Shown here: positions 1-64,000 of the stretch, one piece after another
Layout of the letters: every line of letters starts with the position of its first letter
Numbering within the stretch: position 1 is the first letter of the stretch
Assembly (NCBI GenBank): GCA_965207065.1
Contig: OZ242260.1
Span: 128,001 to 192,000 of the forward strand
Length of the DNA stretch: 64,000 bases
Source: a bacterium
GTDB lineage: Bacteria > UBA8248
Reading direction: 5' to 3'
Notes under the pieces: generated by a model
What the model saw: only the letters and a program-made list of their open reading frames with translations
Told to the model about the DNA's origin: nothing
The model's database searches: none
Position numbers and translations under genes: made by a program

Positions 1-34
1 TCTTTAACAGGGTTGGTTCTGAAAAGGGGGCGAT

Positions 35-424
35 TTGTTGAGAAAGAGCGGCCCAGGGGACCACGTTCCATACGACGAAGCGCTGACCGAAAAGGCGCGG
101 GAAAACCGCAGGCGCCCCACGCCGGCGGAGAATAAGCTGTGGTTCGAAGTACTGCGGGATAGGCGCCTGTCCGGGTTGAAGTTCACCCGCCAAAAGCCGC
201 TGGACCATTACATCGTCGACTACTACTGCGCCGAACTGATGCTGGCGATCGAGATCGACGGCGACAGCCACGACGGGAGCAGGCGATACGATGAAGCCAG
301 GACGCGCAGGCTGAACGCGCTCGGCGTCGAGGTCGTCCGGTACGCCAACGCCGAGGTCATGAGTAACGTCGAAGGGGTGTACGTCGATTTGCAAAAACGT
401 GTTTCGGATATGCGAACCCCCTGA
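35..424 (+). CDS. DUF559 / very-short-patch-repair-like endonuclease domain protein
   Basis: Motifs ARENRRRPTPAENKLW, KFTRQKPLDHYIVDYYC, IEIDGDSH, YDEARTRRL are typical of DUF559. Confidence 0.85.
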   Translation: MLRKSGPGDHVPYDEALTEKARENRRRPTPAENKLWFEVLRDRRLSGLKFTRQKPLDHYIVDYYCAELMLAIEIDGDSHDGSRRYDEARTRRLNALGVEVVRYANAEVMSNVEGVYVDLQKRVSDMRTP

Positions 425-454
425 ATCGGCTTGGCCGCGCTTGCTTCCTGCATG

Positions 455-592
455 AACAGCAACCCCCCCTACCCCCCCTTAACAGGGGGGTAAAAAGAAG
501 CAAATCCCCCTCTACCAAGCGGGGGCGCATCCGGCGGGGGCACTCGCCTTTTTATACCCCCCTGACAAGGGGGGGTAGGGGGGGTTGCTGTT
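455..592. repeat. REPIN-like element 1 (inverted pair of GC-rich palindromic units)
   Basis: AACAGCAACCCCCCCTACCCCCCCTTAACAGGGGGGTA at 455 is near-perfectly inverted by ...CCCCCCTGACAAGGGGGGGTAGGGGGGGTTGCTGTT ending at 592. Confidence 0.85.
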
Positions 593-933
593 ATGGGGTT
601 TCCCCTTAAAGTGGTCAAATCCTCGCTTCTCGCTCGGAATTAACCACTGCCGTCATTCCGGTGTCGGAGCCGACCAATGCGGGAGGGTTCGACGGAATCC
701 AGAGCCGATGTGTATGGAGTTACGGCTGCGTTTCGTTCTGGCACAATGATGCGGAAATAAAGCGTGAAAACAAAAAGACGAAAAACCCTTGGATTTCGGC
801 ATTCATCAATCGCGTTTGAGCTCGCTCCTCGGTCGCCCTGACTCGGATCAAAAGCTGCAAACGCTCGTTCCTCACTCGCGTTTGACCCCTTGTCAGGGGG
901 GTATGAAAAGGCGACGCCTCGCGACAGGAAAGG

Positions 934-1063
934 CAACCCCCCCTACCCCCCCTTGTCAGGGGGGTAAAAAGAAACAAAACCCCCTCTACCAAGCGGGTGC
1001 GCATCCCGGCGTGGAGACATCGCCTTTTTATACCCCCCTGACAAGGGGGGGTAGGGGGGGTTG
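934..1063. repeat. REPIN-like element 2
   Basis: Near-identical to element 1 including the spacer and the downstream tail ATGGGGTTTCCCCTTAAAG. Confidence 0.85.
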
Positions 1064-1093
1064 GTTTATGGGGTTTCCCCTTAAAGGGGGGGG

Positions 1094-1312
1094 TTGCTGC
1101 CCCGAAGGGGACTTTATCGACACGCCCTCACCGCCTATGGCCTCTACATCGTGCGCCAGGCCGCGCGCCACCGCGACGCCCGGCACCGGGAAACCATGAC
1201 GGCGCTCGAGAACCGGCATCGCGAATCCATGGCGGTGCTGAAGGCTGAGCGCGAGTCGCTCCGGGAACTCATCCGCCGCACGTCCGCGCCGCCCGCCGCG
1301 AAGGATTCGTAG
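1094..1312 (+). CDS. small hypothetical protein or 5'-truncated remnant between REP elements
   Basis: Short hydrophobic stretch followed by a charged helical tail; its start lies in repeat DNA. Confidence 0.3.
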   Translation: MLPRRGLYRHALTAYGLYIVRQAARHRDARHRETMTALENRHRESMAVLKAERESLRELIRRTSAPPAAKDS

Positions 1313-1330
1313 CCGGGCCGCGCTTCAAAA

Positions 1331-1400
1331 GCAACCCCCCCTACCCCCCCTTGTCAGGGGGGCAAGAAAAAACAAACCCCCTCTGCCCGGCGGTGCGCAT
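1331..1400. repeat. REP half-element 3
   Basis: GCAACCCCCCCTACCCCCCCTTGTCAGGGGGG plus part of the spacer, no inverted partner. Confidence 0.8.
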
Positions 1401-1566
1401 TTGCCCGCATCTGGCGTCATGGCGGGGGCTTCGGGGCGTGGCAGGATCTCCGTGCGATAAGGTGGGCCGTCCGTTCGCAAAAAATGGCGAATTTCCGTAA
1501 ATATCGATAAATTCGGATAAATACCCATAATTTAACGGAGGGGCAAATAGCTGATAATAAAGGGGT

Positions 1567-3204
1567 TCAGGCGTTTTCCGGCGCAATCGAGCCGACCGGA
1601 AGGGAAGCGGCCGAAAAGGCGTCTCCCTCTTTTTTCACGAAAACGTTCACCCGCCAGCGCGCGTCGTCAGGCTCCGGATAATCGGTGCGGTAGTGCGCGC
1701 CCCGGCTCTCGGTGCGGGCGAGGGCGGCCTCGGCCACCGCCTGCGCGCTCAGGCACATGTTCTCGGCCTCGACGGCCTCCACGACACGGGCGGGCTCGCT
1801 CCCCCCGCACGCCGTCAGGCCCTGCCCGATGCGGCCGAGTTCCGCCCGCGCCTCCTCCAGCAGGCCGCCCTCGCGCACGATGCCGGCGTTCTCCCAGCAG
1901 ACGCGCTTGATCTCGCGGGCGAGCTCCACGGCCCGGCTGGGCCTGCCGGCGCGCGCCGTGAGGGCGTCTGCGTGGCGCCTGGCGAGCGCAGGATCCGCCG
2001 CCCCGTCCGCGCTGCGGGCGTATTCAGAGGCCGCCCTGGCCGCCCGCCAGCCCAGCGTGTGGGCCTCGGTGAAGGCGTTGTTCGAGAGGCGGTTCGCCCC
2101 GTGCGCGCCCGCGCTCGCCTCCCCCGCCGCGTAGAGGCCCGGCATGGCCGTCGCGCCCGCGCCGTCGATGGGCACGCCGCCCATGAAGAAATGGGCCTTC
2201 GGGGTGACGTATATCTCGCTGCTGTGGGGCGATACGCCGCGCCTGGCGAAGAGTTTGAGGTTGTCCGGGGCGAAGTGCTCAAGCTCGGCCATCGGGATGC
2301 CCGAGAGGTCCATCTGCACGGCGCCGTCCACCCCGCCGCCCCCCATGAGTTCGAGGTATACCGCCCGCGCCATCAGGTCGCGCGTGGCGCCGCCGCCGCC
2401 GGGCACGTCGCGCAGGATGTCCTCGCCGTCCCTGTTCAGGAAGCGCGCGCCGAGCGGGAACAGCGTGGGCGCCACCACCATGTTGCTCTCGGGCCGCTTG
2501 ATGACGGCCGGGTAGAACTGGACGAACTCCATGTCCGAGAGCGCGAGACCGGCCCTAAGCGCCATGCCGAAGGCGTCTCCCGTGATGCCGCCCGCGTTCG
2601 TGTTCTCGGCGTATATCTGCCCCGCCCCGCCCGTGGCCAGTATGGTGGCGGGGGCCGATATGGCGTAAATCCGGCCGGTTCTCGTGTGAAAGCCGACCAC
2701 CCCCCGGCAGACCCCCTCCTCCACGAGCAAATCGACCGCCATGACGTTTTCGAGAATGCGCGCGCCGTCCGCATCGAGCTTCCTGCGCAGCGGCCGCGCC
2801 ACCTCCACGCCCCAGTTCCGGACCGGGTAGACCCCGCGGTCGCGCCTGTGGCCGCCCTGGGGGTGCAGGTCGAAGGCGCCGTCCTCGCGCGTGATGAAGG
2901 GGATGCCCCAGTCGTACAGATCGCGTATCCGCGCGGCGGAATCCGCGCACATGGCGTCGGCGACATCGGGGTGATTCAGGTGATCGCCGCCCTCCAGGGT
3001 GTCTTCCAGGAACAGGGCCGCGCTGTCGTCGGGCGCGAAATTGGCCGAATGCCCCGCGCGGGCCATGACGATGTTGCCCGAGTTTCCGGGGGACTGCTTG
3101 CAGACCAGGAGCGCATCCGAACCGCTCTCCATGGCGGCGATTGTGGCCGTCATCGCGGCGGGGCCGCCGCCCAGAACTACTACGTCGCAGGAGAGGTTTT
3201 CCAT
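1567..3204 (-). CDS. FAD-dependent oxidoreductase, succinate dehydrogenase/fumarate reductase flavoprotein / L-aspartate oxidase family
   Basis: VVVLGGGPAA, ILATGGAG, MEFVQFYP, HFFMGG, AGEASAGAHGANRL, RTESRGAHYRTDYP. Confidence 0.9.
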   Translation of the reverse strand: MENLSCDVVVLGGGPAAMTATIAAMESGSDALLVCKQSPGNSGNIVMARAGHSANFAPDDSAALFLEDTLEGGDHLNHPDVADAMCADSAARIRDLYDWGIPFITREDGAFDLHPQGGHRRDRGVYPVRNWGVEVARPLRRKLDADGARILENVMAVDLLVEEGVCRGVVGFHTRTGRIYAISAPATILATGGAGQIYAENTNAGGITGDAFGMALRAGLALSDMEFVQFYPAVIKRPESNMVVAPTLFPLGARFLNRDGEDILRDVPGGGGATRDLMARAVYLELMGGGGVDGAVQMDLSGIPMAELEHFAPDNLKLFARRGVSPHSSEIYVTPKAHFFMGGVPIDGAGATAMPGLYAAGEASAGAHGANRLSNNAFTEAHTLGWRAARAASEYARSADGAADPALARRHADALTARAGRPSRAVELAREIKRVCWENAGIVREGGLLEEARAELGRIGQGLTACGGSEPARVVEAVEAENMCLSAQAVAEAALARTESRGAHYRTDYPEPDDARWRVNVFVKKEGDAFSAASLPVGSIAPENA

Positions 3205-3239
3205 GAGTCACCCGGGGATATCAGCGAGTTTGCGAGAAT

Positions 3240-5522
3240 TCAAGAGGTATTCTGATTCCTGGCTTCTTCTATGGCCTCGAGGACGCGCTCGGGGCTGACG
3301 GGCAGGGTGCGTATCCGCGCGCCGCCCGTCGCGTGATAGACGGCGTTGCAGATCGCCGCCGTGATCGGGTTGATGGCCACCTCGGCCAGCCCCTTCGCGC
3401 CATAGGGGCCGTAGGGGTCCATGGACTCGAAGAAATCGTGCTCTATCGGCGGGGCGTCCATCGAGGTGGCGATGAGGTAGTCGTGGAAATTCCTGCCGCG
3501 CAGATGGCCTTCCTGCGGCGCCAGCCCCTCCATCATCGCGAAGCTCATGCCCTGCACCACGCCGCCCTCGACCTGGCCCTCAGCGCCCAGCCTGTTGATC
3601 ACCCGGCCGGGGTCGTGGCCGCAGCAAACCTGCAAGACGGTGACGAGGCCCGTCTCCATGTCCACTTCCACCTCGGCGCCATGGGTGCTGAAGGAATACG
3701 TGGTCGAGGGATTCCCGTATTTTTCCTTGTCGAGCACGTCTCCCCCGGCCAGCCACTTGCCCTCGCCCTCGATCACGCTCCCCGCACGGCTGACGACCTC
3801 GCCCACCGTCATCTTCCGCTCAGGCAGCGCCTTCGCCCGGATATCTCCCTCGACGATTTCGAGCTCATCCGCCGGGATCTCCATGAATTCCGCCGCCGCG
3901 TCCAGGAGGTTCCTGCGCGCGTCTTCGGCAGCGATTTTGACGGCGTTGCCGCCAATCAGGGTGATCCGGCTCGCGAACGCCCCCATGCCGAAAGGCATGT
4001 AGCCCGTATCCGTGGGGGGGACCTTGAACCGCTCGACCGGAATACCCATGACCTCGGAGGCGATGTAGGCCATCACGCTCGTGGCCCCCTGGCCCAGGTC
4101 CGACTCGCCCGACCATATCTCGACCTTGCCCTCCTCATCCACGCGAACCACGCCGCTCGAGGGGTCGGTGTCATCGGGCCCCAATTCCACGGAAAACCCT
4201 TTATTCCCGGAAACATGGATGCAACTGGCGAGACCCACGCCGCGGCCCTCCCCGCCCCGGGCGCGCTTGGCTTTCCAGTCCATCTCCCTGACAACGTGCC
4301 TGGTGGCGTCCGCCACGGCACAACTGGCGATTTTCCAGCCGTGGAGCGAGACGTCGCCCTTTTCGGTGTAGTTCTTGAGGCGGAGATCGGCCGGGTCCAG
4401 GCCCAGGCCATCGGCCACGTTGTCGAGGTGGCTCTCCCAGGCGTATGTCGCCTGCACGTTGCCGAACCCCCGCATCTGGCCCGAGGGGATGATGTTCGTG
4501 TAGACGAGCTTGCCCTGAATCTCGGCGGCGGGCGTCTTGTAGAGATTATCCGTCCTGAGGGCTATCGAACTCATGATGGCCGGCGAGAGCGAGCTGTAGG
4601 CCCCGTTTTCCGCCACGATCCTGACGCGCTTGCCCGCGAGGGTGCCGTCACGCTTCCAGGCGGACTCCAGGGAGATGTGCACCGGCATCCTGGGGCGCAT
4701 GGCGATCATGTCTTCTTCCAGGCTCATCATGAACTTGACCGGCTTTTCCGCCGCCCGGCTCAGCATCGCCGCCATGAGGGCCGCTTTCACGTCGAGCTTG
4801 CCGCCGAAGGCGCCGCCCGGCTTGGTCTGCGTCACGCGGAAATCATCGGGGGAAATGCCCATGACGGGCCCCAGCATGAAGGTGCGAATCAAAAAAACCG
4901 ACTGCAGACAGCCCCAGACGGAAATTTTCCCGTCAGGATGCCACTGCGCCGCGCAACCCGTGGGTTCGATATAAGCCTGGTGCGCGAGATGGGTGTGAAA
5001 TTCATCGGCAAAAGTAGCGTCCGCCGCATGAAACGCCTCGTCTATCCCGACGCGCTTGATGTGAAACTCGTTCGCGATGTTGCCGGCGACGGAATCGTGG
5101 ACGAGAGGCGCATCCGGCTCCTGCGCCATGAAAGTATCCGCGACCGTGGGCAGAACCTCATATTCGACGCGGATGAGCGAAAGCGCCTCACGGGCCGTTT
5201 CTTCATCAACGGCCGCCACGGCGGCTACTTCATCTCCCACGTAACGCACTTTTTCGCGGCAAAACGCGGCTTCATCCTTGTGATTGATGCCGAAGGGCGC
5301 ATCCGGCGTGTTGTTTTTCGACAGAACGACGGCGACGCCCGGCAGACGCTCGGCGTACGTAGTGTCGAGATTCAATAACCGGGCATGCGGATGGGGGCTC
5401 CTGAGCGCCATGCCCGTGAGCGCGCCCGGAAGCTCCAGATCGTTGATGAACACCGTGGCGCCCGAGACTTTCTCCACGGCATCGATGATGGGATGCGGCT
5501 GGCCGACGACGCGCGTGCTCAT
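3240..5522 (-). CDS. xanthine dehydrogenase family molybdopterin-binding subunit
   Basis: RSPHPHAR, KVRYVGDEVAAV, GGAFGGK, MRGFG, DLGQG, EGQVEGG, GAKGLAE. Confidence 0.92.
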   Translation of the reverse strand: MSTRVVGQPHPIIDAVEKVSGATVFINDLELPGALTGMALRSPHPHARLLNLDTTYAERLPGVAVVLSKNNTPDAPFGINHKDEAAFCREKVRYVGDEVAAVAAVDEETAREALSLIRVEYEVLPTVADTFMAQEPDAPLVHDSVAGNIANEFHIKRVGIDEAFHAADATFADEFHTHLAHQAYIEPTGCAAQWHPDGKISVWGCLQSVFLIRTFMLGPVMGISPDDFRVTQTKPGGAFGGKLDVKAALMAAMLSRAAEKPVKFMMSLEEDMIAMRPRMPVHISLESAWKRDGTLAGKRVRIVAENGAYSSLSPAIMSSIALRTDNLYKTPAAEIQGKLVYTNIIPSGQMRGFGNVQATYAWESHLDNVADGLGLDPADLRLKNYTEKGDVSLHGWKIASCAVADATRHVVREMDWKAKRARGGEGRGVGLASCIHVSGNKGFSVELGPDDTDPSSGVVRVDEEGKVEIWSGESDLGQGATSVMAYIASEVMGIPVERFKVPPTDTGYMPFGMGAFASRITLIGGNAVKIAAEDARRNLLDAAAEFMEIPADELEIVEGDIRAKALPERKMTVGEVVSRAGSVIEGEGKWLAGGDVLDKEKYGNPSTTYSFSTHGAEVEVDMETGLVTVLQVCCGHDPGRVINRLGAEGQVEGGVVQGMSFAMMEGLAPQEGHLRGRNFHDYLIATSMDAPPIEHDFFESMDPYGPYGAKGLAEVAINPITAAICNAVYHATGGARIRTLPVSPERVLEAIEEARNQNTS

Positions 5523-6001
5523 GAGTCGTCTCCTTCATTCATCTGCCGGGCAGCGGCCGATACCGCCTCGAAAATCTTTTTGTAACCCGTGCAGCGGCAA
5601 AGATTTCCGGCGAGGCCGCGCTGTATATCTTCGCGCGAGGGCGCAGCGTTCTCATCCAACAGCGCCTTCGCCGATACCACTACTCCCGGCGTGCAGAAGC
5701 CGCACTGCACGCCTCCTTTTTCGATGAGCTGCTCCTGAACCGGATGGAGATCGTCTTCCGTTCCGACCCCGCGCACGGTGGTGACTTCGGAGCCATCCGC
5801 CTGAGCGGCGAACATGAGACAGGCGTTCACGGCCACGCCGTCTAGCAGAATGGCGCACGCGCCGCAATCGCCCCCCTCGCAACTGAGTTTCACCTCGACA
5901 TAGCCGATTCGCCTGAGCGCGCGCAGGAGCGTCTCATCCCCCCGCACTTCGAGGGTTTCGTCCTTCCCGTTCACACGCATATTGATCTCGTATGTATTCA
6001 T
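5519..6001 (-). CDS. (2Fe-2S)-binding subunit (CoxS/CutS-like)
   Basis: CEGGDCGAC, QCGFCTPG, GNLCRCTGY; stop overlaps next start; start approximate. Confidence 0.93.
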   Translation of the reverse strand: MNTYEINMRVNGKDETLEVRGDETLLRALRRIGYVEVKLSCEGGDCGACAILLDGVAVNACLMFAAQADGSEVTTVRGVGTEDDLHPVQEQLIEKGGVQCGFCTPGVVVSAKALLDENAAPSREDIQRGLAGNLCRCTGYKKIFEAVSAAARQMNEGDDS

Positions 6002-6031
6002 CGTCTTCTCAAGCAAAATATTAAATTCTCA

Positions 6032-6886
6032 TCACACGACCACAGCTTCAGGCATTCCCATCGCTTTCCTCAACATGCGGCGGACCAGTACGCCGCACAT
6101 TTTCCGGCGGTACGACGCACTCGCCCGCACGTCGTCAATCGGCTGTGCGCTATCCGCTGCGGCGGCTGCCGCCGACTCGATTTCCGCTTCCCCGATTTCC
6201 TTGCCGCGTAGATGCGCCTCCGCGTCGTGCGCACGATACGGGATCGCGGCCACCGCTCCCAGACCGATAGCGGCCTCCGCGCAAACGCCTCCATTCATCC
6301 GGAGAACGACCGCCACACCCACGACGGCGATGGCCATCGCGCGCCTGAGCTGGAGTTTGTAATATGCGCTACGATCCTCCGCCCCCAGCGGATCAATGAC
6401 GATGGCTGTCACGAGTTCTTCCGGACGCACAGCCGTTTTTCGGTAATCCAGAAAAAATTCCGAAAGCGGCAAGGCGCGCTCGCCCTCCACCGAAACCAAT
6501 TCGACGATGGCATCCTGCACCAGCAGAGGTGGAGCCAAATCGGCGGCGGGCGAGGCATCCATAAGGTTGCCCGCTACGCTCGCGCGGTTTCTCACCAAAG
6601 GACCCGCGAACTCAAGAGCGCTCTCATGCAAAGGCGAGGCTGCTGTGCAAATCAAGTCAGAATCCAGCAAATCCGTGACCGTCGCCAGCGCACCGATTCT
6701 GATTTTTCCGTCCGCCTCTTTGATGTAGCGAAGCTCATCCAGGCGGCTGATGTCCACCGCGCGCGCAATTTTCTTGCGCCCGAAGAGCACGTCCGGCACG
6801 AGGTTCGTGCCGCCCGCCACGAATGCGGCGCCATCGCGCGCAGCCGCCAATGCCTCATCCACCGATGCAGCGCGTAAAAATTCCAT
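6032..6886 (-). CDS. FAD-binding subunit of xanthine dehydrogenase family (CoxM-like)
   Basis: AGGTNL, VRNRASVAGN, DASPAAD, PIDDVRASASYRR. Confidence 0.92.
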   Translation of the reverse strand: MEFLRAASVDEALAAARDGAAFVAGGTNLVPDVLFGRKKIARAVDISRLDELRYIKEADGKIRIGALATVTDLLDSDLICTAASPLHESALEFAGPLVRNRASVAGNLMDASPAADLAPPLLVQDAIVELVSVEGERALPLSEFFLDYRKTAVRPEELVTAIVIDPLGAEDRSAYYKLQLRRAMAIAVVGVAVVLRMNGGVCAEAAIGLGAVAAIPYRAHDAEAHLRGKEIGEAEIESAAAAAADSAQPIDDVRASASYRRKMCGVLVRRMLRKAMGMPEAVVV

Positions 6887-6961
6887 GTCCTGCCCTACCC
6901 TAGAAATTCCGTTTCGTCATATGCCGCGCCCACCATGCGCTCATTCAAAGCGCATCAAGAG

Positions 6962-7759
6962 TCACGGCCTGATGTCGGACTCAATCTGCATCCCCGTCGC
7001 CAGGGAGTTGAAGCTGTTGTAGTGGTCCACCACCCCGAGAATTTCGAGGATTCGCCCCGGACTCCAGCCCAGTTTCACCAGATAAGTATGAAAATACCGT
7101 ATGAAATACCTGGACCCGTTCGTGGCGCTCACGCCGTAGCCCACGGCCGCTTTGGCCCCTTTTTCGAGAACGCCTCCATCGAGCATGAGCTTGTGTTTGT
7201 TCCACGTGGATTCGAAATAATGCCGGTTCCGCGCCAGGCAGCGCCAATAGCGCGGAACACCGTCTACACCCAGACGCGCCGATTCGACCTCCGCCACCTC
7301 GTGCATCAGCTCCTGAACGACAGGTGTGATCTCCAGTTCATCTGGATAAGGCAGAAGGGGAGGCGTATCCTCATCCTCCAGCAACAGACCGAAAGCGACC
7401 TTGTTCATCCCCGATACATGATCCGTCAGCCCGATCAATTCCGTGATGCCCACCTCATCAACCCCCATCCGCATGACCGCGGCGATGTGAGAGTCGATTC
7501 AGTAATCACACGCATTGACGATGGAAACCGCCGAGGCGACCATCTCCTTGACCAGAGGCGGCACGTCTCCACGCTGCATCGTGGCGCGCGAACGCTCCCA
7601 ATTGGCCTTCATGTATTCGGGATGATGGGTCATGGAGCGCCAGATGTTCGAGAGCGTATCGATGCCGAACACGCGCTTCTCGCGCGTCTTGACGCGCTCG
7701 ACAAGCTCGCGAGCCGCCTTGGGCACCTCGTTGTCGGCCAACTGGTGAATCGTCGGCAT
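6962..7759 (-). CDS. AhpD/carboxymuconolactone-decarboxylase-family selenoprotein, two CMD repeats, CxxU (about 265 aa, UGA at 7499-7501)
   Basis: ORFs 7499..7798 and 6962..7474 share a frame and are separated only by TGA plus 8 sense codons: ...VNACDY-TGA-IDSHIAAVMRMG, matching the AhpD CxxC-x3-H motif; ATG at 7759 has GAGG upstream. Confidence 0.82.
7457..7498 (-). promoter_or_regulatory. putative bacterial SECIS element
   Basis: Directly after UGA: AUCGAC/GUUGAU, UCU/GGG, CAU/AUG and CCGC/GCGG stems with apical GGUCAU starting 21 nt after UGA. Confidence 0.65.
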
Positions 7760-7781
7760 CAAAACCCTCAAAACGCCAGAC

Positions 7782-7815
7782 CAGGAGCGCCGCCTCAACC
7801 AAGGCGGCGCTCCTG
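7782..7815 (-). promoter_or_regulatory. intergenic stem-loop after the solute-binding protein gene (mRNA stabiliser or partial terminator)
   Basis: Perfect 14-bp stem CAGGAGCGCCGCCT/AGGCGGCGCTCCTG with a 6-nt loop; no immediate U-tract. Confidence 0.5.
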
Positions 7816-7837
7816 TACCCGGCCTGAAAACTATAAA

Positions 7838-9046
7838 CTATCTCGGATACCTGAACTTCGCGTTCGCCACGCTCTTCGGTCCCACCGTCTTGCGTTTTCC
7901 GTCCTGCACCTGGAACAAAACGATGGCGCTGGCCGCGTTCATGTTGAGCTTGTCGAACTTCACGGGGCCGAAGAAAGTTTTCAAGTTGGTATTCGCAATG
8001 GCGTCGCGAACTTTTTTCTTATCCAGCGTGCCCGCCGCCTCGATGGCCTTCTGGGCGACGATGCCCGCAGCCGTCGACGCCGCAGCGACGTAGTCCGGCT
8101 CCTGCTTGAACTTGGCGCGCCAGATTTTCCCGAAATCCCGCGCCGAGCCGATGAAACTGCCCTTGTAATCGAGCGCCTCGCCCCACCAGGCGGCGGTCAG
8201 GATGTTGTTGGCCGCGCCCTTGAGCGAATCCGTGAACTGTGCGTAGACCGGACCGACCATGGTGAACAGGATTTTGGGCTTCACTCCCAACTCGTTCGCC
8301 TGCTTGGTGGCGAGGAGGGTGTCGGGAAGATAGCCGGCTACCATGAGCACGTCGGGATTCTTGCCCTTCACGATCGTGAGCCAGGTGGACATGTCCTTGG
8401 AATCTTTCGGGAATTCAGCGTAATAGACATCCGTGAAACCCTGCTTTTTCGCCGCTTTTCTGATCATCCTCGTGACGGCGCGCGGGAAGAAGTCGTTGCG
8501 CGTCACGAACGCTATGGTCTTCGGCATCGGCTTTTGCTCTTTCAAGAGCGCAAGGAAATTGTTCGGCAAATACGCATTCGGCGCCAGAAGGCCGAAGAGG
8601 TATTTGTAGCCCTGATCGAAAATAGGCTCGGAACTCGCCACGGGCGCGATGAGAGGAACCTGATAACGCTCCGTAATCGCGGCGACTGATTTCGTCGCTC
8701 CGCTCCCGAACGGGCCCAGCAGAAGGTCCACCTTTTCCTTGGTGATGAGCCGCTCGGCGAGTTTGGTGGCCGTCGGCGTCTTGCTCTCGTAGTCATAGTA
8801 GACGATCTTCACTTTCATCTTCTTGCCGCCTACGTTGATGCCGCCCGCCTTGTTCACGCGCTCTCGCCAGATTTCATAACCCGCCTGCTGCTTTTTCCCC
8901 TCGGTGGCGAGCGGGCCCGTAAGTGGCAATGCAGCGCCGAACTTGACCTCCGCCGCCTGGGCGCCGCTTAGACCCTGTAGGCCCGTCACGCCGAAGGTGA
9001 CAAACAAGACAGTTGCGATGAGAAACAACAAATTCCGCCTTCTCAT
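7838..9046 (-). CDS. livK: branched-chain amino acid (Liv-type) ABC transporter substrate-binding protein
   Basis: Signal peptide, KFGAALPLTGPLA, VNKAGGINVGGK, LLGPFGSG; SD GAGGAGG before ATG 9046. Confidence 0.88.
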   Translation of the reverse strand: MRRRNLLFLIATVLFVTFGVTGLQGLSGAQAAEVKFGAALPLTGPLATEGKKQQAGYEIWRERVNKAGGINVGGKKMKVKIVYYDYESKTPTATKLAERLITKEKVDLLLGPFGSGATKSVAAITERYQVPLIAPVASSEPIFDQGYKYLFGLLAPNAYLPNNFLALLKEQKPMPKTIAFVTRNDFFPRAVTRMIRKAAKKQGFTDVYYAEFPKDSKDMSTWLTIVKGKNPDVLMVAGYLPDTLLATKQANELGVKPKILFTMVGPVYAQFTDSLKGAANNILTAAWWGEALDYKGSFIGSARDFGKIWRAKFKQEPDYVAAASTAAGIVAQKAIEAAGTLDKKKVRDAIANTNLKTFFGPVKFDKLNMNAASAIVLFQVQDGKRKTVGPKSVANAKFRYPR

Positions 9047-9143
9047 GATTCGCCTCCTCATTAAGTGAATGCTACCTCTTGCGTTCTCAAGTTCTCCACG
9101 ATTTTCATGCATTTTGATTCCAGGCAGAGTATATGAAAAGAAG

Positions 9144-9884
9144 CTACATGCCCAGATACGCTTTTTTCACTTGCGGGTTCGCCAGCAATTCATCCGAGGT
9201 GCCGGAGATCGTCACACGCCCCGTCTCGAATACATAGGCCCGGCTCGCGAGTTCGAATGCGGTCAGCACGTCCTGTTCCACGAGGATGATGGCGACGCCC
9301 TCCTCGTTTATCTGCCGGACGAAGCCACACAACTCCTCCACCAGACGGGGCGCTAGCCCCAGGGAGAGTTCATCGATCAAGAGCAACCTGGGACGCGCCA
9401 TCAATCCCCGGGCAATCGCGCACATCTGCTGCTCACCGCCGGACATACTCCCCGCAAGCTGGGATTTCCGCTCCGCCAATCTCGGGAAAAACCCGTACAC
9501 CCTCTCCAAATCCGCCGCCAGTTCCTGATCCGCCATTTTCCGGGCATAAGCGCCCATTAAAAGATTCTCCTCCACGCTCATCGCGGCGAAAAGACGGCGG
9601 CCCTCGGGCACATGGGAAATCCCTTTGGCGACGACACTTTCCGGCGCCATTCCCTCGATGGACTCACCACCGAGCGTTATCGTTCCCGCCTGATGAGGGA
9701 GAACGCCCGACAGCATTCGCAGGAAAGTGGATTTTCCAACGCCGTTGCTGCCGACGATAGCGACAATCTCGCCTTCGCGTACGTTCAAATCAATGCCCCA
9801 CAAAACCTGCACGACATCATACCCACCCGCCAAGCCGCGTACTTCGAGAAGGCTCTCCCCGCTGTGCGATTCATGCGTCATCAC
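9144..9884 (-). CDS. livF: Liv-type ABC transporter ATP-binding protein
   Basis: GSNGVGKS, VPEGRRLF, MSGGEQQM, IDELSLGLAP. Confidence 0.9.
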   Translation of the reverse strand: MMTHESHSGESLLEVRGLAGGYDVVQVLWGIDLNVREGEIVAIVGSNGVGKSTFLRMLSGVLPHQAGTITLGGESIEGMAPESVVAKGISHVPEGRRLFAAMSVEENLLMGAYARKMADQELAADLERVYGFFPRLAERKSQLAGSMSGGEQQMCAIARGLMARPRLLLIDELSLGLAPRLVEELCGFVRQINEEGVAIILVEQDVLTAFELASRAYVFETGRVTISGTSDELLANPQVKKAYLGM

Positions 9885-9886
9885 GC

Positions 9887-10654
9887 CTAAGACTCCTCGG
9901 CCAGTTTTTTCATCATCGCCACGTACTTCTCGCCCAGATACGCCTTGATGACCTGCTCGTCGCTCGTGACCTCGCTCGGTAAACCTTCCGCTATCTTCTC
10001 CCCGTGGTGCAGAACGACGACGCGGTCCGAGAGGTCCGTAATCACCTTCATCAAATGCTCGATCACCAAGATGGTCACGCCTTGTTCCCTCACCTTGTGG
10101 ATGAGCGAGATGGCGTTCTCGATCTCCGTCGTGTTGAGCCCTGCATTCACCTCATCAAGCAGCAACACCTCGGGTTCCGTGGCGAGGGACTTTGCAAATT
10201 CCAGGCGTTTTCTCTCGGCGAGCGTAAGCTGGGAGGCGAGTTGCGCGGCCTTATCGCTCAGCCCTACGAAGTCCAGCATTTCATCCGCGAGTTCCTGGGC
10301 GCGCTTCACCTCCTTCTTCGATTTCTGGGAGCCGAACAACGCGCCCATCACCACGTTCTCGCGCACCGCAAGGCCCGCAAAAGGCTGGACTATCTGAAAC
10401 GTCCGTGCGACTCCCATTCGCGTGATGGAGTGGGGTTTCAAGGTTTCGATGCGCTCGCCGTGAAAGAGAATTTCGCCTTCGTTTGCCGGGTCGAGGCCCG
10501 TGATGCAATTCAGAAGCGTCGTCTTACCCGCTCCGTTGGGGCCGATGACGCCCAGGATCTCCCCCTTGCGCACGGTGAAATCCACCGCCGAGACGGCGGT
10601 GAGTCCGCCGAAACGCTTCGTGACGCCCCTGCCCTCTAACAGTGTTTCGCTCAC
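9887..10654 (-). CDS. livG: Liv-type ABC transporter ATP-binding protein
   Basis: KRFGGL, GPNGAGKTT, ARTFQ, LLDEVNAGL; GTG start overlaps the livM stop. Confidence 0.9.
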   Translation of the reverse strand: MSETLLEGRGVTKRFGGLTAVSAVDFTVRKGEILGVIGPNGAGKTTLLNCITGLDPANEGEILFHGERIETLKPHSITRMGVARTFQIVQPFAGLAVRENVVMGALFGSQKSKKEVKRAQELADEMLDFVGLSDKAAQLASQLTLAERKRLEFAKSLATEPEVLLLDEVNAGLNTTEIENAISLIHKVREQGVTILVIEHLMKVITDLSDRVVVLHHGEKIAEGLPSEVTSDEQVIKAYLGEKYVAMMKKLAEES

Positions 10655-11643
10655 ACCTTGAACCTTTGTATGTTGCTCTTGAGAATCAGCCCCAAAGACC
10701 CCCATCCACGGCTCTTCACCTCCTGGGAGAGGGTCATGAGGCCGCGCGGAATGAACAATACGACCAGCACAATGATGATTCCCAAGAACGCGCTGTGGAA
10801 TTCCGTGAACGCCCCCCAGAGGTAATCCGACAGGTATTCCATCATCACCGCGCCTACAAGCGGGCCCATCACCGTTCCCACTCCGCCAAGCATCGACATC
10901 ACGATCGCCTTGATCGAGAACATGACGTCGAAAACATCGATTGGCTCCAGAAACGCGGCGCGATACGCGTACACGCCGCCGCCCATCGCGGGGAAAATGG
11001 ATGACAGCACGAAGGCGATGATCTTGTATTTCGTCGTATCCACGCCCGTCATGGCGGCCGCGTCCTCGTTCTCCCGAATAGCAACGAGTCCATAGCCCAG
11101 GCGGTGTCGTGTGACGAAGTACTGCGTCAAGACTGCCAACACGGCCACCCCGAGCATGGAGAAGTAGAAAAAGCGCGTAAAATAATCCGGCCCGCCCGTA
11201 ATCTGGGGAAGGTTGATGCCGTCCCCTCCGCCGGTGATGCGCAGATTATCCGCCAGTTCACGGAAGAATTCCGCTACACCGAAGGTGGCGATGGCGAAGT
11301 AGTGGCCCCTCAACCTCAATATGGGAACGCCCAGCGCGAGCGCCACGAGAGCGCCCAAACAGGCGCCGATCCCCAGCGTGATGAAGAAATTGAACCCTGC
11401 GTTCATGAGGATGGCCGTCGTGTACGCTCCAAGCCCGAAAAAAGCAGCCGGTGCGAAAGAGGGGTAGCCCGTCAAACCGCCGATGAAATTCCAACTCGTC
11501 GCCAGAATAGCCACCATCAGGATGTCCATCCACTTGCGAATCTCGTCGTTTTCCACGAAAGAGGGCAAGAGTATGAGGGCGAGGACACCCGCTCCTATGC
11601 CGAACCATTGAATGTGGGCCCAAGGCTTGAACATGCTATTCAA
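10651..11643 (-). CDS. livM: Liv-type ABC transporter permease
   Basis: SWNFIGGLTGYPSF, LRLRGHYFAIAT, AIRENEDAA. Confidence 0.9.
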   Translation of the reverse strand: MNSMFKPWAHIQWFGIGAGVLALILLPSFVENDEIRKWMDILMVAILATSWNFIGGLTGYPSFAPAAFFGLGAYTTAILMNAGFNFFITLGIGACLGALVALALGVPILRLRGHYFAIATFGVAEFFRELADNLRITGGGDGINLPQITGGPDYFTRFFYFSMLGVAVLAVLTQYFVTRHRLGYGLVAIRENEDAAAMTGVDTTKYKIIAFVLSSIFPAMGGGVYAYRAAFLEPIDVFDVMFSIKAIVMSMLGGVGTVMGPLVGAVMMEYLSDYLWGAFTEFHSAFLGIIIVLVVLFIPRGLMTLSQEVKSRGWGSLGLILKSNIQRFKV

Positions 11644-12502
11644 ACCCCTTTCTGCCCAGCAAGCCCGATGGCTTGATGAAGAGCACCAGAATCAAGAGCA
11701 CATAGCCGATGGCGTTTTGCAGCCCGGGACCTAGATACAAAGCGCCAAAATTCTCGGCGAGTCCCAGGATCAGCCCCCCCGCCAGCGCACCCGTGATGTT
11801 TCCGAGTCCTCCGATGGTGCAAATGATGAAGGATTTCGAAAGAAACTCCACGTCGCTCACCGGCGATATGGCGAAACCAACGCTCACCAGGGACCCCGAC
11901 GTGGCCGCGGCGGCCGCGCCGATTCCATAAGTGATGGCGTAGATTCTTCCGATGTCGACGCCCATCAGCTGGGCGGAGTCCAAGTCCATCCGCGTCGCGC
12001 GTATGGCCCGGCCCGTGCGCGTGTGCCCCATAAACCAGAAGAGAATACTCGTGAGAACGACACCCAGCACGAAAATGGAAACTCGGACGAACGGTATCGA
12101 AAGACCCATGAGGGGAATGGAAAAACCCGCATAGGAGGGCTGAACCGACCTGAAATCGCCGGTGAAGAAATAAATCGCCAGCCTCACGACGAGCAATTGA
12201 AGGCCGAAGGTGAGAATCAAGGACATGAACATGGGCGCGCGAACGATTTTGTTGATCAGTCCGCGCTGCACAATATAACCGGCGCAGAACATGGTGACGG
12301 CGGAAACAGGAAGAGATAAAAACGGATCCACGCCGTAGAGCTTGAACATCCAAAACGTAACGTAGCCGCCCAGCATTAAAAACGTGCCGTGCATAATGTT
12401 GAGGATGTTCATGACGCCCCAGACGAGCGAGAAGCCGACTGCGATGCAGGCGTATATGCCTCCGAGGAGAATGCTGTTAATCAGAATCTGGGCGTAAACC
12501 AT
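11636..12502 (-). CDS. livH: Liv-type ABC transporter permease
   Basis: GGIYACIAVGFSLVWG, TRTGRAIRA, GGLGNITGA. Confidence 0.9.
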   Translation of the reverse strand: MVYAQILINSILLGGIYACIAVGFSLVWGVMNILNIMHGTFLMLGGYVTFWMFKLYGVDPFLSLPVSAVTMFCAGYIVQRGLINKIVRAPMFMSLILTFGLQLLVVRLAIYFFTGDFRSVQPSYAGFSIPLMGLSIPFVRVSIFVLGVVLTSILFWFMGHTRTGRAIRATRMDLDSAQLMGVDIGRIYAITYGIGAAAAATSGSLVSVGFAISPVSDVEFLSKSFIICTIGGLGNITGALAGGLILGLAENFGALYLGPGLQNAIGYVLLILVLFIKPSGLLGRKGFE

Positions 12503-12523
12503 TTGTCTTACCTGCGGTAGATG

Positions 12524-13579
12524 CTAGGTGATGATTTCCCATTCGCTCGAATACCGATCGAGTTGCGCCGCGCTGTATGGGTCCACGTGATGATCGCGTT
12601 CGGGAATATCGACGTGCTTCTCTTCCCCGCACAAGGCGGTGGTGAAATAGCGCTGTCCCGTGTCGTTGATGTTCGTGACGATGCTGGCGAGCTCGGGATG
12701 CCTTCTGGCCAGCTTGATGGCCGCCGCCACGTTGCAGCCCGAGGAGATGCCGCAAAATATCCCCTCCTCGCGCGCGAGGCGCTGCGCCATTTCAACCGAC
12801 TCATCCGTCGTCGTCGTCACGATGCCCGTGAGTTGCGACAGGTCGAGCGCCTTGGGCACGAAGCCGTCCCCGATGCCTTCGATGCCGTGCGGTCCCCAGC
12901 CCCGCTGGCTCAGGAGCGGACATTCCTGAGGCTCCACGGCGTAGAGCCTCACGTCCGGGTTGTCTTCGCGCAGGAATTTCCCCACGCCGCTCACCCAACC
13001 ACCCGTCCCCTGCGACGCCACGACTGCGTCTACGCGCCCATCCAACTGCTCGAAAATTTCTGGCCCTGTCGTGAGATAATGCGCCTCATTGTTGTCGAGA
13101 TTGTCGAACTGGGCGGGTACCCAGTATTTCTCGGGCGTAGCCGCGCGGATTTCTTCGAGTTTATCGAGCGCGAGATCGACGTCGCTCTCTCCTCCCGGTG
13201 TAAACACCAAATCGGCCCCGTAGGCGCGCATGAGTTTTTTTCGCTCATCGCTCATGCCCTCGGGCATGACGACGATACAGGAGTAACCCTTCACCGCGGC
13301 TACGAACGAACAGGCGATGCCTGCGTTGCCGGTGGAGCATTCGAGCACCGTCATGCCGGCTTTCAAGTCGCCGCGTTCCTCTGCGTTCAGGATCATGTTG
13401 TAGTAGATACGATCCTTGAGGCTCCCCGATGGCGAGTACCACTCGAGCTTCGCGTAGATTTCGGGCTCCACGTCCGCCGCCACCTTGTTCAGGCGGACCA
13501 GAGGCGTACCCCCGATGGCGTCGAAAATGTTTTCGGAATAGCGTCTGTAAGAATCCCAGGCTCTTTTTTGGATGCCCAT
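12524..13579 (-). CDS. PLP-dependent cysteine synthase family protein (paralog 2)
   Basis: IGGTPLVRL, GSLKDR (PLP Lys), STGNAGI, GTGG, IEGIG, GISSG. Confidence 0.9.
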   Translation of the reverse strand: MGIQKRAWDSYRRYSENIFDAIGGTPLVRLNKVAADVEPEIYAKLEWYSPSGSLKDRIYYNMILNAEERGDLKAGMTVLECSTGNAGIACSFVAAVKGYSCIVVMPEGMSDERKKLMRAYGADLVFTPGGESDVDLALDKLEEIRAATPEKYWVPAQFDNLDNNEAHYLTTGPEIFEQLDGRVDAVVASQGTGGWVSGVGKFLREDNPDVRLYAVEPQECPLLSQRGWGPHGIEGIGDGFVPKALDLSQLTGIVTTTTDESVEMAQRLAREEGIFCGISSGCNVAAAIKLARRHPELASIVTNINDTGQRYFTTALCGEEKHVDIPERDHHVDPYSAAQLDRYSSEWEIIT

Positions 13580-13610
13580 CCTTTACACCTTGAAAAGAGG
13601 AGAAAAAACC

Positions 13611-14663
13611 TTATTCGATGATCTCCCATGAAGTTCTGAATTTCTGGAGCATCATCTCCCTGTCTCCTTCGACGACGTCCTGCAGCGCCGCCTCCATGCC
13701 CGATTCGTCATGACAAAGCGGGGTGGAGAAGTAGCGCTGCCCCGAATCCCCGAATATGGTGACGATTCGACCAGTTTCTGGATAGGAGCGCGCGAACTTC
13801 ACCGCCGCCGCCAGGTTACAGCCCGAAGATATCCCGCAGAAAAGGCCCTCCTCGCGCGAGGCACGCCTCGCCATGCGGAGCGACTCTTCGGTCGAGGCGG
13901 TGATGATGCCGTCGATGATGGACAAATCCAGGATGTTGGGAATCAGTCCGTCGCCGATTCCCGCGATACCGTGGCCGCAGCAAATCCCTTCGCTGATCAG
14001 GGGCGATTCCGTCGGCTCCACGCCGTAAATCTTGAGCTTGGGGTTTTTCTCCCTCAAAAACCGCCCTACTCCTGTGAGCCAGCCGCCCGTCCCTACCGCA
14101 GCGATGAGCGCATCCACGCGGCCATCCAACTGCTCCCAGATTTCTGGGCCCGAGGTGGTGTAGTGCGTATCCACGTTGTCCATATTCTCAAATTCGGCGG
14201 GCACCCAGTATCTGTCGGGGTCGCTCGCAGCCATTTCCTTCATGCGCTCTAGGGCGACGTCCACGTCGCTCTCTCCACCCGGCGTCGTAATGAGTTCGGC
14301 TCCAAAGGCGCGAATCATCTTCTTACGCTCGGGACTCATCAACTCCGGCATGACGATGATGCACGCATACCCCCTGACCGCGGCCGCCGCGGCGCAGGCG
14401 ATGCCCGCATTGCCGGATGAGCACTCCAGAATCACCTTGCCTGGGGTCAGCTCCCCCCTCGCCTCTGCGCGGGAAATCATCTGTTCATAGATGCGATCCT
14501 TCAAGCTTCCCGTGGGGGAATACCATTCGATTTTGGCGAAAATCTCAGGCGCAAGCCCCTGTGAGATTCGTCCCAGCCTCACCAGCGGTGTATAACCCAC
14601 GGCGTCGAAAATCGTCTCCGAGACCGAAGCCAGGCTATCCCATGCTATCGATGTCACTTGCAT
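13611..14663 (-). CDS. PLP-dependent cysteine synthase family protein (paralog 1)
   Basis: VGYTPLVRL, GSLKDR, SSGNAGI, GTGG, DSGQRYFST. Confidence 0.9.
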   Translation of the reverse strand: MQVTSIAWDSLASVSETIFDAVGYTPLVRLGRISQGLAPEIFAKIEWYSPTGSLKDRIYEQMISRAEARGELTPGKVILECSSGNAGIACAAAAAVRGYACIIVMPELMSPERKKMIRAFGAELITTPGGESDVDVALERMKEMAASDPDRYWVPAEFENMDNVDTHYTTSGPEIWEQLDGRVDALIAAVGTGGWLTGVGRFLREKNPKLKIYGVEPTESPLISEGICCGHGIAGIGDGLIPNILDLSIIDGIITASTEESLRMARRASREEGLFCGISSGCNLAAAVKFARSYPETGRIVTIFGDSGQRYFSTPLCHDESGMEAALQDVVEGDREMMLQKFRTSWEIIE

Positions 14664-14701
14664 CTTTCTGCTCCCGTGAGGCGGCGCGTTATTTTCTTAT
14701 C

Positions 14702-15658
14702 TTAACCCGCTCTCAAACGAGGGATGATTTCTTTCGCCACGATTTCCACCTGCTCCATCTGGTATTTGTAGGGAACGAAAATGAGCCGGTCGACCCCGGT
14801 GTCGATGTGGGCCTGGAGTTGCGCAACGCACTCATCGACATTCCCCATGACGGCGCTATTGGCCGTGGACTCGCTCCAGGAGGCGTAGTCCCACTCCGTG
14901 TGGAGCCATTCGTTCATCGGCTCCTCGATGTCCGCGCGCGAATCGCCCACCATGATGGGAAGCTGATTTGTGCTCTCAAGCGCGGCGGGATCGCGCCCTG
15001 CCTCTTCCGCGAAGCGGAGAACTTTATTCCAGGATTCCGTAAAACTCTCTGGCGTATAAAAGTAAGTGAGCCAGCCGTCGCCCTTCTCTCCGGCGCGCTT
15101 GAGTACGCGGTCGACGTAGCCCCCGATGAGAATGCTCGGCCTCGGGCTCTGCACCGGCTTGGGGAACATGACGGAATTTCTGAGATTGTACTGGCCATAT
15201 TCGGCGCGCACCATATCCTCGGCCCACAGTCTCGTGATGATCTCGATGTTCTGATCCATGATGTTGCCGCGTTTCTCGAAAGGAACGCCCACCGCGTCGA
15301 ACTCGCGCTTGTACCAGCCCGACGCCATACCGACGATGAGGCGGCCGTTCGAAATCTGATCGATGCTCGATAATTGCTTCGCTACGACGAGCGGGTTCCT
15401 GAGCGGCAGGACGAGCACGCCCGTGCCGAGCTTGATTTTGCTCGTCCGAGCGGCTACCGCCGTCAGAAGCGTCAACGACTCGATGATGGGAAAGTGCGGC
15501 TCCACCCCCAGCAGAATGTGGTCCCACACCCACAGGGATTCGAAGCCCAACTCCTCCATGGCGACGCCGTATTCGATGAGCGCCTCCGCATCGGGGAGTT
15601 CTGGATACGCGGTGAAATTCCGCATGGCGATTCCGTACTTGACGTCTGTTCCTGACAT
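14702..15658 (-). CDS. LLM-class (luciferase-like) flavin/F420-dependent oxidoreductase
   Basis: GFESLWVWDH, IKLGTGVLVLPLRNP, SNGRLIVG, GDGW. Confidence 0.9.
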   Translation of the reverse strand: MSGTDVKYGIAMRNFTAYPELPDAEALIEYGVAMEELGFESLWVWDHILLGVEPHFPIIESLTLLTAVAARTSKIKLGTGVLVLPLRNPLVVAKQLSSIDQISNGRLIVGMASGWYKREFDAVGVPFEKRGNIMDQNIEIITRLWAEDMVRAEYGQYNLRNSVMFPKPVQSPRPSILIGGYVDRVLKRAGEKGDGWLTYFYTPESFTESWNKVLRFAEEAGRDPAALESTNQLPIMVGDSRADIEEPMNEWLHTEWDYASWSESTANSAVMGNVDECVAQLQAHIDTGVDRLIFVPYKYQMEQVEIVAKEIIPRLRAG

Positions 15659-15674
15659 GTCGATTCCCTCGGTC

Positions 15675-16943
15675 TTATTCCGCTCCGCACCAATCCAGAA
15701 TGGAGAGCGCCAGTGTTTTCGTCGCGTCGATCACGTCTTCCACCGCCACCCACTCGTTGTTCGCGTGCATCTGGGTGGTGGGGCCAGGGCCGAAGATCAC
15801 CGTCGGGATGCCGGCAAAACCATTCAAAAAGCGTGTGTCCGCCGCTCCCTGGCGTCCGGATATTTCAGGTGTATTGCCCGATACTTCGTGGTAAGCGCTC
15901 GCCACCGTCTTGACGATCGGGTGTTCAGCGTCCACCGCCGCCGATTCGGCGTAATACCCCACGAATCGCACCTCCGGCGGATGATCCTTCATCCAGGGAT
16001 CATCCCCTGCCGCCTGCGCCACCTGAGCGACCAGGCTCTGCTTGGCCGCATCGTGATCCTCACCCGGCACGGTGGCGAGACTCCCCTTGAGTACGCAGGT
16101 GTCTGGGAATGCGCTCGGGAAACTCCCGGCCTCCATCGAGCCGACCATGCAGGGAATCGCGTCGATGATCTTGGGATACAACGGATGGGATACCGTCTCC
16201 AGACGTTTTTTCTCGAGATCGGCCACCGCCTGAACGATCTTGTAGCCCAGGTCGATGGCGTTGACGCCCTGATATCTCCGCTGGATGCCCGCCGCCTTTC
16301 CGCGTACCAGTATCTCGAACCAGATTCTGCCGATGCAGCCGGGTTGGATGGCGTTCCCGCTCGTCTCGCAGCATATGCCCGCATCCGCCGTATAGCCGCG
16401 CAAAATGGTGTCGAGCGTGCCGTGGCCGCTCAACTCCTCATCCACGACGAAATCGAGAATCACATCGCCCTTGGGCCTGAGCCCCGCCGCCATGAAGCAT
16501 TTGGCCGCCATCATAATGGCCGCCACCCCGCTTTTCATGTCCGAAGCGCCGCGCCCGTACAGACGGCCGTCCTCGATGTCGGCGGAGAGCGGCCCATGCT
16601 CCCATGCGTCATCCGGGCCGTTGGGGACGGTATCGGTGTGGCCGTTCATCAGGAGCGACCTGCCTCCACCCGAGCCCTTGAGGACGGCGACCACGTTCGG
16701 CCTCCCCTCATAGCCCCTCGTGACGGGCACGTATTCGGGGTGTTTTTTAAGCTCCTCCCAGTCCGATTCCCAGACGTCGACTTCCAAGTTCAAATCGCGC
16801 AGGAAATCCGCGATGTAACCTTGAATCTCCTCCTCATCCCCCGTCACGCTCGGTATCTGCACGAGCTTGGCGAGCAGGGCGATTATCTCGTCCTGATGGG
16901 CGTCGACCTGGGCTAGAATTTTTTCTCTGTGCTCGGCGCTCAT
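15675..16943 (-). CDS. M20 family amidohydrolase (ArgE/DapE-like)
   Basis: LMNGHTDTV, LYGRGASDMK, VDEE, MHANNE. Confidence 0.9.
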   Translation of the reverse strand: MSAEHREKILAQVDAHQDEIIALLAKLVQIPSVTGDEEEIQGYIADFLRDLNLEVDVWESDWEELKKHPEYVPVTRGYEGRPNVVAVLKGSGGGRSLLMNGHTDTVPNGPDDAWEHGPLSADIEDGRLYGRGASDMKSGVAAIMMAAKCFMAAGLRPKGDVILDFVVDEELSGHGTLDTILRGYTADAGICCETSGNAIQPGCIGRIWFEILVRGKAAGIQRRYQGVNAIDLGYKIVQAVADLEKKRLETVSHPLYPKIIDAIPCMVGSMEAGSFPSAFPDTCVLKGSLATVPGEDHDAAKQSLVAQVAQAAGDDPWMKDHPPEVRFVGYYAESAAVDAEHPIVKTVASAYHEVSGNTPEISGRQGAADTRFLNGFAGIPTVIFGPGPTTQMHANNEWVAVEDVIDATKTLALSILDWCGAE

Positions 16944-16958
16944 GACGGCTCCATATGG

Positions 16959-17732
16959 TTATGCGGTGTAGATCTTGTCGGGATCCAGATGGCGAAGCGC
17001 GGCCAGTTCCTCTTCCGTGGGCGGCTCTGTGGTTCCCACCGATGAGTCAATGATAAGTTCGAAGCCCGTGTTCTCCTGCGCCTGCTCGGGCGTGACGCCA
17101 GGGTGCAGCGCCTCGACGCGCATCCGGCCCGTGTCGTCGTCGAACCCCAGAATCGCCAGGTCGGTGACCACTCGGTACATGCCGCCGGCTATCAGGCCCG
17201 AATCGCGCCTCGAGGTTCCGCCCCTGATATAGCCGGGACTGGTGATGAAATCCACGCTTTCCACAAAACGGCGCTTTTCCTGCGGCATCGCCACGATCAT
17301 CCTGGTGAGGCTCGAAATGTCGTTCCCCCCGCCCGTGCCGGGCAGCCGCACGGAAGGATCGTCAACGCTTCCGATGAAGGAGCTGTTCAGGTTGCCGTAC
17401 TGATCAATTTGAGCGCCTCCCATGAAGCCCACGTCCACATAGCCGCGCTGGAGCAAGAGCAGCACCTCGGTGATGCTCACCAGCATGTTCGCCTTTCGCG
17501 TACAGCGCTGCTCATTCGTGGTGGGCGGAAGCTGACCGGGCACGACGTGCGGGCCGATGGTGCCACCCTCGAAGAGAATCGTCACGCCCGGGGCATGGAG
17601 ACGCTGGGCCAGCGTGGCGGCCAAAAGCGGAATCCCCACGCCCGCGAAAACCACCTGCCCGTCTTCGAGCGCGCGGGCGCTCATGACGCACAAAAGCTCC
17701 GACGCCGTGAAATCTTTCGTCTCAGTCGTCAT
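16959..17732 (-). CDS. CoA-transferase subunit B (glutaconate/3-oxoadipate CoA-transferase-like)
   Basis: VFAGVGIP, GGAQIDQYGNLN, RLPGTGGGNDI, VDFITSPG. Confidence 0.88.
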   Translation of the reverse strand: MTTETKDFTASELLCVMSARALEDGQVVFAGVGIPLLAATLAQRLHAPGVTILFEGGTIGPHVVPGQLPPTTNEQRCTRKANMLVSITEVLLLLQRGYVDVGFMGGAQIDQYGNLNSSFIGSVDDPSVRLPGTGGGNDISSLTRMIVAMPQEKRRFVESVDFITSPGYIRGGTSRRDSGLIAGGMYRVVTDLAILGFDDDTGRMRVEALHPGVTPEQAQENTGFELIIDSSVGTTEPPTEEELAALRHLDPDKIYTA

Positions 17733-18687
17733 AAATGCTCCTCCCCCTGCGGGCCGCATCCAGCAGCTTCTCCAGGCCGATGAGATTCAGATACTCCGTC
17801 CAGTTCTTCGGTGCGTAGAAGTATTCATCCAGATACGTCTTCACGCCTTCCATCGGCTCTTTCCTCGTGAGTTCCGCATAATAATCCATATGGGAAAACA
17901 AAGGCTCATAGACACCGAAGCACTCATGCGGCGCGCAGCCGTAAGGCGCCTCCACAACGGCGTCGACGGTGAAGAAGGGGATCCTCGTCTGATCGGGCCT
18001 TCTGCGAATCTGATCGTTCGAGATGATGCGCTCGGTGGTGATAATCACCCGGTTCGCCGCCATGGCCATGTCGATATCCATGAAGGTCAGGCCGTCCAGT
18101 TGGGCGTTGCCGTATGGGTCGCACCTTTGCACGTGTATCAGGGCGACGTCGGGGTTCAGGGCCGGGACCAGGAGGATTTTCTCGCCCGTGAACGGACAGG
18201 TCATCTCTTCCAGATTTTCGAGCTGCCCGGCCACGTCCGATCCCATCATCGAGCGCATCGGCATGAACGGAACACCCATGGCGCCCGCCCTGTAGCGCAG
18301 GCCGATGGACATATGGCTCCACTCCTCGAAACGGGCCAGCCTGTTCTCGGTGAAATGCCGCATGACGCGCGAAACACCCCACACGATTCCCTGACTGAAC
18401 CAACTCGTAAGAATGTGATTCCCGACCCCCGATGCGAATATGAGGTCGCCTTCGGTGGAGACGATGCTGCGCGAGAAGGAAAGATTTTTCTTCCTCGCGC
18501 GTATCAGCGCCCATATCATGGCGAAGGGGGTTCTCGAAGCCGTGGAGCCGCCCAGGCTGACGTGTTCGCCGTCGGCCACGAAATCGCAGGCTTCCTCGAG
18601 CGCCATCACCTTGTCTCTCAGACTGCGATCCCGCGACTGGGTTTTTTCCCTGAGCGTAAGATATTCTTGCGTCACAAGTTTCTCCAT
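17722..18687 (-). CDS. CoA-transferase subunit A (glutaconate CoA-transferase-like)
   Basis: RYRAGAMGVPF, CPFTGE, PALNPDVALIHVQRCDPYGN; start uncertain. Confidence 0.88.
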   Translation of the reverse strand: MEKLVTQEYLTLREKTQSRDRSLRDKVMALEEACDFVADGEHVSLGGSTASRTPFAMIWALIRARKKNLSFSRSIVSTEGDLIFASGVGNHILTSWFSQGIVWGVSRVMRHFTENRLARFEEWSHMSIGLRYRAGAMGVPFMPMRSMMGSDVAGQLENLEEMTCPFTGEKILLVPALNPDVALIHVQRCDPYGNAQLDGLTFMDIDMAMAANRVIITTERIISNDQIRRRPDQTRIPFFTVDAVVEAPYGCAPHECFGVYEPLFSHMDYYAELTRKEPMEGVKTYLDEYFYAPKNWTEYLNLIGLEKLLDAARRGRSIYDD

Positions 18688-19001
18688 CACGTCGGGGCGG
18701 GGATTCGCCCCTCGTTCACAATGCGCTGAAACTCTCGTATCGGCAGCCGAAATAATATATGCCCCCGTTTGTAGATTAAACGGAAGGCAGCGGATTCGCA
18801 ATGGGGAAAATTTGAATCACATGTATTGAATAATTTAATGGATATCTTATATAATATTATCGCGTTTTGGAAGATCGTTTTCTTTTATCACCAGTTATTC
18901 GAAAGAAATACGAGAAAACGAGCCCGATGGGCATAGCACCGTACCATCAAAATTCATAATGAAATGAGTAGCATCACGGCAAATGTTTTCACGAGGCATT
19001 C

Positions 19002-19889
19002 ATGTTGAATCTGAGGCAACTCGAATACTTCTACTATGTGGCGAAACACGGTGGCTTCACCCGTGCGTCGAGGCGACTGCCCTTCTCCATCCAGCAGCCC
19101 GCCCTCAGCATCCGGGTGAAAGCGCTGGAAGAAGACCTAAAGGTGAAACTCTACCGGATCGTGGGCCGCAAGTTTCAGTTAACGCCGAGCGGAGAATACC
19201 TCTTCGACGCCATCAAACCTTTTTTCGAGTCCCTCGAGACGGTGGAGCGGCACCTGCGCGGGGAAACGCACGGGAGGCTCGTCATGGCCGAAGCGGCCCC
19301 CATGCTGATCCTGAAGGGTCACCGGGACGCGCTCCTCAAGTTTCGCGAACGCTACCCGAACGTCCAGATTTCCGTGCTGGAACGAAACTGGACAAACCTG
19401 CTCGAACACGTATCGGAGGGAGCGGTCGATTTCGCCTTCGGCTCGGCGCCCGAGGCGCGGGGAAATTTCTCCTTCGAAGAGTGGACGGAGACGGACTATC
19501 TACTCTTTTGTCCCGAGGGGCACGCAGCCCTGAAGGAGGAGGAGATCACTCTCGAAAAGATCGGGGCGCATTCGCTCATCCTGCTGGAACGCGGCACGGC
19601 GGATCGCCAGCACATCGAGCATACCTTCGATAAGCAGGGTTTATCCATCAACGTCGTTTTCGAAACGTCCTCCTACACCCTTATCAACGAAGCCGTTCTG
19701 AACGGGGCGGGCATCGCGGTCGTCAACGCGCTCTGGCCCCGGCCCGAAACTACAACTGGATGGCGAACCGCCAACATATCCCATCTTTTCGGGAAAAAAC
19801 GCATCGGCCTGTTCCGGCGAAACGACGTCTACCTCCCTCCCTACGCCAATGATTACCTCTCCATGCTGAGAGAAACCCTGATGACGTAA
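19002..19889 (+). CDS. LysR-family transcriptional regulator
   Basis: LNLRQLEYF...GFTRASRRL...QPALS helix-turn-helix; divergent from the catabolic operon. Confidence 0.92.
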   Translation: MLNLRQLEYFYYVAKHGGFTRASRRLPFSIQQPALSIRVKALEEDLKVKLYRIVGRKFQLTPSGEYLFDAIKPFFESLETVERHLRGETHGRLVMAEAAPMLILKGHRDALLKFRERYPNVQISVLERNWTNLLEHVSEGAVDFAFGSAPEARGNFSFEEWTETDYLLFCPEGHAALKEEEITLEKIGAHSLILLERGTADRQHIEHTFDKQGLSINVVFETSSYTLINEAVLNGAGIAVVNALWPRPETTTGWRTANISHLFGKKRIGLFRRNDVYLPPYANDYLSMLRETLMT

Positions 19890-19951
19890 CAAATACAATG
19901 CGCCCTCCCTGCGCTTTTGACGCCCCCCTCCCCATTTGACATCATACGCGT

Positions 19952-21280
19952 ATGAACGCTCACGATCTGAAAAGCTGGCTCGCTCGCCTCGATGAACGAG
20001 GATCGCTCAAGCGCGTATCCCGCAGCGTTTCCCTTCGTCATGAACTCGCCGCCTTGTCGCAAAAAGCAGATGGCCATACCGCACTCTTATTCGAGCGAAC
20101 CGACGGCGCGCCGATGCCCGTCGTCGCCAACATCGCCTGCAAAAGAGAATGGTACGCCGACGCCATGGGGGTGGCGCCCGGAGAATTGCTCACCGAGGTT
20201 CAGCGTAGACAGGAAATCAAGATAAAACCGAACGTAGTCGCCGATGCGCCGTTTCTCCACACAGTCATCACCAAAGATATCGACGTTCAGAAAATTCTCC
20301 CCCTCCCCACCTACCATGAGCTGGACGGCGGCCCCTACATTTCCGCCGGCGTCTTCATCGCCCAGGACCTCGATTCCGGCGCGGGCAACGTATCGATTCA
20401 CAGGATGCACGCCTTAGAATCCGACCTGTTCGGCCTGCTCGTCCTGCCGCGCCATCTGAAGGGGATGATCAGACGCGCCGGGGAGCGCGGAGAAGCTCTA
20501 AAGGCGGCCGTCTGCGTCGGTCTCGACCCCTTGCTCCTGATGGCGAGCCAGCTCGTGCTCGCGCCCGGGGAGGACGAACTGGAAGCGGCAGGCGGTCTCA
20601 AGGGCCGCGCCGTGGACGTAGCCCCCGCCCCCTGGTCGGGCATTCCCGCGCCCGCAGGCGCTGAAATCGTGATCGAGGGGGAAATTCCGCCGGACGAGCG
20701 CAGGCGCGAGGGTCCTTTCGGGGAGTTTCCACGCTACTACAGCCCGGCGGGAGAGCGCGAGGTGTTCCGGGTAAAATCCATCGCCATGCGCGAGGAGCCC
20801 GTTTTCTATTCCATCGTGGCGGCGGGCTACGATCATTTACTGATGGGCGCCGTGCCGAGAGAGGCTGGACTCCTGCGAGACCTCCAGAAAGCCGTACCGG
20901 CCGTTACGGACGTCGTGCTCCCTCTCTCCGGCGCAGGCCGGTTTCACTGCGTCGTCCAGATACGGAAAACCAACGAGGGGGAAGCGAAAAGCGCGCTCAT
21001 GGCGGCGCTCGCCGCGCACTACGACGTCAAGCACGCCATATGCGTGGATCACGACATCGACATCCACAACCCGGCGCAGGTCGACTGGGCGCTGGCCACG
21101 CGTTTTCAGGCGGATAAGGATTTGTTCGTCGTTCCCGGCGCGTGGGGCAGCCGTCTCGACCCATCGGCGCAGGACGGCGTGACGACGAAGATGGGCCTGG
21201 ACGCCACGGCTCCGCTGGGCGGGTTGGACGGCCACTTCCGTTCTCTAAAGATTCCGGGAGCCGAAGACGCGGGATTCTAG
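19952..21280 (+). CDS. UbiD family (prFMN-dependent) decarboxylase
   Basis: DGGPYI, NVSIHR, EIVIEG, EGPFGEFPRYY, VDHDIDI, WALATR. Confidence 0.9.
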   Translation: MNAHDLKSWLARLDERGSLKRVSRSVSLRHELAALSQKADGHTALLFERTDGAPMPVVANIACKREWYADAMGVAPGELLTEVQRRQEIKIKPNVVADAPFLHTVITKDIDVQKILPLPTYHELDGGPYISAGVFIAQDLDSGAGNVSIHRMHALESDLFGLLVLPRHLKGMIRRAGERGEALKAAVCVGLDPLLLMASQLVLAPGEDELEAAGGLKGRAVDVAPAPWSGIPAPAGAEIVIEGEIPPDERRREGPFGEFPRYYSPAGEREVFRVKSIAMREEPVFYSIVAAGYDHLLMGAVPREAGLLRDLQKAVPAVTDVVLPLSGAGRFHCVVQIRKTNEGEAKSALMAALAAHYDVKHAICVDHDIDIHNPAQVDWALATRFQADKDLFVVPGAWGSRLDPSAQDGVTTKMGLDATAPLGGLDGHFRSLKIPGAEDAGF

Positions 21281-21396
21281 GCGGTCACATTAACTCCTGC
21301 CTATACACACCTACTTATTTTCCAAGAAATGAACCTTCCGTGAGTTGCGCACAAAATACGGCGCGAATTCAGGAATGAACGAGAGAGATTTTTACC

Positions 21397-22359
21397 CTAA
21401 TCCAGATTCAGGTGCGGCAGCACTTCACGGGTGAAGCGATCGAGCTGGCTCATCTGATCCCGGTGGGTGAAGCGCAGGGAAATGTGTTCCGCCCCCGCAT
21501 CGATGAAGGCGTTGATGCGCTCAATCAAGTCTTTGGCGGGGCCGTATGTGCCCCATTTCTCGATGGAATCGCCCCAGAACGGGGTGTAGTAGTAATCGAG
21601 CAGGAACGCCTCGCCATTTTTCATGGCCGATTCTTTGTCGTCGTCGATACAGGTGGTCATGTACCACGCGGGTGTGCCCGGGTCGCGTCCGCTCTCCTCC
21701 GCGAGACCGACGATCTTCCCCCAGGTATCGCCAAACTCCTCGGGCGTCACGCGGTTCGGGAACCATCCATCCCCATACTTCGCCACCCGCTGCCATGCGG
21801 TGTCCACTGTGGCTGAGGCGATCCACATGGGCACGGTTTTCTGGATGGGCCTGTGCGCCAGCGTCACGTTTTCCACCTGGTAATACCTGCCCTCGAAGGT
21901 TACGTTCTCCTCCGTCCAGAGCCTCCGCATGAGCGTCATGTGCTCCTGCATGTAGAACATGCGCTTTCGGAACGGAACGCCCAGGGTCTCGAACTCATGG
22001 ACGCATTCCTGGGGCTTCGGCGGGCCGATGCCGACGCCCAAAATGACGCGGCCGCCTGATATGACGTCGAGCGTCGCAACCTGGTAGGCGAGGAATACGG
22101 GGTCCCTGAGACAGGGCAGAAAGACGGCGGTGCCGAGTTTTACGCGCTCGGTTCTCACCGCCACGGCGGAAAGCACGCTGAGCGCCTCGAGCCTTGGCTT
22201 GGCGAGCACCGAATCGCCCACGAACACCGAATCATAGCCGAGTTCTTCCGCGCGCACCGCCAGGTCGATGATGGGGCCGACCTCCGGGGCGCCGTCGTTC
22301 CAGAGCAGCACGCCGCGCGTGGGAAGCAACACGCCGAGTTTTACTTTTCTATCCGCCAT
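21397..22359 (-). CDS. LLM-class flavin-dependent oxidoreductase
   Basis: GYDSVFVGDS, VKLGTAV, SGGRVILGVG; start taken at MADRK. Confidence 0.88.
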   Translation of the reverse strand: MADRKVKLGVLLPTRGVLLWNDGAPEVGPIIDLAVRAEELGYDSVFVGDSVLAKPRLEALSVLSAVAVRTERVKLGTAVFLPCLRDPVFLAYQVATLDVISGGRVILGVGIGPPKPQECVHEFETLGVPFRKRMFYMQEHMTLMRRLWTEENVTFEGRYYQVENVTLAHRPIQKTVPMWIASATVDTAWQRVAKYGDGWFPNRVTPEEFGDTWGKIVGLAEESGRDPGTPAWYMTTCIDDDKESAMKNGEAFLLDYYYTPFWGDSIEKWGTYGPAKDLIERINAFIDAGAEHISLRFTHRDQMSQLDRFTREVLPHLNLD

Positions 22360-22366
22360 TTTTTGC

Positions 22367-23749
22367 CTAAAGGTGAATGCCCGCGCTCGCGAGGATTCCG
22401 CGCACGCGCTCTCGCTGCGCGTCGGGAATATGGAGCCGTTCCGCGAAGTCGCGGCCAGCGGGCTTGGTGGCGTCGATGCCCACCTTCGTGAGGGTATGAG
22501 TCTCGGGGTCCGAAGTCGGGTCCAGAATGGCGCCCATCGCACCGTGGATGAAGTTGATGTCCTTATCCGCGCGCGTCCTCGTGATGACCGCCCAGGCGAC
22601 GTCCGAGAGATTGAAGATGTCTACGTCCTCATCGACCACGACTACGCACTTGCAATAGAACTCGGTTCCCAGCGCCGCCATGATGGCCTGCTGGGGCTGG
22701 CCCTCGGCCGTCTTGTTCATCTGCACGATGGCGAGCAATGCGCCCGCCGTGTTCGAGGGAACATGCACGGCGGAGACGCCGGGCAGGTTGCGCCTGAGCG
22801 TGTTCAGGATTTCCGCTTCGCGGCTCACACAGGAGATGAGGATATGATCCGCCGACATGCCAGAGGCCACGCTGTGGAGCATGGCGTCGCCCCGCATCTG
22901 CACGCGCTTGACGACGAATACGTTCTGCGTGCTGCGGTAGGACGCATAGCCGGTGAACTCGCCGAAGGGGCCTTCCGGTTCACGCACCTCGGCCAGAATC
23001 TCACCTTCGAGTACTATTTCCGCGCCCTCGGGGGCTTCGAGGTCCGCCGTGCCGCATCTGGCGACGCGATAAGGTTCGCCGAACAATGCGCCGATGATCT
23101 CGTACTTCCGCACCCCCGGAGGGTAGTGATAGGCCATCGAACCCATGTAGTGCACCGGGTGGATGCCGATGACGACCGCCGCCGGCAAGGCCTCGCCTGC
23201 GTCTTCGGCTTTTTTATGGAAATGGTACATCCGCCGCCTAGAGTGCAGGGAGACGCCCAGCCTGTTTTTCCCCTTGAGCTGCAAACGGTGAAAGCCGGTG
23301 GTGTCCACGCCAGTCTCGGGATCTCGCGCCACGATCTGGCCCGCCGTGATGTAGGGAGCCGCATCCACGGGAAAATGAAATGGGATAGGCAGTTCGTTCA
23401 GGTCTACGTCGTCTTCTTCGATTACGACTTCACGCCAAGGGGCGTCCTCCACCACCTCCACGGGGAGGTAATTCTGGCAGCGATCCTTATACGCCGTCGG
23501 CAAGTCGCCCGGCTCCACGTCGAGACACGCCGCGAGCAGATTCCGGTTGCCCGCGATGTTGGTCACGACCGAACCCTCAAAACCCTCCACGCGCTCGAAG
23601 ATGATGACGGGGTATCTACCCGCGCGCTCGAACTCGAACACCGTGGGCGTGATGTCCTCCCTGCCGACGGGCTCCTTGATGCGCACGAGTTCTTCGGGGT
23701 GGTCTTTCTCCACCATCTCCAGGAAACCGCGCAGGCTTTGATCGACCAT
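22367..23749 (-). CDS. UbiD family decarboxylase
   Basis: DAAPYIT, GFHRL, EIVLEG, EPEGPFGEFTGY, VVVDEDVDI, KVGIDAT. Confidence 0.9.
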   Translation of the reverse strand: MVDQSLRGFLEMVEKDHPEELVRIKEPVGREDITPTVFEFERAGRYPVIIFERVEGFEGSVVTNIAGNRNLLAACLDVEPGDLPTAYKDRCQNYLPVEVVEDAPWREVVIEEDDVDLNELPIPFHFPVDAAPYITAGQIVARDPETGVDTTGFHRLQLKGKNRLGVSLHSRRRMYHFHKKAEDAGEALPAAVVIGIHPVHYMGSMAYHYPPGVRKYEIIGALFGEPYRVARCGTADLEAPEGAEIVLEGEILAEVREPEGPFGEFTGYASYRSTQNVFVVKRVQMRGDAMLHSVASGMSADHILISCVSREAEILNTLRRNLPGVSAVHVPSNTAGALLAIVQMNKTAEGQPQQAIMAALGTEFYCKCVVVVDEDVDIFNLSDVAWAVITRTRADKDINFIHGAMGAILDPTSDPETHTLTKVGIDATKPAGRDFAERLHIPDAQRERVRGILASAGIHL

Positions 23750-23759
23750 ATCGCGCGCC

Positions 23760-24551
23760 TTATTTGGCCCAGGAGCCGCGATCCGTATAGGGATTCTCAA
23801 TCGGCGGCAGGGGAGGAGCGCCGTCGCGTGGCGGCTCCTCGTCCCAGAACTCGACCGCGATGACGCGCGCGGGGGCGCCCTCGGTGTCCTTGAGTTTCAC
23901 CGCGCCAGTCACGAGCAGGACGCGCTCTTTCTGGATGGCGCCCATGTTCGTGCACCACTCGATGAGGCATATCCCGCGCTCCAGGAACTTGATGTGGTTG
24001 GGGCTCCAGTTCGGTGCGGGCCACTTGCGCTCCTCGGGGGGATAAAGCGGCGAGTCGCACGTCATGAAATCCTGGACGAGCGCCTTAATTCCCTTGTCGA
24101 TGAGCCAATCGGCCGCGTCGGTCGAGAGATAGACCATGTTCTCCCAGAAATCGCGCGAGCCCCACATGCGGTCGGTCCATTCGGTGCTGACGATGGCGAT
24201 ATCGCCGGGGCGCACCTCGACGCCAGTGGCTTCGAGGTCTTCCGCCGTCACGGACTCGGAGTTGCCCTTCCCCGGCACCTTGAGCACGCAGGCGTCGCCG
24301 CATACGTGATCGAGCGGCAACTCGTCGTTCTTCAGACCGTCGTGAAAGAAGTGATAGGGCGCGTCGTAGTGCGTGTAGCTCTGCGTGGTGGTGGTGAAAC
24401 CGAAGTTGCAGATGTGGTCCACGTCCAGCGTTGCGATGGGGGTGATGGTCGTGCCCGGAGCCGGCTTGTCGTAAATCTCATCGCGCGGAAACTGAACGTA
24501 GGTGTCCTCCGGGTCAACGGTGAGCGAGAGATCGACGAAGCGGTACGGCAT
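23760..24551 (-). CDS. cyclase family (kynurenine formamidase-like) metal-dependent hydrolase
   Basis: FVDLS, THYDAPYHF, GAPARVIA. Confidence 0.85.
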   Translation of the reverse strand: MPYRFVDLSLTVDPEDTYVQFPRDEIYDKPAPGTTITPIATLDVDHICNFGFTTTTQSYTHYDAPYHFFHDGLKNDELPLDHVCGDACVLKVPGKGNSESVTAEDLEATGVEVRPGDIAIVSTEWTDRMWGSRDFWENMVYLSTDAADWLIDKGIKALVQDFMTCDSPLYPPEERKWPAPNWSPNHIKFLERGICLIEWCTNMGAIQKERVLLVTGAVKLKDTEGAPARVIAVEFWDEEPPRDGAPPLPPIENPYTDRGSWAK

Positions 24552-24709
24552 GGCTTTCCCCCTGTAGGAGCAAACAAATTCTGAAATGGAAGGCTCCCGC
24601 CGCCCATCATAGACGGACGGCGGGAGTAAATCCTTCATCAACCAGTTTCGGTTCTATTTCTTGCTTGTTACTTCAGGCGGCGGAACTCTCCCCGCCCCTG
24701 GATGCTTAA

Positions 24710-25684
24710 CTAATTCCAGCCCTTCTCCTTGCAGTAGCGGGCCGCGCCATCGTGGAACGGTATGCCCATCTGCGCTTCCTTGCAGCCCGTCTTGGCCGGG
24801 TCGAAGCCCCTGAGTCCCTTATGCCCCGCCCGCAGATCCTTCACGTTGTCGAGCAGCGCCTTCACGATATTGTACGCATCTTTGTTGCTAAGCGCCGTGG
24901 AGGCGAGGACCGCCGTGGTGAAGCCGAACGTGTTCTTGGGCTTCTTCTGCCCCGGGAAGGTGTTGGCCGGCATGGTGGCTTTCAGGAAGCCAATCCCCAA
25001 GAGCTTGTTGCGGTACTCATCGGCTATTCCTAAGAATTTCAGCTTTTTCTGAACAGCGATTGATGTGAGCGCAGGGTGGCCCGCGTTCACGGTGTGGCTC
25101 AGCATGTCGGCCTGACCGTCCTTCATCCGGCTCTTAATGGCGCCGAAGCCGGTGTGCGTGGCCGAACCGCCCATTTTCTTGATGCCCTCATAGGTGATGC
25201 CGTGCGCACCGAGCATGGCACGCGTAGCCCACTGGCCCAGCCCTCCGCGCGGAACCGTCACGTAGTTCACGGGCACTTTCTTCAAGTCCAGGATGCCGTT
25301 CACCTTGGGGTTCGTGGTGACGATACCCAGGTAGTACTGGTCCAGGCCGCCAACAAGCCCGCGCAGGTTCTTGTAGGGCTTCTTGTAGGCCACCTTGCCC
25401 TGATACGCCCAGGCCGCCGCCACGCTGAAGGTGAGCCCCATGTTGAACTTGCCGGTGCCGACGAGCTTGGGGTTGCCCACGCCGCCGCCTTTGGAGAGGG
25501 CGTCGATCTGAACGCCCACTTTCGCGTTGTTCACGATGTTCGCCATGGTGGCCGAGTACACGTGCCAGCCGCTGCCTTTTTTCCAGCTGCCCATCGTGAG
25601 GCGGGCCGCCTCGGCCTGAACAGCCACGAATGCGCCGATGGCTACCGCAAGAACGAAAACCATTTTCCAGGATGTGCGCTTCAT
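24710..25684 (-). CDS. TAXI-family TRAP transporter solute receptor
   Basis: Signal peptide, GGGVGN, PANTFPGQ, IPFHDGAARY. Confidence 0.88.
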   Translation of the reverse strand: MKRTSWKMVFVLAVAIGAFVAVQAEAARLTMGSWKKGSGWHVYSATMANIVNNAKVGVQIDALSKGGGVGNPKLVGTGKFNMGLTFSVAAAWAYQGKVAYKKPYKNLRGLVGGLDQYYLGIVTTNPKVNGILDLKKVPVNYVTVPRGGLGQWATRAMLGAHGITYEGIKKMGGSATHTGFGAIKSRMKDGQADMLSHTVNAGHPALTSIAVQKKLKFLGIADEYRNKLLGIGFLKATMPANTFPGQKKPKNTFGFTTAVLASTALSNKDAYNIVKALLDNVKDLRAGHKGLRGFDPAKTGCKEAQMGIPFHDGAARYCKEKGWN

Positions 25685-25739
25685 TTTGAAAACTCCTCTG
25701 TTGGAAATGCCACGAATAGTTCCATCTGTATTGCGTTGT

Positions 25740-27614
25740 TCACGATGAAGCCGGATCCGCCGAAGTCATGTCGAGTGCGTTTTTCTTCGCGCGCGCCAGA
25801 TGGCGCCAGAAAACAATGACCAGCAAAACGGAGCCGATGACGTCCGTCAACTTCTCGGGAACGATCAGACCCAAGCAACAGATAAAGAAAACCGCCCTCT
25901 CCCAAGCCGCCAGGGGGATCGATATGTGCCCGGTGATCGCCGCCGCCAGGGCCGCCACACCGATAATGCAGGTGAGCGACACCCAGAGCGTCTCGCCGAG
26001 CGGGCCGATGAAAAGCATGGATGGATTATATACGAACACAAAGGGAATGAGAAATCCCGCCAAAGAGAGCTGAAACGCCTTCCAGCCCGTGGCGGTCAAG
26101 TCCGAGTCGGCCACGCCCGATGCGACATAGGCCGACAGCGCCACAGGCGGCGTGAGCATCGAGAGGATGGCGAAATAGTAGATGAACATGTGCGCCGCCA
26201 GAACGGGGAGGCCGAGCTTGAAGAGCGCAGGCCCCAGAAGCGTGCCCGCCATGATGTAGGCGGCGGCCGTCGGCATTCCCATGCCCATGATGACGCAGCC
26301 GATGAGCGTCAGTCCCAGCGCGGGCAGGATCATTCCGCTCGAAATGTTGACGATGAGGCCCGAGAACTTGAGACCGATGCCCGTATCGTCCACCACTCCG
26401 ACCACAACGCCGGCGATGGCGCAGGGAACCGCGACGGGGACCGTCATGCGACCGGCCTTCTCGAGCGCCTCGATTATTTTCTCAGGTCCCATGCGGGTCG
26501 ACTTGCGCACCCAACTGAGCACCACCACGCCGATGGCCGCCGAAGTGGCCGACCACATCAAAGTGAAACCGGCGATCATGTAGCCCAGGAGCAGGATGAT
26601 CGGGAATAGCAGAAGACCGCGCTCCAAGAGGATGCTCTTGAGCTCCGGCATCTCGTCTTTGCTCAGACCCTTCAAGTTCAGCTTCTTCGCCTCCAGATCC
26701 ACCATGAAGAAGAGCGACACGTAATAAATGATGGCCGGAATGGCCGCCGCGCCCGCCACCCTTAAGTAAGGGGTGCCCGTCATGTCCGCCAGGATGAAGG
26801 CACCCGCGCCCATAATCGGCGGCATGAGCTGCCCGCCCGTTGAGGCCACCGCTTCCACCGCGCCCGCGTAATGGGGGGCGAAGCCCAGGCGCTTCATAAG
26901 CGGGATGGTGAAGATACCGGTTCCAACGACGTTCGCCGTCGCGCTCCCGCTGATGGTTCCCATGAGGCTGCTGCTCACTATCGCCGCCTTGGCCGGACCG
27001 CCTCGGAATGCACCGGTGAGCCGGATGGCCAGATCGATGAACATGCGCCCACCGCCCGAGACCTCGAGCGCCGCCGAGAAGAGCACGAAATAGAACACGA
27101 CCTCCACGCTCACGCCCAGCGGAACACCCAGCAGGCCCTCGACACCCAGGATCTGGAACTCGATGAACTCGGTCAACAGGATGAAGCGGTGCCCCAGGGC
27201 GCCCGGAATCAGGTGGCCCAGGAAATTATAGACCAGCGCCACGACTGCCACCGAGGTGACGCCCCAGCCGAGATAGCGACGCGAAGCCTCGACGGTCAAG
27301 AGAATGTAGGCCAACCCCAAGTAGACATAGCGCGTGGGCACCTCATCCACGTCGCGGATGCGCTCGTTCAGGAAGTTCCACTCATACAAATACAGCAGCG
27401 CGATGACCATGGCGATAATAGTAAGAACATAATCGACGGGGCCGACGCGGCCTTCCTTGCGGAACGGTTTTGTGAGAAAGACGATGCCCAGCGCGAAGCT
27501 CAGATGGAGCGGCCTGGAGGTGAAGACGTGAAGCATCCCGAAAAAGGCCCAGTATAGCTGGATGACGGACCAGACGATGGCCAGCAGCGCAACCGGGTTC
27601 AAGAATCGCTTCAT
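25740..27614 (-). CDS. TRAP transporter fused permease (4TM/12TM)
   Basis: GGPAKAA, GTISGSATANV, EAVASTGGQLMPPIMG, GMGMPT, TPPVAL. Confidence 0.92.
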   Translation of the reverse strand: MKRFLNPVALLAIVWSVIQLYWAFFGMLHVFTSRPLHLSFALGIVFLTKPFRKEGRVGPVDYVLTIIAMVIALLYLYEWNFLNERIRDVDEVPTRYVYLGLAYILLTVEASRRYLGWGVTSVAVVALVYNFLGHLIPGALGHRFILLTEFIEFQILGVEGLLGVPLGVSVEVVFYFVLFSAALEVSGGGRMFIDLAIRLTGAFRGGPAKAAIVSSSLMGTISGSATANVVGTGIFTIPLMKRLGFAPHYAGAVEAVASTGGQLMPPIMGAGAFILADMTGTPYLRVAGAAAIPAIIYYVSLFFMVDLEAKKLNLKGLSKDEMPELKSILLERGLLLFPIILLLGYMIAGFTLMWSATSAAIGVVVLSWVRKSTRMGPEKIIEALEKAGRMTVPVAVPCAIAGVVVGVVDDTGIGLKFSGLIVNISSGMILPALGLTLIGCVIMGMGMPTAAAYIMAGTLLGPALFKLGLPVLAAHMFIYYFAILSMLTPPVALSAYVASGVADSDLTATGWKAFQLSLAGFLIPFVFVYNPSMLFIGPLGETLWVSLTCIIGVAALAAAITGHISIPLAAWERAVFFICCLGLIVPEKLTDVIGSVLLVIVFWRHLARAKKNALDMTSADPASS

Positions 27615-27767
27615 GAAAAATCCATCCCCTTGGTGATGCGATTATTGCGGACAACCGCCAAACGCATCAAAAAGCGTCTCACATGAAAATTACAAGCGCA
27701 TTACGAGGGCATGGAAACCGATTCCCGCTTATCCGGCGATTTCATCCCCCGTCATGCGGTGCCTGAC

Positions 27768-28952
27768 TCACTCCGCCCAGGGGCGCGTGGTGGTCGTCGT
27801 GAGGAGTTCGCATCCATCATCCTCAACAAGCACCATCTGCTCGATGTTCGTGCCCCCCACCTCGGGTAGCACGAACTGCGGCTCCACGCAGAGCACCATG
27901 TTGCGCTCGAGAATCATCGCGTTATCGGGCCGGATGATGGGCGCCTCCACGGTTTCCAGGCCGATGCCGTGCCCCGCCATGGGAAAGAGATACTGCCCCG
28001 CCCCGTTCGCGTTGTCGTCCAGGAACCGGCTCGCCGCCTCATGAACGTCCGAGGCCTTTGCGCCCGCGCGAACCGCGCCCATCGACACCTCCGAGGTCGC
28101 GACCGTCAGCTCCAGCATCTCCTCCACGCTCTTATCGAGTTTCTTTCCCGGAACCACGGCGGTGCGGTTGACGTCGAACCCGTAGCCTTCCACCGCGCCC
28201 ACGTAGTCGAAGCGAATCAGGTCGCCCGCCTCGAGCTTCCTCTGCGTCGCCTGCGGCCAGCGCGAACCCCAACTCGCCCACGGGCCGCTGTGAACGCGGA
28301 CGTAGCGCACGAAATCGGCCCCCGCGCGCATACCCGCCGCGTGGCCCTCGGCGCAAAGATCGCTCTCGCTCACGCCGGGGCGAACCGCATCGAAAATGGC
28401 GGCGTAGCCCGCCTCGACGATTTCCGCCGCGCGCTTCAAGTAGGCGACCTCGGTTTCACTCTTCCTCGCGCGAAGCTGCTCCACCAGGGCGTTCGCGTTC
28501 GAGAATTGCGCATCGGGCAGCGCGGAGGTGAGGTCGATGTACATCGTCGCCGGCATGATGTCCTCTCCGGCGATCCCCACCCGAGCGCCCTCGGCTCCCA
28601 GGCGCCCCAGTTGATTCACCAGGCCCGCGGAGATGTTCGCCTCCACCTGGACGTTTTCGACGTGCACCATCTCTGCGCGATAGTTTCTGTGATCCACGAA
28701 GAGCAGCGGCTCATCCTCAATAGGCAGGACGAGCACGCCGTGGCCCATGCCGCGAACCGTATCGCTGAACGCTCCCGGCGGAAACGGCGGAAAATGGTTG
28801 GTGAGGTAGGTCAGGCTCCCCATTCGGTCGTAAAAAGAGCGTCCGATGACGAGGAGAACGTCGAGTCCCGCCTCGCGCATAAGGCCACGCGCATCCGCTA
28901 TCCTCCCCTTAATCTCTTCTTTGGAGGCTCCCGTTCCGTTCTCCAGGACCAT
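27768..28952 (-). CDS. M24 family (Xaa-Pro / creatinase-like) peptidase
   Basis: RARKSETE, DVNRT, GHGIGL, VLCVEP, IEQMVLV. Confidence 0.88.
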   Translation of the reverse strand: MVLENGTGASKEEIKGRIADARGLMREAGLDVLLVIGRSFYDRMGSLTYLTNHFPPFPPGAFSDTVRGMGHGVLVLPIEDEPLLFVDHRNYRAEMVHVENVQVEANISAGLVNQLGRLGAEGARVGIAGEDIMPATMYIDLTSALPDAQFSNANALVEQLRARKSETEVAYLKRAAEIVEAGYAAIFDAVRPGVSESDLCAEGHAAGMRAGADFVRYVRVHSGPWASWGSRWPQATQRKLEAGDLIRFDYVGAVEGYGFDVNRTAVVPGKKLDKSVEEMLELTVATSEVSMGAVRAGAKASDVHEAASRFLDDNANGAGQYLFPMAGHGIGLETVEAPIIRPDNAMILERNMVLCVEPQFVLPEVGGTNIEQMVLVEDDGCELLTTTTTRPWAE

Positions 28953-29921
28953 CTACTTGAACCTCGGCAAGAGTTCGGAGACGAAATTCTCCAGTTGCTC
29001 TTCCTGGACGCCGCCCGCGAAGCGAACGACGAAGACGCGCGCTCCCTCCGCGGCATACGATCTGAGATCTTCCTCCACGCGGTCCCCATCTCCGGCAAGA
29101 ACGAGGAGCTGCTTGCGCACTTCATCGAAGCTCTTGTGGTAGTACTTGGAGAGAAATTCACCGCATTGGGCTTCCGCCTTCGCTCCGTCGGGATTGATGT
29201 TCATCGTCACGTAGAGGCACTGGGGAATCTTCTCGACTTCTTCGGTTCTGCCGAACTCATCGGAATACGAGAGTATCTTCTCCCAGCACTGGCGGTAGAG
29301 GTCCGCCGTGATGGAGTTCGTGATCCAGCCGTCGGCAAAGCGCGCCACACGCTTCAGGCCCGAATCCACCAGATTGCTCGAAAGCCAGACAGGGGGGCCG
29401 CCGGGGGTTTTGGGCCTCGGCTCGAGCGCCACGCCCTCGAAGGAGAAATGCTTGCCCGCATAGTTCGCCTGTGATTCGCGCATGAGGAGCTTGAGTATCT
29501 CCACGGTCTCGGAAAACCGGCGCGCGCGCTCGTTGATCGGCACACCGATGGTCTCGAACTCGAACTTCAAGTCCGTTCGCCCCACGCCCAGACCGGGAAG
29601 GACGCGACCGGGGAACATGCAGTCGAGCGTGCTCATCGACTGGGCGAGCATGACCGGATGCCTGAGCGCCGCGAGCATCACCGCCGTGCCCACCTGAACG
29701 CGCTCGGTCGAGGCGAGAACCGCCGCCCAGGTGGTGAAACTCTCCATGCGCGGTTTGGCCAGTACGCTGTCGCCGAGCCAGACGGAATCGAGGCCGAGGT
29801 TCTCGGCCCTTTTTGCCAGTGAAAAAATGGGGTCAGTGTCCGGCGCCTCGCCCGCCGCCGCCACGACGACTCCGCGCGTGGGCAGCAGATAACCGAAATG
29901 AAAGTTTTCAGTGTCATCCAT
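28953..29921 (-). CDS. LLM-class flavin-dependent oxidoreductase
   Basis: Paralog of 21397..22359 (LLPTRGV, DSV.LGDSVLAKPR, GTAV). Confidence 0.88.
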   Translation of the reverse strand: MDDTENFHFGYLLPTRGVVVAAAGEAPDTDPIFSLAKRAENLGLDSVWLGDSVLAKPRMESFTTWAAVLASTERVQVGTAVMLAALRHPVMLAQSMSTLDCMFPGRVLPGLGVGRTDLKFEFETIGVPINERARRFSETVEILKLLMRESQANYAGKHFSFEGVALEPRPKTPGGPPVWLSSNLVDSGLKRVARFADGWITNSITADLYRQCWEKILSYSDEFGRTEEVEKIPQCLYVTMNINPDGAKAEAQCGEFLSKYYHKSFDEVRKQLLVLAGDGDRVEEDLRSYAAEGARVFVVRFAGGVQEEQLENFVSELLPRFK

Positions 29922-30159
29922 GGAATGGAATCCTTACCTCGTCATCAAAAGAAAAGATGCCCTTATCAATGGGCAAACAAGTATGTCAGGTTTGATACAT
30001 TAGTAACACTTTTGGCGCGCGCCCGCAAAAACTCGGGCCTACGGGAGTCAATCGTCGGGATTTGGCCTCACCTGGCGAGGAGCGCGCGGCGTGAGGGCAT
30101 GCAATCTCCCTGCACATTTTTTCTTGACATCTCCCGGCGCATATTTTACTTAGTTCTGC

Positions 30160-31188
30160 ATGCGACACTTTTCACTGATGTCTCTTTTATTACTTTCGCT
30201 TACCGTCGGCTGTGTCGGTGGCGGTGGTTCCCCTCCGCCTCCCATCCCGGCGCCGGCACTCATGCCCACTCCCCAACCGTTTCGAACGCAGACGACCTTC
30301 GTCGACAACGTCCTCAGTGTTGACGTGCGCTACCACGAAGGCCGCACCCGCACACTCGATACCGTCAGGCATCAGCAAGCCTCATGGGGGCTTTACCTCC
30401 CCCGGCCCTTGCAACCCGGCCATACCAGCCGCGAATGGCTGCTCACGGAAAACCACTACGACGGCAGGATTCTGCTCTACACCGTCGTCGATTGGGATGA
30501 CGACAACCCTGCCGACTACCTCGCGGCCGGATGGTGGCTCGTCTATCCGTCCGGCGCACCCCATTTAGCCGTCGAATACGCCACGCGCGGCGTCTTTGTC
30601 GATGGCCCGGAACTCGACCCCGCCCGACCGCCCGACCTCCCCCTGACCGGCACGGCCACCTACATCGGCGGCGCTGGCGGCCTCTACACGTACAACTACG
30701 GCCGCGACTGGGGCAAGGAGTTGGTCGGTTCTTCCGAGATGACTGAATTCGCGGGGGTTATCGCTTTTACCGCCGACTTCGACAGCAAGCGCATCACCGG
30801 TTGCCTCGGGTGTCTCGAGCCGATCGAGACCTCACCCGGCCGCCACCTCTATCCGATCTTGTCCTGGCGGAGTCCCGATCCCGCATCGTTGCCGTCCGAT
30901 TACGACCTGTACTTTTCCGCATCCTTCAATGCCAAGGGCGCATTCGAGGATACCGCGATCAGCGTCACGCATTCCGAACGCAATATCATGACCTCCGCCG
31001 GGACGTGGCGCGGCCAGTTCTCGAACATACCGGACGTCGACGGCCACCCCCGCCGCGTGGTCGGATCGAGCGATGTTCATTTCGCCGAAGATGATGGCTC
31101 GAGTGGACGCTTTACGGGCATCTTCGATGCGCTTACGCCCGCAACGATCACGCCACCCGATGACGGCAATGTGGGCAATTCGAACTGA
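30160..31188 (+). CDS. hypothetical surface lipoprotein, transferrin-binding-protein-like beta-barrel region
   Basis: Lipobox LTVGC, Gly/Pro linker, DYLAAGWW, LPLTGTATY.G, FTADF, GTWRGQF. Confidence 0.6.
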   Translation: MRHFSLMSLLLLSLTVGCVGGGGSPPPPIPAPALMPTPQPFRTQTTFVDNVLSVDVRYHEGRTRTLDTVRHQQASWGLYLPRPLQPGHTSREWLLTENHYDGRILLYTVVDWDDDNPADYLAAGWWLVYPSGAPHLAVEYATRGVFVDGPELDPARPPDLPLTGTATYIGGAGGLYTYNYGRDWGKELVGSSEMTEFAGVIAFTADFDSKRITGCLGCLEPIETSPGRHLYPILSWRSPDPASLPSDYDLYFSASFNAKGAFEDTAISVTHSERNIMTSAGTWRGQFSNIPDVDGHPRRVVGSSDVHFAEDDGSSGRFTGIFDALTPATITPPDDGNVGNSN

Positions 31189-31523
31189 AGCACACCCCCT
31201 GCGATCAAAACACTCCTTGCCACTGACTGAACTTCGCCCGCACGCACCGCCCACGCGACCACCCATATCCTGAACAATCGCCCCGATGACCAAGGGCGCA
31301 ATTGGACGTGCCCGGCCATCATCCAAATCGGCGCAAACGTCGACCCGTATCCGCCTGTACCTACAGGTGTTGCAATGAATCCGCTTTCGGTTTCATTCAG
31401 CCCTGGAGAAACCCCAGGTTACGACGATTGAATTATTATCTTGAAATTATGATGCGCCAGGCAGAAAAACAGACATGGAGAAATTCACCGAAAAACAAAA
31501 TCCTTCCAAGTCATTGAATTTGT

Positions 31524-31570
31524 TGGTGGAGCTGAGGGGGATCGAACCCCTGACCTCATGACTGCCAGTC
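31524..31570 (-). other. 3' fragment of tRNA-Ala(GGC), probable att site of the island
   Basis: Reverse complement GACTGGCAGTCATGAGGTCAGGGGTTCGATCCCCCTCAGCTCCACCA gives anticodon loop, T-arm and CCA; the 5' half does not pair. Confidence 0.85.
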
Positions 31571-31719
31571 TTGAGATGTGGTATACCGAGCTACAACGAT
31601 AAACCCTTGAAAAACAACTTAAAAGACAATAAATTCAATAAGATAGCAGTGAGTTTAAGTCTTCAAATTTAATCTCTCTACCCCTTTATATATCCTGAAA
31701 TATCTATGTAACAGCCATA

Positions 31720-31743
31720 AAAACGTCCACTAAAACGTCCACT
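31720..31743. repeat. 12-bp tandem direct repeat, possible integrase arm-type sites
   Basis: AAAACGTCCACT twice, 150 bp inside the tRNA fragment. Confidence 0.55.
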
Positions 31744-31904
31744 CGATTTTCTGATCATCCATATACAAAATTTCAATTTCAGGGGAAGTTTCTACCCTAT
31801 TTTCGACACGATCTAAGGTTTTTTGCACGTAGGAAAAGTAGTAATTCACGCTTAATATCATGTCTGGGCAAAGCGCTCTTCAATGAGACGTTCTCAGCCG
31901 GATA

Positions 31905-32011
31905 GTGGCGCATCTCTTATGTGCTGAATGACCGGGCTTCTGACAACCCTATTTCAGCAGGATGCGCCGCCTTCTTCAATTCACCCCATACACAAGATCT
32001 GAGCGTAACTC
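31905..32011 (-). mobile_element. isolated left end of IS256-family element
   Basis: Near-identical reverse complement of 50934-51041; stops at the transposase start. Confidence 0.85.
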
Positions 32012-32030
32012 CAACCCAGTGAACGCATCA

Positions 32031-33212
32031 TTATCGATTAGTACAGTAGGGACTGCGAAGTCCCTGCCTCGCTTCCGCAAGCGGCCGGTCGAACTGTTTT
32101 ACCACGGAAGCGAGGCAGCCACTATTTGCTAAGTCCCGTTGTGCTGTCTGGAACATCTGGACATAAACTCTGAGTTTGGTGCACTGGTCACTACTTTTTC
32201 GGGTTAAGGTTGCCAGCGTTCGTGCAATCCTCTGTCTGACTCTTCGCTGGGCCAGCTCACAAGATTGGCTGATCCTTCGAGTCCTTCCGCTTCTATCGAT
32301 TACCCCACCCTGGTTCATTCCACCGCCCGGGGAACCCGGATTCATATTCTCCTCTTTGCGCATTTCTCGTTCTTCATCCCGGATCATTTGTTCCAATTCA
32401 TCCCATTTTGTTTTATCCGGCAAGTCTACTCTATCCTGCTCATCCGGCAAGTCTACTCTATCCTGCTCATCTGGCAGTTCTGCTCTATCCTGCTCATCTG
32501 GCAGTTCTGCTCTATCCTGCTCATCTGGCAGTTCTACTCTATCTTGCTCATCTGGCAGTTCTACTCTATCTTGCTCATCTGGCAGTTCTGCTCTATCCTG
32601 CTCATCTGGCAGTTCTACTCTATCTTGCTCATCTTCCTGGTTTTCCTTTATTGCTTCATCTATTTCATAGAATTCGCATGTTACTTTACCGACTGAAATG
32701 GAGGGATTCTCCCCGAGTGGATTCCACCTCTCAACACCTTCCTTGATAGCTGCGTGCTGCGAATCAATCTCTTTCATGCCAGATTCTTTATTTTGTTTAT
32801 ACTTCTGGTAGAGCAGATCTCCATGTAGTTGATTAAATGGGTATGTTTTATAAAAAGTTGTCCCGGAGCCGGCAAAAAGGCTTTCTGCAAAGCCTTCCAG
32901 CTTGGTGATCCCGAATTTTTCCAAACCATTCAATTCTAAAGTAAGTTTTACGCAATTTTTTGAACCTAAAAAGCCGTAATTTGAATGAAATGCATATTTG
33001 TATTCACCCCTATTCGTTCGCCCTACATATCTCACATCAAATGACACATTAAATCCACATGGCTTACGCTTCCACTTCACTCTGGTGTCGTAACACATAA
33101 AATCATCCCAATCTGGTCGGCTCAAATCAGCATCGGCATTAGACGACGGCATCATTGAGCAGGTCATCACAAAAAAAACAACAATCAGTTTCAACTTGGT
33201 TTTGGCATTCAT
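32031..33212 (-). CDS. secreted hypothetical protein with 9-aa tandem repeats
   Basis: Signal peptide, SD GGGGAG, (DEQDR[VA][ED]LP)x8, Cys-containing C-terminal helical region. Confidence 0.75.
   Translation of the reverse strand: MNAKTKLKLIVVFFVMTCSMMPSSNADADLSRPDWDDFMCYDTRVKWKRKPCGFNVSFDVRYVGRTNRGEYKYAFHSNYGFLGSKNCVKLTLELNGLEKFGITKLEGFAESLFAGSGTTFYKTYPFNQLHGDLLYQKYKQNKESGMKEIDSQHAAIKEGVERWNPLGENPSISVGKVTCEFYEIDEAIKENQEDEQDRVELPDEQDRAELPDEQDRVELPDEQDRVELPDEQDRAELPDEQDRAELPDEQDRVDLPDEQDRVDLPDKTKWDELEQMIRDEEREMRKEENMNPGSPGGGMNQGGVIDRSGRTRRISQSCELAQRRVRQRIARTLATLTRKSSDQCTKLRVYVQMFQTAQRDLANSGCLASVVKQFDRPLAEARQGLRSPYCTNR
32415..32630. repeat. 27-bp x8 coding tandem repeat
   Basis: Unit ATCYGGCARKTCTRCTCTATCYTGCTC repeated 8 times without spacers. 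Confidence 0.95.
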
Positions 33213-33278
33213 GGTCTTACTCCCCGAGTTGTGTGTGACAGTTTAATTTTCGCCATAAAGGCCAAGGTACTTTGTTGT

Positions 33279-33514
33279 GAAATTCGTGTTCTCCAGTCTC
33301 GTCACCTTAAAGCCATGACGCCCCAATGCCGCTCCGATATCATTCGCATCGTTCAGCGGGTTCACCAGCTTTGTCGCAGACCGCTAAGATGTGTTGCCGA
33401 TCACCAGCGCAATCCTCTATTCTGTCAGTTCTGCTCGGTGAAAATCTAAACCAGCAATCCCTCCAGTAACCCAGACAACAAAATGTAGAGCGGCATTGCC
33501 AAGCTCTCCCGCAT
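33279..33514 (-). pseudogene. decayed caspase-family (C14) gene 5' fragment
   Basis: Manual translation: *RIALVIGNTS*RSATKLVNPLNDANDIGAALGRHGFKVTRLEN; TAG at 33417 and 33384; frameshifted signal-peptide-like start near 33514. Confidence 0.8.
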
Positions 33515-33596
33515 GATTTGCAGTCCAATCTCGCAAGGATAGTGAAATTCTCATGACCCAAGACATCGCCGAAAGAAATTCGAGTTTTCGGCGACT

Positions 33597-34538
33597 CTAA
33601 TTCTCCAAAATACTTAGAACCTCTCTTTTGAGGGAAATTGAATCCATTTTCATATGGACAGCTCTCTTGCGAATCATCGCCAAGAGCTTTGGCCAGTCGC
33701 GCACCCAGCAACATTGATGATCGAATTCGGGGACAGAGAAAAAATGGACATTTGCCCGGGAAACTCGTTGGCGATACCGCTTCATGACCGCGGGAGGCAC
33801 AACCAAGTCCCGTCCGCCATGAAAGTGAAATTCACGCGACAACCCGAGAGCGGGCACATGCTCGGATGGATTGAGAGAATCTTTGAGAGGCGATACCTGG
33901 TGATGATTTGCCCAGGCGGAGATATCCAGAGGCGCGGCGACCGTAACCAATTCATCCACATCCATTCGGCGCGAAGCGACGAGCGTTGCAATAACGCCTC
34001 CGCCGGAATATCCGACGAGCGTGAGTCGATCTTCGGAAGACAACTTAGAATCCGTGATTGCGCGGTCCATCGCCTCAATGACTTCCGGCGAGTATCGCCC
34101 AGTAGTCCAGAGAGAAGAGTCACAACTGGTGATGAGCTTGCTGCCGACATATTGGCAGGGTCTCGCAAGATAAAGAACACCAGGGTCGGGAACGCGCAAA
34201 GCCAAGCGGAGAGCGACTGGATCATCGGGGGTAGGATCACTTGAAACCTGAGAGCGACTAAGCCACGCATTTCCGTCCCCCTCGATATAGACAACTATGC
34301 TCCCTGGGCTACGGCCCGGTTTATGGAAACCGATTATCGGAATTCCTTCGTGCGCAAACTGCTTATATTTCCAATCTGAACATGCCGGAAGCGGACATAT
34401 CCCCGATGCGCCCTCATATTCTGATGTTGCGCAACCCATCATCACACATGCTAAGACGATGAAGAACACTCGAAAGCAACGACACATACCCACATGACAG
34501 GCAACCGGATGTGAAAGCAGTGCTACCTTTCGATTCAT
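33597..34538 (-). CDS. alpha/beta hydrolase lipoprotein
   Basis: Lipobox MMGC, VYIEGDG, DPTP, YLARPCQY, nucleophile GYSGG, GGRDLVV, FDHQCCW. Confidence 0.85.
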   Translation of the reverse strand: MNRKVALLSHPVACHVGMCRCFRVFFIVLACVMMGCATSEYEGASGICPLPACSDWKYKQFAHEGIPIIGFHKPGRSPGSIVVYIEGDGNAWLSRSQVSSDPTPDDPVALRLALRVPDPGVLYLARPCQYVGSKLITSCDSSLWTTGRYSPEVIEAMDRAITDSKLSSEDRLTLVGYSGGGVIATLVASRRMDVDELVTVAAPLDISAWANHHQVSPLKDSLNPSEHVPALGLSREFHFHGGRDLVVPPAVMKRYRQRVSRANVHFFSVPEFDHQCCWVRDWPKLLAMIRKRAVHMKMDSISLKREVLSILEN

Positions 34539-37018
34539 AACCCGGCGAGCGCGAAGTCCTCGCCGCGTGAATAGCCGACGGGTTTCTGGCTGATAGTTTC
34601 CCTGACAAGCCGACGGGAAAGAAGCGGCATTTCCCTCGTTGCATACCTGATAATCTCACCTACGGAAATTTTTTCATTTCGATCTTCATCCGCCGCGCCC
34701 TGGATACCTTCGAGTATCAGATAGGTCAGGGCGCCATGTGGCACGGAGAGCAGTTCGATTGCATCCTCATCCGCCCGCGAAGCCGCCAGTATATGAATGC
34801 CGCCCACACGCGCGATTCTGCGCAAAGTTTTTTGTCCGACGGCATCATCGAGCGCCCTTCCCGCTGAGGAGGATACGGCGTCAACGACTGCGCCGGACCG
34901 GCATGAATCAAGAATGAGAAACACGCGCTGCGCCTGAGTTTTCGTCAAGGAATGCATCAAGCGCCGACTGGAGATACCGTGCCGGCGTATCAACTCGGTT
35001 TTCCTCTCCGCTTTCGTGTTCCAGGCAAGCGTGTACGGGAGAAGATACCATTCCCAATTACCCTTGCTGCCCTCCTCTCTCAATGCGTAGCCGTGACCAG
35101 CAAAAAAGACCACCAGAACATCCTGGGGCGATTGGGATTTTCTCGAAAGGTGCTCTTCAATCGTGATTGCCTTCGCATGAGAATCCAACAGGGAAACCAC
35201 GCTCACGTCACTGTATAAGTCTCCACTCCGGTTACGCAGCACCGAGACGACAGCATTCGCGTCGTTACGAGTGTATTCCAGCTTCCAGTCAGGCCGAGCA
35301 TAGTCGCCGATACCAATGGCCACCACTTGCATCCTGGGCCGGCGTGGCTCAGGGGCCGCAAGCGTCACCCTCGTAAACGCCGGTTGGCCTTCGACCCCTG
35401 CAGGGCCAACCCCAATCACTTTGAAGGTGTTTTCCCCTGGAGTAAGCGAAACCGCATATTCAATGATATCGCCTATAGGATCGGAGACCATCTTCTCGGC
35501 AGGAACGAGCTTTCCATTGTGATACAGCCTGATTTCGAGCACATCCCGTCGGGGATAGTTCGAGGGTAGTCTGATTTTGATCCTTGAACGCCCATCAGCA
35601 TCGACCTGAAGACTATCAATCGGATCGATCGAAACGCTCGGAGGCGAAACATAGCCTTCTTCGGATAGATCGCGAATGTCTTCATTCAGGAAAGGTTGCG
35701 GTCCGCTACCAAGTTTCCCCAACAGTCCAGGCTCGAAATAGCTCTCGGAGAAAGCGTCGACCGGAAGTGTTTGCGCTACTGTCTCGCCAGCCCATGCCAG
35801 CGCATCGATACCGTTCTGAGGTCCATCGAATCGGCCTTTGCGGTCAAGAACTGTCCATCCGACATCTGTGGAAATCAAACGCGCGATGCGCGCCTGCTCA
35901 TCGAACGAATAGATCCCAACCGTTCCCTTCGATTCTCCGACGAAAATCCATCTTCGAGCGCCGTCCACTAAAAGCGCGCTTGCGGACTCTGTAGCCAGTT
36001 TCAGCGAAGTGACCTGGCTGATTCCAGCCGATATGGCCCAGATACTAACCTTGGCATCCTCTCCACTCGCTGAGACATGCATACCACCCCGGTCAACCAC
36101 GAGGAGTCGAATGGCGCCGGGATGGGCAGTTTCTCGCACAGAAATCAGCTCCGGGACTTCTTGGTCCGGGATGCGCCAAACACAGATGTTGCCTTTTTCA
36201 TCCCCGAATATCACTCGCTCGTCATCAGGCGCAAAAACTCCCGCAGTTACTGCAATAGAGTCCTCACAACCATCGATTCTCGTCGTTTTTTGCGACCCTC
36301 CGCTCTGTGCGACTCTCACAACCATCGTTCCCTGAACCGTGTTGAATACGATCTTCGAACCGTCTGAGGAGATAATTGGTCGACTATCAGGGTCGGCATC
36401 GGAAAACTGTTCGACTTCATCAGAACCATTGCGTTTCACAAACCAGAAGCCGTCAACCTCACTACGATATGCCACGACATTTCCATTCCCTGACAAGACT
36501 GGTTTGAATTCAGAATCGATTCCTTCAATATCCTCACCAATCTGCTGAACCGAGCCGTCTGGACGAATGGAGAATAACGAACCGTCCCTGCGGACGACTA
36601 TGGCTTCCAGGGAGTCCCCCTCTCCGCGAATGGCGCCTGAGGCAATCTCGTTTCCCAGGACTCCTCCCAATTGCACTCCGCGCCGGAGGTCCCACAACCT
36701 TGCGCTTTCATCTCCAAGTACGGTGAACAGATATGCCCGTGCCTTATCCGCATGTAGCTCAGTTACCGGGCCGGCTACGTCGCGGGTAATGTTGAGAATG
36801 GGGCGAATAACGGTGCGAACTGATCTGATGACCGGCTTGGTGAGATTTCGAATGGAACGACGCAATCTACCCAATCCCTGGGCGTCCGCAACCGACGGAA
36901 TGCATGCCATTACAATCCAAAGAAAAAATAACCCACACAGTGTGAGGCAAAAGAAACAACGTCCATCAACCGTTCTTTGGCGTTTCATATCATTGGGCGT
37001 CAGAAGGTTGGTTGCCAT
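34535..37018 (-). CDS. exported WD40-repeat + Ig-like + caspase-family (peptidase C14) protein
   Basis: Signal peptide ending ADA, WD40-like repeats (ARLWDL, GNICVW, KVSIW), GRFDG linker, VVAIGIGDY, NDA, catalytic FAGHG and LDSCRSG. Confidence 0.88.
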   Translation of the reverse strand: MATNLLTPNDMKRQRTVDGRCFFCLTLCGLFFLWIVMACIPSVADAQGLGRLRRSIRNLTKPVIRSVRTVIRPILNITRDVAGPVTELHADKARAYLFTVLGDESARLWDLRRGVQLGGVLGNEIASGAIRGEGDSLEAIVVRRDGSLFSIRPDGSVQQIGEDIEGIDSEFKPVLSGNGNVVAYRSEVDGFWFVKRNGSDEVEQFSDADPDSRPIISSDGSKIVFNTVQGTMVVRVAQSGGSQKTTRIDGCEDSIAVTAGVFAPDDERVIFGDEKGNICVWRIPDQEVPELISVRETAHPGAIRLLVVDRGGMHVSASGEDAKVSIWAISAGISQVTSLKLATESASALLVDGARRWIFVGESKGTVGIYSFDEQARIARLISTDVGWTVLDRKGRFDGPQNGIDALAWAGETVAQTLPVDAFSESYFEPGLLGKLGSGPQPFLNEDIRDLSEEGYVSPPSVSIDPIDSLQVDADGRSRIKIRLPSNYPRRDVLEIRLYHNGKLVPAEKMVSDPIGDIIEYAVSLTPGENTFKVIGVGPAGVEGQPAFTRVTLAAPEPRRPRMQVVAIGIGDYARPDWKLEYTRNDANAVVSVLRNRSGDLYSDVSVVSLLDSHAKAITIEEHLSRKSQSPQDVLVVFFAGHGYALREEGSKGNWEWYLLPYTLAWNTKAERKTELIRRHGISSRRLMHSLTKTQAQRVFLILDSCRSGAVVDAVSSSAGRALDDAVGQKTLRRIARVGGIHILAASRADEDAIELLSVPHGALTYLILEGIQGAADEDRNEKISVGEIIRYATREMPLLSRRLVRETISQKPVGYSRGEDFALAGL

Positions 37019-37292
37019 ACGAAGCAGGAGAAACGCCTTTTTTCCGAGAATCCTGCTCAGACGTTTCTTTGACAGTCTCAGCTTTGTCGCTGTTGGTTTT
37101 CAAAGTGGGTCGTGTGACGGTACGAACGGATCTGATGACCGGTTGCGTGAGATTCCGAATTGAATCTCTCAATTCACCGGACCCCTCGGCATACGCAACC
37201 ATCGGGATACTCAGCATTACAACCCAGAAAAAGCAATATCCAACGATTACGGAGGAGGAGTGACATTCAACAGCTGTTGTTGTTAATTTCAT
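36990..37292 (-). CDS. small exported protein paralogous to the N-terminus of the WD40-caspase
   Basis: FFWVVMLSIPMVAYAEGSGELRDSIRNLTQPVIRSVRTVTRP versus FLWIVMACIPSVADAQGLGRLRRSIRNLTKPVIRSVRTVIRP. Confidence 0.65.
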   Translation of the reverse strand: MKLTTTAVECHSSSVIVGYCFFWVVMLSIPMVAYAEGSGELRDSIRNLTQPVIRSVRTVTRPTLKTNSDKAETVKETSEQDSRKKGVSPASYGNQPSDAQ

Positions 37293-37320
37293 GTCATCTC
37301 GCATCATTTGATGACATATT

Positions 37321-39330
37321 TCAGCGCGAATCGGGCGAAACGATATTGTATTGCAGCGTCGCGATACTCCAACCTGAGCCACGAGCAGTATTGGGTACTG
37401 AAGAGCCGGATCGTAGGGCTTCTCCTATCTCGACGAGATAGGCCGCCGGAGACGGCACCACACTCAGGTCTTTATGCAGCGAAGCCAACTCCAAAACCCG
37501 ATCGTTCTTATCAGTCACAATAGCAACGAGCAGACCAGCACCAATTGGTGGGGTTGCCCGAAAACGAAAGCCGGCTTTCTCTCCTGGCAGGCGCACGGTT
37601 TCGCCCGGACGCATTGAGGATGAAACACCGCTGCGCAAACTTTGCTCATTGGGAAATATCTGAACCAACTCTCCCGCCACATTGATATCCAGCAATACGA
37701 GATGCCCCTTGCGGTCGCTTTCGACGATGATATCCAGATTGGTCCCTGGTGCGAGATTTACTCCCGGGTCGATTCGTAGTCGGACGCCTTTCTTCACGTT
37801 TGATGTCGGGCGAGCCGACGGACGAACAAGAATGTCTTTCGCGAGAGTAGCGTTTCGGGACAAACCCGCGTTTGCATTAGTAAACGCGGGGACCTCGAGC
37901 CGACCCGACGCCACCTGAACTTGTGGCGTCAAACCGAGGCGGCAATCATCGGAATGCCTTTTGCAGTACGCCTCGGATTCTTTGAGCACATACCGGTGGA
38001 GCTCGTCCATCGTCACGATGCCGTCGCGGTTTTGATCCGCCTTTCCATCACGCGCTCCCCAGAGCAGGCGTCTCGTATACACGCTTCCGCCACCCGAACG
38101 GCTCGAGGCTTCTCTGTCCACCAGCGCTTTCTGATCCGATCGGACGGCCGTCCAGATGGCGAAATCGGGATCGCTCGACTTCAATAGGGGTTCCTGCCGC
38201 GATTCTCCCTTGCCACCAACGCCGCGCGTTCGCGCGATTCGAATCGGCGAACCATCCGGCAGGCGAGGCGTCTTTATGTATTTCCAGCTCTCCAGGTCTC
38301 CCGCGCTTCTGGTGCTCGTGCCCGAATGGCAGGCATCGACCACGACATGAACCCGACGGCCAACTAAACGACCTAACAGAACACCGAGTTCGTCATCCGT
38401 AATCATGCCTTTTATCTTGCCGCTCTCATCCACGGATGCATCGACAGGGACTAATGTTTCATCCAGGTTGTCTGCTTCGTCTCCGTCCGTGTCGGGTTGT
38501 TGAAAACCATGGCCACTGTAGAAGAGGAATACCTCATCACCGGGATTTGTCCCATCGACCAGCCACTCCTTGACCGAGGACATAATGTTTTTCTTGGTCG
38601 CCTCTCTATCCAGCAAGAGCCGGACGTCCGATTTCTTGAATCCCACATGCCCTTTGATGAAGTCCTCTATATCCTTGGCGTCGTTCACCGGCCCGTTCAA
38701 GCGAGACACGTGCTGATATTTGTCGATTCCGATGAGAAGCGCCCGCCTGCGATTGCGCTCGACATTTTCGGCGGGCGCACTGCCTCCTAACTTCGTTATT
38801 TCGACGCGCCTGTTCCGCGCATGCGTCGTCGGAATCCCGTCGATTGGAAAACTCTCTCCCAATCCGACCTCAACCAGACGGTTTCCGACCACGCCCATTT
38901 CGTTCTTGAGGTAGCGCGTCACTGCGCGGGCGCGCCTTGAGGACAAACCTCGATTGTACTTGCTGCTTCCGGTGCTGTCGGTGTGGCCCAGTACTGCAAA
39001 CATTAACGGGCTGAGCGCATCTGTTTTGAGGGCTTTACCCAGTTCTTTCACCTGCGCCAGGGCGGTGCGCGTGAACCGAGCCGAATCGATTTCGAATTGA
39101 ATGGCCGGAAGAACAACTCTCGCCGGTCTCGCATCGGTGGGTTCCGAAACGATTCCCCTTGTCCGAGGCTTGGGCTTCATCTGGCGGACGATGTCGTCCG
39201 ACTTGACGATCTCTCCCCCGCTTGCCGGCGGTATCGACATAACCAAGAAACTCAGACAAGCGGTGGCCACGATACCAAGGCGGGTCGGTGATATGGGAAA
39301 CAACGAATGGAAACGCGCTGAGAGCCTCAT
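37321..39330 (-). CDS. exported OmpA-like + caspase (C14) + DUF4384 protein
   Basis: Signal peptide; OmpA (IQFEIDS, GHTDSTG, NRGLSSRRA, NRRVEI); ALLIGIDKY, FYSGHG, DETLVP, VDACHSG; C-terminal GHLVLLDI..G.LVQIFPN. Confidence 0.9.
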   Translation of the reverse strand: MRLSARFHSLFPISPTRLGIVATACLSFLVMSIPPASGGEIVKSDDIVRQMKPKPRTRGIVSEPTDARPARVVLPAIQFEIDSARFTRTALAQVKELGKALKTDALSPLMFAVLGHTDSTGSSKYNRGLSSRRARAVTRYLKNEMGVVGNRLVEVGLGESFPIDGIPTTHARNRRVEITKLGGSAPAENVERNRRRALLIGIDKYQHVSRLNGPVNDAKDIEDFIKGHVGFKKSDVRLLLDREATKKNIMSSVKEWLVDGTNPGDEVFLFYSGHGFQQPDTDGDEADNLDETLVPVDASVDESGKIKGMITDDELGVLLGRLVGRRVHVVVDACHSGTSTRSAGDLESWKYIKTPRLPDGSPIRIARTRGVGGKGESRQEPLLKSSDPDFAIWTAVRSDQKALVDREASSRSGGGSVYTRRLLWGARDGKADQNRDGIVTMDELHRYVLKESEAYCKRHSDDCRLGLTPQVQVASGRLEVPAFTNANAGLSRNATLAKDILVRPSARPTSNVKKGVRLRIDPGVNLAPGTNLDIIVESDRKGHLVLLDINVAGELVQIFPNEQSLRSGVSSSMRPGETVRLPGEKAGFRFRATPPIGAGLLVAIVTDKNDRVLELASLHKDLSVVPSPAAYLVEIGEALRSGSSVPNTARGSGWSIATLQYNIVSPDSR

Positions 39331-39360
39331 GATGTGTCCCTCCAGGCGTTGATTTAAAGT

Positions 39361-39993
39361 CTAGTCGATAAGAATCACCTGCTGAGCCCTGGCCCATACA
39401 CGATGCTTTTTGCGCAAGGTGATCGATAAATCCTTCGCCACCGATTGCGCCGAACCGTTCAATGCCAGAAACGGACCCGCGCTGTTTTTCTTATTGACCA
39501 TAGCCGGGGTCAAAGGGGCATTCGTCTTCGACGCAATGACAGTGAGCAATTCCGCGCCCTTGGGACGCGAAGCCGTAAGCATATACTTGGAACCCTTCCC
39601 GGGAATACGAAGCCCCGCACTGGCTTTCACGAAATTATTTTTCGCGTAACGGTTGGGAAAAATCTGATGCACCTTGCCGCTGGTTCCCGTGTCGAAAACC
39701 CAGATATAAGCGTCCTCGGAGGGCTTGACCGTGAGCACCACGTTGTCACCATGCTTGTACTTGCGGTTAGCACGGTCCACGCTGGCATTGACGGATAAAC
39801 CCGAAGCAGCGCTCGCTCCGCTAGGCTTCGCCGGCTGGATTTTCGCCATAGGCATCTGACGAATATCCAAATCCTTCAAGTACGACTCCGCCAAGGCATC
39901 GCCCAAGCCCACGCCCCCAGCATGGAACGCTACGGCAACCACCATAGCTACAACACTGACTCCAATGAAACGAAATCGAGAAGTTATTTTCAT
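39361..39993 (-). CDS. exported DUF4384 domain protein
   Basis: Signal peptide, YKHGDNV, AYIWVF..G.VHQIFPNRY, PKGAELL.VIAS. Confidence 0.85.
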   Translation of the reverse strand: MKITSRFRFIGVSVVAMVVAVAFHAGGVGLGDALAESYLKDLDIRQMPMAKIQPAKPSGASAASGLSVNASVDRANRKYKHGDNVVLTVKPSEDAYIWVFDTGTSGKVHQIFPNRYAKNNFVKASAGLRIPGKGSKYMLTASRPKGAELLTVIASKTNAPLTPAMVNKKNSAGPFLALNGSAQSVAKDLSITLRKKHRVWARAQQVILID

Positions 39994-40099
39994 TGTCCCA
40001 ATCTCCTTCTTCGTTTGGGTTGAAAGGTATCGTCCCCCGAATCATTAGCCCCTAGACAATTCGTTCATTAGCAAATTCGCCCGTCCGAGGTACATTCGC

Positions 40100-41401
40100 T
40101 CAATTGCCGACAATCGAGATAAACAGCGTCCTCATGCTCAGATCGCTCGGGTTGATGCGATCGCGGAACTGTTTCACTCTCTCGTAAAATTGCTCCGGGG
40201 TGAGGTAGAGGCTCGCGACTCCACCTCCTGCGCTGCTCAGAATATCCGCACCGGCCAGAAACTCCAGTTTTTCCCGGGTAGCGATGAGATAGAAAGCTTC
40301 TCTGCCCGCCGGTGGCTTCACGGTTACCCTCATACCGCTATCCTTCAGCGGAAAATCGACGATCTCGGCCGCCTTCATCGGCATGTTGTCCATCAAACGT
40401 GTCACCTGACACGACGTGCTCACATGGAAAACGCTCATAAAGGTGGGAGCACCCACCCGCATTTGAAAAGTGAGCGGTTCGCCGAAATTGAACTTATTGT
40501 TCGGCACCGCCCACGCCTCGGCAATAAATTTGCTTATTGCTCTAAGCGGTCGCAGGTTACATTCGGTGTGCTTGGCTTTTTTCGGGGCGCTCGTCATTTT
40601 GGATATGAAGAGTGTTCTCATGCTCAGATCATCCGGATTCATTCGGTCGCGGAACTGTTTCACTCTCTGGAAGAATTGCTGGGGGTTGAGGTCGAGGCGC
40701 GCGATTCCACCCGCCCCGGTACTCAGGATATCCGCACTGGCCAGAAACTCCAGTTTTTCCCGGGTTGCGATGAGATAGAACGCCTCCCTGCCCGCGGGTG
40801 GTTTGGCGATCATTCGCATTCCGCTGTCCCGCAGCGGAAAATTGACTATCTCGGCCGCCTTCATCGACATGTTGTCCAACAAGCGCGTTACCTTACACGA
40901 CGCGCTCACATGGAAGACGCTCACGTAGGTAGGAGAACTCACTCGCATCTGGAATGTGAGCGGTTCGCCGAAGTTAAACTTGCGATTCGGCACTGCCCAT
41001 GCCTCGGCAAGAAATGTCCTGCCCGCTTTGAGTTTCTTCAGTCCGCATCGGGTGCGCACAACCTTCTTTCGCTTTCCCATCTGCGCCTTCTTCCGCATCT
41101 GCTGCTTCGTTCCCGCCTGAGAAATTTTTTGCTTCAGCATCTGATCTCGTTCCTTCGACATCTGTTGTCTTTCCTGCTGAAGACGCATCCTTTGTTCACT
41201 CTCAGCTTGTTCCCTCTGCATTCTCGCCTGCCTTTCGGCCCCTTCCTGAACCGTAGTCATGACATCTTGAGCTGCCCTTAAGTCCTCCGGGTCGCAACCC
41301 GTCGCAGTGCCTAACAACAAGACCAGGCAAAGTCCAAACAACCCCCGAATTCCAATAGATGCGCAATTGTTTTTGCTGCGCTTCATCGTCACGTTTTTCA
41401 T
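40100..41401 (-). CDS. lipoprotein with coiled coil and two tandem DUF4384-like domains
   Basis: Lipobox TATGC, Q/R/E-rich helix, two repeats 486 nt apart (FNFGEPLTFQM...PPAGREAFYLIATRE). Confidence 0.8.
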   Translation of the reverse strand: MKNVTMKRSKNNCASIGIRGLFGLCLVLLLGTATGCDPEDLRAAQDVMTTVQEGAERQARMQREQAESEQRMRLQQERQQMSKERDQMLKQKISQAGTKQQMRKKAQMGKRKKVVRTRCGLKKLKAGRTFLAEAWAVPNRKFNFGEPLTFQMRVSSPTYVSVFHVSASCKVTRLLDNMSMKAAEIVNFPLRDSGMRMIAKPPAGREAFYLIATREKLEFLASADILSTGAGGIARLDLNPQQFFQRVKQFRDRMNPDDLSMRTLFISKMTSAPKKAKHTECNLRPLRAISKFIAEAWAVPNNKFNFGEPLTFQMRVGAPTFMSVFHVSTSCQVTRLMDNMPMKAAEIVDFPLKDSGMRVTVKPPAGREAFYLIATREKLEFLAGADILSSAGGGVASLYLTPEQFYERVKQFRDRINPSDLSMRTLFISIVGN

Positions 41402-41465
41402 GAGCAGGCTCCTTTGTTTTTCTCGATAGGCGCGGTCATGCCTCCTACTATCACCCCCGACCTTC

Positions 41466-43226
41466 CTAAAAGAAAATCTTCACGAAAACGTTGCCGCTCG
41501 TCGTTTCTTCTTCGTCTTTCCTGCTGGTGGAAATCGATAGACTGAACTCGGCGCTCGAGCCCAACGGTGAGCGGAGACCGACTTTCCCCTCCCAGCCAAA
41601 CTTGTCTCTCACGGACGTACTTCGAACGATGTCGTAATCCATTGACGCGCCGACAAACAGGCGGGCATCGGCTTTCACCGCAAATGCACATTCTCCGCCT
41701 GCAATCGCCTGGCCGAGGTAGATGTTTTCTCCGCCGCCTTCATGTGTATAAGCGAGTTGACCGAACCCGCTTAATTCGACCTTGCCAAATTGCTTCTGCG
41801 CGAGCATGGTCAGGGAAAACAGCGTGCGCATCGCCTTTTCATTGTCTTCCGGCGTCGGGTTGAACTTCTTTTTTTTGTTCAGATAGGTGAGCGCGGCCTG
41901 CGGCACGAGCGTAAGGTTTTTATTAAGAATATGTGCCGTATAAGCCGTCGCCGTGAGACCTTGCGTCCGTCTTTGGGTCCCTCCCAGCAACGACTCCCTG
42001 GTATACTCCGTGCCCAAGCCGAAACCGAGCAGACTCTGCGGGGTGAGCAACGTGTCCATCATGACGAGAACGTAACGCGAGTTGGCTTCGAAGAGGCCCT
42101 CGCCACCACTCGATTTGCTGTAGCCTATGTCTATTGCCAAATTCGGCGGATAATCGGGAAGCGCCTCGTCCCCTGCGTTGAGTCCTGTTACTCCGCTCGA
42201 AGTTCGCGCCGGCCTGGCGAAACTGCTCCCGCCCGCAGGACGCAGCTTCTGAACCCGGTTCACCACCGTGCGTGAAAGATAGGCGGAAGCCGCGCGGATC
42301 GTTGCAAGCGTTGCCTCCCTTTCTGAAACATGCTCGGCGCAGCGTCTCGCCGCAGTCGCGTGGCCACGCGCTGCAGTCGCCGCCTCACTTGAATTTTCTG
42401 CCGCATCCGTCGCATCCGTCGTCAGCATACCTGCTTGTCTCGTCGCATCTCGCGCATCATCCGCCGCGCTCTTGGCGGCGTCCGCCGCCTCTCGCGCCGC
42501 GTCCACATGCCGCGCAATGGAAGCAAAACTCTGACCAGTCAGGTAATCTGCCGCCTTGTTCGCCGAAACAGCGGCTGCTCTCGCCGCTTTCGCCGCTTTT
42601 CTCGCCGCCTCCGCCGCCTTCTCCAGGTCATCTGCTGCATTTGCAGCTGCCTCTCTCGCTGCTCTAGCCGCTTGTTCCGCCTCGTCCGCCGCTTTGTCCG
42701 CATTGTCTGCAGCATCTCGGGCATCGTTCACGGCGTTTCGTGCATCATCCAGCGCTCTTTGCGCTTCTGCTAAATCTTGAGCTGTTGGACTCCTTGGCAC
42801 AGTAACTGTTGTTCCATCTGCGGATGCTATGGAGACGACAGTAGCTCCCGCATCCGCTGCTGCATCCGCCGCTGCTCTCGCATCAGCTGCTTCCTTCGCT
42901 GCTTCCGCAGCAGCTTTCGCAGCAGCAGCGGCTTGCTCTGCCTGTGTCGCCGCTGCTTCCGCTTTGTCCTTTTCGCTTTTAACCATCGATGCTTTGCTTA
43001 CTGCTGTTTTTTTCTCTTCGCCTGCCGATTCCGCTTCATTTTGCGCATCGTCCGCAAATGCCACACACTCTTTCGCCTTGGCGACGATGCTACGCGCCTC
43101 ATCGATGATCCTCTGAATCTCGTCGAGGTCGGGAAGGCCCTGCGCGTGAGCGGGCTGGAAGCCGGCAAAGAGCACAAACGTGAAACATATATGCAAAACA
43201 AATACACAACGTGTGAATAGAGTCAT
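41466..43226 (-). CDS. autotransporter-like outer-membrane protein with Ala-rich coiled-coil passenger
   Basis: Signal peptide AHA, about 270-aa Ala-rich helix, GLNAGD linker, amphipathic beta-strand C-terminus ending VFVKIFF. Confidence 0.7.
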   Translation of the reverse strand: MTLFTRCVFVLHICFTFVLFAGFQPAHAQGLPDLDEIQRIIDEARSIVAKAKECVAFADDAQNEAESAGEEKKTAVSKASMVKSEKDKAEAAATQAEQAAAAAKAAAEAAKEAADARAAADAAADAGATVVSIASADGTTVTVPRSPTAQDLAEAQRALDDARNAVNDARDAADNADKAADEAEQAARAAREAAANAADDLEKAAEAARKAAKAARAAAVSANKAADYLTGQSFASIARHVDAAREAADAAKSAADDARDATRQAGMLTTDATDAAENSSEAATAARGHATAARRCAEHVSEREATLATIRAASAYLSRTVVNRVQKLRPAGGSSFARPARTSSGVTGLNAGDEALPDYPPNLAIDIGYSKSSGGEGLFEANSRYVLVMMDTLLTPQSLLGFGLGTEYTRESLLGGTQRRTQGLTATAYTAHILNKNLTLVPQAALTYLNKKKKFNPTPEDNEKAMRTLFSLTMLAQKQFGKVELSGFGQLAYTHEGGGENIYLGQAIAGGECAFAVKADARLFVGASMDYDIVRSTSVRDKFGWEGKVGLRSPLGSSAEFSLSISTSRKDEEETTSGNVFVKIFF

Positions 43227-43496
43227 TTAATAGTCACCTTTCGTAGGATTGAACCAAGTGGCTAAGAGCCGCATTCTCATGGTGTCTTCCTGCTGGTTGT
43301 TTCTTCATATATTCACGCCATACGAGGAATGTGAATCCGGTCGTTTTGCTTTGGAAGGTTTACCTAGATGAAACGCATGCTGTTCAATACGCCAATCTTG
43401 GTAAAATCACCGATGTCATTTACCGTCGCGCCCGACCGGTTCAGATGATTCTATAAATTTCTGTGTTGCTCGTTCTGTCTATTTTGCAGTACTTAA

Positions 43497-43542
43497 AGTA
43501 TAGGAAGCTGAACGCTGATTCGCGCCCCCAATTTATGGGGGG
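43497..43542 (-). promoter_or_regulatory. putative activator-dependent promoter of the caspase operon
   Basis: -10 TATACT (43497-43502); palindrome CCCCCAATTTATGGGGGG (43525-43542) centred near -43. Confidence 0.6.
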
Positions 43543-43619
43543 AAGAGGTGATTTATTGGAATTTTTTCAGTGGCCAGGGAAGGGAGATATTCGGAAAGGT
43601 GGACGACGTCGTTATAGGC

Positions 43620-44789
43620 CTAGGACTGGTTCTGCCTTTGGTCTCGAGTCTCCGGAACGTAGGCCAGCGGCAGCAAAAACCGCATAAGATCTGCCTGCCG
43701 GGAGAGGCCGAGCTTGGTGAGCATGTTCTTTACGTGCCAGCGAATCGTACTTTCCTTTCGGCCCGTCGCCGCGGCGATCTCATGGATGCTCATTCCTTCT
43801 GCCAACAGCACCGCCACCCGGCTCTCCGCCATCGTCAGGCCGAGGGTCGCCCCGGCCATGGCCGGATCGATACGGAGCCGGCTCTCCGGGTCCACGACCA
43901 GAACGAGCGCCGCAACCGGCCAGACGTGAAGGTCCGTCTCCTGCTGAACCACCGGGTTGACGTGCAGCAACAGCGGAAGGGCCGATGCACCACGCCTTAC
44001 CATCGTAGAGCCGCCGATGCTCTGAGCCCCGAACGGCGGCAGCGCACGCTTAAGCAGTCCTTGGAGATTGGCGTTGTCCTCCGATTTGCGGGCGAACAGG
44101 AAACCGCGCTCGTCGAACAGACCATCTCCGGTCCTCAGTAAATCCCGGACACGGTCGTTCATTTCCACGATCCGCCCGCGCCGGTCGAGCTGGATGATGC
44201 CCAACCCGGTGGTGTCTAGCAGCTCCGTGAGGGACGCTCCCAGAGCGCCCGCGCTGGCCAGCGCCTGCCGGACGCTCACGTATAGGCGGATATGGGGCAG
44301 GAGACGGCGGAGCGAGTCGATTTGGGCGGACGACCAGCTGCTGCCGTCAACCGGGTCGTGGACGAACCAGCCAATGCTCAAGCTGTCGGGTCCGTCCAGG
44401 CGCACGTTGATGGTGTTCCGGGCATACACACGGGTCGAGAAATCATTGAATACGACCGAGGTCATCCGCTCCTTCTCGGTGTAGAGGTCGGCCATATGGA
44501 CCAGTTGGCTGTCGGGGCGATGCTGCAGGCGTGGGACACGCTCGTCCAGGGGGTAGTAGACCTCGAAGTACTCACGTTCCCATTCGTGGTGTCGTTGCCC
44601 GTGGTAGAAGAACCCCGCGTAGTAGAACTGGATGTCCTCCCCGGAATCAATATCGCCGATCACGAGGCTGTTGCCGTGCACGCGGAGGATGTCGTCGATC
44701 AGCGCGGAGGCGGTCGGCCAGTGCGTATCGTCCAGCGCCGCCTCTTGCAATGACACCAGGATGCGCTCGAACTTCCCCCGTTCGCTCAT
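43620..44789 (-). CDS. LuxR-type HTH regulator with N-terminal sensor/PAS-like regions
   Basis: C-terminal GLTMAESRVA.LLAEGMS..EIA..TGRKESTIRWHVK..LTKLG.SRQADL; PAS-like GIIQLDRRGRIVEMN. Confidence 0.88.
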   Translation of the reverse strand: MSERGKFERILVSLQEAALDDTHWPTASALIDDILRVHGNSLVIGDIDSGEDIQFYYAGFFYHGQRHHEWEREYFEVYYPLDERVPRLQHRPDSQLVHMADLYTEKERMTSVVFNDFSTRVYARNTINVRLDGPDSLSIGWFVHDPVDGSSWSSAQIDSLRRLLPHIRLYVSVRQALASAGALGASLTELLDTTGLGIIQLDRRGRIVEMNDRVRDLLRTGDGLFDERGFLFARKSEDNANLQGLLKRALPPFGAQSIGGSTMVRRGASALPLLLHVNPVVQQETDLHVWPVAALVLVVDPESRLRIDPAMAGATLGLTMAESRVAVLLAEGMSIHEIAAATGRKESTIRWHVKNMLTKLGLSRQADLMRFLLPLAYVPETRDQRQNQS

Positions 44790-45136
44790 GGCAGCGTCCT
44801 CTATAGCGGACTCTCTACCAGTCCATATCCCAATATCACGGGCGGCAGGGTTTTTATTTGTTACCCGTACGCGCCGCTACAATAATGGGCATGAACATCG
44901 CCGTGGCCGAACCGTCTCACCTTCTGCAGGGCGAAATCGACGGCATTGTGTTCGCGCTGCCGGAGCGCGAAAAGTTTTGTCCCGGAAGCGGTAACGAACC
45001 GCATTCCCGGGCCAAAGTCAATTGAACAAATCCGACATCGTATTTCACTTCGCCGGTGTTCAATTCTGCTTCGCTGGCGGTACAGAGGTATGCACCCGTT
45101 TCGCTCTGCATGTTCAGGCCAAATTACAATAATTCA

Positions 45137-45182
45137 AGTATAGGATATCGCGCGCTTCTTGGCCCCCCAAATATTGAGGGGG
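45137..45182 (-). promoter_or_regulatory. second copy of the palindrome + TATACT promoter
   Basis: -10 TATACT (45137-45142); palindrome CCCCCCAAATATTGAGGGGG (45163-45182) centred near -42.5. Confidence 0.6.
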
Positions 45183-45374
45183 TATAGGGAAATCTTTATC
45201 TGTATCTACGGTATTTTCGGGAAAATGGACAAAATCATCACCGCTCTTAGGCTGCTTCTGTTTTCAGTCTTGAATCACTGAGACGTAGGCCTGCGATAGA
45301 ATGAGCCTCACCAGTTCGGACTGTATGCCCACTAATATCTGCCGAACGAGGCTGCCGAGCAAATTAGGCCCGTC

Positions 45375-45626
45375 GTGGAAGAATTGTTCAGCCCAGGCAC
45401 GCCGTTCACAGCACAGCACCTTGCCAAGCTATCAAAGCACTTAGGAGTCCGAAACGGAGACGACGCTGACCACCGGTACTGCGTGTACGACAAGAAAGTA
45501 AAGCGCGCTTTCTACCGACGCGACGGAATACAATACATCATAGAAAAACTTCGGGAAAAACCCGACGACTGCCTTCTGAGATTTGCTTCCAAAGCCACCA
45601 TTCAAGCGCATGAAACCCGAGAATGA
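45375..45626 (+). CDS. hypothetical protein or gene fragment
   Basis: 83-aa ORF with protein-like composition and no clear RBS. Confidence 0.3.
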   Translation: MEELFSPGTPFTAQHLAKLSKHLGVRNGDDADHRYCVYDKKVKRAFYRRDGIQYIIEKLREKPDDCLLRFASKATIQAHETRE

Positions 45627-46076
45627 CCCGTATATGTTACATCCATTTTCTCGTCGGTTAATTGCTCAGGATAATTCGTGAAATTCTCGGTGCAACCTAA
45701 TTTTCTGCACGTAGGACAATATCGTAATTCATGCTTTTATCTTGCCTAGGCAGGTCGCTCTTCAATCAGATGCTTTCATAAAGGCCTCTTGGAAATAATC
45801 CGGGAACACAACCAAATTCCTGGATGGAATAAAGGAAGAAGTACGACCAGAAGTGTGTTCCCACCAAGCATGAATTATCTGCGTCAAAACTACTAACGCT
45901 AGCTGTTAGATACTAGCCTTTTGTTTCCTTATGTAAGTTCAATATCAAAACCTACTCTGGAAAACCTTAGGCATGTTGAATTTTACAATTTAGAATTTGC
46001 TCTACACACCGTTTCATTAGAAAAAAGCGGCAGTGAAGAAGTATTTTGACTCAAAATTATTATGTTCCTATTGATC

Positions 46077-46108
46077 ATGAATCATGAACCTCATGAACCT
46101 TATGAACC
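46077..46108. repeat. iteron-like ATGAACC repeats (left arm)
   Basis: ATGAACC at 46084, 46093 and 46102 (9-bp period), plus ATGAATC at 46077. Confidence 0.75.
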
Positions 46109-46193
46109 ATTATATTTATGGGAATTATAAATAAACGTTGACAAGAATAGTGAAAGGGTGTATATTGTTCTTATCAGATAAGGAGATAAGGAC

Positions 46194-47132
46194 ATGGCGC
46201 AATCAGCACCCGGCAAGGCCTACCGAAACGGAATCTCGATAATAGAACTCGCTGAAATGTTCCCCGATGAGGATTCGGCCCGGAAGTGGTTTGAATCCCA
46301 GCGTTGGGGCGATCAAAGGTGTTGCCCTCATTGCGGAAGCGTCAAGACGAGCGATGCCTCTCACAAGTACATGCCTTACTGGTGCACCGATTGCCGAAGC
46401 TATTTCAGCGTTCGCACCGGCACGCTCCTTGAATCATCCAAGGTTCCTCTCAAGAAGTGGGTATGGGCAATCTATCTACACCTCACGAATCTCAAGGGCA
46501 TATCCTCGATGAAGTTGCACCGGGATATAGGCGTGAGCCAGCCGACGGCATGGTTCATGCTCCAGCGTATCCGCAAGGCGTTTGAGGATAATGACGATCC
46601 TCCCTTCGGCGGCCCGGTGGAAATGGATGAAACGTATTTCGGCGGCAAGGAGAGGAACAAGCACAACTCGAAGAAGGCGAAGGCCGGACGCGGGCCGGTA
46701 GGCAAGGTCGCCGTTGTAGGCGCGAAGGACAGGAAAACCAACAAGGTGAAGGCCCGGGTGGTGGACAGCGTGGACGGACAGACCATCAGCGATTTCGTGG
46801 ACGAGCATATCCTGCCCGGAGCGGAGCTTTACACCGACAGCGCAACATCCTACAATCGGGTTTCAGGAATCGAGCATCACGCGGTGAATCATTCAGTCGG
46901 GGAGTATGTGAGGGATATGGTTCATACAAACGGCGTGGAAAGCTTCTGGTCGATGCTCAAGAGGGCGCACAAGGGCGTCTATCACAAGATCAGCCCGAAG
47001 CACCTTCACCGGTACGTTGCAGACTTCGCCGGAAAGCACGGCATCCGCCCCCTCGATACAACTGCCCAAATGGCCGCGCTGGTTCACGGCATGAACGGCA
47101 AGCGGCTCAAGTGGCGGGAGTTGATTGCATAG
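46194..47132 (+). CDS. IS1595-family transposase
   Basis: Zn ribbon CPHC..CTDC, FSVRTGT, VEMDETYFGG, LYTD, VNHS, HTNGVESFW. Confidence 0.95.
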   Translation: MAQSAPGKAYRNGISIIELAEMFPDEDSARKWFESQRWGDQRCCPHCGSVKTSDASHKYMPYWCTDCRSYFSVRTGTLLESSKVPLKKWVWAIYLHLTNLKGISSMKLHRDIGVSQPTAWFMLQRIRKAFEDNDDPPFGGPVEMDETYFGGKERNKHNSKKAKAGRGPVGKVAVVGAKDRKTNKVKARVVDSVDGQTISDFVDEHILPGAELYTDSATSYNRVSGIEHHAVNHSVGEYVRDMVHTNGVESFWSMLKRAHKGVYHKISPKHLHRYVADFAGKHGIRPLDTTAQMAALVHGMNGKRLKWRELIA

Positions 47133-47135
47133 TGG

Positions 47136-47477
47136 CTAGCAACGATCCTCATCCATGGGATCCTCCTCCTTGGGACCTCCCTCCTTGGGATCCCAATTCA
47201 ACAAATTATGAATACCAATCTCAAGAAGAATATCGCGAATTGAGCCAACTATCTTTTGAACGTATTCATAATTCAGTCCGTGCGATCTTATCTGATCTTG
47301 CTCGCTCTCAATCGTGCGTTCCAAGTGATGCAAAAAGTTCTCGGCAGTTATCTCATCGCGATTTTCAACATAGTCCAACGCATGAATTGTGTGAGTCAGG
47401 TATTTCAGGAATAGCGAGAAAACCAAAGCAATCAATTCAGGTGATACTCCAGATAGCTCATTGTCTTTGTCCATCAT
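47136..47477 (-). CDS. hypothetical passenger protein
   Basis: 113-aa ORF directly downstream of the MTase-HNH gene, SD GGGGA. Confidence 0.5.
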   Translation of the reverse strand: MMDKDNELSGVSPELIALVFSLFLKYLTHTIHALDYVENRDEITAENFLHHLERTIESEQDQIRSHGLNYEYVQKIVGSIRDILLEIGIHNLLNWDPKEGGPKEEDPMDEDRC

Positions 47478-47486
47478 GCCAGTCCC

Positions 47487-48735
47487 CTATCTCAATTGAA
47501 GTTTCAGTTTCAGGTATTCCATCCCCCGGTCTCCCTTAATCCGGTTGCATGAGCCGCATAGCAGTTGCAGGTTCTCGATGTGATCCGTTCCGCCGTTCGT
47601 GCGGGCGATGATATGGTCAACCTCAAGATGCCGAATCTCGAAATGCGTCGCGCATCCGGCGCAGTTGCCCGATTGCTCGCCGTACAGTGTCTTCTTGTGG
47701 GTTCTGTAATGGGGAATATCGCCCATATCAGTCCGTTGCGGGATATCCGATCTTCGTACAGCGAGACCAAATAGACCGAGTTCATCCCGAAGGCGCATAT
47801 CGACCAAATCCTGAGCCTTTGCAGATACGTCAATCCCTATCCAGTCGCGTACAAGTCTCTCTGCCGCAACACAAGCCGTGGCGCACCCGCAAAACGGATC
47901 TAACACAATATCGCTCCGATTTGATGACGCCTTGATGATGCGCTCTAAAAGAGCAAGAGGCTTCTGTGTTGGATATCCTGTCTCTTCTTTGTTTGTTGAC
48001 GGAAACCATCCCCTGCGGCTGGATAATTGCATGATGTCCGACCATACGCTCGAAAGCGGCATGCCGGGGCTTTCATCAAGGTATTGCCGGAAAACTTCCC
48101 CCTTGCGTGAGCGTGTACGGTAAGCCCTTCCGTGCTCATCGGTATGGCGAAACCAGTCTTTGATGTACTTTTCAGAGTAGGGAGTATTCTGTCGATTGTA
48201 GAGGTGCTTCCCATAATTTGAGGCGTATACAAGGAGGCAATCGTGAACCTTGACAGGCTTCCCCCCCCCCCGCCCTTCCGCCAGACGGCGTTCCGTAGTT
48301 CCATATAATCTCGTTCACGAAATTGTTTCGACCGAAAATAGAGTCCATGACAAGCTTAAGGTAATGACTGGCGAACTGGTTGCAATGCAGATATATGCTC
48401 CCCGTGGGTTTCAATATCCGCTTCATTTCAAGGATGCGATCCGCCATATAGCTCAAGTACGCCTTATCGCTATCCGTCATGGCCGCAAGCAGCACCTGGT
48501 ATAGCTGGGGGTGCTTTGCCTCGATGAGGTTGATACCCTCGGTGTCCAGGTCGCTGAGAGTCCATATATCCTTGAACTCGGCGCCCTCGGCAGGGCTTCC
48601 TATCGGCGCGGCGTAGTTGGCATTTGAGTTGAAGGGTGGATCAAGATATATCAGGTCAACGGATGCGGAGTTCATCCCCCGCATGATGGGCAGGTTGTCC
48701 CCGGCCCATATTGTTCGATTCGCCCAGTTCTTCAT
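47487..48735 (-). pseudogene. N4/N6 DNA methyltransferase-HNH nuclease fusion, out of frame at a G11 tract
   Basis: LIYLDPPFNS in the 5' ORF; YPTQKP, VLDPFCGC and HNH (CAGC..EVDHI..GG....NLQLLCGSCN..K) in the 3' ORF; removing one G at 48261-48271 gives a continuous 415-aa frame. Confidence 0.85.
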
Positions 48736-48852
48736 GGGCAGAGAATACGTGATTAATCTGGAGGCGTCAACGCTTCTTTATAATTCCCATATTTATAGTT
48801 CTTTATACTATGTATAACTATATTATTTTTCTTAAAGTAATATAGACCTAAT

Positions 48853-48931
48853 GGTTCATATGGTTCAAAAGTATTGATTTTATTATGTTTAATTGATTTT
48901 TTATGGTTCATTCATGGTTCATAAATGAACC
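48853..48931. repeat. iteron-like GGTTCAT repeats (right arm, inverted)
   Basis: GGTTCA(T/A) at 48853, 48862, 48905 and 48916, ATGAACC at 48925, in AT-rich DNA. Confidence 0.75.
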
Positions 48932-50425
48932 CTTTTGGGGCAATTCAGGCTTGACCCAAATGTTTCCTTTGGCGGTATGTTTCTTTTCCCACCCACATTT
49001 CTTCAGATATGAACCCAAACGCTTCGCTGACATCGTGCTGTATCCTTGGTGCTCATCGAATAGTTTCTTGTTGATTTCGGATATCTTCATGCGAGTTTTG
49101 GGGTCGATTTGGCTTGAAAATTTTTCTATTATTTCAAACGTAATATCATCACGATATGCATTTTTCTGATTGATCGTTGCTTGTTTTTCGCTGATTAGTT
49201 TCATCTTGTCATACGCACGTCCACCGTTAAGATATTCATCATAAGCGTCGCTGATGCATTGTTTGATTCTTTGGTTATCGGTGATGGTCTCGTATTGGCA
49301 ATCTTCTTTGTTTGACCCTATCTCCACGATGACGAAGCGCCGGTTGTCCCATTCATCATCCATAATGGGAAATTCCGCATCCGTGGTTCCGATGATCATG
49401 GTGGTTCTGGGAGAAACAGATGTGTATTTGTCGAATTTCTTATCGTATGTATCCGTGCTGGAGGTGATGAAGGACTTGAGTTTTTCAAGTTCCGCTTTCT
49501 TCATGCCCATCAATTCGTTGTTTTCCACGAACATTTTTCCCGAAATGCTCATCACAAGAGATCGATATTGTTCGTGAAAATTGAAGTTGTTGTTGATGAA
49601 TTCGGACCGTAATTCGAAATCTGAAGGCAACAAATTGCCCACAAAAATTGATTTACCGATACCACCCGCCCCTTTCAAGATTGGGATGTAATCCATTTTG
49701 CAGCCAGGATTGAGCATCCGTTCGATAGCGCCGAGATAGAGATACCTGCCAACCACCCGGTTGTAATTGTTGTCTTCCACGCCGAAACAATCGATCAGGC
49801 ACCTTTCATGGTATAGATCACCCGATGGCCCCATTTCCTCATGTATGGACTTGATATATTCCTCCATCACATTCTTTTGGTTATCCAGCGCCATGCTTTC
49901 CACGGCATCACGCATCATCACACTCGAGAATTCCGCTTCGGATAAATTTTTACCGTGATTAAATTTGAATTTTCGTGCGATTTCAGCACGAAGTTGCAAG
50001 ACATGGTCATCACTTAGACGAGAGGTTTTTCCTTCCCTTTGGATATATATGGTGCCTGAAACAACATCTTTGAATAGACGCACATCCAGCTGCCGCAGGG
50101 CATCTTTCGCTCCCGACATTTTTTTCTTCAAGATGTTCTCACCATCATTCCCGGTGCTATCTTTGGCATTTATTTGTTTCTGGTGTGTCTCCGCATCAAG
50201 CCAAATTTGTTGTAATTCCTCATCGGAAAAACACTGATACCCATCCGAATTTTCCTTGTTCAATTTGAGAAACGATGCTTTGAAATCATTCAAATTGGCC
50301 TGTGGAATTGTTCCTTCCAGATGTTTCTTCCATACCTCATTGGTGGATGCAACTAGTTCGGTGTGTAGTATGGTTTTTTCGAAGTTTGTTTCGGGGTGTG
50401 TTTGTGTTTCTGCGTTGTTCGACAT
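48908..50425 (-). CDS. VapE (virulence-associated E) family P-loop helicase-like replication protein of phage/satellite type
   Basis: PGCKMDYIPILKGAGGIGKS, ENNEL, LKSFITSSTD, IIGTT, NRRF; C-terminal winged-helix-like KRLGSYLKKCGW; low GC. Confidence 0.82.
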   Translation of the reverse strand: MSNNAETQTHPETNFEKTILHTELVASTNEVWKKHLEGTIPQANLNDFKASFLKLNKENSDGYQCFSDEELQQIWLDAETHQKQINAKDSTGNDGENILKKKMSGAKDALRQLDVRLFKDVVSGTIYIQREGKTSRLSDDHVLQLRAEIARKFKFNHGKNLSEAEFSSVMMRDAVESMALDNQKNVMEEYIKSIHEEMGPSGDLYHERCLIDCFGVEDNNYNRVVGRYLYLGAIERMLNPGCKMDYIPILKGAGGIGKSIFVGNLLPSDFELRSEFINNNFNFHEQYRSLVMSISGKMFVENNELMGMKKAELEKLKSFITSSTDTYDKKFDKYTSVSPRTTMIIGTTDAEFPIMDDEWDNRRFVIVEIGSNKEDCQYETITDNQRIKQCISDAYDEYLNGGRAYDKMKLISEKQATINQKNAYRDDITFEIIEKFSSQIDPKTRMKISEINKKLFDEHQGYSTMSAKRLGSYLKKCGWEKKHTAKGNIWVKPELPQKGSFMNHE

Positions 50426-50933
50426 AATTCTTTCTCCTTGAAATGGGTTGAAAAGTGTCTTGTCTCGTTGTCATTCAGGTTTTTTGCGGTTGGGGAGTGT
50501 GCCCACCCCCCAACCAAACCCAAATCAAGAAGTCAAGACAGGAGTATTTATCAATTTTGAATTTTCACGATGTATTTCTGAAAATCATCACAAATGAGGA
50601 CAGCGGGAATTCGGTATCGGCTTCGTCGGTTATCTGTCAGGGAGCATTTCCAAGAGTAGGATTTTGCTGCGCCCTGCAAATCAACAAATGCTTGATATCA
50701 CGCAAATGTTCATGTTGCTTCATGGTGATTTCCTCGAACTCTCAAAATTATTCAGATGTCCTGGTCACTACATTTATGCACGTATTCAAAGAGCACGAGG
50801 AAATCTTGAACTGTCCATCTTCTTCGCCCATTACTATTTGTGCGTTGAGTCATCATCAAATTAATTCGCCAACTACCTACTCATATGTCAACGACCCAAA
50901 CGACCGATCCATGTGTCAGAAAGTGAGGATCGT

Positions 50934-52169
50934 GAGTTACCCTCAGATCTTGTGTATGGGCTGAATTGAAGAAGGCGGCGCATTCCTGCTGAAATAGGGT
51001 TGTCAGAAGCCCGGTCATTCAGCACATAGGAGATGCGCCACCATGCACAAAGATACGACGATTCCCTTTACCAATCCAGCCTATCGAGACGAGTTGAGCG
51101 AACTGGTGCGCGAGGGCGCGCAACGAATCATCCGCCAGGCCGTGGAAGCGGTGTTCGGGGCCTTCCTGGAGGAACACGCGGACGAGCGTGAGGCGCGGGG
51201 CCGTCGCGCGGTGGTGCTGGGCGGCTACCTGCCGTAGCGGGAGGTTTTGACGGGGGTCGGCCCGGTGCGGGTTCGGGTCCCGCGGACGCGGGACAGGTCG
51301 GGCGCGGGGCGGTGCTTCCGCTCGGAGTTGTTGCCGCCGTATTTGAAGAAGACGAGGCGTGCGGAGGCGGTGATTCCGTGGCTGTACCTGAAGGGGATAT
51401 CGACGAATGACTTCGGTGAGGCGCTCACGGCGCTGTTCGACGAGTCGGTGAAGGGCTTGTCTGCGGCGACGATTGTGCGGCTCAAGGGCGGCTGGGAGCG
51501 CGAGTACGCACAGTGGCGCGAGCGGGACTGGTGCGGCGAGGAGTTCGTGTATCTGTGGGCGGACGGCATCTACGTGAACGTGCGCGGCGGGGAGCGACGT
51601 TGTCTGCTGGTGGTTGTGGGCTGCGACACGCGTGGCCGCCGAGGTGTTTCCCGAGACCCGGGCGCAACGCTGCTGGGTGCACAAGACGGCGAACGTGCTC
51701 GACAAGCTGCCGGGGCGCGTTCAGGGCGAAGCGAAGTCCATGCATATGGCGGGCCGACACCCGGATAAATGCGCAAAAGGCGTTCGAACGCTTCCTCGCC
51801 ACCTGGGAGGCGAAGTATCTCAGGGCCGCCGAATGCCTGGCGAAGGATCAGGAGGAACTACTTGCCTTCTATGACTTCCCGGCGGCGCACTGGGGGCATC
51901 TGCGGACGACGAACCCCATCGAGTCGACCTTCGCCACCATCCGCTTGCGAACGGCGAAGACCAGGAACTGCCTGAGCGAGAAGACGGCGCTGAGCCTCGT
52001 GCATCAGCTCGCCATGAGCGCCCAGAAGCGTTTGAGCCGACTACGCGGCTTCCGTCATCTGGCCGAGGTAATTGCCGACATGAGGTTCGTCGATGGAGTG
52101 AACGACAAAGAAACGGGCAGGAGGGCCGCTGGATTCAGGATGGCCATACACCACATTTGACCGTAACTC
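50934..52169 (+). mobile_element. IS256-family element, decayed
   Basis: TIRs GAGTTACCCTCAGATCTTGTGTATGG / GAGTTACGGTCAAATGTGGTGTATGG. Confidence 0.88.
51043..52160 (+). pseudogene. IS256-family transposase pseudogene
   Basis: VRVPRTRD, LYLKGIST, YLWADGIY, QRCWVHK, RTTNPIES spread over several frames; internal TAG at 51235 and an apparent internal deletion. Confidence 0.9.
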
Positions 52170-52389
52170 GAGGTTTGCTAAGCTGAAATCTTTGTTAACT
52201 GTGGTGGGGACTCGCCATAGCCGAGAGCGACATACGCTCGTGATCAAAATTAATCCCAATGTGTTCCCATTTACTATATTGAGTGAAAATTGTAGATACA
52301 GATTCTCAACATCGTGTGGTGGATGTAGGAACGAATGGGCATTCGCTCAGCCAATCGGTCCGTCTCCCAGGACCGACCACTGAAACGGC

Positions 52390-53160
52390 CTAACTTGAAG
52401 CTTGATCCGTAGTACCACGCATAAATTCTTTGAACGTGGCTATATCTTCGTCGCTCGGAACGTTATTGTCGGCCAGCGCACGGATGTCATCGGCAATATC
52501 GCGTCGATTTATCATGCCCAAACTATAGGCACCGTTTTCAAGCTCGTAATCAATTGAGCCACACCAAGGATTGATACGTCCTTGCCCCGGACGTAGCGCG
52601 ACCGAATTGTTTTTCTTCCATACTTCATGTTTAGCTAGCGTAACTCGGATTGCTTCAAGGCGTATGAATAAAAGGCATGTGCGTTTTAGGTCACGTTTTA
52701 TCGTCTTTAGATTATCTGGGTTGTCAATTACTGACTGGAGTTGGAGAGCGCGATATTCCCGGCCGAAATGTGGAGGCCCCACTTTATTTTTGCGCGCTAC
52801 ATGCTTTTGCGCGAGCCCACCAGATTCTGCCCATTTGATTATGTCTCTAGCACGATGCCGCCAAGTCCTAAGGAGTTCGTAAGCTGCAAATATCCACATT
52901 TGCGATTGAGCCGAAAGGAAGACAACTTTAGAAACTGGAGTTTGCTCTTCTCTAGCCGATATTTCCAAAAGTTCGTGCTCAAACTCGGTCAGCCACTGAT
53001 CTATAATTGCGAGATTGAAAGCCTGCATACACAAAAACGGGTCGTCTCCAAATAAACTGAGATTGCAAAGTGCGGTGCGGAGTGAGGGCGAATCAATCGA
53101 AGACATTGGCGAATAAGGCAACGAATTCCCATAATCCTTATTTGGTTTCATGTCGCTCAC
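52390..53160 (-). CDS. hypothetical protein
   Basis: 256-aa ORF in the low-GC island, no recognised motif. Confidence 0.6.
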   Translation of the reverse strand: MSDMKPNKDYGNSLPYSPMSSIDSPSLRTALCNLSLFGDDPFLCMQAFNLAIIDQWLTEFEHELLEISAREEQTPVSKVVFLSAQSQMWIFAAYELLRTWRHRARDIIKWAESGGLAQKHVARKNKVGPPHFGREYRALQLQSVIDNPDNLKTIKRDLKRTCLLFIRLEAIRVTLAKHEVWKKNNSVALRPGQGRINPWCGSIDYELENGAYSLGMINRRDIADDIRALADNNVPSDEDIATFKEFMRGTTDQASS

Positions 53161-54083
53161 ATATCGCCCAATCTACTGTCATGGCGTCAATATCGGGAAC
53201 CGATTTCACTTATTTCGAACATGAAAATATGATGCAGAATATTCTTACTGGAAGGGTAGTTCTGCGTTTCAACCCCCTACCCGTAACTTCCGCAAGGTTC
53301 ACAAAACATGCCTCTAGGCCGCTGCGGCAACGTTAAGCTCGATCAATCTCGAAGGTCAAGTACCTAGACCTAAAATAGCAATTTGGAGGAATGCAACCGG
53401 CTGACTTGGAGCAGGGAATGGTGGTTCCTGAATGAAAGCTACAGGGCACCGACATAACAGCAGGCAAGTTATTTTGGACCGAATATTGGAGGACTGTGCG
53501 ACACGGAACCGCTAGGATACGCAGAAGTTAGAATCCGCCCGCTTCCGGTTTGATTGCACCTTGAAGAAAGCGAATCCCCAACGAAACTCCCCAAAAACAA
53601 ATACTCAAAATATTTTCAACAAACTACAAAGACTTCACGTCCGTTGGAAATCCCCCGCCGCCTGAAAACGGGCGAAAAGCCCCGTGAATTTATAGAATTT
53701 TTCGGAAATACCGAGTGATGAAACCCGACTAAGGAGGGGGGCGGGTTTGACGACCATTGCGGGATAGATTGCCAAGCGATTAAGAAGCGATGGTCGTACC
53801 CGTCCACCGCCTCGAACCGCCTGACCAGAGTCTCGTCGCCGTCGAGGAATCTGAACGCCCACACGTCGTCGGCACCGGTGGCAATCGTCCCCCCAAGCCG
53901 CCCGTCCGGCTTCGCTCCGCCGACCTAAAAAAAAATGGTGAAGCAATCCGTCTGTGTGCTAACATTCCCACCGGTTAATCGTTGTGGTCGGTTAATGAAG
54001 CCAAGAGCTTCGTCGGCGGAACGGGTGATGGCGACTCTGACGATGGGTTCGTCGTTTCTGCAACGCCCAAGAAAGGATATTTC

Positions 54084-55361
54084 GTGGAAGCGAACCTCAC
54101 CGTCATTCTGATCGTTGCCGTCTGCTCCGGTCTCTATATGGCCTGGGGGATCGGCGCCAACGATGTTGCGAATTCGATGGGAACCTCGGTCGGGTCGGGG
54201 GCCATCACGGTAGGCACCGCCATCGTGATCGCGGGCGTATTCGAATTCCTCGGGGCGTTTCTGGCCGGCGGCGAAGTTACCTCGACGATCCGCAAGGGCA
54301 TCATCGACGCGGATGCGCTCGGCCAGGATTCGGACCTGCTCGTCATCGGCATGCTGTCGGCGCTCCTGGCGGCCGCCGTCTGGCTGACGGTCGCCTCCAG
54401 ATTCGGCTGGCCCGTCTCTACCACGCACTCGATAGTCGGCGCGATCATCGGATTCGCGGTTGTGGCGGTCGGGTTCGAGGCCGTCCGCTGGTGGGGCGTG
54501 GCGAAGATTGTCGCGAGCTGGGTCGTCACGCCCATCCTCGCCGGAACGATCTCGTTTCTGCTGGTTCTGAGCGTGCAGTGGCTGATCTTCAATAAAGACG
54601 ATCCTGCAAAGTACGCGCGCCGTTATGTGCCGGTCTACATCTTCGCCGCGGTGCTCATCACCTCGGTCGTGACGTTCGTCAAGGGCTTGAAGCACGTCGG
54701 CCTTGATCTGGGTACACCCCTGGCGATCTTCTATTCGGTGCTGTTTGCCGCCGCCATCGCGTGCGCCGGCCGCGCCGTCATCAATCGCATGAGCTTCGAG
54801 AGCGGCGATTCTCACTCGGGGGGAGGGTCGCGCTTCGCTAACGTCGAGCGGGCATTCGGAATCCTGATGATCGTCACCGCGTCGGGCATGGCGTTTGCCC
54901 ACGGCTCCAACGACGTCGCCAACGCCATCGGGCCGCTGGCCGCAATCATCGCCGTGGCGACGACCGGCGCGGTCGCCTCGAAGTCGGCGGTTCCACCCTG
55001 GCTTCTGCTGGTCGGCGCCTTCGGCATCGTCGTCGGCCTGGCGACGTTCGGGTACCGGGTAATGGCGACGATCGGGAGGAAGATCACGGAGCTCACGCCG
55101 AGCCGCGGGTTCGCCGCCGAGTTCGCCGCCGCGTCGACGGTGGTGGTGGCGAGCGGTACGGGGTTGCCGGTCTCGACGACGCAGACGCTCGTGGGCGCGG
55201 TAATCGGAGTCGGGCTGGCCCGTGGCATGGGCGCCCTCGACTTCGGCGTGGTGCGCACGATCTTCGTGTCCTGGGTTGTGACGCTTCCCGCCGGGGCCGC
55301 GCTCGCGGTGCTGTTCTACTTTATCCTGAGCCTGATCTTGGGCGGGAGCGCCGGGCCATGA
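54084..55361 (+). CDS. inorganic phosphate transporter (PiT family)
   Basis: GIGANDVANSMGTSVGS, PVSTTHSIVG, HGSNDVANAIGP, LPVSTT; GTG start after AAAGGA. Confidence 0.93.
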   Translation: MEANLTVILIVAVCSGLYMAWGIGANDVANSMGTSVGSGAITVGTAIVIAGVFEFLGAFLAGGEVTSTIRKGIIDADALGQDSDLLVIGMLSALLAAAVWLTVASRFGWPVSTTHSIVGAIIGFAVVAVGFEAVRWWGVAKIVASWVVTPILAGTISFLLVLSVQWLIFNKDDPAKYARRYVPVYIFAAVLITSVVTFVKGLKHVGLDLGTPLAIFYSVLFAAAIACAGRAVINRMSFESGDSHSGGGSRFANVERAFGILMIVTASGMAFAHGSNDVANAIGPLAAIIAVATTGAVASKSAVPPWLLLVGAFGIVVGLATFGYRVMATIGRKITELTPSRGFAAEFAAASTVVVASGTGLPVSTTQTLVGAVIGVGLARGMGALDFGVVRTIFVSWVVTLPAGAALAVLFYFILSLILGGSAGP

Positions 55362-55999
55362 GATTCGCCGAGGAATTCCTGCTCCTGCTCCGCGCCGAGG
55401 ACGGAACGCTCTCGAGGGCGGCGGAATGGTTGGTGCGGGCCGCGCTCGGCGCCGCCGTGTTGATGGATCTCGCGCTCGAGAACCGCATCGACACCGACCC
55501 CGACGGGTTGTTCCTCACCGATTCGACGCCGGTCGGCGACCCTCTGCTCGATCCGATGCTCGCCGAGATTGCGCGGGCGGAAACGACCCATGACGCCCTC
55601 TACTGGGTGGATCACGCCACCCGGCACGCCGACGAAATCCGCGAAACCGCATTGGAGCGGCTCATCGGGAACGGGGTACTGGAACTGAAGGATGACCGCT
55701 TCCTCTGGATATTCGGGACGCGACGCTACTTGGTCGCGGATGAGAAGGTCGAGCGTGCGTTGGTGAAACGGATCAGAACGGTGCTCTTGAGCGAGGTGAT
55801 TCCCGACCCTGAGGACATCATCATCATCACCCTCGCGGACGGCTGCGGCCTCATCGGCCCGCTGTTGTCTTCCGACGAGGCGGCTCGGGCTGCGCCGCGG
55901 CTCGAACTGGTGCGGATGATGGACCTGATCGGGCGGGCGTTCCTGAACGCCATGGACGTGGCCGTCCAGCCCGCAGCGGGCAGGCTCGACCGGAGCTGA
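55358..55999 (+). CDS. GPP34 (GOLPH3/Vps74-like) family protein
   Basis: AEEFLLL, GAAVLMDLALENRI, GDPLLD, LERLI..GVL, FLWIF..RRY. Confidence 0.8.
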   Translation: MRFAEEFLLLLRAEDGTLSRAAEWLVRAALGAAVLMDLALENRIDTDPDGLFLTDSTPVGDPLLDPMLAEIARAETTHDALYWVDHATRHADEIRETALERLIGNGVLELKDDRFLWIFGTRRYLVADEKVERALVKRIRTVLLSEVIPDPEDIIIITLADGCGLIGPLLSSDEAARAAPRLELVRMMDLIGRAFLNAMDVAVQPAAGRLDRS

Positions 56000-56133
56000 C
56001 CCCGCCGACCCCCGTCGATTCGCCTTGCAATGCAAGATCGGGATTGCGCCCCCACGACGCACGGCCCGGTCGACCACGGCCACCCGTTCGGCAGGGTCAA
56101 CCGCAGGCGTCTGCGGCTGATGACGATCGGAAA

Positions 56134-56622
56134 CTAGAAGAAGAGAATCAACAGGAAGAGGCTTACCAGGCCGCCGATCATGAAACAGGCGGCGCTGACG
56201 GTGCCGGCCACCGTGGTGTAGTCCGCGATGCGAAACGTCTCGCTGTTCACCGTGAAGAGCACTTTCGTGCGATCCAGGTTGCCGTCGACGAACTGCTTGA
56301 GCCCGTCTTCCGCCCCGTGGGCTTCTTTCACCGAGACCAGGGTCACCAGAACGAGGGTAAGAGCCGCCATGAGAACGCCGGTTCCGAACACGACCAGAGC
56401 CAGCAGGAGCATCCAGTGGTAGAACGCATTCTCAGCCTTCGCGTTATTGCTCATGAACCCGATGATCAACGCGGTGCCGCCCGCATTGCCGTAGAGCAGC
56501 ATGCGCCCCGACTCGGTGATCAGCCGGAACATGGTGCCGCGCCGCAGGGCGATGACCTTGTAGAGTTCGCGCAGCCACTCCTCTCCGACTTCTTCGGTGG
56601 AAAACTCGTCTACCTTTTTCAA
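56134..56622 (-). CDS. hypothetical membrane protein
   Basis: Three hydrophobic segments; start overlaps the upstream stop. Confidence 0.6.
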   Translation of the reverse strand: MKKVDEFSTEEVGEEWLRELYKVIALRRGTMFRLITESGRMLLYGNAGGTALIIGFMSNNAKAENAFYHWMLLLALVVFGTGVLMAALTLVLVTLVSVKEAHGAEDGLKQFVDGNLDRTKVLFTVNSETFRIADYTTVAGTVSAACFMIGGLVSLFLLILFF

Positions 56623-57814
56623 GGCCGCCCTCTCCTTTCGTGGAATCGCCGCAGTTCCCGAGATTCGGTCATCCTGACGTATTTCGAGCCGAAGTTGGTC
56701 CCGGGCTTGAATTCAACGGTCCAGTCGTCGATGAGTATTGAGCCGGCGGCCAAAGCCTGCCGCAGGAATCTCTCCCGCGTAACTTCCCCGCCCGTGCGTT
56801 CCAGCACGGCGATGACGAAGCGCCCGAGAATGTAGCCCTCCAGAGACAACTGGCTGAAGGCGGGCTGAACGGAGCCATTGCGCTTCTCCTCCGCTCTCGC
56901 CAGCATGGCGCGCTGGTAACTTCTGACGATTTTTCTGCTCGCGTCGTTCGCGTCCGGCAGCACCTCGCTCATCATGATTTTGCCGCTCGGCGCTTTCAGC
57001 CTCCGCCTCAAACTCTCGGATTGGGCGATGGACAGAATCGTCATGATGTAACCGTATCCCAGGTCGTTCGCGAGATTGATGATCTCCGCACTGGCCCCAC
57101 CCGTCCCGCCGATCATCAAGACGTCGAGGTCGGCTTTTTGCAGGACGAAAAGGCCCGCGTGAACGGCATGGGTGTTGCGCGAAAAACTCGCTTTCGCCAG
57201 GACGCGGAGTTTGTGCCCGGCGAGCGCCGCCCGGTAGCTCTTCAATATGGAGCGCCCGAAAGCGTCGTCCTGATAGATGATGCCGAAGCGCTTCTTCCCA
57301 TGGTAACGAACGATGTGGTCCACCAAGGCGCGGACCTCCTGGGAATAGCTCGCCCTCAGGTGGACGAGGTTGGGATACCGCTTGGCGTCGCGTAGAAAGT
57401 CGGCGCCGCTCAGGACGCCCACCAACGGGATACCGGCGTTTCGCAGCACCGGCGCGGCGCGCTTCGTCGTAGGGGTTCCCGTTCCGCCGATCAAGGCGAG
57501 CACGTCGTTTCCGGCGGCGAACCTCTTCGCGTTCGCCGCGGCTCTTTGCGGCTCATATCCGTCGTCGAGCGAAATCAACTTCAACACCCTCCCGCCTACG
57601 CCCCCGCGGGCGTTGCGCTCATCGAGCGCCGCGTGGAGGCCGCTCTGGAAGAGCAAACCCGCGCGCCTGGCCGGCCCCGAGATGCTGACGGTCTGGCCGA
57701 AAACCACCGCCTCCGCACTCACGCCGGGCGCCGCCGCCGAGAGCGACGGAGCCAGCAGCAGCGCCAGCGCCAGAAAGGGCGCCGCCCGAAGCATTCCGAA
57801 CAGTCGATCCGTCA
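56619..57814 (-). CDS. PBP1 (Leu-binding-like) substrate-binding protein
   Basis: Signal peptide, NARGGVGGR, DDGYEP, GTPT, RASYSQE, YQDDAFG, SLEGY. Confidence 0.85.
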
Positions 57815-57816
57815 TC

Positions 57817-59133
57817 TTATTTTCCCGTCTTACGCCCATGATTGTTCCCGCCCGCGCCAAGCATCTTCTCCGTCATCGGCCTCTGGTCCGCCCGGTTTCC
57901 GAGTCCTCTGCGGCCGCGCGCGCCGTGGCGATGGGAGAATATGGAGGGGGTATCGAATATGAGAGAGCGGGGATTGGCCACCCGCGCGTGATCGCGCTCC
58001 GAGCGCCTTTTGTGGAACTGGCCTTGCATCAGCGGCTTGTCCGACCGGGTGGTTTCGAACTGGTGGATGTAGGGCGGCATCGTGGCCCTGCTCAATCGCC
58101 CATCGCCGTCGGCGGACGTATGCGGCATTCGCGTCACCATTTCCGCCCGGGCATGGCCTGCCCCTTCCGCCGGGCCGAACCCGGCCACGCCGTCGAGCAT
58201 GTTGATGTCGATGGTCGAGTCCTTACCCGGATTCACCACCGACAGGGTCGCCTCGGTGAAGATCGCGCGCATGCGCTGCCAATAACGCGTGATGGCCACC
58301 TGTTTCGGGTTCTTCCTGTATTCGGCCAGCAACGCCTTGAAGGCGTGGACGCTGCCTCGCGCCTGAACGAGGCGTTCGCGGGCGTTCGCCTTCGCGTTCA
58401 TGATCAGCGCCACGGCCTGCCCCTTGCTGCGAGCGAGGAGTTTTTCCCTCTGGCTGTTCGCCCGGCTCACGACCTGCTCGCGCTCGGCGATGGCGTCGTT
58501 GACGTCGCGGAACGCCTGGAGGGTCTCGGGGATCGGGCGCACCTCGACGATGTTCAGCGTGACGAGTTCAACCCCGACGCCCAGCGATTCGAGGCGTTTA
58601 CGCACGATATCGGACAACTGCCGTTGAATGACGTCGCGGTTCGAGGTGAAGATCAAGTCGATGTAGTTTTCCCCCAGTATCTTCACCAATCCCTCCCGGA
58701 CGAGCATGGTGAGCATCGTGCGGGGGTCGGAGGCCGCAAAGAGGTAGGAGCGCAGGTTCTTGATCTTGTATTGAACGGCCACATCCGCTTCGAGGAGGTT
58801 CATGTCTCCGGAGAGTATCGTAAAGTTGATCGTGCCGCCGCGCCTGCTCCCTACCTGGTATCCGACGATCCTCTTGACCTGGCGGACGTACGCTCGTTCG
58901 ATGAGTGGGACGGCGTAGCCCAGCCCCGGGCCGATTTCGGCGTCGACCACTTTCCCGAAGCGGGTGCGTACGGCTTGCTCTTCTTTCTTGACGACGTAGA
59001 AGCCGCTCGCCAGGAATCCGAGCACGCAGACGGCGACAAGACCGCCGATAATTTTCTTGTAATTCCGCCCGAAATAGTCGAATACGGCGTATATGATTCG
59101 CGTGCTCGGCGGCTTTGGATGTTCTTCGTTCAT
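57817..59133 (-). CDS. HflK-like SPFH protein
   Basis: N-terminal TM, VRTRFGK, GPGLGY, LSGDMNL, VQYKI, AFRDVNDA, ARSKGQA. Confidence 0.85.
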   Translation of the reverse strand: MNEEHPKPPSTRIIYAVFDYFGRNYKKIIGGLVAVCVLGFLASGFYVVKKEEQAVRTRFGKVVDAEIGPGLGYAVPLIERAYVRQVKRIVGYQVGSRRGGTINFTILSGDMNLLEADVAVQYKIKNLRSYLFAASDPRTMLTMLVREGLVKILGENYIDLIFTSNRDVIQRQLSDIVRKRLESLGVGVELVTLNIVEVRPIPETLQAFRDVNDAIAEREQVVSRANSQREKLLARSKGQAVALIMNAKANARERLVQARGSVHAFKALLAEYRKNPKQVAITRYWQRMRAIFTEATLSVVNPGKDSTIDINMLDGVAGFGPAEGAGHARAEMVTRMPHTSADGDGRLSRATMPPYIHQFETTRSDKPLMQGQFHKRRSERDHARVANPRSLIFDTPSIFSHRHGARGRRGLGNRADQRPMTEKMLGAGGNNHGRKTGK

Positions 59134-60041
59134 CGGCCCGTCCCGTCCTGGCGGGGCATCTCCTTGCTGTCGAGGTATTTGAACAGTTCATTGTCCGCCG
59201 GCAGCATGAGAGTCGTGTTCCGGTCGATTATCAGATCATAGCTGTCGAGGGCGCGGATGAACTTGTAGAATTCCGGATCCGCCTTGTACGCCGCACCCAG
59301 CAGCGCCATCGCCTCGGCTTCCGCCTTGCCCAGAATGATCGTCGCCTCGGCGTGGGCGTCGGCGAGGAGTTTTTCGTGCTCGTTGATGGCGCGAGCCTCA
59401 ATGCGGATCGCCGTCTCCTCCCCCTCGCTCCTGTAGCGGGCGGCGATGCGGGCGCGCTCGGAGATCATCCGCTGAATCACGCTCGGCCGGTTCGCCACCG
59501 GCAGCGTGTATTCGACGATTCCGGTCCGCACCACCTCCACGCCGTAATTCTTCCTCGCGGTGGGCGCGATGAGGCCCAGAATCTTCTGAGACGCCTCGCT
59601 CAGGTCTTCATGCTCCAGACCCAGACCGATGAAGGCGTCGCGCGCCTTGTTGGAGATGATGATGCCGCTGCTCGACATGTAGAGGTCCTTGAGCCGATCC
59701 GTCGCGCTCTTGCCGGTACGGATGGACTCGACGAAGAGAATGGGGTCCCGTATGCGCCAGAGTAGGTATCCGTCGATGAGAACGCTCTTCTGATCTTCGG
59801 TAATCAACTCCTGGGTGAGGCCGGTCATGGCGTGAATGCGCCGATCGACCTTATAGACCCTGGATATGGGCCGGGGCCATTTCATGTGGAGACCGGGCTG
59901 TCTGGCGGGAGGCGAAATCTTGCCGAAGTGGGTCAGCACGCCCTGCTGCGTCTCCTCGACGACGTAGAAGCAGTCGTAGGCTACGACGAGCAGGACAACC
60001 ACGGCGATGGCCGTGACGATTCTCTTTGCGCTGAGGGTCAT
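59130..60041 (-). CDS. HflC-like SPFH protein
   Basis: FGKI..PGLHMKWP, ITEDQK, WRIRDP, RMISERARIAARYRSEG, DPEFYKFIRALDSY. Confidence 0.88.
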   Translation of the reverse strand: MTLSAKRIVTAIAVVVLLVVAYDCFYVVEETQQGVLTHFGKISPPARQPGLHMKWPRPISRVYKVDRRIHAMTGLTQELITEDQKSVLIDGYLLWRIRDPILFVESIRTGKSATDRLKDLYMSSSGIIISNKARDAFIGLGLEHEDLSEASQKILGLIAPTARKNYGVEVVRTGIVEYTLPVANRPSVIQRMISERARIAARYRSEGEETAIRIEARAINEHEKLLADAHAEATIILGKAEAEAMALLGAAYKADPEFYKFIRALDSYDLIIDRNTTLMLPADNELFKYLDSKEMPRQDGTGR

Positions 60042-62863
60042 CTCTTTTCTCTCCCCGTTTCATTCGCTCCGGCGATGGAAGCATTGCGCGCGACGTTTGA
60101 TTTCGCCGCCGCGGCGTGGGCGCCGCTTCTCTCATTTCCGCTATTGTTCCCGCCTTGGGCCGCTTCGCCTTCCGATTTTTCCGATTTGGCTGCGCCGTCC
60201 TTCTCTTTCTTGCCGTTTTTCTCTGCATGGGCGGCGGCATTCCCATCCCCTGCATTCTTCCCTGCATGAGCGGCGCCGCCCGCTGATTTCGCCGATTCGC
60301 CGTGGCCGCCGCCGGTTTGCTTCTCGCCGCTTCCACCACCGTGGCCCGCGCCGCCTTTGGATTTTTCCGATTCGCCGCCGCTCTTGCCGTCCCCGCCGTC
60401 TTTCGCGCCATGGCCCTTATCTTCGCCGGGGCCGTTCCTCCCGCGCGCGGTCTCGTGGGTTCCATGCCTCGTCCCCAACGACTTCCTCTTCCAAAGCGCG
60501 ACCTTGGCCAGACTGCCCTTTTCGGGAACGATGATCTTGGAGTTATGCGAGAGCGCGATTTCGAGTTTCTCGCGCCACAGCATGTTCCGGAGAACCTCCG
60601 GAGCGCTTTGCACGGCCCTGGACACCCGAAGGAGCGCATCGGCCTCCGCCCCGGCGCCCTTCACCCTCCGGTACGCCTCGCCGTCGGCCTGCTTCACTTC
60701 GTAATCGGCGTTGCCGTGCGCCTGGGGAGTGAGCGACACCAGGAGCCGCTGCGCGTTGACGATGATGCGCTCCTTGTCCTCCTGAGCGCTCGATACCTCC
60801 CGGAACGCGCTTATCGTCTCTTTCACGGGGCGGATGGACGCCAGGTTCACCTTGACCAGTTCGACGCTTCCGAACGCCGAGGCTCCTACGTCCGGGTGTC
60901 CGGAATCCGTCCTGGTGGAGAAATGCGCGAACAAATGGGTGACTTGCTTTTCCAGGGTTTCGCGGTGAACGTTGAGCAACTGCTCCAGACCCCGTGCGGA
61001 TACGAAGGAGCGCAGGTGATCCCGGACGCCGTCCTCGATGATTTTCGGCGCGTTCAGGACCCGATAATGGTAGGCGAAGGGGTCTTTCACCCGGTACTGC
61101 ACGTTCACGGTGAGGGAAACCAGATTCAGATCGCCGGACACGTATTCGTGGACGTCGCCGGACATGATGGACTTCACTTCCCGGACCGGCCATTTATCCA
61201 CCTCGACGAAGGGCCAGGGAGCGAGATAGTGCAGCCCCGGCTGCAGATCCTTCCAGTAGACCTTTCCGAACAATCGGCCGTAGCCGACTGTACCGGGAGG
61301 AACGGTCGTGAAGCCGGTGCCGAGGAAGATGAGGAGAATCAGGCCCGTGAGCATGAGGCCCATCGGCGTTTTCAGGGAGAAGGCGCCTCGTATGGGCCGG
61401 CCCCGGGTGAGGCGCTCCCATAGGCGTTTGCAGGGCTCGGACATGGAGCGGATGTTCTGCATCAGATCCTCGTATCCCGTCCGGAAAGCGCCGGCGCGGA
61501 AACGCCATATGATGAGGGCTAAAAAGGCCAGGGCGCTGCCGTATTGCAGCAACAGGATGGCGGGGGAGTCCGAGGCGTCGAGATTCACGGGGAGCGCGAA
61601 GCCGGTGGCGAAGAAAAAGGAGTCGATCAAAACGGCGAAGATGACGGTTACGACGATGACGACGCCGACATAGATGGATGCGAAGCGCGTGCCGAACTGG
61701 TTCATGATGACCGCGATGGTGCCCGTGTTGGTCGCCGGGCCCGTCATGAGAAAAATCAGCGCCGCCCCTGGGCTGAAGCCCTTGGCGACGAGCGCCGCGG
61801 CGATGGGCGTGCTCGCGGATGCGCATATGTAGAGGGGAATCCCGATGATGACCATGATCGGGTAGGACGCCCAGCGGGCGTATTCGTTCTGCATCAGGTC
61901 GCTCGGGATCACCAGAAAGAGCAATCCGCCCACGAAGACGCCGAAGAGCAGCGAGAAGAGGATGTCGTCCGCGATTTCGATGAAGCCGTAGCTGAATATG
62001 TGCCTGACGATCGTCCTGAAGCCCGGCAGCCGATCCTCCTCGGGCGCAGGGGCGAGGGCGGCCTCGGCCGATTCCTCATCGACGAGCAATTCCTCCTGAT
62101 AGAAGTCCGGCTTCACCCAGGACGCGGCCTTCCAGTTTCGCACCGATACGGCGACGCCTATCAGCCAGCGGCGCATGGCATGCTTCAGTTGCGTGGGGCT
62201 GATATAGCAGTCCTCCGAGCCCGGCATGAGCGGCTCGTGCACGCCGTGGTCGTGGCCGTGATCATGGTCGTGTCCGTGGCCATGATCATGCCCGTGATCA
62301 TGCCCGTGATCATGCCCGTGATCGTGGTCGTGTTCGCCTTCCTTCGCTTCGCCCTGGTCGGTTCTGATGAGGCCGATGCAGAAAATGCCTGCGACGACCG
62401 CGGTGACGAAGCTGATGAGGGGCCGCACTATCGCCGCTATCCACCCGAAGAAGGCGTTCGTCACGAGGATCGAATCGGCGCCCGTTTCGGGAGCCGTTAT
62501 CAGAAAAGACATGCACGAGGAGCGCGAAGCCCCCTTCCGCCGCATCTCGGCGACCACGGGCACGACCGAGCAACTGCACAGCGGCACGGGCACGCCGACT
62601 GCCGAACTGACGCTTACCGATTTCAGGCCATCGTCGCGAAGCCACCGGAGAATGGCCTGGCGGGAGATGAATACGTGGATGAGGCCGGAGAGGAACAGCC
62701 CGAGCAGCAGCATGGGCGAGAGCAGAAGGAACGACATCCACAAAAAGTAGAAAAAATCAGCGAATCTGCTCGCCAACTCGGTAGTCAAAGGGTTATCCCC
62801 CAAGGAAGGGGTTCCACAAAAAAAACTTTCGTGGAGCGCCTCGTGTAACACCCCAACCAACAT
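60038..62863 (-). CDS. DUF318/SO_0444-type metal permease with His-rich loop fused to a C-terminal SPFH (HflK-like) domain
   Basis: PLCSCSVVP, FLITAPETGADS, (HDHG)n, PLYICASASTP, GPATN, then RLFGK..LQPGLHY..PWP, SGDLNLV, VQYRV, AFREVSSAQED; alternative TTG start at 62788. Confidence 0.88.
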   Translation of the reverse strand: MLVGVLHEALHESFFCGTPSLGDNPLTTELASRFADFFYFLWMSFLLLSPMLLLGLFLSGLIHVFISRQAILRWLRDDGLKSVSVSSAVGVPVPLCSCSVVPVVAEMRRKGASRSSCMSFLITAPETGADSILVTNAFFGWIAAIVRPLISFVTAVVAGIFCIGLIRTDQGEAKEGEHDHDHGHDHGHDHGHDHGHGHDHDHGHDHGVHEPLMPGSEDCYISPTQLKHAMRRWLIGVAVSVRNWKAASWVKPDFYQEELLVDEESAEAALAPAPEEDRLPGFRTIVRHIFSYGFIEIADDILFSLLFGVFVGGLLFLVIPSDLMQNEYARWASYPIMVIIGIPLYICASASTPIAAALVAKGFSPGAALIFLMTGPATNTGTIAVIMNQFGTRFASIYVGVVIVVTVIFAVLIDSFFFATGFALPVNLDASDSPAILLLQYGSALAFLALIIWRFRAGAFRTGYEDLMQNIRSMSEPCKRLWERLTRGRPIRGAFSLKTPMGLMLTGLILLIFLGTGFTTVPPGTVGYGRLFGKVYWKDLQPGLHYLAPWPFVEVDKWPVREVKSIMSGDVHEYVSGDLNLVSLTVNVQYRVKDPFAYHYRVLNAPKIIEDGVRDHLRSFVSARGLEQLLNVHRETLEKQVTHLFAHFSTRTDSGHPDVGASAFGSVELVKVNLASIRPVKETISAFREVSSAQEDKERIIVNAQRLLVSLTPQAHGNADYEVKQADGEAYRRVKGAGAEADALLRVSRAVQSAPEVLRNMLWREKLEIALSHNSKIIVPEKGSLAKVALWKRKSLGTRHGTHETARGRNGPGEDKGHGAKDGGDGKSGGESEKSKGGAGHGGGSGEKQTGGGHGESAKSAGGAAHAGKNAGDGNAAAHAEKNGKKEKDGAAKSEKSEGEAAQGGNNSGNERSGAHAAAAKSNVARNASIAGANETGREKR

Positions 62864-62877
62864 AGTGATAATTCGTC

Positions 62878-62906
62878 AAGTTACAAGGCGAAAGGGGGTA
62901 TGTCAA
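62878..62906 (-). promoter_or_regulatory. sigma70-type promoter of the permease-SPFH operon
   Basis: TTGACA, 17 nt, TAACTT preceded by TG. Confidence 0.55.
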
Positions 62907-63107
62907 CGAATTTCTTCAGGCGCACTTACATAGTTTTCGCAGAAAGGTGTTCTGCGAAGAGGGGGCGGGAAAATTTCCCGTCAAAACCATCTGCCGAGGC
63001 GTCCGGGCCGGCGAACGCCGCTACTACGAAAATTCAGGCGCGGGCTACCGGGAATACGCGGGGAGCCGGGCGGACTCGCTCCATATCCCCGGGAAACGCC
63101 GCCCAAT

Positions 63108-63998
63108 TTATTTCCCCGAAAGGCACGTCCCGAGCGATTTCGCCATGCTGCGCATGAGGGTGAAATACGCGTCCTCCCCGGCGGGGATTCCCGTACCCAG
63201 CGGATCGAGCACGCCGGTTCCGGCCCCCGTGCCCTCCATGATGACCTTCACGAGCCTGGGCTGGAACTGCGGCTCGGTGAACACGCAGATCGACTTCGTG
63301 TCCCTGATCTTCCTGCGTATCGCCACCAGGCGCGCCGAGCCCGGCTTCTTCTCGGGCGAGAGGGTCACCGAACCGATGGGGGTCAGTCCGTAGCGTTTCT
63401 CCATGTATTGATACGCATCGTGAAAGACGATGTAGGGCGCGCCTTTCACGGGGGCCAGCGCCTGCGCGAGTTCCTTGTGCAAGGCGTCGATGCGGGCCTT
63501 GAGGTTTTGCGCGTTCGACTCGTATTTTTTCTTGTTCGCAGGATCCACCTCTTCGAGTTCATGCGCGATGGCGTCCACCCACCTACGGGCGTTCATGGGG
63601 TCGAGCCAAATGTGCGCGTCGAAGCCTCCGTGATCCTCCTCATCCCCATGATCACCCTTGGCCTCGGCCTTCTCGTGATGATCGTCGTCTTTCGCCTTGG
63701 CTTCCATTTTCTCGTGGTCGTCATCCTTCGCCCCGGTTTTTTCCTTCTCGTCATGATGATCATCTTCAGCTTTCCCGCGTTTCTCCTTGTCGTGATCATC
63801 GTCCCCGTCTTTCGCCTCTTTGCCCTCATCATGATGATCGCCTTCGGCCTTTTTCTCTCCGCCGTGATCATCGTCGTGCCCTTCCCACAAACCGCCTTCC
63901 CTGAGCTTCAACAACTCCAGTCCTTTCAATTCTCCCAGGGCGACGACGTTCGCCCTTTTCGGCAGAATTTCGAGAGGCCGCTCGAGGCCCGGGGCGAG
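63108..63998 (-). CDS. znuA: zinc ABC transporter substrate-binding protein with long His/Asp/Lys-rich loop (5' end outside window)
   Basis: DAHIWLDP, VFHDAYQY, CVFTEPQF, LDPLG, acidic His-rich loop. Confidence 0.88.
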   Translation of the reverse strand, partial: LAPGLERPLEILPKRANVVALGELKGLELLKLREGGLWEGHDDDHGGEKKAEGDHHDEGKEAKDGDDDHDKEKRGKAEDDHHDEKEKTGAKDDDHEKMEAKAKDDDHHEKAEAKGDHGDEEDHGGFDAHIWLDPMNARRWVDAIAHELEEVDPANKKKYESNAQNLKARIDALHKELAQALAPVKGAPYIVFHDAYQYMEKRYGLTPIGSVTLSPEKKPGSARLVAIRRKIRDTKSICVFTEPQFQPRLVKVIMEGTGAGTGVLDPLGTGIPAGEDAYFTLMRSMAKSLGTCLSGK

Positions 63999-64000
63999 CA

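Follow-up and report, generated by a model that had tools for sequence, protein, structure and literature searches.

A putative selenocysteine-containing AhpD/CMD protein with two repeats, encoded with a SECIS-like hairpin in a conserved bacterial operon

The gene, its annotation, and its neighborhood

We analyzed a candidate selenoprotein gene on the minus strand of a stretch of bacterial DNA of 64,000 nucleotides (hereafter, the window), where it lies between the genes of a Liv/Urt-type ABC transporter and those of a molybdenum (Mo) hydroxylase (Table 1). Two open reading frames (ORFs) on this strand, 7499..7798 (86 codons from the ATG at 7759) and 6962..7474 (170 amino acids), proved to be one frame. 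When TGA was translated as selenocysteine (Sec, U), the product comprised 265 residues and a terminal stop, with TGA at codon 87 and at the end only. The initial annotation, which had described the two ORFs as a single frame broken by TGA alone, was therefore correct, as codon 87 is the one internal stop. It had also assigned this TGA to an active-site motif, C84-D-Y-U87-I-D-S-H91, and the local sequence N-A-C84-D-Y-U87-I-D-S-H91 agrees with that assignment. The arrangement E-x11-CxxC-x3-H, which we take to be the catalytic motif of the CMD/AhpD family, is present with U replacing the second Cys, and E72, C84, U87, and H91 were invariant in an alignment of 26 full-length sequences.

Table 1. 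Features of the locus, with positions in the window
Feature	Position	Strand	Remarks
Candidate selenoprotein gene, full length	6962..7759	-	265 codons and a terminal TGA (6962-6964); ATG at 7757-7759
In-frame TGA, codon 87, read as putative selenocysteine	7499..7501	-	From the frame, the conservation of TGA, and Cys in homologues
Active-site motif C84-x-Y86-U87-x-x-S90-H91	7487..7510	-	C84, Y86, position 87, S90, and H91 invariant in 26 full-length sequences
E72 of E-x11-CxxU-x3-H	7544..7546	-	12 residues before C84; invariant in 26 full-length sequences
Shine-Dalgarno-like GAGGG	7765..7769	-	5 nt 5' of the ATG, by direct reading
N-terminal AhpD/CMD repeat (aa 1-125), putatively catalytic	7385..7759	-	PF02627, TIGR00778, 2ouw_A
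Acidic, proline-rich linker (aa 126-139)	7343..7384	-	Variable in length and sequence; no helix at 125-145 in the model
C-terminal degenerate CMD repeat (aa 140-265), motif lost	6965..7342	-	BLASTP against the N-terminal half
SECIS-like hairpin, 42 nt	7457..7498	-	Starts directly past the TGA, inside codons 88-101
Apical hairpin G-CCGC-GGUCAU-GCGG-A	7468..7483	-	G and U of the loop invariant
Liv/Urt-type ABC transporter: binding protein, two ATPases, two permeases	7838..12502	-	Upstream
Two CysK-like PLP enzymes, LLM-class oxidoreductase, M20 deacylase	12524..16943	-	Further upstream
Mo-hydroxylase FAD, Fe-S, and Mo subunits; FrdA/aspartate-oxidase-like flavoprotein	1567..6886	-	Downstream

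We then examined how this gene is represented among annotated proteins. Of 1136 candidates from a word-indexed protein search with the read-through protein, 144 reached E <= 0.001, and 120 of these were listed. The 120 listed entries were 147-204 residues long and in every case matched the C-terminal part of the query, with a coverage of 46-67%, under the names "hypothetical" or "CMD family protein". Among 22 of the listed entries that were aligned, 17 started at "MR", corresponding to Met96, and one started directly past the TGA, with DSHIAAV. The prediction that standard annotation would miss the gene is thus borne out, as all 120 listed entries represent the C-terminal piece only. The full gene corrects this annotation error, in which the half bearing the active site is called as a separate ORF of 86 residues.

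In the direction of the minus strand, the genes follow the order M20 deacylase, LLM-class oxidoreductase, two CysK-like enzymes, ABC permeases, ATPases, and binding protein, the candidate selenoprotein gene, the FAD, Fe-S, and Mo subunits of the Mo-hydroxylase, and the flavoprotein. The setting had been described beforehand as a Mo-hydroxylase/cysteine-synthase operon, and this description holds, with the three-subunit Mo-hydroxylase downstream and the two CysK-like genes upstream. The same arrangement was found in 23 of the 42 homologous loci described below (L001-L022 and L027, as far as the contigs allow), five of which carry one CysK-like gene only. In L023 and L024, the ABC transporter alone is kept and stands in another order, and in L030, L033, and L034, Liv-type ATPase genes lie within 1.5 kb. 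The remaining loci have none of these neighbors, indicating that the link to the Mo-hydroxylase is specific to one lineage.

A link to selenium-dependent Mo-hydroxylases was also considered. Matches to TIGR03311, TIGR03313, YgeY, and a selenium-linked LysR fell far below their cut-offs and were weaker than the matches to ordinary XDH, M20, and LysR families; they were rejected as evidence. The AhpC/lipoamide partner of Mycobacterium tuberculosis AhpD was not seen in the window.

Conservation and translation across the TGA

To collect homologous loci, we scanned one genome per species with the read-through protein using tblastn, which gave 42 loci. Judging from the record titles, these belong to metagenome-assembled genomes (MAGs) of Nitrospinota, Rhodospirillales, Methylomirabilota/Rokuibacteriota, Acidimicrobiaceae, and Limnocylindria, many being named only "bacterium". 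In 39 of the 42 loci, the match began at query residue 1 or 2 and ended at 263-266, and hence ran through the TGA. A TGA was present at the homologous codon in 41 loci, and the remaining one (L041) ends at a contig edge; TGC, TGT, TAA, and TAG were absent from codon 87 in all 41 loci that cover it.

Three of these loci carry damage. L018 contains a frameshift, a further TGA interrupts L042 at codon 229, and L040, a second copy on the contig of L028, lacks the codons of the CxY motif and is broken further on. Such real damage is what a pseudogene or an assembly error would lead one to expect, the TGA then being a recent nonsense mutation or a miscalled TGC or TGT. However, the same TGA recurs in 41 independent assemblies with identities down to 45%, and the sequence is under purifying selection on both sides of it, with pN/pS of 0.13 upstream (residues 1-86) and 0.15 downstream (residues 96-265) in the close group. 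The conservation of the TGA and these ratios refute this explanation for practical purposes, and we regard its probability as negligible.

We next turned to more distant homologues. A profile built from the 26 full-length sequences was searched against 1.84 billion cluster representatives and gave 1838 matches with E <= 0.001, the best 150 of which were realigned to the profile. Position 87 was spanned by 83 of these 150 representatives, and the residue there was Cys in 77, Ser in three, and Phe, Gly, and Asn in one each. Another 57 of the best 150 begin past the site, and 10 stop just before it, several of them at exactly 86 residues. Full-length two-repeat Cys forms, 253-276 residues long, occur at identities of 22-33%, with motifs such as NGCPYCITSH and NGCEYCIRAH. 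One fragment of 75 residues close to the Methylomirabilota type (P0177) likewise carries Cys in this position, which counts against Sec decoding. Intact Cys forms were not seen among close relatives down to about 40% identity. The alignment of homologues at residue 87, which the initial annotation had proposed as a check, therefore pairs TGA (41 of 41 loci) with Cys (77 of 83 distant sequences), the Sec/Cys pair by which a bacterial selenoprotein gene is recognized.

Selection on codons was assessed in 39 sequences, comprising the window and the 38 loci that remained once L018, L040, L041, and L042 had been set aside. Codons 88-95, which separate the TGA from the following ATG, showed a pS of 0.291 and a pN of 0 in the 19 closest sequences, and a pN/pS of 0.09 in all 39. 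Ser90 is encoded by all four TCN codons, and His91 by both of its codons. The ATG at codon 96, eight codons past the TGA, is present in 38 of the 39 sequences; L025 has CTG there, and restart at codon 96 is consequently not general. The absence of nonsynonymous change at codons 88-95, the synonymous variety at Ser90 and His91, and the CTG of L025 together show that this stretch is not an untranslated spacer separating two genes.

These observations bear on a two-gene explanation, in which a CMD fragment of 86 residues would end at the TGA and a protein of 170 residues would start at ATG96, the two possibly assembling non-covalently. Gene callers split the sequence in this way in all 120 database matches listed, the ATG past the TGA is nearly universal, and no Sec machinery was found in the 64-kb window, all of which would fit separate genes. 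However, the eight intervening codons that evolve without amino acid change hold the invariant S90 and H91, and the boundary between the two genes would fall inside the CxxC-x3-H motif. Moreover, the Cys homologues and the solved protein 2ouw are continuous through the site, and the stop is always TGA, never TAA or TAG, across the 41 loci. We therefore consider two separate genes very unlikely. The conserved in-frame TGA, followed by a frame that is itself open and conserved, is the pattern characteristic of a selenoprotein gene.

TGA is here also the commonest ordinary stop, ending 11 of the 25 window genes with family matches and 30 of 40 genes of the family under study. Read-through at codon 87 would thus depend on context rather than on a changed genetic code. 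The further candidates with high GC3 on either side that a screen of the window for genes interrupted by TGA gave turned out to be ATGA gene overlaps or opposite-strand shadows.

The hairpin past the TGA and the selenocysteine machinery

The initial annotation had noted a stem-loop past the TGA, with an apex resembling the GGUC loop of the Escherichia coli fdhF SECIS. The predicted fold of the TGA together with the 42 nt that follow agrees with this description: a lower stem of 11 bp leads through an asymmetric internal loop to the apex CCGC(G)-GUCA-(U)GCGG. The fdhF element, when folded, likewise showed GGUC at its apex. The predicted energy was -18.3 kcal/mol (z = -2.63), and 4 of 200 shuffled sequences folded as well; in a 71-nt context, it was -28.7 kcal/mol (z = -3.04). 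As in fdhF, the hairpin stands directly past the UGA and carries GGUC atop a short G/C stem. Counting the U of UGA as 1, GGUC starts at nt 24 here and at nt 22 in fdhF. The present element differs in having a 5-nt/1-nt internal loop below the apical stem, where the fdhF fold has a single unpaired U, and in its longer and more stable lower stem.

To assess the conservation of the hairpin, we aligned 41 sequences (40 distinct rows) against our own model of 17 pairs. The four apical pairs CCGC/GCGG were invariant in all 40 distinct rows, and 84.7% of the cells of the model were paired, compared with 34-45% when the partners were slid. The loop follows the pattern N-G-U-N-A/C-U, in which G25 and U26 are invariant. 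It reads GGUCAU in 25 of the 41 rows, GGUCCU in L025, and CGUGAU in 15 rows; the Methylomirabilota/Rhodospirillales versions show this CGUGAU rather than GGUC. Among eight single-sequence minimum free energy folds, the apical hairpin appeared in seven, the exception being L030, whereas sequences outside the Nitrospinota-like group preserve the lower stem poorly.

Covariation in the hairpin did not rise above that of shuffled alignments, 133 of 500 of which reached the covariation score and 236 of 500 the percentage paired. Double changes were found in 2 of the 17 pairs, no more than in the shuffles, and the apical stem never varies. The RNAalifold consensus kept 10 pairs, namely the apical stem and a few others, with a covariation term of -0.14. 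Because covariation performed no better than shuffles, we turned to the conservation of synonymous sites. The third base is frozen at only two of the 47 conserved four-fold codon columns, Ala93 (GCC in 39 of 39 sequences) and Arg97 (CGG in 39 of 39), and both of these wobble bases lie within the apical stem. This freeze is the stronger evidence for a constraint on the RNA, and the support for the hairpin is in this sense indirect.

No Rfam family matched at its gathering score anywhere in the window. In an E-value search of positions 7380-7560, mir-246 reached 17.7 bits against a cut-off of 60 and was taken as a chance match. In the present element, 20 nt separate the UGA from the apical loop. 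In the accessible text of the sources, bacterial SECIS elements are described as lying 16-37 nt from the UGA to the apical loop (PMC10778597) and as having a short hairpin at the apex whose loop contains an invariant G (PMC4607533). The hairpin in the window shares these properties, being directly downstream of the UGA, within this range, and provided with the loop G. It is a clean example of a putative SECIS embedded in, and co-constraining, a conserved peptide, AAVMR.

Concerning the machinery for Sec insertion, no tRNA gene was found in the 64-kb window, and selA, selB, and selD were not found among the scanned ORFs of the window. Of the 42 loci searched for tRNAs, a tRNA-Sec gene was detected only in L023, a Rhodospirillales MAG. 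It stands beside selB (TIGR00475, 420 bits against a cut-off of 242) and selA (TIGR00474, 582 bits against a cut-off of 268), and the three genes lie 5-9 kb from the homologue. Lineages of the relatives also appear to be rich in selenoproteins. According to the available part of the BSepDB report, three MAGs labeled Nitrospinota, Nitrospinaceae, or Nitrospinae have 48-54 selenoprotein genes (PMC13326102), and a 2026 review mentions, in its accessible portion, a Methylomirabilota MAG with 63 (PMC13188914).

One might also suppose that the UGA is read through without selenocysteine, by near-cognate suppression stimulated by the hairpin, so that Cys, Trp, or another standard residue is inserted. 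The inserted residue is not told by sequence alone, and the window itself showed no Sec machinery. However, the site pairs with a catalytic Cys in the manner of known Sec/Cys families, the hairpin fits a SelB-type SECIS in its distance and loop G, and selA, selB, and selC lie near the homologue in L023, in addition to the reported abundance of selenoproteins in the relatives' lineages (PMC13326102, as far as its text is available). Furthermore, a Cys codon is one mutation away, yet it was found in none of the 41 loci. Insertion of a standard residue is thus highly improbable. Both the observation and the interpretation of the initial annotation stand, and we estimate a probability of about 90% that the gene specifies a Sec-containing AhpD/CMD oxidoreductase that would be made by SECIS-dependent recoding.

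Protein family, related systems, and proposed function

The protein belongs to the CMD/AhpD family by profile. Pfam PF02627 (CMD) matched residues 47-122 with 58.1 bits (cut-off 23), and TIGR00778 (ahpD_dom) matched with 42.5 bits (cut-off 27.8). Three narrower profiles scored below their cut-offs, namely TIGR01926 (38.5 bits against 81.8, over residues 36-103 only), NF041238 (AhpD_rel_CFYUT; 24.4 bits against 175, a local match of 42 residues), and TIGR00777 (AhpD proper; 23.7 bits against 191.95). The NF041238 family is likewise AhpD-related and carries CxxU; by score, it is a different family.

Residues 1-125 and 140-265 align with each other without gaps in BLASTP (E 8e-16, 24% identity over 115 residues). 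In the second repeat, the residues facing E72, C84, U87, and H91 are A, S, F, and F, respectively, in keeping with the proposal that the motif had been erased there. With an internal duplication of this significance and a single repeat that keeps the motif, the view of the protein as a fused pseudo-dimer with one active site is well founded. The Pfam CMD profile gave 12.1 bits on the C-terminal half in the window (cut-off 23), and 28.3 and 27.0 bits on those of L029 and L023. Because the half in the window falls below the threshold, the repeat is established by the self-alignment and by the homologues. A build of two repeats is common to the Cys homologues and to solved CMD proteins and is therefore not special to this gene.

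An AlphaFold2 model based on the alignment of 26 sequences predicted an all-helical protein of 12 helices (pLDDT 94.0, pTM 0.92), consistent with the all-helical fold of AhpD. The 19 best-ranked fold matches in the PDB, all with E < 1e-3, were of the CMD/AhpD type and included 2q0t (TM 0.69), 2ouw, 2prr, 6k40, 2oyo, 2pfx, 3c1l, the debrominase Bmp8, and 1knc. The best match over the whole chain, 2q0t, is a putative gamma-carboxymuconolactone decarboxylase subunit of Burkholderia xenovorans (258 residues; TM 0.69 normalized to the query and 0.70 to the target). It is similar in length and in its two repeats, but its identity is 16-17%, it has no Sec, and the sequence search missed it. Among solved chains, the one nearest in sequence to the N-terminal repeat is 2ouw, a structural-genomics entry described as an "AhpD core" of Rhodospirillum rubrum (138 residues). 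It matched profile positions 1-125 with an E of 3.2e-20 and shows the motif NSCSYCAHSH, a TM normalized to the target of 0.80, and 30% identity; unlike the present protein, it is a single repeat and has Cys at the Sec position.

AhpD of M. tuberculosis (1knc, 1gu9) resembles the model in its helical fold (TM normalized to the target, 0.69-0.74) and presumably has the same E-x11-CxxC-x3-H spacing. It differs in having Cys instead of Sec, in its length of 177 residues, and in a marginal sequence similarity, as seen in the TIGR00777 score. The second Cys of the CxxC of AhpD is the attacking nucleophile and is activated by a relay of Glu, His, and water. Sec87 would occupy exactly the position of this Cys.

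That AhpD-like selenoproteins exist in bacteria, which the initial annotation took as established, has been known since 2005. Proteins of the AhpD-like/CMD-domain type with CxxU were described in that year from the Sargasso Sea (PMC1088965), and the GOS survey of 2008 counted AhpD-like CxxU proteins, as "AhpD-like 1/2", among the most abundant marine selenoprotein families (PMC2398784), according to the accessible parts of both papers. As far as described there, these proteins share with the present one the domain, a CxxC motif whose second Cys is replaced by Sec, a SECIS directly past the UGA, widespread Cys homologues, and genes that annotation usually misses. The present protein differs from these known families in that no intact Cys form was found among its close relatives. 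In its accessible portion, the 2026 review ties "AhpD-like" to TIGR01926 (PMC13188914); unlike the proteins so defined, the present one scores below that cut-off, is longer (265 residues), and has a clear internal duplication. A targeted literature search brought up no description of the two-repeat subfamily or of the operon in the accessible texts, which is weak evidence of absence.

The reading frame, the conserved TGA, its pairing with Cys, the constraint on the RNA, and the fold are shown by the sequences and the model above; for Sec insertion, the chemistry, and the physiological substrate, we infer the following scheme. SelB carrying Sec-tRNA(Sec) would bind the hairpin past the UGA, whose apical loop lies 20 nt downstream and offers the G and U. 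SelB would deliver Sec at UGA codon 87, which would thereby be decoded as selenocysteine, and the ribosome would continue through codons 88-265. The product contains the helical CMD fold twice, by internal duplication, and its first repeat alone keeps E-x11-C-x-x-U-x3-H. By analogy with the family, Sec87 would be the nucleophile that attacks the substrate, which may be a peroxide, a sulfenic acid, or a disulfide, Cys84 would resolve the adduct as a selenenylsulfide, and a thiol reductant would recycle the Sec87/Cys84 pair. In this lineage, the gene is a fixed member of an operon in which flavin and Mo oxidoreductases abound, and its most likely role there would be the removal of peroxide or the re-reduction of a partner.

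Another possibility is physiological and more specific. The proteins, AhpD/CMD members with two repeats, may form a distinct, apparently Sec-dependent clade that dispersed over five phyla along with its SECIS and, in the Nitrospinota-like lineage, became fixed in an import-and-oxidation operon of 14 genes. There, the protein might act as a pathway-specific selenol reductase instead of a general antioxidant, with a chemistry that may be likened to that of the CMD-fold debrominase Bmp8. This joint reading is speculative, and we think it rather unlikely as a whole. If true, the protein might use reduction to strip the imported substrate, or else the Mo and flavin enzymes, of a halogen, peroxide, or persulfide.

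Since CxxU selenoproteins of the AhpD-like/CMD type have long been described, the gene adds to a known group, and selenoprotein biology as known is unchanged by it. Its full extent would add one selenoprotein to lineages that are already reported to be selenoprotein-rich. What stands out is the apparent lack of intact Cys forms in close relatives and the spread of the gene and its SECIS across phyla, together with the uniform mis-annotation and the conserved operon. The latter joins an ABC importer, two CysK-like enzymes, an LLM-class oxidoreductase, and an M20 deacylase to a Mo-hydroxylase and a flavoprotein.

Surroundings of the selenoprotein gene

Between the stop codon of the upstream ABC binding-protein gene (position 7838) and the selenoprotein start codon (position 7759) is an inverted repeat with perfect 14-nt arms and a 6-nt loop, which may act as an intercistronic stabiliser or attenuator. 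It was not flagged in the terminator scan. Within the operon, two CysK-like paralogues are arranged in tandem, and five related loci (L002, L008, L010, L014 and L019) each carry a single CysK-like gene. At another related locus, L023, from a Rhodospirillales MAG, the genes for tRNA-Sec, selB and selA follow consecutively, immediately past the ABC-transporter genes of the homologue.

Coordinates of the features discussed, in the window or in the related loci (L)
Feature	Sequence	Coordinates	Strand
Inverted repeat	window	7782-7815	
Tandem CysK-like paralogues	window	12524-14663	
Caspase-like domain proteins	window	34535-39330	
Transposase and methyltransferase	window	46194-48735	
Operon with HflK-like and HflC-like genes	window	56619-62863	-
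tRNA-Sec, selB, selA	L023	15686-19219	
Frame-shifted homologue	L018	10001-10802	
Degenerate second copy	L040	10001-10770	
Homologue with second TGA	L042	10001-10830	

Other genes in the window

Elsewhere in the window, two large proteins contain caspase-like domains of the EACC1-associated type, one of them together with an OmpA-like peptidoglycan-binding part, and GC3 across this region is lower than that of the selenoprotein operon. An IS1595-family transposase adjoins an apparently split adenine DNA-methyltransferase, which bears an HNH/IscB-like piece. A further operon consists of overlapping genes, comprising Liv-type binding-protein-like, HflK-like and HflC-like genes and a gene for a 941-residue protein, whose first half gives a match to the SO_0444 family Cu/Zn efflux transporter and whose second half gives one to HflK.

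Altered copies among related sequences

Several relatives of the selenoprotein gene are damaged or unusual. The copy at L040 is a second, degenerate one, located approximately 14 kb from the intact L028 copy on the same contig; it retains the TGA, has lost by deletion the CxY codons that normally precede it in the active-site motif, and shows a disrupted frame further downstream. The L018 homologue contains a one-base frame shift upstream of the TGA in the assembly, and a tblastn search with the binding-protein gene gave no match at this locus; this probably represents either an assembly indel or real decay. The L042 homologue carries another in-frame TGA, at codon 229, a position occupied by Ala in relatives; a mutation, an error or recoding at a second site could each account for it.

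Finally, a 75-aa fragment recovered by realignment of the profile search (P0177), similar to the Methylomirabilota-type sequence, has Cys at the TGA position (NACTYCIDSHV) and diverges shortly after this motif. P0177 may have switched from Sec to Cys, or it may be a copy that has decayed.

Follow-up and report, generated by a model that had tools for sequence, protein, structure and literature searches.

The locus occupies positions 32031-44789 of the window, the 64,000-nucleotide stretch of DNA that was analysed. All of its genes lie on the minus strand, and each gene listed in an earlier, sequence-only reading is found at the position and in the shared orientation given there. From g2 to g8, the genes are separated by gaps of 64, 106, 30 and 13 nt and then by overlaps of 29 and 4 nt, the spacing of a tight operon. 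Terminator-like sites number 11, compared with a shuffled mean of 15.5. All four PF14326 (DUF4384) matches and all three C14 matches found by Pfam in the 4.48-Mb genome fall inside the cluster. The cluster is placed within a low-GC island. Its mobile neighbours, which are fragments, comprise IS1595, split methylase/HNH and VapE-like genes. The host genome contains one Omp85/BamA, one Lgt and, besides the cluster, five more frames with PF03797 autotransporter matches; the host is a diderm capable of making such envelope proteins. Export was judged solely by a home-made heuristic and a PROSITE-like lipobox pattern. The heuristic called g2-g8, g10 and one positive control as exported; g1 and three of four cytoplasmic controls scored negative, and the fourth scored near zero. 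These scores agree with the signal peptide or lipobox previously assigned to each product after the regulator, and they are what points to an extracytoplasmic location for the products of g2-g8.

The first gene, g1 (43620-44789, minus strand), encodes a LuxR/GerE-type HTH regulator of 389 aa (PF00196, 31.7 bits against a cut-off of 23.5, E 1.2e-7), whose N-terminal 300 aa match no Pfam family. A promoter-like motif lies 5' of g1 (45137..45182, minus strand) and consists of a C5...G5 palindrome followed ~22 nt later by a TATACT box resembling a -10 element. Alignment with this copy reveals a second palindrome and TATACT box ~270 nt upstream of the g2 start (43497..43542, minus strand). A pattern built from the motif matches twice in the window, where none was expected, and twice in the whole genome, both matches flanking g1. 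The motif is promoter-like in its sequence, and g1 probably turns on its own gene and the operon through this palindrome, unique to the two promoters. Since the copies form direct repeats flanking g1, they may also be a duplication scar. The LuxR-type regulator had been counted as part of the unit, but tblastn with g1 against 80 genome loci returned zero matches, and that assignment is withdrawn.

Gene g2 (41466..43226) encodes a 586-aa autotransporter-like outer-membrane protein. Its putative Sec signal is followed by a helical, Ala-rich passenger and by a linker helix that leads into a 12-strand barrel, and the C-terminus reads ...KIFF. Its AlphaFold model (pLDDT 72.7) shows three long helices and 12 strands. 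The best Foldseek match in the PDB is NalP (E 1.4e-12), followed by the Hbp, EspP, AIDA-I, EstA and BrkA translocators (E 1e-12 to 1e-9, TM-score by target 0.31-0.74); a Pfam search found no family, PF03797 included. The coiled coil once described as a surface "stalk" is consistent with this model. Across 19 family members the barrel is conserved and the passenger variable. A Phe-ending autotransporter-like gene is present in eight of nine syntenic loci and also beside the g7 orthologue on L087; in the exception, L005, the upstream g2-type gene runs past the contig start. Barrels of the g2 type are found in the window and in L001, L002 and L005. The autotransporter genes of L003, L004 and L087 match PF03797 above its cut-off and that of L088 slightly below, and pairwise comparison of the two barrel types found no sequence similarity. 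The position of the autotransporter gene also differs between loci, and gene neighbourhood is what suggests its link to the proteases.

The next two genes encode DUF4384 proteins. The g3 product (40100..41401, 433 aa) is a lipoprotein with a lipobox at Cys36, a basic Lys/Gln-rich linker and two PF14326 stretches (E 7e-22), as expected of the double-DUF4384 lipoprotein proposed earlier. The two modules, an internal duplication, are identical at 114 of 154 aa; homologues in L002-L004, L088 and L089 contain a single module. The g4 product (39361..39993, 210 aa) is a putative periplasmic protein with one DUF4384 (78.5 bits, E 4e-22). Its 260 homologues are about 200-217 aa long and share a KDL..RQ motif directly after the signal peptide, in which K40, D41, L42 and Q46 are invariant. 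The g4 structure model is a beta-sandwich, and DUF4384 models as an Ig/macroglobulin-like sandwich of a type common in envelope proteins. Foldseek of the DUF4384 model against the PDB gave nothing at E <= 0.001, and its best VIA-align Z, 8.0, is inside the range given for unrelated models. Fusions in other proteins pair the domain with S-layer, PEGA, PKD, CsgG/FlgO/LPP20 or kinase modules; a role in targeting or scaffolding, by binding wall or matrix, fits as well as one as a protease partner.

The proteases are encoded by g5 and g7. The g5 product (37321..39330, 669 aa) combines a predicted Sec signal with OmpA-like (E 1.3e-15), metacaspase-type Peptidase_C14 (E 2.2e-24) and DUF4384 (E 3.6e-13) domains, an architecture common to at least 120 protein clusters. 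Its OmpA-like domain, already recognised in the sequence-only reading, matches Pfam and retains the GHTDxxG...R motif. The catalytic motifs SGHG at 272 and DACHSG at 332 (dyad H274/C334) form columns invariant across 14 homologues. The g7 product (34535..37018, 827 aa), also with a predicted Sec signal, comprises a beta-propeller, an Ig-like middle and a C14 caspase domain (E 9e-10), the propeller matches all scoring under the curated Pfam cut-offs; its true start is likely Met11, at 36988. It contains AGHG at 640 and DSCRSG at 704, and the dyad (H642/C706) is kept in 7/7 syntenic homologues, so the intact His-Cys dyads ascribed to both caspases are borne out. A wider family sharing the g7 middle and caspase modules was found in 56 of 60 metagenome loci. 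Between the two lies g6 (36990..37307, 105 aa), an exported mini-ORF by the heuristic. Tblastn with g7 as query identified it as a paralogue of the g7 signal peptide and Arg-rich N-terminal segment; a Pfam search found no family. It is limited to the lineage of the source genus, where its ORF is intact in L001 with identical ends (dN/dS 0.41).

The remaining genes are less widely shared. The g8 product (33597..34538, 313 aa) resembles an alpha/beta-hydrolase lipoprotein (lipobox Cys36, GYSGG nucleophile elbow), with weak Pfam matches under the cut-off. It has no family in curated NCBIfam, and the family to which it belongs is unnamed and large, with 2336 representative clusters; among the loci compared, the gene otherwise occurs only in L001 and L002. 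What is left of a third caspase at 33258..33422 is a fragment of its N-terminal ~56 residues, interrupted by in-frame stops and with a PF00656 match below the cut-off (E 8e-4). Over 56 residues the fragment shares 55% identity with the start of an intact third caspase in L089, and its description as decayed holds. Gene g10 (32031..33212, 393 aa) encodes a putatively exported protein in which 7.8 copies of a 27-nt repeat specify eight acidic 9-residue DEQDR[AV][ED]LP units, followed by a Cys-containing C-terminal domain. Pfam assigns it no family; a neighbour in L001 matches its C-terminal ~95 aa only (34%), and a similar C-terminus was seen by eye in G017.

Conservation was assessed in 80 genome loci found with g5, of which seven (L001-L007) match g5 at 50% or more. 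The g3-g4-g5 order is retained in all seven, whose titles are unclassified bacterium, Ca. Spongiihabitans, Binatia (two), Alphaproteobacteria (two) and Gammaproteobacteria, and on two metagenome contigs (L088, L089), giving nine loci beyond the window with protein identities of 43-57%. Gene g7 follows in eight of these; the exception, L005, is a 3-kb contig ending within g5. Neighbourhood conservation across MAGs, proposed earlier as a check, is therefore seen in both genome and metagenome loci. DNA similarity to the nearest relative spans only g2 to g8, and flanks vary even inside the genus while g2-g8 remain contiguous. Of the 12.8 kb originally read as one unit, the g2-g8 block stands; by this comparison, g1, the caspase fragment and g10 (outside the conserved block) are lineage-specific and g8 is accessory, leaving the autotransporter, g3, g4, g5 and g7 as the syntenic core. 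Relative to L001, dN/dS is 0.32 for g2, 0.26 for g3, 0.16 for g4, 0.18 for g5, 0.22 for g7 and 0.27 for g8; the core (0.16-0.32) is under purifying selection. Full-length g7 is present in only two of 23 same-genus genomes searched, with a decayed remnant in one more, which indicates that the module is dispensable. The g2-g8 block is a horizontally mobile operon. Among the 80 loci, 65 contain a caspase-DUF4384 fusion, 39 at least two caspase ORFs, 33 an OmpA-like domain and 20 a separate DUF4384 ORF. Distant g7-like caspases lie near a Ser/Thr kinase-DUF4384 protein (L106 and L133, each with an OmpA-like ORF), papain-like C1-DUF4384 (L120, L126) or CsgG/PG_binding-DUF4384 (L098).

The closest relatives of the g5 caspase domain are type I metacaspases and bacterial orthocaspases (MEROPS C14B), such as Yca1 and Microcystis MaOC1. 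The nearest solved structure is yeast Yca1 (4f6o, E 2.5e-31), followed by Candida MCA1, Arabidopsis MC4 and T. brucei MCA2. Like these enzymes, g5 has a His-Cys dyad in which an Asp stands two positions ahead of the Cys, and in its family the His is followed by an invariant acidic stretch, GDE.D..DE..PVD; we take the Asp and the acidic stretch to be the S1 pocket and Ca2+ site. However, the metacaspases and orthocaspases studied so far are cytoplasmic and tied to cell death or proteostasis, whereas g5 and g7 carry predicted Sec signals and are encoded in one operon alongside an autotransporter and DUF4384 proteins, and g5 is fused to a peptidoglycan-binding domain. DUF4384 and WD40 are among the domains that accompany cyanobacterial orthocaspases, and a trypsin-p20-DUF4384 clade is known in Alphaproteobacteria (PMC7475262; PMC6426788). 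As far as the available text of these surveys goes, they describe single-protein architectures without a conserved operon, OmpA fusion or autotransporter, and the sole export noted is a TAT-like signal of YS pseudo-orthocaspases (PMC7475262; PMC6426788).

Similarly, g2 resembles type Va autotransporters (NalP, EspP, Hbp, AIDA-I, BrkA, EstA) in having 12 strands after a long helix and a terminal Phe, and the genes in the equivalent position in L003, L004 and L087 match PF03797. In contrast to them, g2 lacks a PF03797 match, and its passenger is a ~300-residue Ala-rich helical bundle rather than a beta-helix. We know of no earlier description of an autotransporter associated with a periplasmic Cys protease. 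In Tol-Pal, the periplasmic beta-propeller protein TolB binds the OmpA-like lipoprotein Pal; the likeness to a beta-propeller protein accompanied by an OmpA-like peptidoglycan binder would be one of analogy, and here the propeller (g7) and OmpA-like (g5) proteins each have a protease domain. Craspase (type III-E CRISPR) likewise pairs the caspase-like Csx29 with a substrate, Csx30, that can bear DUF4384; the accessible part of the report assigns the C-terminal domains of one Csx30 group to this family (bioRxiv 10.1101/2022.08.17.504292). However, Craspase is cytoplasmic and RNA-guided and uses a CHAT-type protease, whereas the present cluster contains no CRISPR genes and its proteins are exported by the heuristic.

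A literature search found no paper on this operon, which is probably a still undescribed envelope proteolysis module. Our leading reading, held tentatively and at somewhat less than even confidence, is that of a mobile exported operon whose DUF4384 modules gather two proteases for limited cleavage of the cluster's own parts. Its core would comprise a type Va-like autotransporter with a surface passenger differing between lineages, the DUF4384 lipoprotein g3, the soluble periplasmic DUF4384 protein g4, the metacaspase-type Cys protease g5, which has its own DUF4384 and would be held to peptidoglycan by its OmpA-like domain, and the second Cys protease g7, with its beta-propeller and Ig-like domain. 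The Ig-like DUF4384 modules may be common recognition or assembly elements that hold both proteases close to their partners on the periplasmic side of the outer membrane. In the sequence-only reading, g7 would be a sensor protease within a cascade, and the DUF4384 proteins would be candidate substrates.

The same parts can be arranged differently. The DUF4384 proteins g3 and g4, together with the C-terminal DUF4384 of g5, might instead be macroglobulin-like baits or inhibitors silencing both caspases in the producer's periplasm. The true targets would then be proteins of foreign or host origin, or the envelope in bulk turnover, and the autotransporter would be only a co-transferred adhesin. 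Among the best structural neighbours of the g4 model are MG domains from alpha-2-macroglobulin, CD109 and complement C3/C4/C5 (Z 6.7-7.9), and an Atlas cluster is auto-named 'Alpha-2-macroglobulin bait region/DUF4384'. However, these Z values are within the range reported for unrelated beta-sandwiches, RbmA and carbohydrate-binding modules reach equal scores, and the g4 alignment shows by eye no thioester or bait-loop features. Even with the DUF4384 fusions to trypsin-like and papain-like proteases seen in the accessible survey text (PMC6426788) and in this analysis, such a guard function seems unlikely. A defence or suicide role at the envelope, in which the passenger would be a receptor or decoy for a phage, predator or competitor and would trigger g7, then g5, then cutting of envelope tethers so that the cell is killed or sealed, appears rather improbable. 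The mobile island with its IS1595, split methylase/HNH and VapE-like neighbours fits this role, as do the patchy occurrence within the genus, the fast-varying surface part and the two caspases in series; caspase-like proteases serve in known defence systems. Yet the adjoining mobile genes are fragments, and PADLOC found in the cluster no known defence system and no system-specific partner; its output was limited to a generic caspase model and, within the OmpA-like domain (residues 113-183), weak matches to ZorB/MotB. The EACC1-associated caspase model scores 66 bits for g7 and 52 for g5 against a cut-off of 140, and the cluster is without an NTPase, nuclease, gasdermin or other known effector.

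That the genes are independent envelope genes joined only by a common island has a poor chance of being correct. The accessory g1, g8, g10 and third caspase come and go, and the autotransporter gene is not fixed in position, but the g3-g4-g5 order spans the window and nine loci of differing taxon titles, with g7 next in eight of the nine. In addition, g2-g8 stay contiguous while flanks change inside the genus, start and stop codons lie near each other or overlap, and the genome has no DUF4384 or C14 domain outside the cluster. A very improbable variant is sortase-like transpeptidation, in which peptidoglycan-bound g5 would cut a partner after Arg/Lys and transfer the lipoprotein or autotransporter onto peptidoglycan or another envelope acceptor. 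Clan CD does contain transpeptidases (PorU, GPI transamidase, legumain), and at least 120 protein clusters share the fusion of a Cys protease to an OmpA-like, peptidoglycan-binding domain; against this, characterised metacaspases are hydrolases, and inspection by eye found no conserved C-terminal sorting signal in g3, g4 or g2.

For the module of limited self-cleavage, we infer the binding partners, the cleaved targets and the biological output. The two proteases would cut cluster components after Arg/Lys. Candidate sites lie in the basic linker of g3, at the g4 N-terminus with its conserved KDL..RQ motif, in the Arg-rich N-terminal segments of g6 and g7, and in either the passenger or the linker of the autotransporter. 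Such cleavage may lead to the maturation, release or regulation of a surface structure.

Every long ORF between window positions 32031 and 44789 lies on the minus strand. The first gene in transcription order, g1 (43620-44789), encodes a regulator with a LuxR/GerE HTH domain (31.7 bits against a Pfam cut-off of 23.5), and the 300 N-terminal residues of the protein match no Pfam or NCBIfam family. It is followed by g2 (41466-43226), an autotransporter-like protein recognised by its model and PDB fold matches, and by three genes with Pfam assignments: g3 (40100-41401) with two DUF4384 stretches, g4 (39361-39993) with one, and g5 (37321-39330), in which OmpA, Peptidase_C14 and DUF4384 domains are joined. 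The exported mini-ORF g6 (36990-37307) precedes g7 (34535-37018), which combines a Peptidase_C14 domain with sub-threshold Pfam matches to beta-propellers (WD40-like), and g8 (33597-34538), which has weak Pfam matches to alpha/beta-hydrolases. The series ends with a short caspase fragment (about 33258-33422) and with g10 (32031-33212), which contains eight acidic nonapeptide repeats. No Pfam or NCBIfam family was found for g2, g6 or g10. From g2 to g8 the genes are separated by gaps of 64, 106, 30 and 13 nt and then overlap by 29 and 4 nt; a gap of 393 nt lies ahead of g2 and one of 384 nt after g8.

The sequence-only reading had assigned a signal peptide or a lipobox to each product downstream of the regulator, and this is borne out for g2-g8 and g10 by a home-made heuristic (positive n-region, uncharged hydrophobic stretch of 12 residues, small-x-small site) together with a PROSITE-like lipobox pattern. 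The heuristic gives type I signals to g2, g4, g5, g6, g7 and g10, and the pattern places lipoboxes in g3 and g8, with Cys36 in each. A periplasmic binding protein, the positive control, was scored as exported; three of four cytoplasmic controls were negative, the fourth lay near zero, and g1 has no signal. Since the genome contains one Omp85/BamA, one Lgt and five further frames with PF03797 matches, the machinery needed for export is present.

Both complete caspases score above the PF00656 cut-off of 21.4 bits (g5, 86.9; g7, 39.1). Their dyad motifs are SGHG (H274) and DACHSG (C334) in g5, and AGHG (H642) and DSCRSG (C706) in g7. An alignment of 14 g5 homologues shows no variation in the dyad, in the Asp ahead of the Cys or in the acidic stretch that follows the His, and the g7 dyad is retained in 7/7 syntenic homologues, so the proposal that both enzymes keep their His-Cys dyad stands. 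The role of the acidic residues in cleavage after Arg/Lys and in Ca2+ dependence comes from metacaspase structures; the residues themselves are visible here, and they may act in the same way. Searched with a profile, the g5 family matches the yeast metacaspase Yca1 (4f6o, E 2.5e-31) and then other metacaspases, and a PDB sequence search with g7 yields weak propeller matches only. Against the model of EACC1-associated caspases (NF047832; cytoplasmic conflict systems), g7 (66.1 bits) and g5 (51.8 bits) stay under the cut-off of 140 bits, and both also have export signals by the home-made heuristic. The OmpA-like domain of g5 (PF00691, 58 bits against a cut-off of 27.2) contains the motif GHTD...N..LS..RA, with G115, H116, T117, D118, N126, R127, L129, S130, R132, R133 and A134 invariant in 14 sequences, and by its residues fits the peptidoglycan-binding family. 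With three Pfam families over their cut-offs, g5 has the OmpA-caspase-DUF4384 composition first proposed for it.

Two smaller parts are related to these enzymes. The g6 ORF duplicates the signal peptide and the Arg-rich N-terminal segment of g7, and is intact in L001, the nearest relative, with identical first and last residues and a dN/dS of 0.41. The fragment between g8 and g10 is a typical caspase N-terminus interrupted by in-frame stops and reaches 20.6 bits for PF00656, under the cut-off; it is indeed a decayed third caspase. Over 56 residues it is 55% identical to an intact C14-PG_binding_1-MORN protein encoded after g7 on the metagenome contig L089, which likely represents the ancestor type of the dead fragment. 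The L089 protein (L089:9439-11592) comprises Peptidase_C14, PG_binding_1 and six MORN repeats, and starts with a hydrophobic signal-like stretch.

DUF4384 (PF14326, gathering score 27) is matched over the cut-off in g3 (77.7 bits, two stretches), g4 (78.5 bits) and g5 (49.8 bits). The g3 modules arose by internal duplication (114/154 residues identical), a feature common to the window and L001 only, other homologues having a single module; the two stretches and the lipobox with Cys36 agree with the description of g3 as a double-DUF4384 lipoprotein. The g4 model (core pLDDT above 85) predicts a beta-sandwich (residues 68-178) followed by a helix and a closing strand. Foldseek found no PDB match for this model at E <= 0.001. 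VIA-align gave RbmA (Z 8.0), the macroglobulin domains of CD109, C5, A2M and C4 (Z 7.2-7.9) and, with similar scores, carbohydrate-binding and PKD domains, a range that the tool itself calls uninformative. PDB sequence searches with g4 and g8 returned nothing significant (best E 0.3 and 0.06). The ESM Atlas is without g4, g8 and the protein P0263, and fusion data were obtained through the stored homologue P0183; they join DUF4384 to CsgG/FlgO/LPP20 lipoproteins, S-layer LGFP/PEGA proteins and PKD repeats. We conclude that DUF4384 is, as modelled, an extracytoplasmic Ig-like module. The mature N-terminus of g4 carries an invariant K40-D41-L42...Q46 motif. Visual inspection of the window sequences alone also suggested that g4 and g5 resemble each other at their mature N-termini (D-I-x-R-Q-M); since the g5 family consensus does not retain this likeness, it was dropped.

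For g2, the AlphaFold model (pLDDT 72.7) shows helices at 34-113, 149-227 and 235-328, then 12 strands (362-585), and in the PDB it best matches the translocator domains of NalP (E 1.4e-12), Hbp, EspP, AIDA-I, EstA and BrkA. A 12-stranded C-terminal beta-barrel is thus predicted after a pore helix, the arrangement that defines type Va autotransporters. In the alignment of 19 family members, the signal and the N-terminal peptide are conserved, the Ala-rich middle varies strongly, and conservation returns in a helix and in the C-terminal ~250 residues. These end in ...VKIFF, conserved across the 19 sequences, an aromatic end as in type Va autotransporters. The home-made heuristic finds a Sec signal with a site between AHA and QG. 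Although g2 has no match to the Pfam Autotransporter beta-domain (PF03797), the helices, the strands and the translocator matches make "autotransporter-like coiled coil" a fair wording for it. PF03797 exceeds its 26-bit cut-off in the positional counterparts of g2 in L003, L004 and L087 (the last a locus with a g7 orthologue) and is just under it, at 23.7 bits, in the metagenome contig L088. BLASTP detected no similarity between g2 and the L003 autotransporter, and the two barrel types are linked by fold and position only. Two Cys are conserved in the g2 family (alignment A3): one in a ..KEC motif near the N-terminus, in most full-length members, and the invariant C296, just ahead of the linker helix. 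A disulfide between them could possibly close the helical passenger.

The three-domain architecture of g5 is found in at least 120 protein clusters (48-93% identity). Scanning one genome per species with g5 yielded 535 confirmed relatives, and 80 loci were retained: a caspase and DUF4384 are fused in 65, at least two caspase ORFs occur in 39, an OmpA-like domain in 33 and a separate DUF4384 ORF in 20. Distant versions of the cluster are also found in cultivable Roseospira, Cucumibacter and Rhizobium strains. In the seven loci matching at 50% identity or more (L001-L007), labelled as an unclassified bacterium, Ca. Spongiihabitans, Binatia (2), Alphaproteobacteria (2) and Gammaproteobacteria, g3 and g4 lie directly upstream of g5 in 7/7, and g7 lies downstream in 6/7, L005 being a 3-kb contig that ends inside g5. 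The metagenome contigs L088 and L089 have the same gene order. Co-occurrence of the operon genes elsewhere therefore holds in part: the g3-g4-g5 block recurs in all nine loci, but g1 has no match in the 80 genome loci, and g8 is present in L001 and L002 only. A Phe-ending autotransporter-like gene accompanies the block in 8/9 loci (in L005 the contig starts within the g2-type gene) and is likewise found beside the g7 orthologue of L087. The window, L001, L002, L004, L006, L088 and L089 have it upstream of g3; in L003 and L007 it stands between g5 and g7, and in L087 it immediately precedes g7. Its passenger varies by locus (fn3, Calx-beta or helical). DNA-level similarity between the window and L001 covers 43165-33670 only, that is, g2 to g8, with dN/dS of 0.16-0.32 across six genes (g2, g3, g4, g5, g7 and g8). 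The larger g7 family combines an Ig-like middle domain and the caspase behind very variable N-termini (56/60 metagenome loci). Near distant g7-like caspases, a C-terminal DUF4384 is found on a Ser/Thr kinase (L106 and L133, where both loci also have an OmpA-like ORF), on a papain-like C1 protease (L120, L126) and on a CsgG/PG_binding protein (L098). The association of caspase, DUF4384 and wall binding therefore recurs in fused and unfused form. The DUF4384 fusions near these caspases hint that DUF4384 and caspases are partners in the envelope more generally.

The cluster lies in a stretch (30-53.5 kb) with a GC content of 0.45-0.57, against about 0.60 in the flanks. This island also contains an IS1595-family transposase (46194-47132, plus strand), two ORFs of a split DNA methylase, the C-terminal piece being fused to an HNH domain (47487-48735, minus), a VapE-like primase/helicase gene (48908-50425, minus) and a Mutator-family transposase fragment (51513-52160, plus). 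At its left edge, a 342-aa ORF (30160-31188, plus) has a lipobox (Cys18) and a Gly/Pro-rich start and belongs to no Pfam family. Among 41 genomes searched, including the window's own, full g7 occurs in that genome and in 1/22 others of the genus. Another same-genus locus (L083, G017:C15:517793-521116) is a deletion remnant in which g6 plus ~100 N-terminal residues of g7 run in frame into the final third of g8, with the g5 C-terminus out of frame and a g10-like ORF after the fused remnant. The flanks of L001 map elsewhere in the window's own genome, where the upstream flank (L001:1920-5540), a ~3.5-kb element, recurs at least 10 times (81-87% identity). This repeat element includes a gene with a YAcAr/SLOG domain.

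A C5..G5 palindrome with TATACT ~22 nt later occurs twice in the 4.48-Mb genome, upstream of g2 (43497-43542) and of g1 (45137-45182), both on the minus strand. The copies differ by indels and were detected by a pattern search and missed by a repeat finder. If transcription starts a few bases past TATACT, the centre of the palindrome would fall at about -43, where LuxR-type activators usually sit, and it is a candidate LuxR operator. The copies also flank g1 as direct repeats, and may instead be a duplication scar. A 64-aa ORF (44917-45111, minus) lies inside the long g1 leader. Rfam has no match in the whole window, and the long leaders therefore hold no known riboswitch. A sigma-70 scan of the minus strand upstream of g2 gave no convincing promoter, and none of the 17 rows of public sequencing runs holding the stretch or part of it is RNA.

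The data so far establish a gene set that is conserved, under selection and mobile, and whose products are exported by the home-made heuristic: an autotransporter, two Cys proteases that look active, and three proteins with DUF4384. The reading to which we give most weight, tentatively and at a little under an even chance, is that DUF4384 modules would gather this set at the wall and outer membrane, where the proteases would then cleave their neighbours to a limited extent, after basic residues. Candidate cut sites would be the basic linker of g3, the K40-D41-L42...Q46 motif of g4, the Arg-rich N-terminus of g7 and g6, and the autotransporter linker. A complex prediction for mature g7 with the g4 DUF4384 module, run without controls, scored 0.00 in two runs, below the mark. 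That protease and neighbour form a protease-inhibitor pair, with targets outside the set, is unlikely.

Defence at the level of the envelope is a slightly less probable role. PADLOC-DB 2.0 (library of 2023) has no system-level match in the cluster; its generic "caspase" model matches g5 (8e-26) and g7 (2.8e-12), and weak ZorB/MotB matches fall inside the OmpA-like domain. Mere co-location of the genes, set beside a gene order shared by nine loci, appears improbable. Equally doubtful is a periplasmic caspase cascade from surface to wall, in which the variable passenger of the autotransporter would sense phage, predator or host and act on the propeller caspase, this on the peptidoglycan-anchored metacaspase, and the latter would cut or transpeptidate DUF4384-tagged proteins of the envelope; if true, it would be an apoptosis-like or sortase-like pathway wholly outside the cytoplasm. 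Sortase-like transpeptidation as the function of the set is the least likely of these alternatives.

To our knowledge, bacterial caspase homologues are numerous, and functional studies have dealt almost exclusively with cytoplasmic enzymes that act in cell death or defence. Two orthocaspase surveys name DUF4384 and WD40 among accessory domains (PMC7475262; PMC6426788), and a Craspase preprint places DUF4384 in one group of Csx30 C-terminal domains, frequently fused to proteases. An exported operon of this composition is not described in the passages searched of the open-access literature on DUF4384, periplasmic C14 and outer-membrane orthocaspases. Judged by their sequences, the five exported proteins (the autotransporter, g3, g4, g5 and g7) would form a compact transferable set with two active-looking C14 proteases, one of them tethered to peptidoglycan. 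Experimental handles are offered by the two catalytic Cys, by a candidate regulator paired with a putative operator, and by variants in the same genus that have lost the cluster naturally. The cluster gives DUF4384, a widespread envelope domain, a concrete genetic context, and if the proteases process their neighbours, it would add a new way of maturing surface proteins or of signalling in the envelope.
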